From an uncultured Planctomycetota bacterium (GTDB lineage Bacteria; Planctomycetota; Planctomycetia; Isosphaerales; Isosphaeraceae): a stretch of 64,000 nt of DNA. The stretch's first letter is position 1; every line of letters begins with the position of its first letter. Below the pieces are notes generated by a model. It was not told the DNA's origin, searched no databases, and saw nothing but the letters and a program-made list of their open reading frames with translations. Positions 1-64,000 of this stretch are shown here, piece after piece. The position numbers and the translations under genes are program-made. The stretch lies in contig CAWGMQ010000008.1 in the NCBI GenBank assembly GCA_963823665.1, forward strand, positions 1,536,001 to 1,600,000, written 5' to 3'.

Positions 1-436
1 GCTTGAGCATCGCGTTCTGTATTTCGTCCGCGAAGAGCGCATGTAACTTCGAGGCCTCAGCGGCGCTGGGAGCGTAGATGTAACCTGAGGCAGGGTCGTT
101 GTCGCCGGCGGGGCTGTCGGGGCTGACTTTCCCCCTTAACAACCACTTGACGGCCAAATTAACTAGCTTCCTGATCACACCGGCGCGGCCGGCCGTGGCG
201 GCCCCGGAGGGGTCCCGCTCTTCGTCCGCGCTCGTGGTCGCGGCCACAAGTTCCTTGATCTGCGCGATTAGGGCTGGCCGCGCGCTTTCGCGCACGCTCA
301 ACAGGTCTAGGTAGAGGAATCGGCCTCCCCCTTCGGCCGTGCGAATGTGACCGACACGCGGTCCGGCCGACACCGGCATCCCGCCCTCTGCTTCCGCGGC
401 GAGTCGAAATCGTTCTTCGCGGGTGAGTTGCGTCAT
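1..436 (-). CDS. Partial hypothetical protein (runs off left edge), translationally coupled to upstream GNAT
   Basis: Manual translation from ATG at 436 (ATGA overlap with GNAT stop 433-435) is open to the window edge: MTQLTREERFRLAAEAEGGMPVSAGPRVGH...; absent from ORF track because no stop lies in the window. Confidence 0.6.
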   Translation of the reverse strand, partial: MTQLTREERFRLAAEAEGGMPVSAGPRVGHIRTAEGGGRFLYLDLLSVRESARPALIAQIKELVAATTSADEERDPSGAATAGRAGVIRKLVNLAVKWLLRGKVSPDSPAGDNDPASGYIYAPSAAEASKLHALFADEIQNAMLK

Positions 437-1084
437 TGGGAAGCTCCGATTCTCACCAGAAACTCGGCCGCCTGTTGGCTCGAGAACTCAAAATAGGTTA
501 AGTGCTCGCATCCGGCGTCCGGTCCGAAATCCGTCATTCGGCACTTGTCTCGATAGAATGGCTCGGCCTGTCTTAGCGAGTGTAGCCCGATCCTTCCTTC
601 GAGTCCCAAGTCGTGGCCGAGTGCAATAGCTTCCCCTATTAGTATTGTACCAACGCCAAGGTACCGAGGCTCGTTTCCGCCGATCCTGAGATTCCAGGGA
701 GCTGATTCCAAATAGTCGACATAAACTATATGCTGCCTCGAGAATTCGGAATACTGTGGAGACCTGAGTACGGACATGAGCCCTTGCACGTCGTTCTGAC
801 ACTGAATCACGATCAGCGTATTCCGGCCCGTTTCTATTACTATCAAGTTTATTCCCCCAATCCCAATCAGCGTGTTCGGGCGGTCCGCCTCCCATTTCCA
901 ACGAGCGGGACACCAGCGAACTTCGCGCAAGGTTCCATTTTGATTGAATTTCGTGAAACTCAGCCGGAGAAAAATGGGCGCCGCGTGTGACGGTAGCTTG
1001 GACGATTGCGGGGCGGCCCGGCGGCAGGTTGCTTAGTATTGCATGGTCGTGGCAGATCGGTTCGCGATGTATTGGGGTGCTCAT
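433..1084 (-). CDS. GNAT-family N-acetyltransferase (toxin-like), split by one frameshift near 830
   Basis: N-part in ORF 488..1084 (PEHADWDWGNK), C-part in ORF 433..930 (VYVDYLESAPWN, RYLGVGTILI acetyl-CoA motif, GRIGLHSL..AEPFY). Confidence 0.75.
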
Positions 1085-1360
1085 CGTGCCGTCCCTAGGG
1101 CCGCAATCTTGGCCGAGATGCGAGCCGGCGCGAGGCCATAGCGTCGCAAGCGATTAACTAGGTCATCACGAAAGCGTCTACGACGACATGTGGGAGAAAT
1201 CGATAAGCCGCCTACGTGTGATCGCCAAGCGCCGGCGCGAAGGTGTTCCTACTATCGATGGTCGGATTGAGCCCCCGACGTGCCCCAATGATAATCGACC
1301 ATTCAACGGAAAACACTCACCCAGAAACCTCAGGATGATCATGCCACGCCGCACTCCCCT

Positions 1361-1400
1361 CCGTTCATGACTCGTCGCCGCCGTTCATGACTCGTCGCCG
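1361..1400. repeat. Perfect 20-bp tandem duplication
   Basis: ccgttcatgactcgtcgccg x2, followed by partial ccgtcg. Confidence 0.9.
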
Positions 1401-1495
1401 CCGTCGCTCTCCTCGTCACCGTTCAAACTTGGACGCCCGCTTGGCGATGGGGCCGGCTTGGCCATCGCGTCATCCCGCGGCTCGCCAAGAAGCAC

Positions 1496-1761
1496 ATGAC
1501 CGAAAAGGCCCGCGATGCGTTGGCGGAATTGCTCGATCAGCGCGAGACGATCGCGAGATCAAAGGCGACAAGGAGGAGCAGGCCCGAATCCGACAAGAAG
1601 CCTCCAGCCAACAGATGGGACTACTTTTTCTCTCCCAGATTATCCAGAACCCAGAAAACCTCGAGAAGCTCATGCCTGGGATCGAGAAAATGGCCGAGTT
1701 TGGCGCGGCGCAACGACGAAGTGACGAGCAAGCGGCGAAGCGCGGCCGCAAGAAAAGCTGA
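1496..1761 (+). CDS. Small helical hypothetical protein or fragment, frameshifted near 1555
   Basis: MTEKARDALAELLDQRE.. joins ..EIKGDKEEQARIRQEASSQQMGLLFLSQIIQNPENLEKLMPGIEKMAEF in another frame; protein-like composition. Confidence 0.4.
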
Positions 1762-2205
1762 CAGCGGTAGAATCCTTCTTAGCCATCCACGCTAACGCCC
1801 TGGGTTTGTGGACCCGCAGCGCATGAAAACGCCGCTGATCGAGCTCGTCGAGACAGGTGGCTACTCACTGATGGCCACGGATCCGGTTCGAGCGCGACCG
1901 ACCCATTCCCCGTTTGATCCCGACACCCCAGCAGCGCGAAATTTAACGACTGGCAGTGGATTGGCTCAAATGTTGATTACGGATGCATGCGAGCGATGCT
2001 GCTTAACGCGGCTTTTTCCGCGCGACCGACCTGCCCAGCCTGTGGAAAACGAGCGACCGACTCCCCGGTCCCGTGCAAAAAAAGCGACCGATCAATCTGA
2101 CCGCCTCGGAAGTGAGACGGATCAAGACGATCGGTCGCGAGTACTCCGCGGCGCTGCCGACCATACTTCAGGTCGCAGCCACCACGATGTGTCGTAACGC
2201 CAACC

Positions 2206-3885
2206 TCAACTCTTGGCCGGAGCCTGTGGCGACGCTGCGGGAAGAGTCGCCGGGGCCGGCACCAGCACCCGCCTACACACCGCAACCTGCCGCGGGACCT
2301 GCCGTGTTTGAGTCGTCATCACCGTGACAGGCACCTGTACCGGAACGCACACCGGGATCTGGCGAGTCACGGTTTCCGTGACCTGGCGGGCCTGAGTCTT
2401 GCACACCGTGATCGGAACCCGGGTCGTCACCGTAAAGGGCACTTGCTCGGTCACTGTCTCAGTGACCTGACGGGGCTGGTACTTGATCACCGTGACCGGC
2501 ACCTGGACGGGCACGCTCAACGGGTATTGCTGCGTGACGCTTTCGGTGACCTGGCGCGACCGGGAGGTCATCACGGTCACCGGCACCTGGAACGGCACGC
2601 TGACCGGATACTGCTCGGTGACATTTTCGGTCACCTGGCGATATCGCGTCGTGGCAACCTTCTCGGTCCTCTGCTCAGGCACGCTGATCGTGGTTGTGAC
2701 CGGCACGGTTTCGGCCACCTGCTTCGCCACCATCACCGTCACGGGTACGGTATACTCCTCGACCTTCTGCTCCGGAACCGACACATTGACCGTCACCGGC
2801 ACCATCTCGATCCGGGTTTCGGGCACCTCGACCGTTTTTTGGACCGGCACGACCCGCGTTCGCGTTTGCTGCACGTAACACGTCTGGGGCACTTGCCGCA
2901 CCACCGGTTTCGAGACGAAGACTTGTTTGGTGGAATACGTGGTGAGCGTGGTCGTGCATCGCCCACAAGACGAGTGGCCTCCGCGGCACGACTTCGCGCC
3001 GCACCCATGGTTGCAAGCGACGGGCACGACGCAAACAGAGGGTACGCAGACGTTCTGGTAGCATCCCTGCTCCTCGACGACCCGGCTATAGGTAGTGACC
3101 GGCACCGGCTCGGTGTACGACTCGGGGACGAGCGTCGTCTCGACCCGCGACGTCGTGAACGACACCGTCTTCGGCTGATACTCCGTTTGACGCACCGTTT
3201 TCATGACAGTGGTGTAGCGATACTGCTTCTCGGTTTTCGCCACCGGCTCGAGGACCGTCTTCCAGATCTGCTGATTGATGATCTTCTGTTGCGGCACGTA
3301 GACCGTGTACGTGCGCGGCACGTTCACGACCTCGGGGATAGAACGGCTGACGGGCACCGTCCGGCTCTTGTACTCCGTCCGATACCGCGTCTGCATCTGC
3401 GTCGTCGGAACCTGATCGACGACGGTGCGCGTGACGGGCACGTTCCGCGTCTTGTATTCCGTCTTGAATTGGGTCTTCATCTCGGTCGACGGAATCTGAT
3501 CCATGACGGTGCGCGTGATCGGTACGCTTCGCGTCTTGTAATCCGTGCGATACTGGGTTTGCATCTCTGTCGAGGAAACCTGGTCGAACACGGTGCGGGT
3601 GACCGGCACGGTCTCGGTCTTGTACTCCGTTCTGTATTCGGTTTGCAGCTTGGTCTGCGGCACGAGAGTGCACTCCGTGTCGTAGACCGTCTCATAGAAG
3701 ACCTGGTCCTGCCACACCATCGGTGCCGTCGCCGCGGCAGATTGCGCCGATGGTGCCGCACTGCTTCCCGATTGGCCCGAAGCCGTCGCGGGCGTCTGCG
3801 AAAGTGCCATCGCGCCCGCGGCGTGACCAATACACAATCCCGCCGCGACTACCGCAGCGGTTCTCAATCGCATCCTCGATTTCAT
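2206..3885 (-). CDS. Secreted Val/Thr/Pro-rich repeat protein with central Cys/His/Gly knob (YTV-like planctomycete envelope protein), 559 aa
   Basis: RBS GGAGAG before ATG 3885; signal peptide ending in AAGA; 4x28-aa repeats in each arm; RTYTV/EEYTV motifs; CNHGCGAKSCRGGHSSCGRC centre. Confidence 0.85.
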   Translation of the reverse strand: MKSRMRLRTAAVVAAGLCIGHAAGAMALSQTPATASGQSGSSAAPSAQSAAATAPMVWQDQVFYETVYDTECTLVPQTKLQTEYRTEYKTETVPVTRTVFDQVSSTEMQTQYRTDYKTRSVPITRTVMDQIPSTEMKTQFKTEYKTRNVPVTRTVVDQVPTTQMQTRYRTEYKSRTVPVSRSIPEVVNVPRTYTVYVPQQKIINQQIWKTVLEPVAKTEKQYRYTTVMKTVRQTEYQPKTVSFTTSRVETTLVPESYTEPVPVTTYSRVVEEQGCYQNVCVPSVCVVPVACNHGCGAKSCRGGHSSCGRCTTTLTTYSTKQVFVSKPVVRQVPQTCYVQQTRTRVVPVQKTVEVPETRIEMVPVTVNVSVPEQKVEEYTVPVTVMVAKQVAETVPVTTTISVPEQRTEKVATTRYRQVTENVTEQYPVSVPFQVPVTVMTSRSRQVTESVTQQYPLSVPVQVPVTVIKYQPRQVTETVTEQVPFTVTTRVPITVCKTQARQVTETVTRQIPVCVPVQVPVTVMTTQTRQVPRQVAVCRRVLVPAPATLPAASPQAPAKS

Positions 3886-3951
3886 CGTCGCTACTCTCCA
3901 CGCTGTTCGATTGCTTGAGACCGCTCCTTCACCGAATACGCGCATCCCTGA

Positions 3952-5106
3952 TCAAAGACCGCCTTGCGGCCTCGCACCCGACTGTGATGAAGCAGGAGCG
4001 CTCTGGGCAGAAGCCGGCCCGGCGACGGGCCGAACCTGAGTGGTCATGACCGTGACGGGCACCTGGTAAGGCACGCACACAGATCTCTGCTGCGTGACCG
4101 TCTCCGTGACCGGCCGGCACTTCACCACCGGAACGGTCACCGTCGAATAGTTCGGAATCATCTTCGTCTCACAGACCGTCACCGTTTCCGTGACCGGTTT
4201 CGTTATCACCTTGGTCACGGTGACGTCGTACGACTGCATTTGATACTCGGTCACACACTGATTGACCGTCCCACATGGCACGCGGTTGACTTTAGTCACC
4301 GGTACCGTGACCGTTTGCTGCACGGGGTTGAATTTCGTCCGCGTTCGCTGCACATAGCAAGTTTCCGGTACGAATTTCACCGCCGGGCGGGTGACAGGCA
4401 CTTGCTGGTAGGTGCAAGTTGTCACCGGGCGGTAGCCCACACAGGCCGTCGCACCGCCACACGCACCGCAGCCTCCGCCGCCACAGCGGTGCCCGCACGT
4501 GTGAGCACACGTGACAACCGGAACGTACGAGGTCGACGGAATGCGCTGCGTCACATAACAGACTTGCGGCTCGACAACCTTGCGCATCTTCGTGACCGGC
4601 ACGGTCTCGGTCACGCACTCGGGTATCATGCGCGTGATGACCTTATTGACCATCTCGGTCGTGCAATACGTCTGATAAATCGTCCGCTGCACCGTCTTGG
4701 TCACCGGCACCGGGCGCCAGCACTTCTGCACCACCGTCGTCGGCTCGCACACGATTCGCGTCACCGGTTTGTTCACCATCTGCTGCTGCGGTGTGTAGCG
4801 TGTGACGGTGCGCGTCTCGTTAACAACCTCGCGCACCATGCGTGTCACCGGGACGTTCTCCGTCCGGCATTCAGTTCGATAGAGCGTCTGGGTGTACGTC
4901 ACGGGCACTTGCACGTATTCATACGCCTGCGCCGAACCCGTTTGACCGGCCGGAACCACCGGTGTTCCAGCTTGCGCGGAGCCGGCCGCCGGCTCCTGCT
5001 TCGATGCCGTCTGGATGGCCGCCGCCGCCCAACTGGCCGACATGACCAGACCGGCAATCATCACCCCAACACGCGCGAGCACTCGCTGACGAATCAATCG
5101 CTGCAT
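3952..5106 (-). CDS. Paralogous secreted YTV-like Val/Thr/Pro/Cys protein, 384 aa
   Basis: RBS GGAGG before ATG 5106; signal peptide; VPVT-rich arms; CAHTCGHRCGGGGCGACGG centre. Confidence 0.85.
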   Translation of the reverse strand: MQRLIRQRVLARVGVMIAGLVMSASWAAAAIQTASKQEPAAGSAQAGTPVVPAGQTGSAQAYEYVQVPVTYTQTLYRTECRTENVPVTRMVREVVNETRTVTRYTPQQQMVNKPVTRIVCEPTTVVQKCWRPVPVTKTVQRTIYQTYCTTEMVNKVITRMIPECVTETVPVTKMRKVVEPQVCYVTQRIPSTSYVPVVTCAHTCGHRCGGGGCGACGGATACVGYRPVTTCTYQQVPVTRPAVKFVPETCYVQRTRTKFNPVQQTVTVPVTKVNRVPCGTVNQCVTEYQMQSYDVTVTKVITKPVTETVTVCETKMIPNYSTVTVPVVKCRPVTETVTQQRSVCVPYQVPVTVMTTQVRPVAGPASAQSAPASSQSGARPQGGL

Positions 5107-5621
5107 CACCTGGCCTCCACCTTGCGGAACGCGAATCACCTCGACGTCAGAAATGGCGGACCACGCAAATCGAGAACATGCAGCGTAGCCCGAAAAATTG
5201 CTGTAGAGACCCAATACTACCTAGAATATACACTCTGTGCAAGCTTCTCAATCTGTTGCACGAAATACTCTTCACAGGGCAACGCCTTCGGCACGTGCGC
5301 AGAAATATGGACAAACGTACCGATCCGCGCCGTGGCTCGAGCTCATTGGCCCACGATGTCATCAGCTTGGTGTCAGTTGGTCGCGAGCATTGATTCTTCT
5401 CATGCAGCTCGAGCGCGCATTCGGTTCCTGGCACCTTTTCTGGCACCGTTTCGCAGGGGTCGCGGGACGGACGAGTTTTGCGTATGCTTTAGAGAGCCGG
5501 CGGGAGTGTTACGATTTGAATCCACCGAGAGCCATCTGACGGATTGCCCGCCGGAACCGTCCTCGACGCCGGAAAAAGCTCCATTTCGCTGTCCCGAATG
5601 AATCGGTTCCACGTTACCTCC

Positions 5622-6530
5622 ATGACCAAGATCGAGCGCGAACGCAATCTGGCCGTATTCATTGATCTGGAAAACCTGGCGATGGGCTTCCAGAATCAGC
5701 GCAAGATCCGATTCGAGGTGCAGAAGGTGCTCGAGCGTCTGGTCGAGAAGGGAAAGCTCGTGGTCAAGAAGGCGTATGCCGACTGGAGCCGGTTCCCGAG
5801 CTATACGGCTCCATTCCATGAGGCCGCCATCGAATTGATCGAGATTCCCAAGCGCTCGCAGACGGGCAAGAATTCGGCGGATATCCGGCTGGTCGTCGAC
5901 GCCATGGATCTGGCCTGGAGCAAAACGCATCTCGACACGTTCGTGATCGTCTCGGGTGACTCTGACTTTTCGCCATTGGTCTCCAAGCTCAAGGAGAATG
6001 GCAAACACGTCATCGGTCTGGGGATGAAAGGGTCGACTTCAGACCTGCTCCGGGATAACTGCGACGAATTCATTTACTATGAAGATCTGGAGCGGCAGGA
6101 ACAAAACGAGCAGCAGCTCGTCACCGATTTGAACACTTACTTGCCCCCGAACTTGCCCGAGCGCCAGCGTGAGCTCTACAGCCTCCTGATCGAGGCCTGT
6201 CACGCGCTGCGGCGTGAAAATCACGAGGTGATCTACGCCTCGATGATCAAGGACACGATGAAACGAAAGAAGCCGTCGTTTGACGAGAGCTACTACGGAT
6301 ATCGCAGCTTCACCCACTTGCTCGAGGACGCCGATAACCTGGCGCTGGTGGATATCGAGCGGAACCCCAAGAGCGGTACGTACGTCGTGACCGGCTTCAG
6401 CGGCGAGCGCGATCGAAAAGCGCATCGCGGCCAACCGGGCGCCAACAACACTGCGGCGCCGCCGGTTGTGGATCCGGCCGCGAAACTCGGCGCGCGGCCA
6501 AGCCGCGGCCTGCCTCGCCGCCGGCGCTGA
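5622..6530 (+). CDS. NYN (LabA/DUF88, PIN-fold) domain protein with C-terminal OST-HTH/LOTUS domain
   Basis: AVFIDLEN, AYADW, GKNSADIRLVVDA, IVSGDSDFSPL, CDEFIYY; C-terminal PSFDESYYGYRSFTHLLE. Confidence 0.92.
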   Translation: MTKIERERNLAVFIDLENLAMGFQNQRKIRFEVQKVLERLVEKGKLVVKKAYADWSRFPSYTAPFHEAAIELIEIPKRSQTGKNSADIRLVVDAMDLAWSKTHLDTFVIVSGDSDFSPLVSKLKENGKHVIGLGMKGSTSDLLRDNCDEFIYYEDLERQEQNEQQLVTDLNTYLPPNLPERQRELYSLLIEACHALRRENHEVIYASMIKDTMKRKKPSFDESYYGYRSFTHLLEDADNLALVDIERNPKSGTYVVTGFSGERDRKAHRGQPGANNTAAPPVVDPAAKLGARPSRGLPRRRR

Positions 6531-6608
6531 GAACACCCTTCCCATGGGAGATCGTCACACGAGTTTCTCGCAAGCCTCACCGAGCTTATTCCGGCAGGAG
6601 AGACCGCA

Positions 6609-7508
6609 ATGTTCCTTGCTCAAAAACTCCATCGTTCCGGCCCAGACCTCGACCGCGGGCGGGCAGACCGCCATTCTCTCCGCCCACGCGGACGAGCGAT
6701 CACCCTCGCCCTGCTGGCAGTTTGCGTGATCGGCGTGCCGGGAAGAGCCGCCGATGAGCCGCAGAATGAAACGCTCGCACAGCACAAGCTCAAGGCAATG
6801 GGCTCTCTCCAGGTCCTCGAGGACGAAGGCGAATTCAAGACCAAGCTCACGGAAGCGCGGCGGCTCCTGCGGCAGTTGAACTACTCGATCTTGCAGCAGA
6901 AGGGAACCATGAGCCCGCAGCAGTATCAAAAAAACCTTGAGGGAATGAAAGAAGAATTGAACCAGATGAGGTCGCAGATCAACCAGGCCAACCAGCAGAT
7001 GAACTCGCTTCCACGTTTCCGCGGCCGGCTCTCAAGCAGCTACGCACAAGAGGCGTACAACGAGCTCATGGTTTATCGAAATCAGCTCCAGGTGCAGGTC
7101 AACCAGGAATCGGCCTGGCTGAATCAGCTTCAGAGCCAGAAGGCCGACCCCAAAGCCAAGGACAAGATCGACGCCGAGGTGAACGACCGGCGCGACGCCT
7201 ATCACCAGGCGCTTCAAGACTTGCGCACACTGGCTGACTCGGTCACCAAGAAATACGCCGATCTGGAAAAAGACTCCGAGGTGAAGGATGCCATTGCCGC
7301 GCTCGGCAAAGGCAAGCGAGAAAAGCCGAAACTCGGCCCGTCTCATGATTTTTTGAACAACGTGAAACTTCTCGAGAAGCTTGAGAAGGCTGAATCCTCC
7401 GGCGATGCATTCCAGGAGAAGCCCGCGCGGCGTTCGCGCACCAAGAGTCGGTCCAAGACGAAAGATGCGGTCTCCACCACGCCCGCGAAGGGTAAACCCG
7501 GCGAGTGA
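6609..7508 (+). CDS. Secreted coiled-coil hypothetical protein
   Basis: Hydrophobic signal segment, long Q/E/K/L heptad-rich region; GTGA overlap with serpin start. Confidence 0.8.
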   Translation: MFLAQKLHRSGPDLDRGRADRHSLRPRGRAITLALLAVCVIGVPGRAADEPQNETLAQHKLKAMGSLQVLEDEGEFKTKLTEARRLLRQLNYSILQQKGTMSPQQYQKNLEGMKEELNQMRSQINQANQQMNSLPRFRGRLSSSYAQEAYNELMVYRNQLQVQVNQESAWLNQLQSQKADPKAKDKIDAEVNDRRDAYHQALQDLRTLADSVTKKYADLEKDSEVKDAIAALGKGKREKPKLGPSHDFLNNVKLLEKLEKAESSGDAFQEKPARRSRTKSRSKTKDAVSTTPAKGKPGE

Positions 7509-8755
7509 AGCTCGACATGACACGGTTTCTGCCGACGGTCGTTTGTCTGGCCTTGTATGGAGGGTTTTGCGGGCAGTGCGCCGCCGGCGAGGGTTCGACC
7601 ATGGATGCCAGCACCGAGGTCGTCCGTGACAACAACGCGTTTGCGGTGGACCTCTACGGACGGGTCGCGCGGGGCGACGGCAACCGATTCCTGTCGCCCT
7701 TCTCGATCTCATGCGCCCTCGCCATGACCTATGGGGGCGCACGGGGCGATACCGCCGTCCAGATCGCCAAGGCCCTGCATTTCAAGCTGCCGGCCGAGCA
7801 GCTTCACTCCGCGTTTCATCGCTTGATTGCCGATTTGAACCATCAAAACGACTCCGGGACCGACCCCAATACCCCCCGCGCCGTTGAGCTGCTCACTGCG
7901 AACGCGCTCTGGACACAGTCGGGTGAGCGGATCCTCCCTGAATTCCAGAAGCTGATCGAGAAGAGCTACGGAGGCGGGCTCATTCCGGTCGACTTCCGCG
8001 ACGCGCCAGCCGCGGCGTGCGAGTACATCAATCACTGGGTCGAGGAACAGACCAGAGGAAGAATCAAGGACCTGATCAAGCCGAACCACATCGACTCGCG
8101 CACCGTGCTCATTCTCACCAACGCGATCTACTTCAAGGCGCTCTGGGCCAGCCCGTTTCCCGCGACACTCACCCGGCCTGGTGATTTCCAGGCATCGTCT
8201 GGGGAAAAGGTTCCAGCGAAGCTGATGCACCTCACCGGGAAATTCGCTTACGCAGAAGACACCACGGCGCAGGCACTGGAGCTGCCTTATCAGGGCGCGA
8301 ATCTCTCGATGGTCATCGTCTTGCCCAAGGCTTCAGACGGGCTCAGCTCGCTCGAATCCTCGCTTTCGCTTACAAAGCTTGATGGCTGGGTCAGTTCGCT
8401 GCTCCAGCGCCGCATCGAGGTGATTCTGCCCCGGTTCAAGCTCACCGCGGAATTCGAGCTCAAAGACACCCTTTCTTCGCTGGGAATGCCGGCGGCATTC
8501 GCCGGAGGCGACGCCGACTTTTCCGGAATGAACGGTTCCCGCGATCTCGTGATCTCGGCCGTCGTGCACAAGGCATTCGTTGAGGTCGAGGAAAAGGGAA
8601 CCGAAGCCGCGGCGGCCACCGGGGTCGTGATGGCCCGAGCTTCCCTCGCGATGGGGCCGCCGGTTGTCTTCCGCGCCGATCATCCTTTCCTCTTCCTGAT
8701 CCGCGACAAATCGACCGGCAGCATCCTCTTCATCGGGCGCCTGGCGCGGCCGTAA
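7505..8755 (+). CDS. Serpin (serine protease inhibitor), secreted
   Basis: NNAFAVDLY, FLSPFSIS.ALAMTY.GARG, ILTNAIYFKALW, hinge EKGTEAAAATG, FRADHPFLFLIRD..TGSILFIGR. Confidence 0.97.
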   Translation: MKLDMTRFLPTVVCLALYGGFCGQCAAGEGSTMDASTEVVRDNNAFAVDLYGRVARGDGNRFLSPFSISCALAMTYGGARGDTAVQIAKALHFKLPAEQLHSAFHRLIADLNHQNDSGTDPNTPRAVELLTANALWTQSGERILPEFQKLIEKSYGGGLIPVDFRDAPAAACEYINHWVEEQTRGRIKDLIKPNHIDSRTVLILTNAIYFKALWASPFPATLTRPGDFQASSGEKVPAKLMHLTGKFAYAEDTTAQALELPYQGANLSMVIVLPKASDGLSSLESSLSLTKLDGWVSSLLQRRIEVILPRFKLTAEFELKDTLSSLGMPAAFAGGDADFSGMNGSRDLVISAVVHKAFVEVEEKGTEAAAATGVVMARASLAMGPPVVFRADHPFLFLIRDKSTGSILFIGRLARP

Positions 8756-8853
8756 GTCCCACCAACCGGTGGAAACCCGCCGGCGCCTCCGCTAGGATAG
8801 TGCCGTCTGTCGCACATTAATCCCGTCGGCCGTCACGTCAGGCGAGAGCAACC

Positions 8854-9612
8854 ATGATCCTCGGCAAACTCTGGAAAGCCATCGCAGCACAGTTCAACAA
8901 GCTGGCCAACGCGATCCGCGGGGTCGACCCGATCGCCGAGATGCAATATGAATACGACCGCTCGGTCGAGCAGATCAAAGAGGGCCGGGAGGGCCTGGCC
9001 CAGTACCGCGCCTTGGTCGAGCGGGTTTCGCGCCAGGTGGAGAATGCTCGCAAGCAGGTTGCCATGCTCGAAGCCAAGGTCAAGGCCTACTTGAATGCCG
9101 GCGACCGCGACAACGCGGGCCGGATTGCCCTCGAGCTCAAGCGTGCCAGGGACGACCAGGCCGAAAACGAAAAGCAACTCGCGCTCCACGAGCAGGCTTA
9201 CCAGAACAACCTTCTGAAAATTCAGCGCGCGGTCAAGAAGCTCGACGACGTGAGGCACAAGATCTCCACATACGATGCCGAGCTGAAGATGAGCCGTGCC
9301 GAGGCCGAGATGGCCGCCCTCGCGAACCAGTTCCATTTCGACGTCACAACCGACTTCGGCCAGGCCGAGCAGATGCTTCAGGACCAGATCGACAAGAATC
9401 GCGCCAAGGTCCGCGTAGCGGCTGACCTCTCCGGCGAGGGTGTCGAAGAGATCCAGCGCGAAGTGAACGTTGAAAAAGCCATGGCCGATAACGCCTTGCG
9501 GGAATTTGAAATCTCCCAGGGCATGGTCACCCCCGAAACGAGCAAAATACCCCAGGCGACCAAAGAGCTGGGCCCGGCAGCCAAAACGCTCGCGCCGCTC
9601 CCCGAGATCTGA
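8854..9612 (+). CDS. pspA: PspA/IM30 (Vipp1, ESCRT-III superfamily) protein
   Basis: N-terminal amphipathic helix MILGKLWKAIAAQFNKL, DP motif, long coiled coil, AYLNAGDRDNA motif. Confidence 0.8.
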   Translation: MILGKLWKAIAAQFNKLANAIRGVDPIAEMQYEYDRSVEQIKEGREGLAQYRALVERVSRQVENARKQVAMLEAKVKAYLNAGDRDNAGRIALELKRARDDQAENEKQLALHEQAYQNNLLKIQRAVKKLDDVRHKISTYDAELKMSRAEAEMAALANQFHFDVTTDFGQAEQMLQDQIDKNRAKVRVAADLSGEGVEEIQREVNVEKAMADNALREFEISQGMVTPETSKIPQATKELGPAAKTLAPLPEI

Positions 9613-9663
9613 GCCGAGCCGCACCCGAGTAAAGGTCGATCGATCGATCGAGGGACGCAGACC

Positions 9664-11475
9664 GTGGAGACCCGGCCGCAATCCTCCCCCGCTGAGTCCA
9701 CCACGCTCCGGCCCCCGTCGGGCGATGGAGCCGGTGACGCCGTACCCTGGCTGCCACGCTGGGCGCGTGAATTCTCCGACCAGTTCTTTGCCGGCACAAC
9801 CTGCGTCTTTCTGCTCCACGGCAACGTGCATGACCTCACCCGGCAGGAACATGACGGCAGCCCCGCGTACGGCGGCGTCACCGAGTTCCTGGCAACCCAG
9901 CTCTTTGGCAAGTGGGACGTCGTCCTCCAGCACGACTTGAGCCTGGGACTGAAGGCCGCATCCGGCGGCGACGCCGACCGCCTGCGCCGCATGCTCGCCA
10001 TCCTCTCCGAGCGCATCGGCGAGCCCAAATCGTGGCCGCGCGATCCGGACATGATCCTCTCGCTCCTCGACAAGCTCATCCAGAGCATTCTGATGGAGGT
10101 CGATCCGGCCAAACGGATCAGCCTGGGAATCATCCTCGACTACGCCCAGTACTTGATCCCTTCCGCCGAGCTTTCGCAGATGGCCGCCGCGCAGGGAGCG
10201 CGGCTGGTGCGGCTGTTGTCCTGGGCACAGAACCCGTACATCAAGCGGCACAATATTGCTGTGTGCTTGCTTTGCGACCGTCTGGCCGAGATCAACGAGC
10301 GGTTGATCGGCAGCCCGCATCTCGCGACGCTCGAAGTCGCCATGCCCGACGCCGCTGCGCGGGAAGAGTTCGCCACCTGGTACGACAACCGCGACGCCAG
10401 GCTGGGAAACCTGACCGACTTCACTCCCAAGCAACTGGCGGAGCTGACCGCAGGGCTGAACCTGGTGAACATCGAGCGGCTGCTCGCCGGCGCCGGGCAG
10501 TCCGGCCAAAAGCTGGATTCCCAGGCCCTCAAGCGTTTGAAAAAAGGCCTGATCGAGCGCCAGGCCCGGGGCCTTGTTGAATTCGTCGAGCCGCCCCAGA
10601 CACTCGACGACTTCGTCGGCAACGACGCGATCAAGCACCGTCTCGTCGACGACGCGGCCCTCTTGACCAAGGGCCGACTCGACGCCGCGCCGATGGGGTA
10701 CTTGATCTGCGGCCCAGTGGGCACCGGCAAGACCTACCTCGCCGAGTGCTTCGCCGGCTCGGTCGGCCTGCCGTGCGTCAAGCTCCGCAATTTCCGGTCC
10801 AAGTACGTGGGCGAGACTGAGGGGAACCTCGAGCAGATCTTGAACGTGCTCCGCGCGATGGGGCCGGTCGTCGTGGTCATCGACGAAGCCGACGCGGCGC
10901 TGGGGAATCGCGAGGCCGGGGGCGACTCGGGCACCTCGAGCCGGGTCTTCTCCATGATCGCCGCGCAGATGGGAGACACGCGCTATCGCGGCAAGCTGCT
11001 CTGGATGCTCCTCACCAGCCGCCCCGATTTGCTGCCGATCGATCTGAAGCGGCAAGGACGCGCCGAAGTGCACCTGCCCCTGTTTGCGCCGGCCGATGAT
11101 GCCGAGATCGGCGTCATGATCAAGGTGCTGGCGCGCAAGAACAAGACCAGCCTGGCCGAGGAAGCCTTGCCGAAGGGCCTCTCCGGCCACGGGTTCAGCG
11201 GCGCCGACATCGAGAGCATCGTGCTTTCGGCGAAGAGAACCGCGCTGACGCAATCTCGCGAAGTGATCACCCGCGACGATCTCGACAGTACCATCAAGGA
11301 TTTCATCCCCTCGGCGCAGGGCCTGGAAAAAGAGAAACAAGAGCTGGCCGCCGTGCTCGAATGCACGTCGATGTCGTTTCTGCCCGCGGCCTGGCGGGCG
11401 CGCGTCGCCTCCGCCGACGGCCGCACCAAGCTCCAGGAACGAATGGCCGCCATCCGGCAACTGATAGAAGAGTGA
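9664..11475 (+). CDS. AAA+ ATPase (classical clade) with degenerate N-terminal P-loop domain
   Basis: N-domain VFLLHGNVHD; Walker A GPVGTGKT, pore loop SKYVGE, Walker B VVVIDEAD, SRH SRPDLLPIDLKRQGR, FSGADIE. Confidence 0.93.
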   Translation: METRPQSSPAESTTLRPPSGDGAGDAVPWLPRWAREFSDQFFAGTTCVFLLHGNVHDLTRQEHDGSPAYGGVTEFLATQLFGKWDVVLQHDLSLGLKAASGGDADRLRRMLAILSERIGEPKSWPRDPDMILSLLDKLIQSILMEVDPAKRISLGIILDYAQYLIPSAELSQMAAAQGARLVRLLSWAQNPYIKRHNIAVCLLCDRLAEINERLIGSPHLATLEVAMPDAAAREEFATWYDNRDARLGNLTDFTPKQLAELTAGLNLVNIERLLAGAGQSGQKLDSQALKRLKKGLIERQARGLVEFVEPPQTLDDFVGNDAIKHRLVDDAALLTKGRLDAAPMGYLICGPVGTGKTYLAECFAGSVGLPCVKLRNFRSKYVGETEGNLEQILNVLRAMGPVVVVIDEADAALGNREAGGDSGTSSRVFSMIAAQMGDTRYRGKLLWMLLTSRPDLLPIDLKRQGRAEVHLPLFAPADDAEIGVMIKVLARKNKTSLAEEALPKGLSGHGFSGADIESIVLSAKRTALTQSREVITRDDLDSTIKDFIPSAQGLEKEKQELAAVLECTSMSFLPAAWRARVASADGRTKLQERMAAIRQLIEE

Positions 11476-11517
11476 ACCAACACGAGTTAACCGAAGATTT
11501 CACCCGAGGCCCAACTC

Positions 11518-11820
11518 ATGAGCGCAAAGACGAATCGCACTCACTGGCTCGATGAAAAGACGGACGCACCGCTGATCGATGACTACGTCCAGCGCCTGAG
11601 CACGTTCATGGACGCCATGGCCGACGGCAAGATCGACGCGAGCGAGCTGAAATCGCAGGAGGCGCGGGTGACGGCGCTCATGAAAACCGTCGAGCCGGCC
11701 CTCGACGACAAGTTACATGAACAGGTCACGCACCTCCTTTGCGAGCTTTCCGCCTACAACATCATGAACACTCTGCACCAGATCATGGAAAGCAAGCCAA
11801 AGACGAAATTTCGGGGATGA
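11518..11820 (+). CDS. Small helical hypothetical protein (ADGKIDASE loop, TerB-like/EF-hand-like)
   Basis: 100-aa ORF directly after AAA gene, typical codon usage. Confidence 0.75.
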   Translation: MSAKTNRTHWLDEKTDAPLIDDYVQRLSTFMDAMADGKIDASELKSQEARVTALMKTVEPALDDKLHEQVTHLLCELSAYNIMNTLHQIMESKPKTKFRG

Positions 11821-11940
11821 GTGGGGCGTCGGAATGAACGCGACGTGCCCAGGTGGGGAGCAAAGGAGTCGATCCGGTCTGCCACCGAAGCGGCTCGGCG
11901 CGTTCTCCTTGCACAACACCGTGAGTCGGATGAGCGTTGC

Positions 11941-13083
11941 GTGGCGTGGGATTCGCTGAAAAAATGGCTCCGGTCCGGTCCCGGCAAGGACGCAGGCCGC
12001 GGCGCGGTTCCGCCCGCGGTCCGCTGGCTTGGCCCGGACGAGAATCCCTGGGGCGTGCCGGTGCTTGACGTCCGGCCGGTCACGCTCGGCATGATTTCCA
12101 CAACTCAGCATGAGCAATGCGCCCTCAATGCGATGTCATTCGCGCAAGATGATGGGACAGGTTTCATAGGCGCGGAACCCAAAGTGCCGCGACGGAGTGC
12201 GGTCGGGCTAAGATTCCGTATCGACCGCTTTCTCGCCGATGGCGCGCTCTTCTTGCCAACTGAAATGGAACACAAGTGGGCGCTTTATTTTCGTGGCGGG
12301 AAGATCATCTGCATCCGAAGCTGGAAGCGAGAGGTTGTGGCCGTCGCGGATTCTCGGATCGCGGGCGACCTCCTGGAAATCACCACGATTCGCGGAGCGC
12401 TCGTCTCCGAAGACGACGAACCTGCGTTCGCCGTCCGCGTGCTGGATTTCCTGCTCTGCAGCCATGCCCTTGACATGATCTATCCAGCGCCGCTGCCTTC
12501 GGGCATGGAATCCGATCCATCACTAGCCGCCTTCTGGTGCATGTCGTGCTTCGGCAACCGTGCCCATTTCGCCACGCCGTATCCGCTTCCGGAAAACCTG
12601 CCGGAAAAGCCATTGCGGACTCACTCTTTGCTGCACATCGCGGTGGCGCGTGGAGATTCAGCCGCGGTCAGGCGGCTGCTCGATTCCGGCCTGCCGGTCG
12701 ACCTTCTCGCCCGTGATGGCCTCGCGCCTCTGCACTGGGCGATCGCGCGCGAAGACACCTCCATGCTCAGCCTGTTACTTGAGCGCGGCTCTCCGGTTGA
12801 CGTGCGCTCGATTGAAGGCGCGACACCCCTGATGAACGCAGCTCAGGGACGGAGCTTGCAGAAAGTCGCTTACTTTCTCGACCACGGGGCTGACCCGAAC
12901 GCCACGGACGGACGGGGATTCACGACACTCCATCGCGCGGCCGAGATGGGCGAGATGGAAATCGTTCGCATGCTGCTTGATAGGGGAGCTTCGCGCCATG
13001 CGGAAGCGCAGGGACAGACCCCACGGAGCCTTGCTGCGTCGCGTGGTGAATCGGCAATCATTGAGCTGCTGGATGGCCCGTAA
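11941..13083 (+). CDS. Hypothetical N-terminal domain fused to C-terminal ankyrin repeats
   Basis: LLHIAV, GLAPLHWAI, GATPLMNAA, GFTTLHRAA ankyrin repeats; start uncertain (GTG 11941 or 11821). Confidence 0.85.
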   Translation: MAWDSLKKWLRSGPGKDAGRGAVPPAVRWLGPDENPWGVPVLDVRPVTLGMISTTQHEQCALNAMSFAQDDGTGFIGAEPKVPRRSAVGLRFRIDRFLADGALFLPTEMEHKWALYFRGGKIICIRSWKREVVAVADSRIAGDLLEITTIRGALVSEDDEPAFAVRVLDFLLCSHALDMIYPAPLPSGMESDPSLAAFWCMSCFGNRAHFATPYPLPENLPEKPLRTHSLLHIAVARGDSAAVRRLLDSGLPVDLLARDGLAPLHWAIAREDTSMLSLLLERGSPVDVRSIEGATPLMNAAQGRSLQKVAYFLDHGADPNATDGRGFTTLHRAAEMGEMEIVRMLLDRGASRHAEAQGQTPRSLAASRGESAIIELLDGP

Positions 13084-13119
13084 AACATCGTTCGCGTAAA
13101 CAGCCCCGGAGAGAGAACG

Positions 13120-14466
13120 TTGCCAGCTTTGCAAGCCTTGGCCCGCGAAGTAGGCCGCTATAGCTTTCGTTTCCTGCTCTTCTACTGGATTTGCTTTGCA
13201 TTTCCGTTTCCTCTGGATCTCGTCGGCCTCCCGCTTCAACTTGTTGATCCGCAGAATCAGCCAGCTTGGATGACGGCCGCCGGCGGGAAGTACGGCGAGG
13301 CCTATTCGTGGCTTAGCCGGGTTCAGAACGAAACCTGCACATGGGTTGGTGGTCGAATTCTGCACGTCGAGGTGATTATTCAGCCGACAGGCAGCGGCGA
13401 CACGATGCGGGCGTATGTCGGCTGCCTTTGCGCGGTCGTCATCGCCGCCGTTGCGGCCGCGTTGTGGACTGGTGTCGTGCTGCTCGTGCAGCGGTGGAAA
13501 CCTGACTGGGGGCCGGACCGGCGCCTGCACGCGCTCATCCGGGTGCACGTCCGCTTCTTCCTGTGCGTGATGCTTCTCGGCTACGGATTTGCCAAGGTAT
13601 TCCCGCTCCAGTTTCCCGAGCCGAGCTCCTTTCGACTCGGTCAGCAACTGGGAGACATGTCGCCCATGGGCTTGCTCTGGACCTTCATGGGCTTCTCACC
13701 ACGATATCAGATCTTTACCGGAGCGGTCGAAGCACTGGCCGGGCTCTTGCTCACAACGCGGCGAACGACACTGCTGGGCGCGCTCGTCACGCTGGTGGGG
13801 ATGACGCACATCTTCGCGCTGAATATGTGCTTCGATGTGCCTGTAAAACTTTATTCGTTCAACTATCTCATGATGGCTGTTTTTTTGGTCGCTCCGGAAC
13901 TCCCTCGGTTCATCCGTGTGTTGGTGCTGGGCAAGGCCGCTCCCGAGGAACCGTTCACGCCGTTGCTCGGCAATGTCAAGCTCGATCGACTCGCCGTCGT
14001 GCTGCGGACGCTCCTCGTGGTCGCGTTGCTCTATGGCCAAATCCAGAGAGGCTATAAGCGCTGGAGTGACATAAATGGTGGCCCCCCGGCTCCCGTGGTT
14101 GGCCGTTGGGAACTCGTCACGATGCAGGTCGACAAGACGGAACCGGGCAATGACGACCCCCTGAACTGGAGCTGGCTCGACTTCAGCAACAGGAAGACCA
14201 TGAGGCTCGCCGGGCCGAAGCCGCCGACCGTGGCTTACTTAATCACCTGGGATACCCCAGGAAAGAAGCTCACCCTGGCCAAGGTCAGGGATCCCAAGTG
14301 GTCGGCGACGTTCAAGTACGACCTACCAGAGCCGGAAAAGCTGGAGCTCGAGGGTTCAATGGATGGCAAGGCGATAACCGCGACGCTGAAACGCGCGCCG
14401 GAGAAACGCCACGAGCTCATGAACCGCGACTTTCACTGGATTTCTGAGCTCCCGTACAATCGCTGA
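13120..14466 (+). CDS. DoxX-like multi-pass membrane protein with C-terminal soluble beta domain
   Basis: TGSGDT, YGFAKVFPLQF, SPMGLLWTFMGFS, NMCFDVPVKLYS motifs; several TM segments. Confidence 0.75.
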   Translation: MPALQALAREVGRYSFRFLLFYWICFAFPFPLDLVGLPLQLVDPQNQPAWMTAAGGKYGEAYSWLSRVQNETCTWVGGRILHVEVIIQPTGSGDTMRAYVGCLCAVVIAAVAAALWTGVVLLVQRWKPDWGPDRRLHALIRVHVRFFLCVMLLGYGFAKVFPLQFPEPSSFRLGQQLGDMSPMGLLWTFMGFSPRYQIFTGAVEALAGLLLTTRRTTLLGALVTLVGMTHIFALNMCFDVPVKLYSFNYLMMAVFLVAPELPRFIRVLVLGKAAPEEPFTPLLGNVKLDRLAVVLRTLLVVALLYGQIQRGYKRWSDINGGPPAPVVGRWELVTMQVDKTEPGNDDPLNWSWLDFSNRKTMRLAGPKPPTVAYLITWDTPGKKLTLAKVRDPKWSATFKYDLPEPEKLELEGSMDGKAITATLKRAPEKRHELMNRDFHWISELPYNR

Positions 14467-14494
14467 CCCGCGACTCCATGCTGCGCTCAATCTG

Positions 14495-15184
14495 TCACTT
14501 GATGAAATTGTTGACCTGGCCATTGTAGTAGACTTCGAGTGGGTCGCGATCGACGGCACCTGGGCCAAGGTCGGTATCGGGATTCGGGCCGAGGTTGGCT
14601 GTGAGAATCTGCTCGTCGCCGGATAAGGCTCGCTGAAGCGGCCCAGTCACCCTGGCCGTCCGGGCGACGACGTGCACCTGAGCGATCGTCTGACTGATGA
14701 GCGGAGCCGAGCCCGGCACGTCAGCCAGGTATTGTTCGAGCGTGCTCTCGTCGTTGGACCAGGTTTCGGGCCGATCCAGAGTCGGGTGGAACGCCTCGTC
14801 GACCGCGTCTTGCACGCGGTTCTTGTCGCTCGCAGTGGCATCGGAATCGAGTCCCGCGGACTGGACCAGATCGTCGAGAGCGGCTTCGTCCGTGGCGAGC
14901 ATGCCGGCCTGGTTCTGGCTGACGTGCGAATGGCCCTCGGCACGAGCCAGCGCGGACTGGAAACGCGCGAAAATCTTTGGGTCGAGGGACTGGAGAATCG
15001 CGGCCGCATTCGACACGGCCGTCGCCGCCGGCACAGGGAGGACAGCCGCTGCGCCTGAGAGAAGCTGGCGGCAGTCAAGCGCCTCGCAGCCGATTACCGC
15101 CTTGCTGCGCGATACGCGGCGCATTTCTCGTTTGACGCCGGCTTGACGGAACAAACGCAACCAACCCCATGACGAGCGATCCAT
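14495..15184 (-). CDS. Planctomycete secreted helical protein with LExRxLLS-type motif
   Basis: RBS GGAGGT before ATG 15184; Arg-rich N-terminus then CEALDCRQLLS. Confidence 0.75.
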   Translation of the reverse strand: MDRSSWGWLRLFRQAGVKREMRRVSRSKAVIGCEALDCRQLLSGAAAVLPVPAATAVSNAAAILQSLDPKIFARFQSALARAEGHSHVSQNQAGMLATDEAALDDLVQSAGLDSDATASDKNRVQDAVDEAFHPTLDRPETWSNDESTLEQYLADVPGSAPLISQTIAQVHVVARTARVTGPLQRALSGDEQILTANLGPNPDTDLGPGAVDRDPLEVYYNGQVNNFIK

Positions 15185-15469
15185 CGCGATACCTCCGTGT
15201 ACAAGCGCCAACAGGTGGCGTTTCTGAATGACGGCCGCCATGCGAGCCAAAATATACAATTTCCTGATTTCGGGAAGCGAAAGTCCCGTTTCTTGGCTTG
15301 CCGAGAGCCGGGGCGCCTTCCCGACGCATGGACGCTACGCCGTCGTGACGGCCAGGGTTCGAATCGGGGTTTGGTGTAGTCAGCAAATTGGTGACGGCGG
15401 CCGTCGCAGCCCGAATCTTTGATTCCACCGGCTGCCAGCAGCTTGAGTTGGCCCGCCGTCGCAAGTAGA

Positions 15470-15655
15470 ATCCCTGGCAGAGCAACGGCGAGAGCTGGTT
15501 GCGAACAGAACCACAAGAACCTGCTTGGCGAACGGGAACCCGGTGCGAATCCGGGGCAGACGTGCTGCTGTAACGGCCGAAAGTACCTCGACAAATGTGC
15601 CACTGCGAGAGCGGGAAGGCGTCGGGGCGGCCGAAGCCAGAAGACCGGCCGGGCG
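15470..15655 (+). promoter_or_regulatory. Cobalamin (B12) riboswitch
   Basis: AACGGGAA (15531), CCCGGTGCGAATCCGGG, CTGTAA, GCCACTG (15599), GGGAAGG (15613), AAGCCAGAAGACC (15634) in canonical order upstream of B12-related genes; ends approximate. Confidence 0.92.
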
Positions 15656-15793
15656 GGGGCATCGTCGTCCTCACGATCTGGGAACCGATGCAACTGGGCC
15701 CGCCGCGATGAGCCGGCTCCCGGTTGTGTCCTTTTCCTGAAGGACATGTCCGGGAGCCGGTTGCTTTTGATGAGCGAGCGGGGAGATGGGCGG

Positions 15794-16534
15794 ATGAGCA
15801 CAGATCATGGCAAGCCGACGCCGGTGGTCATGTCGTGGAGCGGCGGCAAAGACAGCGCGCTGGCTTTGCACGAGCTTCGGAGCGACCCGCGTTACGAGGT
15901 CGTCGCCCTGATGACGTCCGTATCCGAGGAGTTTCGCCGTATCAGCCATCATGGCGTGCGCGAGGAGCTGCTCGAAGCACAGGCCGAGGCCATCGGGCTG
16001 CCGCTCACCAAGATTTACCTTCCCTCGGGCAACACCACGCCGTGCACGAATGAGGTTTACGAGGAGATCATGGCGAAGGTCATGGACAACTTCCGGTCGC
16101 GCGGCGTCTACACCGTGGGCTTCGGCGACCTCTTTCTCGAAGACCTGCGGGCCTGGCGGGAGGCAAACCTGGCGAAAGCCGGCATGACCGGACTTTTTCC
16201 GATCTGGAAACGCGACACGCACCAATTGCCGCGGCAGATCATCGCAATGGGTTTCAAAGCCATCCTTTCGTGCGTCGAAGGAAAGGTCGGAACGGGGTTC
16301 GCCGGGCGAGCGTATGACGACGACCTGCTCAACGATCTACCGGAGGGCATCGATCCCTGCGGCGAATATGGTGAGTTTCATTCGTTCGTGTACGACGGGC
16401 CGTGTTTTGGCCGGCGGCTCGCGGTGAACGTCGGCGACATCGTGACGCGGGACGGCCGGGAGTATGCGGACTTGCTCCTGGCCGAGACCCTTGTGCAGGC
16501 GTCGTGCGCCGCGAGTGAGATCCCGCCGGTTTGA
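15794..16534 (+). CDS. Dph6/diphthine-ammonia-ligase-like PP-loop ATP pyrophosphatase
   Basis: SWSGGKDS PP-loop, HGV, FGDLFLED, DPCGEYGEFHSFVYDGP. Confidence 0.92.
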   Translation: MSTDHGKPTPVVMSWSGGKDSALALHELRSDPRYEVVALMTSVSEEFRRISHHGVREELLEAQAEAIGLPLTKIYLPSGNTTPCTNEVYEEIMAKVMDNFRSRGVYTVGFGDLFLEDLRAWREANLAKAGMTGLFPIWKRDTHQLPRQIIAMGFKAILSCVEGKVGTGFAGRAYDDDLLNDLPEGIDPCGEYGEFHSFVYDGPCFGRRLAVNVGDIVTRDGREYADLLLAETLVQASCAASEIPPV

Positions 16535-16571
16535 TGAAAGACATGAGCTTTCGGAGATTGGAGGCTTTGAC

Positions 16572-17138
16572 ATGAACAAGAGATTGATTGTGCTCGTGGG
16601 GATTACCTTGGCGGCTGCGCTTGCCAGGCTGCTGCCGCATGAGCCGAACGTCACGCCGATCGCGGCGATGGCTCTCTTCGGTGGAGCGTGTTTCCGGAAT
16701 CGAAGGATGGCCTACTTGCTTCCGCTCGCCGCCATGCTGCTGAGCGACCTGGTTCTGGGGCTCACGCGATACGATCTGATGCGTCTGCTTGCGATTCAGC
16801 CGGTTGTCTATGCATGCTTCCTCATGACGACGGCCTTCGGGCGCCTCGTCACGGACCGGAGGTCGATTTTGCAGGTCGGTGGGGCCATGCTGGCCGGTTC
16901 GATCTTATTCTACGTGGTGACGAATTTCGCCGTGTGGGCCGGGGGCGAGATGAGCAACCTGTACCCGCTGACGGCGTCTGGCCTGGCGGATTGCTACGTC
17001 GCGGCGATTCCCTATTTCCGCAACAGCCTCGCGGGTGATTTCGGCTACGCCGTGATTCTGTTCGGCGGCTTGGCGGTGCTGGAGAGTCGAGTGGCCTGGA
17101 TGCGCGAGGGTGTCGCAAAGGCGACGGCAAGCGCGTAG
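16572..17138 (+). CDS. DUF6580-type membrane protein, putative ECF S-component-like corrinoid transporter
   Basis: RLLPHEPNVTPIAAMALFGGA, FYVVTNFAVW, GLADCYVAAIPYFRN; several TM helices; RBS GGAGG. Confidence 0.8.
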   Translation: MNKRLIVLVGITLAAALARLLPHEPNVTPIAAMALFGGACFRNRRMAYLLPLAAMLLSDLVLGLTRYDLMRLLAIQPVVYACFLMTTAFGRLVTDRRSILQVGGAMLAGSILFYVVTNFAVWAGGEMSNLYPLTASGLADCYVAAIPYFRNSLAGDFGYAVILFGGLAVLESRVAWMREGVAKATASA

Positions 17139-17151
17139 AGCGGGGGGCTGC

Positions 17152-18291
17152 ATGCGCGTCATTTCCTTGCTGGCCAGCGGTACCGAGATCGTCTGTGGCT
17201 TGGGCGCCGGCGAGTGGTTAGTCGGCCGGTCGCACGAATGCGACAACCCGGCCTGGGTGTCCGAGCTTCCGGCGTGCACAAAACCCACGTTCGACATTTC
17301 GATGTCGAGCCGTCAGATCGACGAGGAAGTGCGGCGCCGGTTGAAGGCACGCGAGCCGCTTTATCACATCGACACGGAGCTGATCAATTCGCTGGACCCG
17401 GATCTGCTGATCACGCAGGAGCACTGCGAGGTGTGCGCCGTGACGCCGGCTGACGTCAAGCGGGCTGGGTGTGTTTCCGCCAAAGAGGTGCTGGCGTTAC
17501 AAGCCGGTAGCGTGCAGGGGATTTTCGATGGCATTTTTTCGATTGGCCGTGCCTTGGGCCGCGAAGAGAAGGCGAGCAACCTCGTGCGGACAATGAGAAA
17601 CCGCATTGATGGAGTTCATGCTGCGGTCAAGGACCGGCGGGCGCCAAGCGTCGTGGCGCTGGAATGGACCGAACCGATCTTCGCGATGGGCAACTGGGGG
17701 CCGGAGCTGGTCGAAGCGGCCAATGGCCGGCTGTTGCTGGGCGAGAAAGGTGCCTATTCGACGGCGATCGACTGGCAGCGGGTGTGCGACGCCGACCCGG
17801 AGTTCCTGATCATCGCGCCATGCGGATTCGATCTGGATCGCACCCTCAGCGAGCTGCCGATGCTTGAAGCACAGCCGGGCTGGTTTGACCTGCGGGCAGT
17901 GCGCGAAGGGAAAGTCGCTTTCGCCGACGGCAACAAGTACTTCAACCGATCCGGCACGACGATCGTGGAGACGGTGGAGATCGTCGCGGAGATTCTCCAC
18001 GGCTATGCAGCCGGCCACCGGGGCAGGGCGTGGGTAAGCTACGCCTGCCTCGGGCAGACACGATTGATTCGCGAAGCGCATGCGCGGGCATGCGCAAAGA
18101 ACTCGCCAACCTATGTCGATCCGGTGACGGGATACGACGTTTTCACGGCTGATTTCTTGAGGCGACGTAGCGAGTGCTGTGAGAGCCGGTGCCGGCACTG
18201 CCCTTACTCGGCGGGGCACGTTGATGAATCAAGCGCACGCAAGAACTGCCAGACTCACACGAAAGATGGCAAAGAGTCGGTGGCGTTTTGA
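17152..18291 (+). CDS. BtuF-like cobalamin-binding protein (no signal peptide) fused to C-terminal DUF5522-like Cys-rich domain
   Basis: MRVISLLASGTEIV..LG...LVGRSHECD, PDLLITQ..C.VCAV, EWTEP, DGNKYFNRSG; tail YVDPVTGYDVFT...CCESRCRHCPY. Confidence 0.85.
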   Translation: MRVISLLASGTEIVCGLGAGEWLVGRSHECDNPAWVSELPACTKPTFDISMSSRQIDEEVRRRLKAREPLYHIDTELINSLDPDLLITQEHCEVCAVTPADVKRAGCVSAKEVLALQAGSVQGIFDGIFSIGRALGREEKASNLVRTMRNRIDGVHAAVKDRRAPSVVALEWTEPIFAMGNWGPELVEAANGRLLLGEKGAYSTAIDWQRVCDADPEFLIIAPCGFDLDRTLSELPMLEAQPGWFDLRAVREGKVAFADGNKYFNRSGTTIVETVEIVAEILHGYAAGHRGRAWVSYACLGQTRLIREAHARACAKNSPTYVDPVTGYDVFTADFLRRRSECCESRCRHCPYSAGHVDESSARKNCQTHTKDGKESVAF

Positions 18292-18583
18292 CCTGTCGCT
18301 GAGAACCGCCACGCGCACCGTCTGCGGGACCTTTTGCGCGGTCGGCCGTCGTTTCCAATCTCAAGCGCCGGCGCCATCCCTGGCCGTGCCCCCGGCGGCG
18401 AATTAGCGATCTCGCCGCTGGAAAATGGGAATGTGCTAGGGTATAAGTGAAAACTGGAGATCTGAGGGACAGAATCCCGATAATCGAAGGTCCTTATCGC
18501 GGGGTTTCCGCAAGAGCCGCCCACTTCCGAGACGTCGCCGAGTATGTCCGTTGCGAATGGGATCGGCCCGGAGTTCGAGTTAG

Positions 18584-19174
18584 ATGGCCAGGGAAATCTG
18601 CTTCTCAGATCGAAACGTCGTCCATGATTATTTTGGTACATTGATCTGTGAGCTCATTTCTACGGAGGAGATCTCGGAGAGAGTCAAGGAGATGGCGGCG
18701 GAGATAGGAACGGACTACGCCAACAAGACCCCTCTGGTCGTCGGCATGTTGAAGGGCGCCTGGATCTTCATGGCGGACCTTGTGCGTGCAATCCCTATCC
18801 CGGTGGAGTGTGATTTCTTGAAGGTGTCCACGTATGGACTAGCGACGTCTTTCTCGGGTCACGTCGACCTGCAGCTTGACCTCCGACGGGACATCCGGAA
18901 CGAGCACGTGCTGATCGTCGAGGACGTGATCGACACGGGGGAGGGCACGACCTGGCAGCTCAACCGCCTTCGCGAGAAGGGCCCAGCGAGTTTGCGTGTC
19001 TGTGCTCTAATGAGCAAACCTTCACGACGAAAGGTTCCAGTCGAGATCAACTATTTGGGGTTCACGATCCCTGACTGTTTCGTGGTTGGCTATGGCATTG
19101 ATAAGGGCGAGCGATTCCGCGAGCTCGATTACGTTGGGTATTGCGCCGCGGTCGATGTAGTAGTGGCCGACTGA
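18584..19174 (+). CDS. hpt: Hypoxanthine-guanine phosphoribosyltransferase-like protein
   Basis: MLKGAWIFMADL, VSTYG, VLIVEDVIDTG PRPP motif, KPSRR, FVVGYGID..ERFREL. Confidence 0.88.
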   Translation: MAREICFSDRNVVHDYFGTLICELISTEEISERVKEMAAEIGTDYANKTPLVVGMLKGAWIFMADLVRAIPIPVECDFLKVSTYGLATSFSGHVDLQLDLRRDIRNEHVLIVEDVIDTGEGTTWQLNRLREKGPASLRVCALMSKPSRRKVPVEINYLGFTIPDCFVVGYGIDKGERFRELDYVGYCAAVDVVVAD

Positions 19175-19274
19175 CAGCGCTCAATGCACCCGACCAAGGC
19201 AGGGCGCTTCTTGCTGTCTCGTGGATGAGAATCATCAGCCGGACCGCGCGAGTTTCCCACGCAGGTGGTGAAGG

Positions 19275-19928
19275 ATGAATACCGCACACGGGATCCCAGC
19301 ATGCCCCTTTTGCCTGTACATCATTAAGGGGCCCGTGACGGTGTTGTCGGAAGACAGCACCTGTGTCGTCCAACGAGGGTCGCACTTCGCCCTGATACCC
19401 GACGACGCGCCCGTCGTTCCCTTTCACCTCTTGGTGGTTAGTTGTAAACACTCGTGCAGGAGCATAATGGCGAAGCAAGACCAAGGGGGCGAACTCGCGG
19501 ATATGAAGGAGGCCGTCAGGCTTTTTAATCGCCGGACGACCGGGTTCGAGACAATGTTCTTTGAGCATGGCAGTTGCGTGGAAGAGAGCGGCTCTTCGTG
19601 TCTGGTTCATGGGCACCTCCACGCGGTGCCGCTCTCACAAGAACATCGCACAGCAGTCTTCCGCGAAGTATTGCGCCTCTTGGGCTGCCCTGACGCCGCG
19701 CAGATAGAGTCCTCGGCTTACCTTTACGCTGAATTCGTTGAAGGTCAAGGTCTGTACTGGTCAGACGTATTGAAAAGGCGACAGTTTTTCCGACTCCTTA
19801 TTGCGCAAGCGACGGGCAATGCAGATCGCGCCAGATGGCAGACTTGTTTGTCCAACGAGAGGCTGTCTGAAGCGGGCGCACGATGGAAGAATGAGTGTGT
19901 AAAGGCTTGGAGAGACGGCGCGAGCTAG
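19275..19928 (+). CDS. HIT-like (histidine triad) nucleotide hydrolase/transferase
   Basis: N-terminal CPFC, PVVPFHLLVVS..H, FFEHG, HGHLHAVP triad. Confidence 0.8.
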   Translation: MNTAHGIPACPFCLYIIKGPVTVLSEDSTCVVQRGSHFALIPDDAPVVPFHLLVVSCKHSCRSIMAKQDQGGELADMKEAVRLFNRRTTGFETMFFEHGSCVEESGSSCLVHGHLHAVPLSQEHRTAVFREVLRLLGCPDAAQIESSAYLYAEFVEGQGLYWSDVLKRRQFFRLLIAQATGNADRARWQTCLSNERLSEAGARWKNECVKAWRDGAS

Positions 19929-20080
19929 GGCAGATCTCGACTCGGCGCTCGACGAGCGCTGCGAACGATCAGGGGCGTCGCAATCCGCACGGGTCGCGCT
20001 ATAGAACTTGGCCCTCGTTAGTCACTCGTGAGTTGTGCCTGCGATGCACTCTGCCTGATTAACCCCGGTGTTCTCAGAAC

Positions 20081-21349
20081 ATGACGTTTCCAACGGGGTT
20101 CGCGGTTGATTATGACGGGAATGGGATCCCACGGAAACTTCCGTTGATCGAGTTTCTGGCGCGATCCCTCGGCACGACGGTCAGCCGACCACTCCGTGAC
20201 TTCCTCTTCCTCGGAGTGCAACACCTCACCGGCTCCGCCGTGCCACTCTTCCACGCACTCGCCGATGCCGGCATCCCGTACCATCGAATGTTCCTCGTCG
20301 GTAAAGCATACTCTTCCCACCCGAAAGTAATATCGTGTTTGACCGGGCTCGGTTGTCGGCTATCGAACGACGCTACGATGCTCTCGCCCTCAAACCCGTA
20401 CGAGGACGAGATCGAGTCCGAGATCGAACGGCAATTGACAAAAGTGTCGGGACTCTTGGACCGGTCGGCCGATATTTCCGCTCTGGTATTCGACGAGGGG
20501 GGCAAGGCGGTACGCGCCATTCATCAGACGTTCCGCGGCCAGGCACGACGGTTTCACTGCGTTGAACAGACGACGCGGGGCCTGCGTGAATTTACGGGCG
20601 GGTCATTGCTTTGCCCGGTCATCAACGTGGCTCGTAGCAACGCGAAGATGGAAATCGAAGCGCCGATCATCGCCAGGTCGATGGTCGCGGCGTTGGAGGA
20701 GGCCCGTTCTGAATGGCGGCCGATTTACGACGCTCCACTCAACGACGCCCTGGTGATCGGTTACGGAGTCGTTGGGCGAAACCTCGTGAAAGAACTCCTT
20801 TCGCGCGGCTACCGGGTGCGAGTATTCGAGAAAGCGGAATATGTTCTCGACTCTCTCCCTTCGGGGGAAAAGGCGTCCCGGGTGGAGAAACTCGAAAGTG
20901 AGCTTTCCGAAGTACCAATCGTAATGGGATGCACGGGTGGCCTATGCTTATCAGACGCCGCCTTTTGCGCATTACGTGACGGCGCGCTTCTTGTTAACTG
21001 CGCTTCCTCCGACCTTGAGTTCGCGGCGTGGAGGTTCCGGACGATCGGTAGGGTGATCCACACGCGTTCGACTTCCGGAGATCACGAGTTGCAACCTTGG
21101 AAGAATCTGTACTCTGTGCAGAGCGGCCTGCGGACGTTTTACCTCGCCAACGGTGGATTTCCTATCAATTTCTCGGGTAAGCTCGACCCAATTGCTCCAG
21201 AGGAAATCCAGTTAACGCGGGCATTGATGTATTCGGCGGGCCTTCAGGCCGTCGCAACGCAAGAGGCCGGACTGTTGCCGCTTTCAGAAGGAGCCCAGGT
21301 TATGATCAGTGAATGGATCCGCGGCCGGGAAGCGCACGAACACCACTAA
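20081..21349 (+). CDS. Divergent S-adenosylhomocysteine-hydrolase (AhcY)-fold NAD-dependent enzyme
   Basis: VQHLT, FDEGG, VEQTTRG, PVINVARSNAK, VIGYGVVG (NAD), NCASSDLE, NGGFPINF align in order with AhcY motifs. Confidence 0.8.
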   Translation: MTFPTGFAVDYDGNGIPRKLPLIEFLARSLGTTVSRPLRDFLFLGVQHLTGSAVPLFHALADAGIPYHRMFLVGKAYSSHPKVISCLTGLGCRLSNDATMLSPSNPYEDEIESEIERQLTKVSGLLDRSADISALVFDEGGKAVRAIHQTFRGQARRFHCVEQTTRGLREFTGGSLLCPVINVARSNAKMEIEAPIIARSMVAALEEARSEWRPIYDAPLNDALVIGYGVVGRNLVKELLSRGYRVRVFEKAEYVLDSLPSGEKASRVEKLESELSEVPIVMGCTGGLCLSDAAFCALRDGALLVNCASSDLEFAAWRFRTIGRVIHTRSTSGDHELQPWKNLYSVQSGLRTFYLANGGFPINFSGKLDPIAPEEIQLTRALMYSAGLQAVATQEAGLLPLSEGAQVMISEWIRGREAHEHH

Positions 21350-21400
21350 TGCTCTCGGGGAGGTTTTGCCCGGAAACTCACTCCCGCGGAGAACCGAGCG

Positions 21401-24400
21401 TTGCAGCGTGTTACGATACTCTTCCTGGCAGCGAACCCGTCGGACGAGGCGCGCCTGCAGTTCGACAAGGAGCGACGCGCGATCGAGGATGAGATCCGAA
21501 AGAGCGTTTACCGTGACTGGTTCAAGCTCCCACTGTCTTACGAGCCAAACATCAATTCCGACCGCCTTATTGAGGCGTTCAGGCAGCACAAGCCTCAAAT
21601 CGTTCATTTCGCTGGCCATGGCACGAGTTCGAGCGAGATTATCCTTCAGAACGCCGCTGGGACGTCCCGGCGTGTCCAGTCCGACCAGTTGGAGGAACTA
21701 TTCCGCCTCCACGGACAAGGTGTCAAGCTCGTCGTGCTTAACGCCTGCTATTCCAGTTCCCAAGCTAAGGCCATCACACGCCACGTCCCCTGCGCAGTCG
21801 GGATGCAGCGTGCCATCCCTGACGCGACGGCCGTCGCCGTAGCCGTGACCATGTACCAAGGTTTGGCAAACGGCGAATCAGTCCAAAATGTTTTCGATAC
21901 CGCTCAACTCCAGTTGAAGCTTCAAGATCCTGATTCGGATGGCGCAAATCGCGACCTCATTCGGCTGGGTGGAAGGGCTGTTGAGTCCGAGAAGCTCCTG
22001 GTACTTCATGTCAGAGCCGGGACCGATGCGCACCGCATGTTTGTTGTCAAGTCGGTCGTTGCCGTGGTGGACGGAAAACGCGAACCTCGCCGTGAGGATG
22101 GCGGATCGGTAAGCGAAGACGCACGTGATGCAGCGATGGGCGCTGCGGAAACTTCTTCCAGCCCCGCAGCCAGGGCAGGAGAATCTTGCCAACTCGCGGG
22201 GGTGTCAACCGGCAAAAACCGGTTCGAAGCCGACAGGCGGACGACACCCCGGGAGGACTGTGACGAGATCGTCGACGTCTCGATCTTCTTCGGCCGGACG
22301 CGCGAGCTGAAGGAACTTTGCCGGGCTGTGCGCAAGCGGCGAGTTCGAGTGATCGCGATTCTAGGGTTCGGAGGGATCGGAAAGACCGCGCTTTCAGAAA
22401 AGTTGGTGGAGCGTGTAAAGCCGGGATTCCAGTTCCTCTTCAGGAGGAGCCTGAAAGACGCTCCACCAATCGAGCAATTGCTGGCGGATTGCATTCGGTT
22501 CGTGTCGGGCGAGCCTGACATCGCGGTTCCGAGAGACGTGAACGGGTTAATCGGCATGCTGATCAAGTACTTGGGCCAGCATTCCTGCCTGATCGTCTTG
22601 GACAACGCTGAATCGATCCTCCAGACGGGCCGTCGTGTGGGAACATACAGGGACGGCTACGAAGGCTACGGGGTTTTGATGCGCAAGGTTGGAGAAACGG
22701 TCCATCGGAGCTGTTTACTGATCACTAGCCGAGAGAAACCCGAGGAAATCGCCACGCTTGAGGGCGTCGGATCCTCGGTCTTTTCACTGAATCTGGACGG
22801 TCTCGGAATGCGGGATGCGATCACGCTCCTGAAGCGGAAGGGACTCTCCGCCCCACGGGGTGAGTTGGAGACCGTGGTCGGCCGGTACAAGGGGAACGCG
22901 CTTGCGCTCATGATCGCCGCGAGCTACATCCAGGATACCCCGGGGGGGAGTGTCGCATCGTTCCTACGAGAAAACGTCTCCGTCGTCGGGGACATCCGCG
23001 AATTGGTGTGCCAGCAGATTGAGCGGGTTGCGCCACTCGAGCGCACGGTTGTGTTCTGGCTGGCGATCAACCGCGAACCCACATCCCTCGATGAGCTTCG
23101 GTCCGACCTTAACGATGTTCTGAGGTCGGGGGCACTGGTCGACGCTCTACACTCGCTCAATCGACGTTCATTGATCATGCCGACCGCTTCCAAATTCACC
23201 CTGCAACCGGCCGTCATGGAGTTTGTCATCGAGATGCTTATTGAGCGGGTCTGCGAGGAGGTGACCGGAGGCGCTGGCGATCTCCTCGAGACGCACGCTT
23301 TGATGAAAGCTCAAGCAAGCGACTATATCCGAGAGAGCCAGGTGCGTCTGATAGTGAGGCCCCTGGAACAATGCCTGTCATCCAAAGGAAGATCCCGGAT
23401 TCCAGCACTGGTCAAGACACGGCTTCAAGTCCTACGCGAAACCCAGCGGGACGGCTTCGGCGCCGGAAATCTCCTGAACCTGCTCGTACAGGTGAATGCC
23501 GACCTCACGGGTTTTGACTTCTCGCACCTTACAATCAAACAGGCCTTCCTCCAGGGAGTCTCCCTCAACGACACAAACTTCGCGCACGCACGCTTTGAAA
23601 AATCCGTCTTCACCGACACCTTCGGGAGCGTTACATGCGTGCGATTCAGCCCGGACGGGAGCGTAGTCGCGACGGCCTGCGGTGATGGTACGATCCGCTT
23701 CTGGGGCGACGACGGCACCCACCTCCGCGTCATACTGGCCCATAGCGACTGGGTGCGCTCGGTCGCCTTCCACCCGGAGGGCGCCATCCTGGCAAGCGCG
23801 AGTGACGATAGGACCATCAGGTTGTGCCGGGTTGATACCGGGGAGTTGATAAGAGAGTTGCGCGGGCACAGCGACCGCGTCTTCGCGGTAGCCTATTCGC
23901 CGGATGGCGACCTGCTCGCGTCTGGAGGAGGGGACGGTGTCGTCCGAATTTGGCGGTCGGTGTCCGGAGAGTCGCTTGCGGCCCTGCAAGGGCATGTCAG
24001 AGCGGTGCGTGCCGTGGACTTCAGCAGGGTTAGCGACAAGCTGGTAAGCGCCGGCGAAGACGGAGTAGTTATCGTGTGGGAGCTGACCACTCACAGCAAA
24101 TTGGCGACATACAAACAACATTCCGGTCAAGTGAGCGCGGTCGCCTTCAGTCACGACGGGCGGTTTATCGCAAGCGGCGGCCAGGATCGAGTCGTGAGGA
24201 TTTGGAACTCGGAAAGCGGGGAAACCGTGGCGGAATTGCGCGGACACACCGACGCCATCCTGAGCCTTGCCTTCCGCGGAGATACCCTGGAACTCGCCAG
24301 TGCGGGCATCGACCGCCTCGTCAGGATCTGGGACGGCGCCGAGCGGAGCGCCCCCAAGAGCCAGGGAATTCTGAGGAAAGCCTTGGAGGGCCACATGAAT

Positions 24401-25504
24401 TGGGTGAATACTGTCACATACAACCGGACGGCAGACGCGCTCGCCAGCGGCGGCGCCGACCAAACAGTGCGGATATGGAACGCAGATTCGGGCAACCGCC
24501 TGAGGACGCTGCAGGGGTACGGGAGCCCGGTGTGGTCTCTCGCCCTGAACAGCAGCGACGCAGTGCTTGCGAGCGGCCACGGTGATAACACCATAAGGCT
24601 CTGGCAGTTCGACTCTCGCACGTGCTGCCGGATTCTCCGGGGACATTCCAACTGGGTCTGGGCCGTCACATTTTGCGACGACCAACTGCTGGCGAGCGCG
24701 AGTGGTGACGGGACTGTACGCTTGTGGGATATCGGGACTGGTAGGTGCATCCGGCAGCTGCTCGGACATTTCTCCGGCGTACGCGGCCTCGCTGTTTCGC
24801 CAGACGGCGCCCGCCTCGCGAGCTGCAGCCACGACCAGACAATCCGCATTTGGGATCTTCGGACGGCCGCGTGCGTGCGCGTGCTCGAAGGGCACACGAA
24901 CCTAGTCGAATCGGTGGCGTTCCACCGAGACGGCAGCACGCTCGCTAGCGGCGGGGCCGATCAATCCGTCGTTCTCTGGAACGCCGATACCGGCGAGCGG
25001 AAATGCGTCCTTGGGCGAGACCTCGGCAGGATTCGGCTCACGAAATTCAGTCCTGACGGCGTGGGAGTGGCTGCTTGTAGCGACGACACAACGGTTCGTA
25101 TCTGGGATATTCGAACGAACGAGTGTGTTGCACTCTTGCGGGGTCATAGCGATCGCGTCACTTCCCTCGACTACAGCCCAGACGGCAAATTCTTGGTCAC
25201 GTGTGGTGTCGACTGTACTGTGCGGCTCTGGAGGACCGCCACCAGCGAATGCGTCGCTATCCTTTACAGCCATCTGGCCCACGTCCGGACGGTCATCTTC
25301 GACCATGCCGGTCGGTCGGTCGCCAGCGGGGGGCTCGACGAGTCGATCAAAATCGTCAAGATTCTAACATCAGAATTACCAGTCACGATAAGAATAGAAA
25401 AACCATATCATAATATGAATATTACTAATGTTCGTGGCTTAACAGAGGCACAGACGATGGCCCTGAAATCGCTCGGCGCGATCGACGATCGCTCGCCCGC
25501 CTAG
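21401..25504 (+). CDS. CHAT (caspase-like) - NB-ARC STAND NTPase - pentapeptide - 14x WD40 protein
   Basis: ILFLAANP, VHFAGHG and VVLNACYS dyad; Walker A GFGGIGKT, Walker B LIVLDNAE, LLITSRE; 14 WD40 repeats counted; tail KPYHNMNITNVRGLTEAQ...LGA. Confidence 0.95.
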   Translation: MQRVTILFLAANPSDEARLQFDKERRAIEDEIRKSVYRDWFKLPLSYEPNINSDRLIEAFRQHKPQIVHFAGHGTSSSEIILQNAAGTSRRVQSDQLEELFRLHGQGVKLVVLNACYSSSQAKAITRHVPCAVGMQRAIPDATAVAVAVTMYQGLANGESVQNVFDTAQLQLKLQDPDSDGANRDLIRLGGRAVESEKLLVLHVRAGTDAHRMFVVKSVVAVVDGKREPRREDGGSVSEDARDAAMGAAETSSSPAARAGESCQLAGVSTGKNRFEADRRTTPREDCDEIVDVSIFFGRTRELKELCRAVRKRRVRVIAILGFGGIGKTALSEKLVERVKPGFQFLFRRSLKDAPPIEQLLADCIRFVSGEPDIAVPRDVNGLIGMLIKYLGQHSCLIVLDNAESILQTGRRVGTYRDGYEGYGVLMRKVGETVHRSCLLITSREKPEEIATLEGVGSSVFSLNLDGLGMRDAITLLKRKGLSAPRGELETVVGRYKGNALALMIAASYIQDTPGGSVASFLRENVSVVGDIRELVCQQIERVAPLERTVVFWLAINREPTSLDELRSDLNDVLRSGALVDALHSLNRRSLIMPTASKFTLQPAVMEFVIEMLIERVCEEVTGGAGDLLETHALMKAQASDYIRESQVRLIVRPLEQCLSSKGRSRIPALVKTRLQVLRETQRDGFGAGNLLNLLVQVNADLTGFDFSHLTIKQAFLQGVSLNDTNFAHARFEKSVFTDTFGSVTCVRFSPDGSVVATACGDGTIRFWGDDGTHLRVILAHSDWVRSVAFHPEGAILASASDDRTIRLCRVDTGELIRELRGHSDRVFAVAYSPDGDLLASGGGDGVVRIWRSVSGESLAALQGHVRAVRAVDFSRVSDKLVSAGEDGVVIVWELTTHSKLATYKQHSGQVSAVAFSHDGRFIASGGQDRVVRIWNSESGETVAELRGHTDAILSLAFRGDTLELASAGIDRLVRIWDGAERSAPKSQGILRKALEGHMNWVNTVTYNRTADALASGGADQTVRIWNADSGNRLRTLQGYGSPVWSLALNSSDAVLASGHGDNTIRLWQFDSRTCCRILRGHSNWVWAVTFCDDQLLASASGDGTVRLWDIGTGRCIRQLLGHFSGVRGLAVSPDGARLASCSHDQTIRIWDLRTAACVRVLEGHTNLVESVAFHRDGSTLASGGADQSVVLWNADTGERKCVLGRDLGRIRLTKFSPDGVGVAACSDDTTVRIWDIRTNECVALLRGHSDRVTSLDYSPDGKFLVTCGVDCTVRLWRTATSECVAILYSHLAHVRTVIFDHAGRSVASGGLDESIKIVKILTSELPVTIRIEKPYHNMNITNVRGLTEAQTMALKSLGAIDDRSPA

Positions 25505-25526
25505 GCACGAGAACCGAGGTAACACC

Positions 25527-26234
25527 GTGAAAAGAGTTGGTCCGCGAGCACGCATCGAATGTGTTGTCGTCGATCTCGACGGTACGATTTTGGACCGCCC
25601 GGCCTCTCTTCCGGGCGAGGCCAATTCCGCGGCGTTGAGCTCTCTCTTATCGAAGGACGAGTGCCTTCACGACCTGAGCGAGCTCATGCGAAAAGTATCG
25701 ACAGCCGTGACAGTGGGAAAGGGAATTCTGGCTTCCAAGACCTGCCAATTCGAGACGCTCCTCGACCATCTAGGTCGGAACGACCGCGGTCTGGCAGACC
25801 GCCTGTTCAATCAGTATATGCAAGTTTACCTCTCGCGCTGCCAACTGTACCCCGAGGTCAAATCGGTACTCGAAGCGCTCGACGCGCGCGGCGTTCGCGT
25901 CGGACTCATCACGAATAGCCCCGACGACATCGTCACCGAACTCTTGCGGCACTTTCATGTCGATCGACATTTTGATTTCATCGTCGCTGCGTCCCTAATT
26001 CGGCATCCCAAGCCGTCACAGGCGTTCACTCGCGCCCTAGGTGAACTGGCCGGTGTGCCCCCGAACGTTCTCGTCCTTGCTGGCGATGGCGACGAAGATG
26101 AGGCCACAGCCGCGGCGATGGGAGCGATCTTTTATCGCGTGGTTAGGGGCCGTAACCAGCCATCATCAGCCGCTCCTTTTCAAGTGGCCGACCTCGCGCA
26201 GCTGTTCGACACGTGCTTCCCGAACGGTGTCTGA
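25527..26234 (+). CDS. HAD-superfamily phosphatase (subfamily IA)
   Basis: VVDLDGT, ITNS, HPKP, AGDGDED motifs I-IV; RBS GAGG. Confidence 0.9.
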   Translation: MKRVGPRARIECVVVDLDGTILDRPASLPGEANSAALSSLLSKDECLHDLSELMRKVSTAVTVGKGILASKTCQFETLLDHLGRNDRGLADRLFNQYMQVYLSRCQLYPEVKSVLEALDARGVRVGLITNSPDDIVTELLRHFHVDRHFDFIVAASLIRHPKPSQAFTRALGELAGVPPNVLVLAGDGDEDEATAAAMGAIFYRVVRGRNQPSSAAPFQVADLAQLFDTCFPNGV

Positions 26235-26412
26235 CCCCCACAGAGGCCGCACCCCGAGTCCCTGAGCCGCTCTTCGCTCGACGTAGCGCACCCAAGACCG
26301 ACGCCGCAAAAAAACCTCGCATCTCGTGCTAGGTTTCTGGCCGCGCTCGGCTACTCATTGGTGACCGAACGAGAAGCTGAATCATTCACCCGTTACGACG
26401 GGAGACGATCAC

Positions 26413-27442
26413 ATGAATCCGCGGAAAGCGCGCCATTCGCACCGGAACCCTCTCCTGCACCTCTGGCAGATCGCACCTTATCGTGCCGGATATCGCGAGC
26501 GCCGCTCGGCGTCCTGCAAATCAAGGCGAACGTACCCGCGACAGTTTCGGGCGTCACGATAAGCGGTGGCAAGGCGGAAATCGGCGCAGGGGTGCTGAAC
26601 AGCGGCAACGTCAACCTGTCGGGCGTGGCGGTCAGCGGCAACGTCGCCGGGATCGACGGTGGCGGTGTGTTTAATAGCGACGGCGAACTCACGATGAACC
26701 ACTGCACTATCTCTGGAAACTCGGCGCAACACGGCGGAAGTGTGTACGTCGGCAGAAGTACCGCGCTCACGGATCTCGACAACAGCACGGTCAGCGGCAA
26801 CTCTGCGTATGATGGCGGTGGCTTGTATAGCGGCGTCGGCGCTCCCCTCGCGATTTCCGATTGCACGATCAGTAGCAACACCGCCCAGAACGTGGGTGGC
26901 GCCCTCGACAACGGATGGGGGGGACCGCCTCGCTGACTGACCGCACGATCAGCGGCAACGTCGCCGACTCGGAGGGCGGCGGCTTCTACAACGGTCGTTA
27001 TACAACTCTCAGCGAGACCAACTGCACGATGAGCGGCAACTCCGCCTCCGCCAACGGAGGCGGCGCTTTGAATAACTTCTACCACGGCAAGGTGTTCCTC
27101 ACGAACACCATCGTGGCGGGTAACACCGGGCCAGGAAATGCACCGAGCGATATTACTTTTAGCCTTTTCTTAGGCAGAAGGACGCCCATCCGCGGCCAAT
27201 ACAACTTCATAGGACCGGGCGGGTCGGGCGGAATCCATGGCGGCGGCGGAAACATCATCATGACGAATCTCGCCAAACTGGACCTGGGTCCGCTGGCCAA
27301 CAATGGCGGGCCTACCCAGACAATGGCCCTGTTGCCCGGAAGTGCGGCGATCCACGCCGGCATCACGGTCACTGGTCACACCACCGACCAGCGTTTTTCA
27401 CCAATCGACTCGCCCCCCGACATTGGCGCGTATCAGACTTAG
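26413..27442 (+). pseudogene. Decayed secreted beta-helix (polymorphic-membrane-repeat) / choice-of-anchor Q protein
   Basis: SGNxA..GGG repeats; LGPLANNGGPTQTMALLPGSAAI..G, DQR, PDIGAYQ; frameshifts near 26440 and 26930; degenerate APLADRTLS export motif. Confidence 0.75.
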
Positions 27443-27676
27443 TTCGCAAGCGACGCTCAAACCCATGTCACCGCCGAGGACGGAACGACTTCCGTGGCCG
27501 ATCCAGATGGTCGTGATGGACCTCGACGGCGGCCACCGATCGAAGATCCACATGCCCGACGCGAGAATAACCGACATGCCGGACTCGCGATGATGCCGGA
27601 CCTTGGTCGATCGCACTCTCGCGTCGAGAGGCCTGACTGAAGAATGCGGAGCAGTCGCACTCTGGCTGCATCGACC

Positions 27677-27712
27677 AAAATGCCCCTGGTCCGATCTCTC
27701 GAACCAGGGGCA
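27677..27712 (-). terminator. Intrinsic terminator after slipin fragment
   Basis: TGCCCCTGGTTCGA-GAGA-TCGGACCAGGGGCA (14-bp stem with one G-U, GNRA loop) followed by TTTT on the minus strand. Confidence 0.7.
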
Positions 27713-27734
27713 CAGTCGCAATTCGCGTCTGCGG

Positions 27735-28388
27735 TCACAGAAGGTTGACGACCTTTTCGGCGAGGCCCTTGTCGCCAAGGACAATGTTGAGCTTGCCGCC
27801 GGCGGCTACCTTCTCCAAGACTTCCAGCTCACGCAGCCGCATGAGGGTTGGGCTCTCCGCCAGCAACTTGGCCGTGTTGGCCTGGCTGCGAATAGCCGCC
27901 GTCTCCTCTCGACGCGCGATCAGGTTGCTCTCGGCTGCCTTCCTGGCTTCCGTCACCTTGTTCATCAGGTCCTTGATCTCCCCGGGCAGAATCACGTCAC
28001 GAATGCCGACCGTGGCGATCGCGAGACCGAGCTCGCCGGCCCGACGCCGGAGGGTCTCCTCGATCTCGCGGGCAACGGCGTCCTTGTCCGTCAGGAGAAC
28101 GTCGAGCTCCCGTGCCCCGACCGCGGCCCGCAGAACGAGCTGTGTGTCGCGATATAGCGCCTGCCGTACGTCGTCGGTCTGGCTGATCGCCTTGCGAGCG
28201 TCGACGATCTTGTAAGTCGCCACAGCGTTCAACCGCAGTGTGACCTTGTCGGCCGTCATGATCTCCTGACCGCCGACGTCGACCATCGTCTCCCGCAAGT
28301 CGACCTCGACCACCCTGGCGTCCGCCGGGCCCTTCCAGAACGCGTATTCACCCGGCTCGAGCGTGCCAGAGTAGCGGCCGTCGATCGC
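27735..28388 (-). pseudogene. 5'-truncated slipin (SPFH/band 7) gene
   Basis: IDGRYSGTLEPGEYAFWK, GQEIMTADKVTLRLN, RDVILPGEIK, RREETAAIRSQANTAK, LMRLRELEVLE; homology starts abruptly with no start codon. Confidence 0.85.
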
Positions 28389-28508
28389 AGAAGGTGAAGC
28401 GTTCGCGGCTCACACGAGAAAGCACGGAGAAGCGCTTGAGCCGTGGTCTCCCCCGGATCCGAAGCGCGAGAAGCATGGCCTTCGTCCCAAAGCGAGCCTT
28501 GAGATCCA

Positions 28509-28625
28509 TCAGCCAGCCGCTTTGCGCTGCTTTGCCGAGCGAGCGCCGCGGCGGAACCTGCGTTCTGCAAGGTGCCTGCGCGTGCTGCCAGTAACCCCGG
28601 CGAACCAGAGTTGTGGCCGAACCAA
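28509..28625 (-). CDS. Putative 38-aa basic leader peptide (MVRPQLWFAGVTGSTRRHLAERRFRRGARSAKQRKAAG)
   Basis: Extended Shine-Dalgarno AAGGAGGTG (28634-28642) shortly upstream of TTG at 28625; lies between tRNA-like element and slipin. Confidence 0.45.
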   Translation of the reverse strand: MVRPQLWFAGVTGSTRRHLAERRFRRGARSAKQRKAAG

Positions 28626-28701
28626 CGAACGTTCACCTCCTTTGGGCTTCGTGGTCGAACAGGTCTTGCGACCGTTTCGTAGAGAGTCGATTCAGCGCCG
28701 A

Positions 28702-28773
28702 CGTGTGGTACGGGAGTCGAACCCGTGACAGCCAGATTATCGGTCTGGTGCTCTACCCCTGAGCTAACCGTGC
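28702..28773 (-). tRNA. Pseudo-tRNA / tRNA-like element with Ile GAT anticodon
   Basis: GCACGGT TA GCTC-AGGGGTA-GAGC A CCAGA-CCGATAA-TCTGG CTGTC ACGGG-TTCGACT-CCCGT ACCACAC G: D, anticodon and T arms perfect; acceptor stem has 3 mismatches; C at position 33; no CCA. Confidence 0.8.
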
Positions 28774-28800
28774 TGATGACCTCCGTTCAGAACCCATGTA

Positions 28801-28843
28801 CGGTACAGGCGGAGCCAAACCCTCTCGGGTGACTCGCCTGCCG
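28801..28843 (-). other. GNRA-capped RNA hairpin upstream of the tRNA-like element
   Basis: CGG-CAGGCG-AGTC-ACCC(GAGA)GGGT-TT-GGCT-C-CGCCTG-TA-CCG. Confidence 0.5.
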
Positions 28844-28955
28844 CTGGTCGGATGCCATCACTTCATTTCAGATCCGCGGCGGCCTCGAAATGTTCGCGGA
28901 ACAGAAAATAAGACTCACCCTCGAAGCGGATGAGGGTGTGCACCGCGCCGAACAT

Positions 28956-31900
28956 TCAAGGGGACTTCTTCGGCCGGGCAAGAGATGTCTCGTCTAACTC
29001 TTCGAGCAGTTTCTTGAAATCCTCCCGCGTGCGAAACGCCTCGAGTGCCGCCTCGGTGCGGAAGGCGCTCGCGTTCCGGAAGCCGACTGTCGACGGCCTT
29101 TCTCAGCAGAGCCATCGCCTGGGCCGCTTCGGCCTTGCCGTCGTCGGCCGACACGCCGGCTCCGTCCTTCCCGGCCAGGCCGGCGAGCGCCGCGCGGCAG
29201 CACGCTGTCTCGAACCGCTCTTCGCCCGACCGCGAGGTGAGCCCGTCATACAGCCCCAGTGCGCCGGCGGGTATCGGCCGACCCACCCGTGAGGTCGCTC
29301 AGTCGCGCAGGGCCAATCCGCGCCGTCGCAACGAGTGGGCCAGGAGGCTGCGGTACCACGGATTGGGGTTTTCCTTGACCAGCTTTTCGTGGATGGCGAT
29401 GGCCCGTTCGTAATCTTCGCGCGCCTCCGCGAGCCGGCCGAGCGCACGAATCACGTCGCCGAGGTAGTAAAGAGCGCCGGCGAGGCCAACCTTGTGGCCT
29501 GGGGCATTGGGGTTGTCGTCGCTCAGCTTCTGGTAAAGCGCGATGGCGTTGCGCTCCTCGGCCTCAGCCTCCGCCGCCCGGCCCGTCTGCGACAGCAGGA
29601 TACCGAGATCGAGGTGATTATTCGCGAGCTCGGCGCGAATGCGCGGTGACGGAGGGATCAAGGTCGGCCAGCTTTTGATAGATCGCCATCGACTTGCGGT
29701 ATTCCGCTTCCGCCTCAGGCAGCTTGCCCGACTCGCCGAGCAGATAGCCCAGATTGTGGCGGCTGCGTGCCAGATCACTCTGGAGCTTGGTGACGGTGGG
29801 GTTGTCGTCGGCAAGCTTTTGTCTGATCGCCATCGCCTTCTGGAACTCAGCCTGAGATTCCGCGGGCCGGCCCGTTTGATGCAGCAGGATCGCGAGCGAA
29901 GAATGGCTGTCCGCCAGGTTGCCGCGGTAATCGGCGACGGTGGGATTCTCTTCGGCCAGCTTCTGATAGATCGCCATCGACTTTCGGTGCTCGACTTCCG
30001 ACTCCGAGGCGCGGCCGGTCTGGCTCAGCACTTCCCCGAGGTTTCTGTGGCTCAGCGCCAGGTCGTTCCGGAATTCGATGACGGCGGGATTATCGTCGGC
30101 GAGCTTTTGCTTGATCGCCATCGCCTCGCGGAACGCGGCTTCCGAGTCTTTGGATCGGCCCGCGATCGTTAGCAGCAGGCTGCCGCGGTTGTTGGAGATG
30201 ATCCCCAGGCGACGCCGGATTTCGGAATTAGCTGGGTTTTCCTGGGCCAGCTTCTGATAGATCGCTAGCGCCTTGCTGTATTCGACGTCGGCCTCCGACG
30301 GCCGACCCGTTCTTCCAAGCAGATTGCCGATGCGGTTGATGGTGTTCGCCAGCTCGCGCCGGGCCTCCATCGTTGCGTCGGGCGCCTCGGTCAGCACTTC
30401 CTGGTCAGACCGAGCCTGGCGAAGGACCTCTAGCCCGTCGGCGGCGTGGCCTGTGCTGTAGAGCAGGTAGCCAAGCCGAGACCGGCAGTCGGCCAGGGCG
30501 GCCCGTACCGGGGCGGTCGCCGAGGCGCTCGCAGCCGGGGCTTCGAGCAAAGCCTCGGCCTCCCGATACGTTGCCACGGCGTCGTCGGTCTTGCCGACTC
30601 CCTCGAGAAGGGTCGCGACGGCCGTCAGGCTGCGACCGACATCGGCGCTGGTCTCGGCGTCGGCGTTCGGGCTCGGCCGCCAGCGCCTTCCTTGCGGCCA
30701 GCACCGCGCGGTGCGCCGCCAGGGCCTCCTCCTTGCGTCCGACCTTGTCGGTCAGGTCGGCCAGCTCGAAGTTCGAGCGCCGTCAGCGCCCGCCGTGAGG
30801 CCAGGTCGGTCTCGTTGCCGAGCAGGGCCGACAGCTTGCCGTAGAAGTCGGCAGCCGATTTCAACAGCCGGTCGCGCAGCTCCTTGAACTGGTTCTGCTT
30901 GAGCAGGAAGTCCTCGCTGACACCCGTGTGGAACGTCTTGATGGCGTCGACGGCGAGATTGTAACGCGCCTGAACCTTGATGTTGGCGGTGGTCAGGTCG
31001 GCATTGGCCGCGGCCAGCGCCGTGTTGGCCCGTGCCGCACGGATCAGACCCCAGGTGGTGCCCACCATCCCCAGCACGAGCGACAGCATGACCAGGCCCG
31101 CCGCCACAACCTGGCCCTTGTGCCGGCTGGCGAACTTGCGGAGCCGATAGCCTGCACTTGGCGGCCGCGCCTCCACCACCTCGTTGGCCAGGTAGCGCTG
31201 GATGTCGCGGGCCAGGCCGCTGGCCGTTTCGTACCGTCGGTCGCGCTCCTTTTCCAGGCACTTCATCACGACCCAGTCCAGGTCGCCCTCGCAGCATCGT
31301 CATCAGCTTGCGCGGCTCGGTCTGCCGCAGCGCCGCCTGCGACGGCAGCGAAGCGTCCGATCGACAGCCGCGTCGAGGGCTTCGAAGGCTCTTCCTCGCG
31401 AATGATCCGGATCATTTCCGAGAACGCTGCCTTCTTGAGCCGTGCCGCGTCGGTCGGGCGTAGGCCCGTCAGCAGCTCGTACAGGATCACGCCCAGCGAG
31501 TAGATGTCGGACCTCGTGTCGACGTCTTCTCCCGAGAATCCCGCCTGCTCGGGCGACATGTAATCAAGCGTGCCGACCACCGCGCCGAACTGCGTGGCCA
31601 GCGTTTCATCGGTCAGCTTGCCGGCGGTCGCCTTCGCCACTCCGAAGTCGATGACCTTGGGCACCGGCTTGCCGTCAATCAGCGTGACCAGGATGTTGGC
31701 GGGCTTGAGGTCACGATGGACAATTCCCTTCTGATGCGCGTGCTGCACCGCCTGGCAGATCGGTACGAAGAGCTCGAGACGCTCCGTCGGCGTGAGCTTC
31801 GCGTCGTCGCAGAATTTCGAGAGCGGTAGGCCGTTGACCAGCTCCATGACGAAAAAGGGCTGTCCGTTCGGCGTCAGACCGCCGTCGAGCACCTTGGCGA

Positions 31901-32396
31901 TGTTGGGGTGGTCCATGAGCGCGAGCGCCTGGCGTTCCTGCTCGAACCGCTGCAGCACAGCCCGGGAATCCATCCCCGGCTTGATCAGCTTGAGCGCGAC
32001 CTTGCGTTTGACGGGCTCGGTTTGCTGGGCGACCCAGACTTCGCCCATTCCGCCTTCACCGATTCGCCGTTCGAGAGTGTAGCGCCCCGAGATGACGACG
32101 CCGGCCGAGGCACCCTTCTCTCGGAGGGCGGCGGCTGCGAGAATCGACGCCGGATCGGGCCCCGGGGTGAGCACTTCGGTGAGATCGCTGCCAAAATGCG
32201 GTGCGTTCGAATCGATGGTCGCCCCGACATCGCCTCCTGGCAGGTCGAGGAACCCTCCCGTAGCTTCATGCGTGGCCAGAAGCCCCTCGACGGTGGCACG
32301 GAGGTCGGGTTTGCCGGCGCAGGCTGCGTCAAGGAACGCGGTGCGCTCAGCGGGCGGTTTGTCCAGGGCATCGCGCAACAGCGTTTCTTCGTTCAT
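28956..32396 (-). pseudogene. Ser/Thr protein kinase with TM segment and TPR array, broken by about 7 frameshifts
   Basis: IGEGGMGEV, VALKLIK, HRDLKPAN, DFG, GTLDYMSPEQ, DIYSLG; TPRs AMAIYQKLADDNP; true C-terminus REDFKKLLEEL..KKSP* at 28956; errors versus decay unresolved. Confidence 0.85.
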
Positions 32397-32439
32397 CGTG
32401 ATCTCCTGGTGGCGAAGCCGTGGTTCGGGCGTTCACTGG

Positions 32440-32688
32440 CTAAGGATTTGGGCCAGGGTCGAATTGCGTGACCCGTTCGAGAAGTCCATGTCGACCAGCC
32501 AAGCTCCTATAGACTGGCTGACCGGGCACAACAACTTTCGCCATATCCAACGCTAGATTCTGTTCGCGGTGGAGAAATGCGACGATCTGATCGACCGCCC
32601 ATATGACCGGATCGCCATATGACGAATATGGTACTCGCACCGAGGGTACGAGGTGATTTGCCAGAACATCCGGTCCCTCAGTCACCAA
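32440..32688 (-). CDS. Small hypothetical protein
   Basis: 82-aa ORF overlapping the stop of the upstream 32682..33020 gene. Confidence 0.4.
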   Translation of the reverse strand: MVTEGPDVLANHLVPSVRVPYSSYGDPVIWAVDQIVAFLHREQNLALDMAKVVVPGQPVYRSLAGRHGLLERVTQFDPGPNP

Positions 32689-33020
32689 GTGCGTGCGGGG
32701 AGCTGAGGGACGCCGGAATTCGATGCGCGAGGCTTAGCCGTCACAGCGGAGATTAATTGCTCGCCGAGATCGGTTGGGTGAGCGAAGATCCCGTTCTTAA
32801 TCTTGATGAACCCGTTGTCGGCCAACTGCTCGCAAGCGTCCTGCACTTCTCCGAAGCCGTATCCCTCACCGCTATTGGCAAAGTGCATGGCTAGTGTCTG
32901 AAATGCGATGCCATACCCTGCTCTGCGGCCAGGTTCGATCGCGGGAAAAGCAGCCAGAATGTCGCGGTAGATGGGAGGAAGTCCTTTCGCATACGCGGAG
33001 ATTTCAGCATCAGTCGGCAT
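32682..33020 (-). CDS. Small winged-helix-like hypothetical protein
   Basis: RBS AAAGGAG before ATG 33020; EVQDACEQLADNGFI...PTDLGEQL wHTH-like pattern. Confidence 0.65.
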   Translation of the reverse strand: MPTDAEISAYAKGLPPIYRDILAAFPAIEPGRRAGYGIAFQTLAMHFANSGEGYGFGEVQDACEQLADNGFIKIKNGIFAHPTDLGEQLISAVTAKPRASNSGVPQLPARTW

Positions 33021-33156
33021 GACTGCTCCTTTGTTGAAAGCGCGCCACCAACCTTCGCAGAACTGAGCTATTCTTTTGCTTCGATTGTAGGCCCAGCACG
33101 CTAACGATGGCAACCGCGAGTCTCTCCTGGGGACAGCCCGTCCTGTGTTGGGTGGC

Positions 33157-33308
33157 TCACGCCGGCGTCGGCTCGATGAGTTCCTTGAGCATGGCGGGAA
33201 AAACCGCCCAGGCTTCTTGATAGGTAGCTTCCAGCGGGGCGGGGATGTAGCGAGTCTCGGAGAGGAAGATCGGCAGCGAAGGGAGCGGATCGCCGATGAA
33301 GAGCGCTA
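33157..33308 (-). pseudogene. C-terminal remnant of a DUF4058-like protein
   Basis: IGDPLPSLPIFL...YIPAPLEATYQEAW begins immediately after the VOC stop with no own start. Confidence 0.6.
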
Positions 33309-33746
33309 GCCCGGGTAGATGGTCCCTTCTTCCACGAAGCACATCGGGTTGTGCCACCTGTCCTCGGCGTAGAATGACCGCTCGCCCCAGGGTCTCACGC
33401 TGATCTGGCCGCCAGGCTCGCCGTGGACCTGCTCCTGCGACAGGCAACCCAAGGACTTGGCCCGCTCGAAGATCGCATCGAGGTCGCCTACGACAAAATA
33501 CAGGGCCTTTGCGGCCGGGTGCGGCACGCGCTCGGATGAGACATCGACGACCTGCAATGTGACCGGGCCGCACGTGAAGTAGCAGCGCGAGCCGGCTTGC
33601 AGCCGCCCGGTGAGGCCGAAGAGCGTTCCATAAAACTTGGCCGCTTCGTCGAGGTTTCCGACTTCGACGTTGATGCGGAATAGGCTCGGGATGTCGAGTT
33701 CGTCCTGGCCGCCACTTCTCTTGCTCGTCTTCTTGTCACCAGCCAT
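33306..33746 (-). CDS. VOC/glyoxalase-bleomycin-resistance family protein
   Basis: EVGNLDEAAKFYGTLFG, LYFVVGDLD, RPWGERSFYAEDRWHN. Confidence 0.9.
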   Translation of the reverse strand: MAGDKKTSKRSGGQDELDIPSLFRINVEVGNLDEAAKFYGTLFGLTGRLQAGSRCYFTCGPVTLQVVDVSSERVPHPAAKALYFVVGDLDAIFERAKSLGCLSQEQVHGEPGGQISVRPWGERSFYAEDRWHNPMCFVEEGTIYPG

Positions 33747-33763
33747 GTTGTCCTCCAGTGGTT

Positions 33764-34069
33764 TCAGCTTGGGGGTTTTGAGAACCAGGCGAGCCAGTCT
33801 CGCACCAGGTTCAAGCGACGACAGTCGATGCGGTAGCGGCGCGTCCGGCCGTCGCGCTCATGCCGGAGCAGCCCCGCCGACTCAAGGACCTGAAGATGCC
33901 GTGTCGTCGTCGGCCAAGCGTGCTCGAACGTGCTGGCGATCTCGCCGGCCGTCATCGACCCGCCCTTGAAGTACACCGTGAGTAAGATCCGGCGCCGCAC
34001 CGGGTGGGCGAGTGCCGTGAATACGGCCTCGTACGCATCCGGCCGGCCCTTTGGTTCGCGTTGGGACAC
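33764..34069 (-). CDS. ArsR/SmtB-family transcriptional regulator
   Basis: FTALAHPVRRRIL, MTAGEIA, TTRHLQVLESAGL, RDGRTRRY. Confidence 0.92.
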   Translation of the reverse strand: MSQREPKGRPDAYEAVFTALAHPVRRRILLTVYFKGGSMTAGEIASTFEHAWPTTTRHLQVLESAGLLRHERDGRTRRYRIDCRRLNLVRDWLAWFSKPPS

Positions 34070-34137
34070 CGATAATATTTAGCATAAATGCTAAATGCGG
34101 TCAAGGGCGGGCTCGCTTTCCGAGCGTTCGAACGTGC

Positions 34138-34728
34138 CTACGACGAATCCTGACTCGAAATCGCCTTGGAGGGAAGCTTCTTCAAATCATGCCGCATGAT
34201 CAGCCGAGGCGGCACGTGGCGAGCAACGGTTTTGAATCCGGCGTGCGTGAAGGTCGAGGCGTAGCCTGTCCCTGAGGAACTCGGCGTCAGGCTCGCATCA
34301 AGCGGATAAGCTTCGAGCGCGGGTGCGCCGGCTTGCTTTGCCATTTTGAGCGCAGCCGCGATCAAGACGGATGTGACGCCTTTCCTGCGGTAACCCTTCC
34401 GAATATAGAAACAGGAGATTGACCAGACCGGGACGTCATCCACTCGCCTCAGCCGCCAGGTGCGATCGAGCCACGGCGCGGCATCGCGCGGGGTAACCTG
34501 GCACCAGCCCACTGCGCGGTCGCCGTCGAAGGCGAGTAACCCTGGCGGCGGTCCGGAGTTGACGATCTCTCGAATCGCCGCCTTGTTGTCCTCGCCTGGC
34601 CTGGAGCGATAGGCGCTGCCAATCCGCCAGTACATACACCAGCAGCCGTTGCAGGCGCCGTTGGTGCCGAACAGGTCCGCGAACGCAGGCCACAGGTCCG
34701 GTGTGAGCGGGCGAACCGACAGCTTCAT
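34138..34728 (-). CDS. GNAT-family acetyltransferase
   Basis: CNGCWCMYWR, AVGWCQ..PR, WSISCFYI...RRKGV, LEAYP. Confidence 0.9.
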   Translation of the reverse strand: MKLSVRPLTPDLWPAFADLFGTNGACNGCWCMYWRIGSAYRSRPGEDNKAAIREIVNSGPPPGLLAFDGDRAVGWCQVTPRDAAPWLDRTWRLRRVDDVPVWSISCFYIRKGYRRKGVTSVLIAAALKMAKQAGAPALEAYPLDASLTPSSSGTGYASTFTHAGFKTVARHVPPRLIMRHDLKKLPSKAISSQDSS

Positions 34729-34746
34729 GCGACCTCCGCTGGAGTT

Positions 34747-35133
34747 TCAGCCGGGCTCCTGATTGAGGTAGATCTTGTTGCCGTAAAGATCCTGCAACAT
34801 GACGCCGGTGCCATACGGCATGGTGACCGGTTCTCCTTCGAATTGCACGCCATGTCGCTTCATTTGTTGATAATCTCGATTGGCGTCATCCGTGCAAATG
34901 CTGAACAGCGGCTGGGCCGCGGCCTGGTGGCCGACGAGCGCCTTCTCTTCGTCGGTCTTTGCAATTTCGAGGTTGATTGAGAAGTCCGCGTTATCGGGGG
35001 CCTTGACGAGAAGCCAGCGATAATCGCCGAGGCGTTTGTCTTCGGCGACTTCGAATCCCAGCTTGTCGACGTAGAAAGACCGCGCCGCGTTTTGGTCGGT
35101 CACGTACAGCTTGAACAAGGTCACCTTCTTCAT
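34747..35133 (-). CDS. VOC/glyoxalase family protein
   Basis: LYVTDQNAARSFYVDKLGF, RWLLV, PYGTGVMLQDLYGN; RBS GGAG. Confidence 0.9.
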   Translation of the reverse strand: MKKVTLFKLYVTDQNAARSFYVDKLGFEVAEDKRLGDYRWLLVKAPDNADFSINLEIAKTDEEKALVGHQAAAQPLFSICTDDANRDYQQMKRHGVQFEGEPVTMPYGTGVMLQDLYGNKIYLNQEPG

Positions 35134-35185
35134 GATCGACTCCGGGGTTTGTGGAATGCGATGAATGACGCTGCGACGTGGATCA

Positions 35186-36064
35186 TCATCGCTTTGGCCG
35201 GCGGCGCGAGTCTTGAACAGATCGGACACCTTGCGCCGGTCCGGACTCACGCGCGATCTCGGTCGCGCCATACCACTCCGGAGTGAAGAGATGAGTCGGC
35301 GGCTCGGCGCCGAAGGTGCGAAACTCGCGCACAAGGTGTGCCTGATCGGCAAAGCCGTGCTCCGCGGCCAGACTGGCCCAGGTGAGGTGCGGGCTCATCG
35401 AGGCGCTTTGCCAAACACGCGCGAATCGCATGACTCGCATGAACCGCTTGGGAGTCATGCCCACGGCGGTGAGAAAACGTCGTTGCAACTGCCGCGATGA
35501 GAGATGGAGCTCACGCGCGATCTCTGTGACGACCGGCATGACATCCGAGCGATTAAGCCGATCGACCGCGGCAATTACCTCGGTATCGGAGGAAAGGGCA
35601 CGAGGCAGTTGCTCGAGGAGCACTTGATCGAGCGCTTGCCGGAAGGCGTTTGTTTCCGTGTTTGGGTGTTCGGCGAGTCGCTCTGCAAGAGCATCGTCGA
35701 GCTTCCTACACACCTCGGAGAGCGGAAGCAGCCGTTCGGCGAGGTCGGCGGCGGATCGTCCGAAAAAGCCAGCGCCTCGCGCGGGATGAAATCGGATGCC
35801 AAAGGTATGAACCAGCCCCTGGTAATCCAGGCGAAGGGCTTTTGACAAAGGACCAACAACGGCGCGGTCGGGCTGGAGACCCTGGAACGCTGGTCCAACA
35901 AGCCCGACAGGATCGCCCAGGTTGAAGACCAGCTCGACGTGACCGTCGGGCAAGACAGCAGAAGATGGCATCTGGCGGCCGTCACCGAAGACTCGCCAGT
36001 ACGCGGTGATGATGCCCGCGAGGCCGGGGGAATCAGGAAGCCATTCGTCGTAGCGAATGTCCAT
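35186..36064 (-). CDS. AraC-family regulator (DUF6597-type N-terminus)
   Basis: VLPDGHVELVF, GIRFHP, SSRQLQRRF...VGMTPK, GFADQAHLVREF. Confidence 0.92.
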   Translation of the reverse strand: MDIRYDEWLPDSPGLAGIITAYWRVFGDGRQMPSSAVLPDGHVELVFNLGDPVGLVGPAFQGLQPDRAVVGPLSKALRLDYQGLVHTFGIRFHPARGAGFFGRSAADLAERLLPLSEVCRKLDDALAERLAEHPNTETNAFRQALDQVLLEQLPRALSSDTEVIAAVDRLNRSDVMPVVTEIARELHLSSRQLQRRFLTAVGMTPKRFMRVMRFARVWQSASMSPHLTWASLAAEHGFADQAHLVREFRTFGAEPPTHLFTPEWYGATEIARESGPAQGVRSVQDSRRRPKR

Positions 36065-36138
36065 GCGATTGACGCCAAGCACGCCGCGCAGCGGCACGGG
36101 CGTTCCCACGTGGAGCGTAGGAACGAGGATTCTGTCGT

Positions 36139-37548
36139 TCAGGTAGCATCTGTCTCGGCCGAGCCGAAGCCGAGGAGGCTTTGAGTGAGTGAGCCGCCTT
36201 CGACGACCAGCTCGTGAATGGCTGCGTCCAGGTGCCGGCCTTCGACGCGGTCGCTGGATTCATCCGCGGCAAAGAGGGCAGCCTTGCGCATCATTTCGCG
36301 GATGAAGGCGGCGCTGGCGCCGCCTGTTCGACGGACGAACGTGTCCCAGTTCACCTGGCCCAGCGGCAAGTTGTCTGAGTACAGCTCGAACAGGCGCCGG
36401 CGGCAGGATGCATCCGGGAGCGGGATTTCGATGGCCTGATCGACGCGGCCCGGGCGGGCGGCGAGTGCGGGCTCAAGGATGTCCGGCCGGTTGGTCGTGA
36501 GAAGGAAGAGCACGTCGGCATCGTCGGCGAGGCCGTCCATCTGGTTGAGCAGCTCGAAGAGCAGGGGGCCTGCGCACGCGGCACCGGGGCGGGTGCGCTC
36601 TTCGGCGACGAGGTCGACGTCTTCGAGAATCACGATCGCCGGCTGCAAGGCGCGTGCCAGGGCGCATGACTGCTCGATCATTGCCTGACCGCGGCCGGTG
36701 AGGAGCAACACGGTGCGATTTCGAATGGCACGGGCGACGTACATGGCGGTCAATGTCTTGCCCGTGCCGGGCGGCCCGTGCAGCAGGATGCCGCGCTTCA
36801 GATGGCGGCCTTCGGCAACCAGTATGTCCGAGAGCTCGGAGAACCGAACGGTCTGGCGCTCGATCCGTTCGAGCAGTCCCTTCGGCAAGATGATGTTCTC
36901 GCGCAAAACGTCGGGCAGTCGATGAAACTTGATTTCGGTGCTTCCTATTTGCGATTGTGTCAGCGAGATGACGTGACCGCGGTAGACATTGCGCTTTCGC
37001 ATCGCGGTGCGCAGACCAGCCAGAAACTTCTCAGCGCTATCGCGAGTCGGCGCCATCACCTGAATAGTGACCTGGGCCATCGGATGAAACTCCCTTGCCG
37101 GGCCGGACATCAGGATGGCGAGTGGCTCGCCACCGCGCTTTACGAGGAACAGACCGCTCTGCACACACGCCACGATGCGGTCGTCGTCGAGTGTGATATT
37201 GGCGTATTCGACCGGGCCTTCGGCTGTCCCCCCGCCGCCCATCAGGCCGGCTTTTGCCGGGGCAGCCAGCTCGGTCAGTGTGGCGCTCATGAACGGGTGG
37301 GGATTGATCACACCATAGGTCGCGACCGAGCCGTCGGCGGTTTCGAACTCGGCGTCGATTGCCTTTTGCAGGTTGGCGTGGTCATACGCTGGAAACTTCT
37401 CACTCAATATGGCGAGCTCGGTGGGCTCGCAATCGAAGTGGTCGCGCAGGCGCCGGCGAAAGACCGGCTCTTCCGCCGGGGCAGCGGCCGACATCTGGTC
37501 GAGGAAGCCCTTGAAGGATGCGCCGAAGGCTTGGGGGGAAATGTCCAT
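36139..37548 (-). CDS. AAA+ ATPase
   Basis: RGILLHGPPGTGKT, VILEDVD, LLNQMDG, TTNRPDILEPALAARPGRVD. Confidence 0.92.
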   Translation of the reverse strand: MDISPQAFGASFKGFLDQMSAAAPAEEPVFRRRLRDHFDCEPTELAILSEKFPAYDHANLQKAIDAEFETADGSVATYGVINPHPFMSATLTELAAPAKAGLMGGGGTAEGPVEYANITLDDDRIVACVQSGLFLVKRGGEPLAILMSGPAREFHPMAQVTIQVMAPTRDSAEKFLAGLRTAMRKRNVYRGHVISLTQSQIGSTEIKFHRLPDVLRENIILPKGLLERIERQTVRFSELSDILVAEGRHLKRGILLHGPPGTGKTLTAMYVARAIRNRTVLLLTGRGQAMIEQSCALARALQPAIVILEDVDLVAEERTRPGAACAGPLLFELLNQMDGLADDADVLFLLTTNRPDILEPALAARPGRVDQAIEIPLPDASCRRRLFELYSDNLPLGQVNWDTFVRRTGGASAAFIREMMRKAALFAADESSDRVEGRHLDAAIHELVVEGGSLTQSLLGFGSAETDAT

Positions 37549-37747
37549 TGGGGTGGTTTCCGTCAACAGGCGGTACTTCGGGCGTTTGTTTGCTCGCGCA
37601 TGCTGTGCGCACGGCGCGCAGCCGATGCTGTTGTTTTACCATACCGCCCGGTGGGCGTGCTGTGATGAGCGTGAAACTTGGCTCAGAAAGGAAGATGCAT
37701 GAAATTGAAGAAATGGAGCATCGACCCATCTGCGCGATCGTCTGGCC

Positions 37748-42504
<4,757 letters not shown>

Positions 42505-42508
<4 letters not shown>

Positions 42509-43119
42509 GGCGGCAATTCCTCCAGCGTTCGCTTGAGTGCCAGCATGGTCCGCGTCCAGAGCTTGCGGACCGCACCCGATGTTCGACCCATCCGCTCGGC
42601 GATCTGGTCGAAGGGCATGTGCTCCAGATTACGCATGATGAAAACCTCGCGGTAGTCGGCAGAAAGTTTCTCGAGGGCGTTGGCCAGCAGCACGACTTGC
42701 TCGCGACGGCTGGTGTGGGCGCTGGGCGACGACAGCGGCGCGGCCAGGCGTGATTGAATCGCCAGGCTGGATCGATCGAGGATGACTTCCATGGGCTCTT
42801 CGCGACGGTAATCCCGACCCTTGGCCCGGTGCCGCTTCAACTGGTCGGCCAGGCTGCGGACCTGGATCTGCCTCAGCCAGGCGATCAGCTCGGGCTCGGT
42901 CGAGCCCAGGAACTGCGCGAATTCGCGATGGGCCTTAAGAAAGGTTTCCTGCACCAGGTCGGAGGCGTCGAGCCGGACGCGCAAGGGCTGGCTGATCAGG
43001 GCGCGGGCCATAAGACGAAGGTAGTTGCGATAGAGCTCGAGCAAGTGGCCGCGCGCCGACTCGTCGCCGGCGCGGGCACGTTCCAGCAGCACCACGGGGA
43101 TCGCATCGGGCGCGGGCAT
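42505..43119 (-). CDS. ECF sigma-70 factor, planctomycete kinase-associated type
   Basis: LLELYRNYL, DASDLVQETF, WLRQI, region 4 LEKLSADYREV...IAERMGRTSGAV. Confidence 0.93.
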
Positions 43120-43192
43120 CGGTGGCGTTCCTTGATCACGCCTCAGTGGCTCACGGCGCGCAGAGGCTTGATCTACCCCACAAGCGTTACCG

Positions 43193-44986
43193 TCATAAGC
43201 TCGGGCGCTTCTTGAGCCCCAGGCTATCCAAAAAACCGGGGCTGTCGAGCACCAGCGGCGCCATCAGCAGATCGGGTGCACTGGCCGCGGACGCCGCGAC
43301 GATCGCACCGCTCGCGCCGTTCTTGGTCACGTTAATGGCGCTGGTCACGGCTGTGCTGAGACCGCTGCTGGAGACCCGAAGAGTGTACCCGGATCCCACC
43401 TTGTTGATCTTCAGTCCCGAGAAGGCAACTACACCCTGGCTGGCTAAAATAGAAAATGTGCCACTGAGAGTGGCTCCGGTCGGGTTGCTCGCAAGGGCCA
43501 TGCTGACGGTATTCCCCGCAGTCGTCACCACATTGCCGTACTGGTCCTCGATCGAGGCTTGCAGACCGAAGCCGCTATTCACCTTAACCGTGGCTGGCGG
43601 CTGCTGCGTGATGACCAACTGCGCGGCCGCTGCGGGGGTGACGGTGATCGAGTTGGTGACGCCCCAGCCCAAGCCGCCGCCGGAGGCCTCGAGCGTGTAC
43701 CCCGAGGCCGTCTTGGTGAGCGTCAGACCGGAGAAGGTGGCGATGCCGTTCGATGCGGTCGCGGTCAGCATGCCGCCGAGGGTGGCGCCACCGGGGTTGT
43801 TTGCCAGGGCCACTGTCACCGTGCCATCGAACGAGGTAATCGGGTTGCCCGAGCTGTCCTCGGCGTCGACCGTAAGGCCGAAGAGGCTACCTGCGGTGAC
43901 GCTGGGCGGTGGTTGCTGGGTCACCACCAGTTGCGAGGTGGTCAGGGTGGCGACGCCGATCGCATTATTGGCGTAATCCGTGAACCAGAGGTTGCCGTCG
44001 GGCCCGGCGGCGATTTGATTGAGGCCGTCGTCAATGGGATACTCGGAAATCGCGTCGGTCGCTGGGTTGATCGAGCCGATCTGGCCAGCGGCCGCCTCGG
44101 TGAACCAAAGGTTCCCATCGGGGCCCAACGTGATCCCGTAGACATTAGACTTGGCCGTCGGGACGGGGTACTCGGTGATGGCATCTGTGGTCAGGTTGAT
44201 CTCTCCGATGGCGTTGCCATTGTAATCCGTGAACCAGACGTTGCCGTCAGGGCCGGGCATTATATGATAAGCGTCGGCATAACCTGATGAGGTCCCGGGG
44301 GCGTCGAAGACGGTCATGACATGGGTCGTGGGGTTAATCCGTCCGATCGTGCGGCTAGACGCGCCGGTGAACCACAGATTGCCGTCGGGACCGGCGGTGA
44401 TCCACATGGGCTCGTTCAGAAAACCGCTGGGCTTGGGGAACTCGGTAACCGCATGGGTCGTCAGGTTGAGCACCCCAATCCCGCTCCCGCCGGCGAACCA
44501 GATGTTGCCATCCGGGCCCGCCGTGATGCCGATGGGAGCGCTCTCAGGGGACGAGGAGTATTCGCTGACAGCGTGCGTGATCGTATTGATCACACCAACC
44601 TTGCCGCTGCCCCTCTCGGTGAACCAGATGTTCCCATCGGGACCGACGGCGATGCCCCAGGGGTTGGAGTTGGCTGTGGGGATCGGAAACTCGCTCGTGG
44701 CGTGCGTCGTTGGGTTGACCATCCCGATTTTGTTAGCTGAATTCTCGATAAACCAAATGTTGCCGTCGGGCCCCGCCACGATGCCAGTGGGCGCGGCTGA
44801 GGGGCTTGTGAGAGGGTACTCGTTGTAGCCGGAGATACTTGACAGCAAGCACCGCTCCTCCAGCCCTTCGAGCCGGAACCGCGCCCGCGTGTCGCCAGAG
44901 CGGCGGTGAGCCCTGCGTCGATCTCTCCCAATCCCAGCGATACCCAGACGGTCCAGGCGATTCTCAATGGTCGAGGGAACAAACAT
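43193..44986 (-). CDS. Secreted Vgb (virginiamycin B lyase)-like beta-propeller with two Ig-like repeats
   Basis: RFRLEGLEERCLLS motif; 7x ITxGPDGNxWF repeats; two QLVxTQQPP repeats; RBS AGAGGAG. Confidence 0.88.
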   Translation of the reverse strand: MFVPSTIENRLDRLGIAGIGRDRRRAHRRSGDTRARFRLEGLEERCLLSSISGYNEYPLTSPSAAPTGIVAGPDGNIWFIENSANKIGMVNPTTHATSEFPIPTANSNPWGIAVGPDGNIWFTERGSGKVGVINTITHAVSEYSSSPESAPIGITAGPDGNIWFAGGSGIGVLNLTTHAVTEFPKPSGFLNEPMWITAGPDGNLWFTGASSRTIGRINPTTHVMTVFDAPGTSSGYADAYHIMPGPDGNVWFTDYNGNAIGEINLTTDAITEYPVPTAKSNVYGITLGPDGNLWFTEAAAGQIGSINPATDAISEYPIDDGLNQIAAGPDGNLWFTDYANNAIGVATLTTSQLVVTQQPPPSVTAGSLFGLTVDAEDSSGNPITSFDGTVTVALANNPGGATLGGMLTATASNGIATFSGLTLTKTASGYTLEASGGGLGWGVTNSITVTPAAAAQLVITQQPPATVKVNSGFGLQASIEDQYGNVVTTAGNTVSMALASNPTGATLSGTFSILASQGVVAFSGLKINKVGSGYTLRVSSSGLSTAVTSAINVTKNGASGAIVAASAASAPDLLMAPLVLDSPGFLDSLGLKKRPSL

Positions 44987-45340
44987 CGTCGGTTCTCCTC
45001 TGCGGAAGTAGGGTGCTCGGCGAGCAAGTGGACACTTCGGGAGGCGGCGGCCGTTCCCGGACATCGGGCATCGTTCGTTCCGTTGGCCCCGTCTTCCTCC
45101 CTAGACAGGGACGACATCGCCGCGCGAATGTCCCGCGGTCGGAGATTTCCTCGCGCCCCCGAGCCACCGGACTACGCACCGGCGCGGCTCTCGGGTCGTG
45201 GGACAGTGCGACGGACCGGATCACGGATCTGCCGGCAATGTTCGTCGCGTCAAGAGCACGAACGGTCGCCCACCTCACCGTCGCGACAGAAATCTCCGCG
45301 TTCCAGCGCCAATCTTTTCCGTGTTTTTGGCGAGAATGCG

Positions 45341-45503
45341 TTCCGAATACTCCAGCGTCACGCTGTAAGCATTTATTCCAAAACCAGTTAGATCCGAAAA
45401 GCGTGGAGTTCCGAATAATCCAGTGTCACGCCGTAACCTTGGACGCTTTTCGATGTTGGGGCGAAAAACGCTCAGGTCCGATTATTCCAGCGTCACACCT
45501 AAA
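45341..45503. repeat. Three degenerate 28-bp direct repeats at 68/67-bp spacing
   Basis: TTCCGAATACTCCAGCGTCACGCTGTAA (45341), TTCCGAATAATCCAGTGTCACGCCGTAA (45409), GTCCGATTATTCCAGCGTCACACCTAAA (45476). Confidence 0.75.
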
Positions 45504-45728
45504 TGCTTTGCTGGCAAGGAGGTGACGCAAAACCGTGTTTTTCGAGGGGCGGCAGGTCTACGGCGCCCCGACTCATGGCGCTCAGTGGCCCGAATACGGA
45601 ATCGTCAGGCGGAAGGCCTGACCGACGCGGATGCCTCGCCTCGAATCGGACGGATTGAACTCCTAACCCGGTCGAACCGGTTGGCTCGTTGAGTTGTCGG
45701 AATCGGCGGACGGACGTAGAGTAGAGGT

Positions 45729-46285
45729 AGAGGTGCGTGGCGGGCGCGATGATCGCCGAGGCGCTTCGATGTGTGCTCCAAGGGCGGGTAACCGCCCCGA
45801 AAGCTCACCTCGAAGGACATGCCGCGGAGGAAAGTCCGGACTCCAAAGGGCGCGATGGTGGGTAACGCCCACCGTCCGAGGCTGTTTGTTCACATGAGCA
45901 AGCAGCACCGGATAGGGATAGTGCCACAGAAAATAAACCGCCTCGGCTGGGGTGCTTGCACCTCGGCCGGGGTAAGGGTGAAACGGCGAGGTAAGAGCTC
46001 ACCAGCAGGCCGGGTGACCGGCTTGGCTCGGTAAACCCCATCGGGAGCAAGACCAAATAAGGGGGCAGGGCACTCGAGCTGGCTTTGCCAAGCGGTTCGC
46101 CGCGATGCGATGCCGGCACGATGCACACGGATCGGCCCGGTCCGTCATGACTCCCGGGTAGGTCGCTCGAGGCGCTGGGCAACCGGCGTCCCAGAAAAAT
46201 GATCATCCGGGTTTTCCGAAGGCCGCGAGAGCGGGCGATGGAAAGCTCGACAGAATCCGGCTTAGGATGCCCGTCACGAACCTCT
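45729..46285 (+). ncRNA. rnpB: RNase P RNA (bacterial type A), unusually long (~557 nt)
   Basis: GAGGAAAGTCCGGACT, AGTGCCACAGAAA, GGGTGAAACGG, GGTAAACCCC, ACAGAATCCGGCTTA; P1 AGAGGTGCGTGGCGGGC pairs with GCCCGTCACGAACCTCT; P2 GATGATC/GATCATC. Confidence 0.97.
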
Positions 46286-46332
46286 TTTCACACATACGAT
46301 GCAGGGGCTGGGTAGTCCAGGCGCTGGAAGTT

Positions 46333-46379
46333 CCAGGGGCTGGAAGCCCCTGGCTATTGCCCTGCGCCCCGTTGGGGCG
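46333..46379. repeat. REP-like double hairpin between convergent rnpB and rbsD
   Basis: CCAGGGGCT-GGA-AGCCCCTGG and CGCCCC-GTT-GGGGCG. Confidence 0.6.
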
Positions 46380-46450
46380 GAGGAACCAACTCGAACACGG
46401 CTGGAGCCCTTGCTGGCGCGGCGGGTTGGTGGGGAGGCTGAGCCGTTGGC

Positions 46451-46844
46451 TCAGAAGGCGCTGCCGGCCACGATTCTCACGCTGGCGTAGGGGCTGAATT
46501 CGGCGGAGCGGATGATGCCCTTGACTTCGAGCGCCTGTTCCTTGAATTCATGGAACGGGACTTCGTCGACGTCGGTCTCGCCCACGATTTTGAGGATCTC
46601 TTGATAGATTCTGGGGCTGAAGTCTTTGATCTCGAGCGGGACGGCAATCGAATCGACGACAAGCTCTTCCGTGACTGCGCAAGACGTCGAGCAGGCGCGG
46701 AATTCCCGGGGTGAGCGTGAGGTCGATGACATGGCCGTCGGTCGGAAGCGGGTAGGCGGCATCGACGATCAAGAGCTCGTCGGATTGCCCAAGCTCGGCC
46801 AGGAGAGAACAGATTGCAGGATTGAGAATGCCGCCCTTCTTCAT
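46451..46844 (-). CDS. rbsD: RbsD/FucU-family sugar pyranase/mutarotase, frameshifted near 46680
   Basis: MKKGGILN...LGQSDELLIVDAAYPLP, IDLTLTPGIP, then EFKEQ...IIRSAEFSPYASV in a second frame. Confidence 0.8.
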
Positions 46845-47141
46845 CGGACTTAATCCTTTGCAGCCAAGCAGCTCGCCAATCCACACCCGCAGAAAGCCCG
46901 AATAAGATACGAATGGCCGGACATCAATTGTGGGCTTCGCTGCCTCGCGCGAAGATCGACAGAGTGCGTGTCCCTAGATTCTTTTCGAGTATAACCATTA
47001 TCCTGGCCTCTCTCTACCCAATCATCGCCGCGGGTAGGGTACAAACCAACAGATGACGCCTCGGATGGAACCGCGCGTGGCGAGCAGGTCCGGCCCCGCA
47101 AGGTTAGATGAAATTCTCCCGGGCCACCTTGAGGACATGCA

Positions 47142-49632
47142 ATGACCAGGAGCGGGTCGCGGATGGGCTGGTCGCTCGTCATTCCAGCCATTCTGCTGGG
47201 AGGCTGGGCGATTGGAAGCGCCATGCTTGCCCGGCGCAGCGATGTGCGAATGAGCCGTTTGATCGGCGGCCAGCGTGGAGCGACATCCGAAGCGGAACAC
47301 GGAAAACCCGCCGGAAAGGAGCTCACGCCCGCAATAGTTGAACACATCGACGACCCTCGGCTGGTCGCGCTGCGCCAGGCGGCCGAGCGCCTGGCGCAGG
47401 CCGGCTGAGCCGCGCCGCGTTGTTGTGGACCAGGTTTGCCTGGTACCTGATCTCCCTACGTTTCTCGATGCGATCGCCGCCTGGGACGAACGGCATTACT
47501 TTCCGATCTTGATCGATGAGCCCGCCTGGACGCTTCCGTTCCTGCGGGCGTTTCGTCCGGCGCGCGTGGTGAGACACGCGGGGAAGAAGCAGCAGTCCGG
47601 CTCGTCACCCGAGCTGAAGGGCGGCATTGGGGGTTCCAGTCGAGCCGAGACGGCGTGGCTGAAGGCAATCGACGCGGTGCGCCGGGCGTGCTCCACGCCG
47701 CCTGAGGCACGCGGCGAGGCCAAGGGGGCTCCAAGCGGCGATGGCCCCGCGCCGCAAACTCCCGGGCTGGTACTGGCAGATCCGGACGCCGCCACCATCG
47801 GGGCCGCGGTCGCGCTGGCCGCTGGGCACTTCCAACCGCTCATTCCTCTTGGAACGTTCCACCTGCCGCGCGGTGTTCCGGGTGCCTCGGAGAGCACGCG
47901 GCGGTTCGGCGACGGGCTCACGCTGGTGGAGGCCTGGGGGTTTGCACGCGGAGTCGAGGCGCGCGTTTCTGCGGTGGTCGCCAAGTACGACCAACTGGGC
48001 GATGACTGCGATTTCCTGACGCTGGCGGGGGACTGGCCTTTTCGCTATGAGGTCGAAGAAGGGGAGTACCCTGCCCGCGGTACGTACGCGATCGATGACT
48101 TGATCGGGCGCACGCTGGCCGGAGGCCCAAGCTTGCGCGGAATCGAGCGATCGCGGCGGCGCTGGGCGTACACCGGGCGGATCGTCGGTGATCCAGCGGC
48201 GAGCGTGGCGCGGGCAATGGGGGCGCTTTTTCTTCATCCGCGCTCGGCCCTGTTATGGAACACATACGGCGGCGGACCGCCATGGTCGACGTACACCATG
48301 AAAGCGGCGAGCGCGCGACTGAGTGGAGTGTTGCCGGGGCCAGTGGAGCACGTCGAAGGACCGCAGTCTGACCTGAAGCACTGGCATGAGATGTTCGCGC
48401 CGCTGAACCCATTCGGGCTGCTGCTCGTCAACACCACCGGGGGACCGGAGATGTTCTCGATTGCCGGAGGGCCGGGCCGGCCGGGGGACGTACCCCGAGG
48501 CGTGTTCAGCGCCGTGTCAATGATTCACAGCTTCTCGGCCGCCAACCCGGCCGATCCCCAAACGATTGCGGGCCGGTGGCTGGCGAACGGCGCCTACGTC
48601 TTTTTTGGGTCAGTGCACGAGCCTTTTCTGCCTTCGTTTCGGCCACCCGGACTGGTGGCGGAGCTGATCGCGGCCGACGTGCCCCTGGTCGCCGCGCTGC
48701 GGCAGGGTGAGGGCGAGCCGGGCGGATTCCCCTGGCGACTGGTCTACCTGGGCGACCCACTCTACCGCGCCGGCCCCGCGCCGCGCGAAAACGCCGCTGC
48801 CGCCATGACCGGGAGAAAGGACGCATCCAAAGGCCCCAAAGCGACAGCCTCGCAGTGGAGCTGGTGGTCCGGCACGAGCCCCCAAGCGACCCTGCCCCCA
48901 AACCACGAAGGAGACCGCATCGACGTCGGCCAGTGGGCCAAAGCCGCCGCGCCTCACGACGTGTTACCGGTTGTGGCAATTCTGGCGATGGACGCAAAGG
49001 CCAGCCCGGCAGTCAGTGTGCATGAAGATGGACACGACGCCGAAAAGCTGCATTTGTGCACCGATGCGGCGATCGCCGAGGCGGCAGCGGAGAGCACCAT
49101 CAGCCACAAGACCAGCGGCCCAACAACCTCGGGCCGCCCGAGCAACGAATGGCGATCGCTCTTGCGGCAAGTCCGGCGGGAGAGACTCGACGAGGGGCTG
49201 CGCAGCACCTATGATGAATTGTTGATCGATGCGCTCGAGCAGGTCGGGGCGATCGAGGAATTGCAATCGCGTCTGGCGAAGATTCCGCCGGAGGAAGCCG
49301 GTGCCCGCGTGTGGCAAGCACAGGAGTGCTGTGCCTTCCTCCGACTGGCGCGGCTTCCGCAAGACCGAACGAGCGAGCCGTTCGACTCAGCACTACGGCT
49401 CTGGGACGAAATGATGGGCCTATCTTGGCCCAAGGGATCGCGATTTCCCGGGCAGCTCACGGAGCGAGTGGCCGCCATGACCGGAATCGACCCGGGTCGT
49501 CGCCTACCGGCCTGGCAGGAACAGCTCCAGAAGACGGCCGGGCGGCTCGGGGCGCAGGGCGATCGATTCCCGCACGTCCGGGCGATCACAGCCGAACAGG
49601 CGCGTGTGGAGGCGCAGCGGACGCGGAGGTAG
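47142..49632 (+). CDS. Large secreted/membrane-anchored hypothetical protein (TIGR03790-like C-region), frameshift near 47390
   Basis: N-terminal hydrophobic segment in 47142..47408 continues into 47338..49632; FFGSVHEPFL and YLGDPLY motifs. Confidence 0.7.
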
Positions 49633-49837
49633 GGCGCGCGGAAGTATATACCGACCAATAGTGTGTGCCGGTTCTAGAATCGACCGCCCGCGGAATGAGG
49701 TGGTTCAATTCGACGTTCAGAGATTGCTGGCGTAGAATCAGTACGCTGACTGTTCTCACCGAGTCGAGGGGCGCATTCCGTAAAACGGCGCCGACCAACT
49801 GCGAGCGCCGCGAGTTCAGACCTTCGGAGCCGAGGAA

Positions 49838-50380
49838 ATGGCGAGTGCTAAAACGTCGTTGAGAACTTCGCGAGGCGTCACTGGTAGCGAACGGCCTCTA
49901 ACTGCGGGCGACGACGTCGCTGCGGTCTCACTTATACTGAAAAACGCAAGCGATCCAGCGCGGCTTATGGTTCTGCTCGCGCTCGCGGATGGCGAGCGGG
50001 AATCTGTCGGTCTCGCTGACTCGCTCGAAGAAGGCCTCCCGAGCTTGAACACGAATCTCGCGTTTCTTACGCATGCAGGCATGGTCGCCAGACACAGACG
50101 TGGAAACCGGCAGGTTTATTCGCTTACGACTCGCAGTCGAGGGATAACGGCACTTGTCCAAACTCTGCTTCGCGAAGAGCACGCGAAGACTTCGCTACCG
50201 ATTCCAATTGACCCAAAACTTCTGGATGATGTGCGAGGATTCGTCGACGATCCCGACGAGTGGTTCCGCACACCAAATGTCGCCTTCGAAGGACGACAAC
50301 CCATCGAATTACTTGGGACGGCTGACGAGTCGAGGCTCAGGAATCGCATCGAGGCGGCAAAGCACGGCATGTTCTCATGA
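49838..50380 (+). CDS. Antitoxin: ArsR-like HTH fused to Xre/MbcA/ParS C-terminal domain
   Basis: SDPARLMVLLAL..GE, RRGNRQVYSL; EWFRTPNVAFEGRQPIELL...GMFS. Confidence 0.88.
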   Translation: MASAKTSLRTSRGVTGSERPLTAGDDVAAVSLILKNASDPARLMVLLALADGERESVGLADSLEEGLPSLNTNLAFLTHAGMVARHRRGNRQVYSLTTRSRGITALVQTLLREEHAKTSLPIPIDPKLLDDVRGFVDDPDEWFRTPNVAFEGRQPIELLGTADESRLRNRIEAAKHGMFS

Positions 50381-50952
50381 AGCTCGCGGCCTGTAAGCGG
50401 CTCGGGCTGTAGTCAATTAACGGAATCTGGTATCGGGCCATCGCCGCGCGGCATTGGAAGACGGCACTCAGAACCGACCAGACCGCTGAAATCCCCGGGC
50501 GATTCAATCCGGGAAAAGCTGCGACGACGCCATTCGAGATTCTCTACCTTGCCGAGAACCAACTGGTCGCTTTATACGAGGTCCAGGCGATTTTCGGTCC
50601 ACCGCATCAGGCGATAGCCAATCCACACGAAAGCAAGCGAATCACAGTCGACACGAGCGTTCGATTGAGCTCGGTGGCGGATCTCACCGCGATCGATCAA
50701 CAGGCTCTGCTCGAAACTTCGATGCAGGAGTTGACTGGCAACTGGGACACGTACGCACCGGGCGAGGCGCCGACTCAGCGCCTTGGCAGCGCTTCATTCA
50801 GGACCAAGAACGTCGAGGGGTTTTTGGCGAATTCGGCCCGAATTCCGAAGTGCAAGACGCTGATCGTATTCCCGTAAAAACTGCGCAAAGGAAGCGAAAT
50901 CGTGTTTGAGGATCACATCACCGGGAAGGTTCACCGGATTGGTCCTCCGTGA
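50377..50952 (+). pseudogene. RES-domain toxin inactivated by two in-frame nonsense codons
   Basis: ATGA overlap with antitoxin; WYRAI (R), GRFN, LYLAE...ALYEV (E), ANSAR (S); TAG at 50410 and TAA at 50875 in one frame, final TGA 50950-50952. Confidence 0.85.
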
Positions 50953-51169
50953 TCGGTAGCTGGTCTAGCAGACTCTGGGATGGGAACTCAATTACTCGGT
51001 TAGAACCCTTGCCATATCGTGTCAGCGTTGTTGCTTTGAGCGGTTCGTTCGTGTTACCTTCGTCTGTATCCCGCGATGCCCCGACGACGAACGAGGCTCG
51101 GGCTAATTTGTCCAAGAAATCCGGCATTTTCGTGCCGTAGAAAGATTTCCTCTTCGTCGAGGATCACCT

Positions 51170-51913
51170 GTGAGCGCCGCGATCCTTCCGAAACGCGCGC
51201 TGCCGACCCAACGGCCGCGCCGCATGCGTCGTAGTGCCAAGCCGGTTGCGGAGGCCCTGGAATCCCGGACCGTGCTCGCCATCTCGATCACGGCGAGCAT
51301 CGCTGGGCTTGCGCCTGCGGTGATCAGCATCAGTCTCCCGCAGCCAAATGCCGCAGAAATGCAGGACGTTTCGCTGATTCTGAAGGCATCGACCGCGGAC
51401 GAGCAACTGGCGCGCGATGCCGCGTTCGGAAGGAGTCTGCACGACGTCAAGATCACGCTGAGCGACAGCGCGGATGGTTCGGACACGATTGAGCTGACGG
51501 ACGCTTTCATCACCTCGTTTCGGCTGATTCCGGGCGAGAGTTTGGATGAACCGGAGATCGCGCTCGACCTGGAGGGGGAAACGGGGCACACGGGCTCGAT
51601 CTCCGCAGATCTCGACGGAGTCATGCCGCGCGTGGTGAGCGTGACCATTCCGCAAGCGACGAACAGCGAGGCGGCACAGCCCATCACGCTGGTCGTGAAG
51701 CTCTCCGCGGGCCTGCCGAAGCTGTTCCAGGACGCGGCGAGCGGCAGGGTCATTCGCCAGGCCGAGATCACCCTGGACCAGATCGGCAACGGCTCGACTT
51801 ACACGATTGACCTGAGCCAGGTTTTCATCTCTTCGATCCAGTTCGTCGGCGGCTCGGGCGGGGAGATTCCCGAAGCCGAGATTACGTTGGTGACCGGCCA
51901 GGGGCGGTCGTGA
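51170..51913 (+). CDS. Secreted protein with two tandem Hcp (T6SS/phage tail tube)-like domains
   Basis: RRSAKPVAEALESRTVLA export motif; two repeats of L..DAA.GR.(L/I)....ITL...TI(E/D)L...FI(T/S)S....G....PE....L. Confidence 0.65.
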   Translation: MSAAILPKRALPTQRPRRMRRSAKPVAEALESRTVLAISITASIAGLAPAVISISLPQPNAAEMQDVSLILKASTADEQLARDAAFGRSLHDVKITLSDSADGSDTIELTDAFITSFRLIPGESLDEPEIALDLEGETGHTGSISADLDGVMPRVVSVTIPQATNSEAAQPITLVVKLSAGLPKLFQDAASGRVIRQAEITLDQIGNGSTYTIDLSQVFISSIQFVGGSGGEIPEAEITLVTGQGRS

Positions 51914-51980
51914 GTGAAGCCCCAACGTAAAGTCTCGCATTGGTCGCGATCGCCCACCCTTGGCGTGATGGGTAAGAGCG

Positions 51981-52438
51981 ATGTCAGACACCGATCGGCT
52001 GCTGGAATTGATCGAAGACGGCGTCGTTGCGCACGGCGGGGACCTGGGGGGCTGGACGCGGCGCGGTGAAGAGGGGCTGCAGCTTTTTGACGGGCGCGTC
52101 ACTTTGCGGGCCGAGTTGCGCGACTACCAACCTCCGCGCGACGGCGTGGTGCACATCCACGTCATCACGAGGCTGCACGACCACGACGACGAAGTGCTCG
52201 ATGCGTGCCTCGTGGGCCTGGGCGGCGACCGCGGGAAGGCGCTCGCCGAAGCCGCCATGATCTGGATCACCTGCGTGGCCGGGCCGATCAAATCGTTCGT
52301 CGACGGCCGGCCGGTGTGCATGACGTGCCAGGCCGGTGTGCAGGGGGGCGACGCGTCGGCCGGTTATGTCGAAGGGGACTATGGAAGCCAAAGCCGAAGT
52401 CAACGGCGCAGAAGAAGCCGTGGTGGAAGTTCTGGTAA
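51981..52438 (+). pseudogene. Hypothetical protein, apparently internally deleted or frameshifted, ending in KKPWWKFW
   Basis: Globular N-part to ..GYVEGDY (~52383) switches frame to KPKPKSTAQKKPWWKFW*. Confidence 0.55.
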
Positions 52439-52573
52439 TGTAGTTTTTTCGCTCCGCCGGGATGAGGTCTGTGGTCTCCCGGCAGGATTTCGACCCCAAG
52501 ACGTCCGCGCCGGTCAAGCAGGTTTCCTCGGCGCGAGGCTCTCGCCCTCTGGCTCTTGGCCTCGACGTGTGGG

Positions 52574-54052
52574 CTATTGGAGTATGTCCTTGATCACATG
52601 CCCATGCACATCCGTCAAACGGCGGTCGATGCCGTTGTGGCGGAAGGTGAGCCTGGTGTGATCGATGCCCAGGAGGTGCAGCACTGTGGCGTGGAGATCG
52701 TAGCAGTAGGTGACGTTGTCAACGGCCTTGTATGACCACTCATCGGTTGCGCCGTGGGTCGTGCCTCCCTTGATGCCGCCGCCGCAGAGCCAGGACGTGA
52801 AGGCGAACGGGTTGTGGTCGCGGCCTTTGGAGCCCTGGCTGCACGGCATCCGGCCGAATTCGGTCGTCCAGATGACGATGGTGTCGTCGAGCAGGCCGGT
52901 TTTCTTCAGGTCGGTGATGAGAGCGGCTGCGGGCCTGTCCATGCTCCTGCCCATGTCGCCGTGGTCGCGGGCGATGTCTTCGTGCGAATCCCAGTTGCGG
53001 CGTGGAAATCCATTGTCGGCGCCGCTCCAGACCTGGACGAAACGGACGCCGCGCTCGAGGAGCCGCCTGGCGATCAGGCAGTTGCGGCCGAAATCCTCGG
53101 TGACGGGGTTATCGAGGCCATAGAGCGATCGGGTTGCGGGCGACTCGCGCGAGAGGTCGAGGACCTCGGGAGCGCTGAGCTGCAACCGTGCGGCCATCTC
53201 GTAACTGGCGATCCGGGCCTCGAGCCGTGAGTCGCCGGATCGAACGGATTCATGGGCCCGGTTCAAGCGATGAAGGAGCGCGAGTCCATCGCTCTGCGCT
53301 TCGGCGGACGGCGCGCGATCGTCGGGCGGGAACAGGTCGAAGATGGGGCTCTTCGCACCAGGGCGGACCATCGTGCCCTGATTCGCGGCGGGCAAGAAGC
53401 CGGCGGACCAGTTGGCCGGGCCGTTGGGGGCAAACCCGCGCGAGTCGGGCAACACAACAAAGCTGGGTAGGTTCTGGCTCAGATCGCCCAGACCGTAAGA
53501 GACCCACGCGCCCATGCTCGGGAACCCTGGAAGAACGAAGCCGCTGTTCTGCATGAACGTCGCCGGGCCGTGCACATTCGACTTCGCCACCATCGCCGGC
53601 AAGAACGCGAGGTCGTCGACACAGCGGGCCAGACAAGGCACCAGGTCGCTGACCCACTTGCCGCACTGGCCGAACTGGCGCCACTTCCATGGGCTGGCCA
53701 TGATCGCGCCCGGCTCGCTCTGGAACAGCTCGACCTTGCCGCCGGGATCAAATTTCCGGCCGTTCTGCTGCACGAGGATCGGTTTAAAATCGAAAGTGTC
53801 ACACTGACTGGCCGCGCCGGACATGAAAAGCTGTACGACTCGCGTCGCCCGGGCGCGGTGATGAAGGCCGCCATTCCACTGGGGGTGCGCTCGCTGCGCC
53901 CCACTGGACGAACCATCGTCGCCCCGAGATCCGTCCGTCCCCAGAAGGTGCGCCAGTGCGAGTGCTCCGAAGCCACCGCCGGTCTGTGCCAGGAATGCGC
54001 GGCGATCGAGCGCAGACGCATCACGTTGTGGCGAGTGATTTACCGGGCTCAC
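52574..54052 (-). CDS. DUF1501 family protein (Tat-exported, planctomycete)
   Basis: DRRAFL twin-arginine signal, LFMSGAASQCDTFDFKP, PSMGAWVSYGLG, WDSH, TEFGRMP, GRDHNP, RLTDVHG. Confidence 0.95.
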   Translation of the reverse strand: MSPVNHSPQRDASALDRRAFLAQTGGGFGALALAHLLGTDGSRGDDGSSSGAQRAHPQWNGGLHHRARATRVVQLFMSGAASQCDTFDFKPILVQQNGRKFDPGGKVELFQSEPGAIMASPWKWRQFGQCGKWVSDLVPCLARCVDDLAFLPAMVAKSNVHGPATFMQNSGFVLPGFPSMGAWVSYGLGDLSQNLPSFVVLPDSRGFAPNGPANWSAGFLPAANQGTMVRPGAKSPIFDLFPPDDRAPSAEAQSDGLALLHRLNRAHESVRSGDSRLEARIASYEMAARLQLSAPEVLDLSRESPATRSLYGLDNPVTEDFGRNCLIARRLLERGVRFVQVWSGADNGFPRRNWDSHEDIARDHGDMGRSMDRPAAALITDLKKTGLLDDTIVIWTTEFGRMPCSQGSKGRDHNPFAFTSWLCGGGIKGGTTHGATDEWSYKAVDNVTYCYDLHATVLHLLGIDHTRLTFRHNGIDRRLTDVHGHVIKDILQ

Positions 54053-54468
54053 GGCCTGGCTCCGGCTGGAGCAGCTTCGCCTTTAAGCGGCATCTGGACA
54101 GAAGGTGAGGCCGGGCCCGGGTTGGCCTGTTCCGGCGCGTGGGCGGCGGCTGGCGATGGAATCTTCATTGCCTTCAAATGCCGGTTGTTTTGCAGAAGCG
54201 TCAGGTGAGTGACGTCGCCGCTCGACCGCCTCGCGAACTCGACCGTCACGTCGGCTTCCTTCAGGTAGAATTGCGTCGTCTGGCCGTTCCGAGCGAGCAG
54301 AACCGAGCCACTCAACCGAGAATGCTCGGCGCGGGCGGTCAGATACTCCTCGATCCTGGATGCGAGCTTCTCCGATGACGGCCGATCGGGGCGAGCGTGG
54401 GCCGGCAGAAGAGGGAAACAGAGCCAGGCAACGAAGCACGCGGCCGAAGCCGTCAGGGCCGACCTCAT
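54049..54468 (-). pseudogene. Serine-hydrolase (beta-lactamase-like) gene with catalytic core deleted: signal + N-cap fused to DUF3471-like C-terminus
   Basis: RIEEYL...LSGSVLLARNGQ directly followed by TQFYLKEADVTVEF...GDVTHLTLLQN; no SxxK core. Confidence 0.6.
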
Positions 54469-54527
54469 GGTTTCGACTCTCCGAAGGACTTCAGATGTTG
54501 CCGCACGTTGAATTCGCAGTGACGCTC

Positions 54528-57500
54528 TCAGGAACCGTTCCGCCGGCGATTAAACCGCCGATTCACGAGATCATCGCGCTCGCGGATCTGGCATTGCCAA
54601 CGGGTCAGGGCGGCGGGTGCGGAGATCGGGCGCGATCGTCTCGTCAGGATCTCTCGCGCGCTGGCGGCTGTCACGTAAATTGCGCCGGCGACGGCAAGTC
54701 CTGACGGCCGGATCTCGTCGCTTTGCAATCGTTCGTCGTCGTCCAGTCGCCGGACGGCCGTGATGCGATCGGCGTGTGCGACGACTTCCTGCGGTGGAGT
54801 GCTCGGCGTTTCGACTCTTGGACCTTTATCGGTCGAGAGCAGCGAGCGCACGGCCCTCAGGCTTCCTCGGCTCCAGGTGCCGATGGCGAAATCGATGGCT
54901 TCGATCAACGTACGTTTGGCCTTGATGATGCGGCCCGCTTCGATTGCGGCCTCCTTGACAAACGCGGCTGGGGTCTTCCGGCCGGCGCCGTCATCCTCTT
55001 CGAGGAAGGATGTGCCAGGCGTTTGGGCTTTGGGCTGCTGTTGCTCCTCCTGGAGGCGTGCATCGGCCTCGCTGCGAACCCGTTCGATCGCCTGATCGAC
55101 GCCGGTAACGAATCGAGACCACGAGGCTTGAACGGGCACTCCGGGGCTGGTGAGCGGAGGCATTTCACTCATTTCCGCGAATTCGTCCTGGCTAGACAGC
55201 CGGGGGTACAGGCTCTGGCCGGCACCGCCGGACCCGCTGGGGGCCGAACTGGCGCCGGCCTCGACGCCACCTTCTTCGCTGGTTGTCGTCTCGAGCGTGA
55301 TCGTCAGCATCGTGCCCAGCAGGGCGAGTGACGATTCGTTCAAGGAGACGAGCGAAGCGGAGGCCCCGGAGGCGCTCGCGGTCGAAACAGCGCTTGACTC
55401 TTCGAGCTGGAAACCGACGACAGACGCCGATGCGTCGCCGTCATTGGTCGCGTAGAACTCCAGCCCGTTGTTACTGAAGCTGGCCAGGGCCAGGGCCGAC
55501 GGATTGGGCAGCCCGGACGACGAGATGACCGACGTCAGGTTGAGCCCGTCGTCACCGACCTGGAAGAGCGAGAAGTTGCCGTCGGCATTGTTGCCGACCA
55601 CAAGGTCATCCAGGCCAGTGGCCGGCGAGAGTACGGCGAGGGCAGACGTAGGGTCGGTGCCTCCGCTCGAGAGTGTGGACATGGTTGCGGAGCCCGTTCC
55701 GACACCGGAGATCATCGTCAGGTCGTTGGATACCGAATTGACGGTCACCAGGTCGAGGCCCCCGCCCGGGGAGAAGTTGCCGAGCAGAAGCTGAGTCGGG
55801 TCGGCGCCCACCGAGTAGACGATCGGCGACTGATCATCGAAAAAGCCGTTGCCGAGGCCGGGGAGCAGCAGGACCTGGTTGCTGCCGCTGTCGGCGACCA
55901 GGAGACTGGGCACGGTTTGGCCGGGGAGGGTCATGACCGCGGTCGCGACCGGCCCTATGCCCGCTGCGAAGGTGGGACCTTCGACGAAAGTGGGCTGGCC
56001 GTCCGGCCCGGGCTCGTTGATCAAGGTGGAAACGTTGTTGGAGCCTTCGTTGGCGATGATCAGGTCGGGCCGGCCGTTGCCCGTCAGGTCGGCAACGGTG
56101 ATTCCTACTGGGTTCGTGCCTGTAAAGTAGCCGTTACCGTCGTTCAAGGGAGTGGTGTTGAAAGTCCCGTTTCCCAGTCCCATGTAAATGAACACGTTGT
56201 TGCTGCCACTGTTGGCGACGATCAAGTCGAGGATTCCGTTGCCGGTGAGGTCGGCCAGCGTGACGGCGCCGGGGGTCACCAAGCCGGTGGCCGCACTGCC
56301 CAGGACGGTCGTTCCACCGCCGACAGTTTGAACGATGATCTGATCTGTGGCCTGATCGGAGTAAATGAACGCGGCCGGCGTGCTGCCGTGCTGTGCATAC
56401 ACCGCCAGCGACACTTGCTGGTCGGCGTTCTGAGGGGGCTGGAACGTGCCGTTGCCGTTGCCGATCAGCACCTGCACATCGCCGCGGGGGTTGCTCACGA
56501 GCAGGTCGGCGTCGCCGTTGCCGGTCAGGTCGGCGACGGTGAGGCCGTTGGGCTCGAACCCGACGTTGATCTCGGTGGGGGGGAGGAAGCCTCCGTCGCC
56601 GTTGCTTTGTTCGATGTAGAGTCCATCCGAGGTGAGGATGGCGAGTCCGGCCGGGCCGCCGTCGCCGAAATTGACGGAGCTCACGACCAGCGGGTTGCCC
56701 GGCGTCGGGAAGATTGTGGGATCGGCGAAGCGGCCGTCGCCGGTTCCCGCGAGCACGCCGAACGTATTCGAGCCAGGGTTGAGCGCCACGATCGAGGGGG
56801 CGCCGCCCGACGTGAATATCCCGGCGGTAACGCTCACCGTCTGCTCCAGGCTCGCGACCGGCGACGGCAAGGGCGTTCCGGTCTCGCCATAGGGCCCGGC
56901 CCCGGCAGAAAAGAGGATCGGGGAGCTGAACGCGCCCCCTCCCAGATTTTCGAGGACGCCGACCTCGCCGGAGAGCCTGTCGGTATAAAGGATGTCGAGC
57001 CGGCCATCCTGCTCCAGGTCGGCCACTTCCACGTCGGAAGCACCCTGGCTGACTGGCAGATCGATGCGGGGCGCGAACCAGCCGTGTCCGTCGCCGGGGA
57101 AGATCGAGATCGTGCCGTTGCCGGCATTGCGGACGATCAGGCTGGTGTAGCCGTTGCCGTCCAGGTCGGCGGCCAGAATCTGGGCGGGCTCGGGTCCGGT
57201 GGGAAGCGTGGCAACCTCGACGAAACCGGTCGATTCCAGGCGGAAGAACGAAAGGTTGTTGTCGTCGGCGTCGACGCTGATCAAGACCGGGCCCTGGTTG
57301 GTGACGGCAAAAGCGACGTCGCGTGAGGGATCGCCGGGGTTGACGGTGACCGGTGGTGCAAAGATGCCGGGCTCGCCAGACGCGCCCGCGCGGTAGAGGA
57401 TGTCGCCGGCGGCGTCGACGACAACCACATCGTCTGTGCCGTCGCCGGTCAGGTCGGCGACGAGCGGCGTTTCACGCCGCGCGAGGTCGTCAACCGAGGG

Positions 57501-60180
57501 AGACGAGAAAGTGCCGTCACCGTCGCTGAGCACGACTTCAACGTTATCAGGATTGATGCGGGCGATCGCCAGGCCGGGGAGGCCGCCGCCGGTGAAATCG
57601 CCCGCCACGATCGCATTCGAACTTCCACCCGGTGTACCGAGCGTGCCTTGAATCGGAAGCTGGAATGTGCCGTCGCCGTTGCCCATAAGAATCGAGTAAT
57701 CATCGCTTCCACTTCCGTTGCCATCGGCGGTCGCCAGGTCGAGGATGCCATTGGCGGTGAAATCGGCGGCGGTGATGGAAACGGGATACACGCCGGAGCC
57801 GAGGGGAATCACATCGGGGGCGTGGAACGTGCCGTTGCCGTTGCCCAGAAGCACGGCGACCGTATCTCCGTAGAAGAAATTGGAGCTCGAGACGACCAGG
57901 TCGGTGAGCCCGTCATTGCGCAGGTCCCCGGCCCAGAGCGTGAGGCTTGTCGGCGCGAAGACGGTTTCACCGAAGGAGATGGTGGAACCCTGGGTGAACG
58001 TGCCGTCGCCGTTGCCCAGGAGCATGGTGACGGAATCGAGGGTGGGCTCGGCGACGACCAGGTCCAGGTCTCCGTTCTTGGTGAAGTTGCCCGCCACGAT
58101 GGCAGTCGGGTAGATGTACGGGTCGCCCGGATTCGCAGTATTCGTGATCTGAATCGTCTGGCCGAGCGTGAATGTCCCGTCGCCGTTGCTCACGAGGATC
58201 GTGACCGAGCTCGAATCGGAATCGACGACGGCCAGGTCGACCCGCCCGTTGTTGGCGAAATCGCCCGCGACGATTCCAGTGGGACTGCTGCCCGGCGGCA
58301 AGGCGATGGTGGAGCTCTGGAACGTGCCGTCGCCGTTGCCCAGGAGGATGGAAACCTCGTCGAGATTGTTGTCGGTGACGGCCAGATCGGTGCGGCCGTC
58401 GTCGTTGAAGTCGGCGGCCACCATGGACGTGGGAAAGCTGCCTGGCGGCAAGGCGACAGTCAAGGGTTGTTGAAACGTGCCGTCCCCATTACCGGGCAGG
58501 ATGGTCACGGTGCTATCGCCCTGGTTCAGGACGGCCAGACCGACGTTGCGATTGCCCGTGAAGTCGCCGGTGACTTCGGCAACCGGGTCATTGCCGACAG
58601 GGGTGCCGGCAGGCTCCTGGAATGTGCCGTCGCCCTTGCCGAGGAGTACCGAGATGTCGGACGAGCCGTAGTTTCCGGTGGCGAGGTCAAGGCGGCCGTT
58701 GGCGGTGAAGTCGCCCGCCACGATCTCGTACGGCCCTGTCCCTGCTGGCACGCCGGCGGCGCTCGTCAAGCCGCTGCCGGTCGTCGCACTGTGGATGGCG
58801 GGCTGGAATGTGCCGTCGCCGTTGCCGAGGAGAACCGAGACGTCCTCGTTGCCGTACTCGGCGACAGCCAGGTCGAGATGGCCGTTGCCGAAGTCGCCCG
58901 CCACGATTGAGTATGGGGTCGCCCCGACGGGCAGAATCGCCACGGGCGTATTCTGGAAGGTGCCATCACCGTTGCCCTCGAGAATGTCGACCGCGTTTAC
59001 GCTCGCGTTGGTCAGAGCCAGATCGGTTTCACCGTTGCCGAAATCGCCAGCGACGATCGACGTCGGAGAGCTGGACGGCAACTCGATGGTTTGCGCGACA
59101 GAGAAACTCCCGCCGCCCTGATTGGTGAGGACCGTGACATCCCCGCTAACGTCGTCGGCAACGGCGAGGAAATGGCCGTCCTGGCCGAAGGCGCCGGCTG
59201 CGATTGACGTCGGGCCCAGCCCGACCTGAATCGGACTCGACTGAGTGAACGTGCCGTCGCCATTGTTCATGAGCACGATCACGTCATCGCCGGCACCGCC
59301 CGTGCCGGAGACGCCCACGGCGAGGTCCGTCTGGCCGTTGCCGAAGTCACCGGCCACGATCGCGTCGGGCGTTCCGGGCACCGACGACAAGCTGATGGTC
59401 GTAGCCGGAAGGAAGGTGCCGTCGCCGTTGCCGAGGGAGATCGAAACGCTGTCCGTATAGGCCAGCGTGATGGCCACATCGAGCTTTTGATCGTTGTTGA
59501 AGTCGCCGACCGCGATCGCGGACGGTCCAGAGGCAGGATTGACGAGCATGGCGTTCGGGTCCGGCGACTCGAACGTCCCATCGCCGGTTCCGATGTGGAC
59601 GCCGTCCGAGGTCACAATGTCCAGCACGCCGTTGCCCGTGAAGTCGCCGACGCCGAGCGGCACGTAGCCGATGCCCTGGTAGTTCGGGGAGAGCGTCACG
59701 GTCTGATTGGGGTCGGATGACGGCGTGAAGGTCGTTGTCAGGCTGTAAGCACCCGAACCCGAAAGGCTCTGCACCTCGAGGAATTCGTCGCCCGCCACGA
59801 CGTGGAAATCGATCGGGTTCACGCCACCGCCTGACTGCCCGTCGCTTTCGACGAGCAAGTCGCCCTGGGAATCGTACAACGAAAGCTGGAGCTCGAGATT
59901 CAGGGGCGCCCGCAGATGTCAGCGCGATGAGACGGCCGTCCGAGGTGGGCTGGATCTCGTAGAAATCGGCCCCACCACTGGACAGATTTCCCGGCGTGGT
60001 CGAATCGATGTTTGTGATCAGGGTTGCACCGGAGAGGACCGATGGCGGCAGAGTGGAGAGCAAGACCCGGTCTTCAAGCCGCGTAGCGGCCGCCGACCAC
60101 CAGAAACGGACGTCGCGGAGCAACCCGCGGCGGTTCGTCACGGTCTTCGGGGCAAGTCGGGGGGACTTGTTGCGAAACAT
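54528..60180 (-). CDS. Giant FG-GAP/VCBS repeat surface protein, frameshift near 59900
   Basis: ATRLEDRVLLS motif in 59347..60180; many GDFxxxG..DL and LLGNGDGTF repeats in 54528..59879. Confidence 0.92.
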
Positions 60181-60225
60181 GTTGGCAGCACCTCGTAGTG
60201 GGCTCGGCGCGATCGACTGGGCCGC

Positions 60226-63809
<3,584 letters not shown>

Positions 63810-64000
63810 GATCTTGCAGCAATTCAGACACGAGGAAAGGTGCCAAGTGATTTCAAGGCCGTCGATGCCGCTGTGCTTCCCAGCACCGTTGCTCGCAAGC
63901 CGTTCTAAACCCGCACACCATCAGGCGGCAGTTTTCCCCGAGGCCTCGTTTGCCTCGCCGCCTCAAACGCAGCCTTTGTTCGCTAGTCTCTAGATTACCA

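Follow-up and report, generated by a model that had tools for sequence, protein, structure and literature searches.

A rare, probably mobile cassette that joins an immune-receptor-like protein to three nucleotide-processing enzymes, one of them a repurposed SAH-hydrolase relative, is present in the genome of an uncultured Planctomycetota soil bacterium, and it points to a candidate bacterial defence of an undescribed kind. The stretch analysed (the window) is 64,000 nucleotides long. The conserved unit is not five genes but four, encoding in order a HIT protein, an AhcY-like enzyme, a STAND protein with WD40 repeats and a HAD phosphatase; the order is identical in an Acidobacteriota genome (L007), and a metagenome contig (L076) has the same order but ends before the HAD gene, with protein identities in the range 42–54 % for both.

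An accessory five-gene island and its products

The island consists of five co-directional, intact ORFs on the + strand, at 18584–19174, 19275–19928, 20081–21349, 21401–25504 and 25527–26234, with gaps of 100, 152, 51 and 22 bp, much as a preliminary description of this DNA had it, and the folds proposed there (PRTase, HIT, AhcY-type, CHAT-NB-ARC-WD40 and HAD) agree with domain, profile and structure matches. The same description called the genes free of indels, which needs a small correction: a short-read contig is one base shorter than the assembly at 21392, so that the fourth gene probably starts at 21349; the short-read contigs used in this comparison are short and none extends across the whole cassette. 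Since that base is missing and the database copy of the STAND protein begins at ATG 21349, overlapping the AhcY-like stop codon, the gene probably encodes 1,384 aa and is probably translationally coupled to its upstream neighbour.

These genes are real and foreign to the host genome, and the island is accessory. In a genome of the same genus (G401) about 3.8 kb of other genes lies between the same flanks and the cassette was not found, the interval 18061–28955 being the part that is not syntenic. Gene fragments are located after the cassette, and ORF, domain and PADLOC scans found no known defence genes flanking it. The excess of A/T-ending codons over the flanks that had been described is evident (GC3 of 0.65–0.70 against a mean of 0.75 in 31 other ORFs, p = 5e-4), in a contrast that was drawn within the window only and is inflated, since the control ORFs were picked with a GC3-minus-GC2 filter; overall GC is only mildly low. 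The TATAAG described as −10-like near 18441 is present at about 18442, but the promoter scan did not flag it, the number of promoter-like sites does not exceed chance (2 found against 2.2 expected), and the terminator scan likewise gave chance-level results.

The first gene (18584–19174, +) is a second, foreign hypoxanthine phosphoribosyltransferase gene, hpt, its product scoring 178.9 bits with TIGR01203 (cut-off 150). It is 37 % identical to the other hpt of this genome and 38 % to the single hpt of G401. Separate housekeeping hpt and ahcY genes are present elsewhere in the host genome, which supports the reading in the preliminary description; the assembled sequence of the housekeeping hpt contains an additional base close to the 3′ end, which resembles other single-base errors of this assembly. 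The cassette hpt is an occupant of a variable first slot and not a conserved member: it is absent from both L007, where the slot holds a CBASS-type cyclase, and L076, where it holds nothing, and the label 'purine' rests only on this local gene. A second hpt in genome G415 (49 %) was rejected as a cassette relative because of its tilS-hpt housekeeping surroundings, and a housekeeping salvage operon was rejected as the identity of the cassette.

The second gene (19275–19928, +) encodes a HIT nucleotide hydrolase/transferase of the CwfJ type, whose CxxC, EHG and intact H112-x-H114-x-H116 triad are all invariant in 8 sequences. In the PDB, sequence and fold comparisons both rank the CWF19L1 C-terminal domain first (Z 15.2, rmsd 3.4, 175 residues; model pLDDT 72.5), and the HxHxH triad together with the CwfJ two-part fold places it in the CwfJ branch of the HIT superfamily. 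A single-sequence search with this protein returned only the query itself.

The third gene (20081–21349, +) encodes the AhcY-like protein, a divergent NAD-binding enzyme of the SAH-hydrolase fold. Its profile matches SAHH structures at E 2e-28, and the model (pLDDT 90.5) follows the SAHH fold over the whole chain (Z 37.8, rmsd 3.0, 368 aligned, 16–20 % identity). The catalytic set of SAH hydrolases comprises His, Asp, Glu, Lys, Asp and a gate His; here H48 and K189 are kept, E139 (aligned with the motif's second Asp) and E193 replace the two Asp, Q163 replaces Glu and S309 the gate His. K75 and R166 are invariant. An ordinary ahcY was rejected on the score, far under the TIGR00936 cut-off (28.1 against 497.6 bits), on the altered substrate residues and on the true ahcY elsewhere in the genome; L007 likewise has a true ahcY elsewhere. 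The profile collects 1,429 clusters at E <= 1e-30, the low end of which may take in canonical AhcY. Fusions of AhcY-like domains to cNMP-binding and 2H-phosphoesterase-like domains exist; three of 34 long AhcY-like proteins have an added Pfam domain among the best 5 families (ThiL-like, methyltransferase or cNMP-binding), and other AhcY-like clades adjoin NRPS, PPDK-like, Nudix or acyltransferase genes.

The STAND gene (21349–25504, +, or from a TTG at 21401) encodes CHAT, NB-ARC, a pentapeptide spacer and 14 WD40 repeats, with intact Walker A and B motifs, and thus has the effector, P-loop NTPase and C-terminal repeats of NLR-like proteins. The CHAT domain is over the PF12770 cut-off and its dyad (H73 and C116, numbered from the TTG) aligns with that of 8tl0. 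The STAND protein belongs to a cyanobacterial family of great size (1,154 matches at E <= 1e-100), in which the five N-termini inspected look like HTH-type extensions, not killer domains; a regulatory role for the STAND is therefore possible. The last gene (25527–26234, +) encodes the HAD phosphatase, identified by Pfam and NCBIfam, which carries DxDGT as well as the remaining core motifs; it is 49 % identical to the gene at the same position in L007. PADLOC found no match for the HPRT, HIT, AhcY-like or HAD proteins, and no Avs model is among the 4 matches to PADLOC 2023, a library that may not hold this STAND family.

Cassette relatives and sister loci

Only three cassette loci were found in total, in the window, L007 and L076; no other turned up among 401 genomes around L007 or 121 of the host's own family, and the distribution is patchy (2 of 401 genomes in the same phylum). 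In the viral scans each query gave one locus, always on the same contig, and plasmids gave only distant matches (<=29 % identity among the best 20 of 52). The AhcY-like proteins of the three loci group as a clade (support 0.973), as do their STANDs among 62 sequences (support 1.0), and the two trees agree; the WD40 region is 53 % identical to that of L007 and no more than 44 % to that of any of the 117 other STANDs in the comparison. Recurrence elsewhere holds for the four-gene core in L007 and for three of its genes in L076, but the PRTase and CHAT are in neither relative, and because of this the fixed five-family purine system that had been put forward was rejected. In both relatives CHAT is replaced by DUF4062, a TIR-like NADase that acts in defence against phages (bioRxiv 10.64898/2026.05.01.722283). 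Since the effector has been swapped while the enzymes kept their motifs, it can be argued that the enzymes are not tied to the product of one effector.

A HIT gene lies near an AhcY-like gene on the same strand at 26 of 149 loci, and at 16 of the 20 in the window's AhcY-like clade (support 0.992). The window's HIT subtype occurs in only 7/401 genomes around L007 and 2/121 own-family genomes, so this repeated adjacency is not chance; an AhcY-like gene is nearby at none of the seven other loci of the subtype. A predicted complex of the two proteins scored 0.00, which counts neither way. In sister loci the pair adjoins Pycsar-type cyclases, cNMP-binding or SIR2 genes, and where members of the AhcY-like clade are accompanied by this HIT subtype, five of the seven distinct loci have a synthase or receptor of cyclic nucleotides directly upstream. 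The upstream genes are SMODS in L007, SIR2 plus cNMP-binding in L075/L093, cNMP plus a PycC-like cyclase in L080 (the cyclase version), cNMP-binding in L082/L083 and a PycC-like cyclase in L087; L075 and L080 are three-gene versions, the former in a prophage. PADLOC scores are E 3e-129 for the SMODS cyclase and 1e-71 and 3e-48 for the PycC-like cyclases; in L016 and L026 a cyclase domain before PycTM has weak support from hhalign (probability 4 %, E 0.01), and only PycTM was counted as shown. The link to nucleotide-signalling defence suggested at the outset is strengthened by these SMODS, PycC-like, cNMP-binding and SIR2 neighbours. We note that L007 also carries a divergent operon of nucleotide-metabolic genes.

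Possible function and competing explanations

Our preferred reading, to which we give an about even chance, is an NLR-like defence cassette in which the enzymes make or erase a nucleoside or nucleotide signal on the input side of the sensor. The WD40 propellers would keep the NLR/Apaf-1-like STAND closed until a ligand binds; NB-ARC would then oligomerize and cluster the exchangeable N-terminal killer domain (caspase-like CHAT in the window, a DUF4062 NADase-family domain in L007 and L076), halting the infected cell. The three enzymes would act as an arm dedicated to nucleotide processing and linked to that input, the HIT protein opening a nucleotide-linked substrate to give a monophosphate, the HAD stripping the phosphate and the AhcY-like enzyme altering the ribose through NAD-dependent 3′-oxidation chemistry, and jointly they may produce or continually erase a small-molecule signal. 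The first slot, when present, would hold a purine nucleotide-forming enzyme, such as hpt here or the cyclase of L007. If the CHAT swap is recent, as it could be, the argument for the input side is weakened.

A bolder version, which we consider doubtful, is that a small molecule, and not a phage protein, gates this bacterial NLR: the repurposed AhcY-like enzyme, the CwfJ-type HIT and the HAD would produce or remove a nucleoside with a modified sugar that the WD40 propellers read, and the HIT/AhcY-like pair would be a general signal-editing module serving CBASS-type, Pycsar-type and SIR2 systems as well. If true, NLR sensing and nucleotide second messengers would be connected, and a functionally uncharacterized enzyme family would have an immune role. 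Should the defence reading hold more generally, this SAH-hydrolase-fold family and the bacterial equivalent of the HIT domain in spliceosomal CWF19L1/2 would acquire a part in immunity, and a signal molecule or an antiviral nucleoside new to science might come of it. A point against the preferred reading is that, to our knowledge, the STAND sensors characterized in bacteria respond to phage proteins and not to metabolites.

The main rival, rather unlikely in our estimation, is two parallel arms in one package, with the STAND as an independent Avs-like sensor of phage proteins and the PRTase, HAD and AhcY-like enzymes making a sugar-modified antimetabolite or antiviral nucleoside by the logic of agmE-agmB-agmF, the HIT protein recycling or protecting the producer. 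The angustmycin pathway does employ a PRTase, a HAD phosphatase and an SAH-hydrolase homologue as dehydratase (PMC8599513, in part), classes that are all in the window, and the HIT/AhcY-like pair joins unrelated sensors and effectors as an add-on might. However, hpt is missing from both relatives, sugar-activating genes and an exporter are absent from the cassette, and the probable translational coupling and congruent trees fit a single unit. The essential residues of AgmF are H56, D129, K184, D188 and H299 (PMC8599513, in part); when mapped through the SAHH alignment, not by direct alignment with AgmF, two are kept, two Asp are Glu, and H299 falls on an invariant Ser.

A small cluster for nucleoside biosynthesis, detoxification or repair, in which the STAND is a regulator akin to cyanobacterial NB-ARC-WD40 signalling proteins, seems to us distinctly improbable. 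Its STAND family is common in cyanobacteria, AhcY-like and HIT relatives lie in biosynthetic-looking clusters (L011–L013, L018), and the divergent operon of L007 would suit it, yet the N-terminal domains are of protease and NADase families, not DNA-binding ones, and the closest sister loci carry CBASS-type, Pycsar-type or SIR2 genes, one of them in a prophage. It is very improbable that the genes accumulated by chance at an insertion hotspot, or that they are a purine-salvage patch backing up a damaged housekeeping hpt. The other cargo in G401, the fragments after the cassette and the extra base in hpt are in favour of this reading, but the order of the four genes and the agreement of the trees in distant lineages, the rarity of the HIT subtype and the error-like nature of that base oppose it; already largely refuted for the core, it could still explain hpt alone.

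Comparison with known systems

No description of a HIT/AhcY-like/STAND/HAD module was found in the literature searched, nor was an SAH-hydrolase-fold accessory of CBASS or Pycsar found there. The AhcY-like enzyme shares with canonical AhcY the whole-chain fold, the NAD-binding motif and the His/acid/Lys redox core, but its base-binding, 2′-OH and gate residues are changed. The likeness to AgmE/AgmB/AgmF lies in the trio of PRTase, HAD and SAH-hydrolase-fold enzyme; AgmF is 34 % identical to Mycobacterium tuberculosis SAHH (PMC8599513, in part), against 18 % for the window's protein, and the window adds a STAND while no ORFs for the sugar epimerase and pyrophosphokinase of an angustmycin-type cluster, or other sugar genes, lie in or beside the cassette.

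Type II Thoeris, as defined in PADLOC, resembles the cassette in having a HIT protein (ThsC) as accessory to nucleotide-signalling defence, one proposed to form or degrade the messenger (PMC8565338, in part). The five proteins gave no Ths matches, the HIT protein of L075 matching ThsC only at E 0.003, and the window is without a TIR/ThsA pair and its HIT has a CwfJ-type C-terminal extension. CBASS and Pycsar are approached through relatives that carry the HIT and AhcY-like genes behind SMODS or PycC-like cyclases, but the CD-NTase of L007 has no counterpart in the window's cassette, and the Pycsar pair of PycC cyclase and cNMP-binding effector is absent from the window, PycC-like cyclases being confined to L080 and L087. 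Kongming also uses purine-metabolic enzymes to build a non-canonical signal and recalls the SIR2 partner in L075, though its enzyme families differ and it acts through a HAM1-SIR2 complex in place of a STAND-WD40 protein (PMC13454610, in part).

The DUF4062 NADases, Swarozyc and human TEP1/NWD1, are also akin: the DUF4062-NTPase-WD40 arrangement described for TEP1/NWD1 is mirrored in the DUF4062-NB-ARC-WD40 proteins of L007 and L076, whereas the window has CHAT at that place. The available passages of the source liken the TEP1/NWD1 layout to Apaf-1, call the activating signal of these human proteins unknown, describe Swarozyc as sensing the portal via another domain, and do not mention HIT (bioRxiv 10.64898/2026.05.01.722283). 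With Avs and bacterial NLR-like STANDs and AP-ATPase-caspase proteins (Kaur et al., PMC8195603, in part) the cassette shares the effector-NTPase-repeat layout, an intact P-loop and an exchangeable N-terminal protease or NADase-family domain; it differs from these in having an NB-ARC-pentapeptide-WD40 protein of the cyanobacterial family together with three co-inherited nucleotide-processing enzymes.

Gene structure and genomic setting of the island

The five co-directional ORFs of the preliminary description were all recovered by ORF calling at the places it gave, with intergenic gaps of 100, 152, 51 and 22 bp. They encode in order an HPRT scoring over the NCBIfam cut-off (hpt, 18584–19174), a HIT protein (19275–19928), an AhcY-like protein (20081–21349), a CHAT-NB-ARC-pentapeptide-WD40 STAND protein with 14 WD40 matches (21401, probably 21349, to 25504) and a HAD phosphatase (25527–26234); the CHAT dyad, Walker A/B and HAD motifs are all intact. 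The island is richer in A/T-ending codons than its flanks, as described (GC3 0.65–0.70 vs 0.75 in 31 other ORFs of the window, p = 5e-4, these controls being picked with a GC3 filter that favours contrast). The proposed promoter is not supported by a scan, in which promoter-like sites were not above chance, and the genes are probably not indel-free at the start of the STAND gene: the window probably carries one extra base at 21392, because this base is absent from a short-read contig and a database protein (P0193) begins at ATG 21349, overlapping the AhcY-like stop codon, although contig and protein may derive from one sample.

The 16.5 Mb host genome is probably that of a planctomycete, judging by its genes and a single PF07595 match. 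It has separate housekeeping genes: a canonical ahcY that scores 618 bits, and an hpt sharing 37 % identity with that of the island. Close to its 3′ end this hpt (L002, 1440–1971, contig C4) carries an additional base, probably an assembly error, and its neighbours are likewise split in the same assembly. In the same-genus genome G401 (assembly 84 % complete) both flanks are syntenic with the window, none of the five island genes is matched, and the site is filled by ~3.8 kb of other genes whose translations, on reading, resemble a repressor, a peptidase fusion and an efflux component. The AhcY-like profile matches two of 401 same-phylum genomes, this one among them, and the HIT profile two of 121 same-family genomes.

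Upstream of the island (15419–18291) lie genes for a diphthamide-synthase-like ATPase, a DUF6580 protein and a periplasmic-binding protein with a fused DUF5522 part, before which the copy in G401 stops. The cassette is followed (26358–28955) by pieces of a beta-helix/autotransporter-like gene and a band-7 gene, and 27.7–28.9 kb matches a different G401 contig at 88–90 %. A Ser/Thr kinase-TPR-like gene (29299–32396) is in several out-of-frame pieces, through decay or assembly error, and 5544–6530 encodes an NYN-domain protein with a weak TIGR00288 match.

The AhcY-like and HIT proteins

The predicted AhcY-like model (pLDDT 90.5) matches SAH hydrolases across the whole chain (Z 37.8, 16–20 % identity). 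When its residues were mapped against the genome's own AhcY and PDB chains, H48 and K189 were the same as in SAH hydrolase, whereas the two catalytic aspartates are replaced by E139 and E193, the catalytic glutamate by Q163 and the gate histidine by S309; the roles of these positions are those assigned in SAHH work. K75 and R166 are new invariants across 33 sequences. Given the kept and changed residues, the enzyme could plausibly oxidise ribose in an NAD-dependent way and is unlikely to act on SAH. The HIT protein keeps its triad, and its best match in sequence and fold alike is the CwfJ domain of CWF19L1/2; it represents a bacterial HIT subtype whose fold most resembles the C-terminal domain of spliceosomal CWF19L1/CWF19L2.

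Recurrence of the four-gene cassette

Scans that used an AhcY-like alignment as query picked up 68 loci in genomes, 1 in viral sequences and 80 in metagenomes (the best 80 out of 133), and among these the cassette was found at two loci beyond the window. Co-occurrence of all five families does not extend to them, hpt and CHAT being absent from both, but the order of the four-gene core recurs. An Acidobacteriota locus (L007) carries HIT, AhcY-like, STAND-WD40 and HAD genes at 44, 53, 49–54 and 49 % identity, with one frameshift near the end of the HAD gene; a metagenome contig (L076) carries the first three at 42, 51 and 50 % and ends inside the WD40 region. The STAND N-terminus is DUF4062 in both. 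The first slot in L007 holds a SMODS/CBASS-type cyclase, and L076 has no same-strand ORF of at least 90 aa within 850 bp upstream. The AhcY-like proteins of the three loci form one clade (support 0.973; 79 sequences, with duplicates and short hits left out, as well as roughly three quarters of the low-scoring loci without HIT), as do the STANDs (support 1.0; 62 sequences, sampling every second database hit), which are nested in a family of 1,154 database hits, cyanobacterial wherever the source is named. The WD40 sensor is 53 % identical to that of L007 vs at most 44 % for background. We conclude that the four-gene cassette is rare and co-inherited, and that its effector has been swapped.

L007 also has a divergent operon (2214–7349; pyruvate-kinase-like, second HIT, unknown 562 aa protein, split CMP kinase, MazG) and, on the opposite side, a convergent TIR-nSTAND1-WD40 gene (16764–21173).

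Since the effector was swapped between a NADase-family domain and a protease, in one direction or the reverse, while HIT, AhcY-like, HAD and WD40 sensor stayed, the enzymes would act on the input side of the STAND. The likeliest reading, at about even odds, is that the STAND would be an NLR-like switch carrying an exchangeable killer domain, whose nucleoside or nucleotide signal the enzymes would make or erase; a bacterial NLR gated by a metabolite would be a bolder reading and is less likely than not. The preliminary interpretation, a purine-nucleotide signalling or defence island, is borne out in part. DUF4062 is reported to be a TIR-like NADase with activity in phage defence, and human proteins carry it ahead of an NTPase and WD40 repeats (bioRxiv 10.64898/2026.05.01.722283); for Thoeris, it has been proposed that a HIT accessory forms or degrades the messenger (PMC8565338). 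That enzymes and STAND are instead parallel arms is doubtful.

The wider HIT and AhcY-like pair and known systems

A same-strand HIT gene lies within ~1.5 kb of the AhcY-like gene in 26 of 149 loci (duplicates included, and with a HIT model built from HIT + AhcY-like loci). Within the window's AhcY-like clade (support 0.992) the figure is 16 of 20, the other four having just 4–308 bp of upstream sequence; six further paired loci belong to one other clade. The window's clade includes seven distinct loci that share its HIT subtype, and in five of them, L007 included, a cyclic-nucleotide synthase or receptor gene lies directly upstream; of the remaining two, L081 lacks upstream sequence and L076 has no cyclic-nucleotide gene there. 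L075 (8617–11777; also L093) is a three-gene unit of SIR2+cNMP-binding, AhcY-like and HIT genes within a 40 kb prophage contig, and is the most tractable version for testing. A PycC-like cyclase (PADLOC PDLC00734) precedes the AhcY-like and HIT genes in L080 (8882–11920), together with a cNMP-binding gene, and in L087 (2–2738), which is cut off; no classic Pycsar effector adjoins either. L082/L083 have a cut-off cNMP-binding gene upstream of the pair. Two alphaproteobacterial loci (L016, 8144–11158; L026, 8227–11197) place between HIT and AhcY-like genes a PycTM-bearing gene whose N-terminus is weakly cyclase-like, and P0063 fuses a cNMP-binding domain to the AhcY-like domain. P0007 and P0008, which form the sister clade of the cassette, have a 2H-phosphoesterase-like fusion (weak Pfam hits, two HxT motifs). 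The cassette belongs to a broader HIT + AhcY-like module with ties to cyclic-nucleotide genes. Many AhcY-like proteins (P0061–P0190) have long unannotated N- or C-terminal extensions.

Other AhcY-like loci adjoin NRPS, cysteine desulfurase, ThiL-like, PPDK-like, Nudix or acyltransferase genes, and none of seven other HITs of the window's subtype has an AhcY-like gene within the stretch fetched; both observations speak against a role in defence alone. A non-defensive metabolic cluster with the STAND as regulator is unlikely, and chance association or salvage, beside the recurring gene order, very improbable. An actinobacterial AhcY-like clade (L013, 5336–14083; L018; P0071) with NRPS, cysteine desulfurase, HIT and ThiL-like genes, and one ThiL-AhcY-like fusion, is possibly a nucleoside natural-product cluster.

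For four of the five island proteins, PADLOC 2023 contains no matching model. No mention of a SAH-hydrolase-like protein in such defence systems came up in searches of open-access literature or in passages of PMC8195603, PMC7159879, PMC13069673 and 10.64898/2025.12.03.692087; supplementary operon tables of defence-discovery papers could list the cassette. By its features the window's cassette belongs to neither CBASS, Pycsar nor Thoeris II, nor to the angustmycin cluster, and its AhcY-like protein is not AhcY proper. In the angustmycin pathway (PMC8599513), AgmF repurposes the SAH-hydrolase fold as a nucleoside dehydratase acting after a PRTase and a HAD, but AgmF needs the histidine that the window's protein has lost. 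In its probable mode of action the cassette resembles an Avs/NLR protein with nucleotide-editing accessories.
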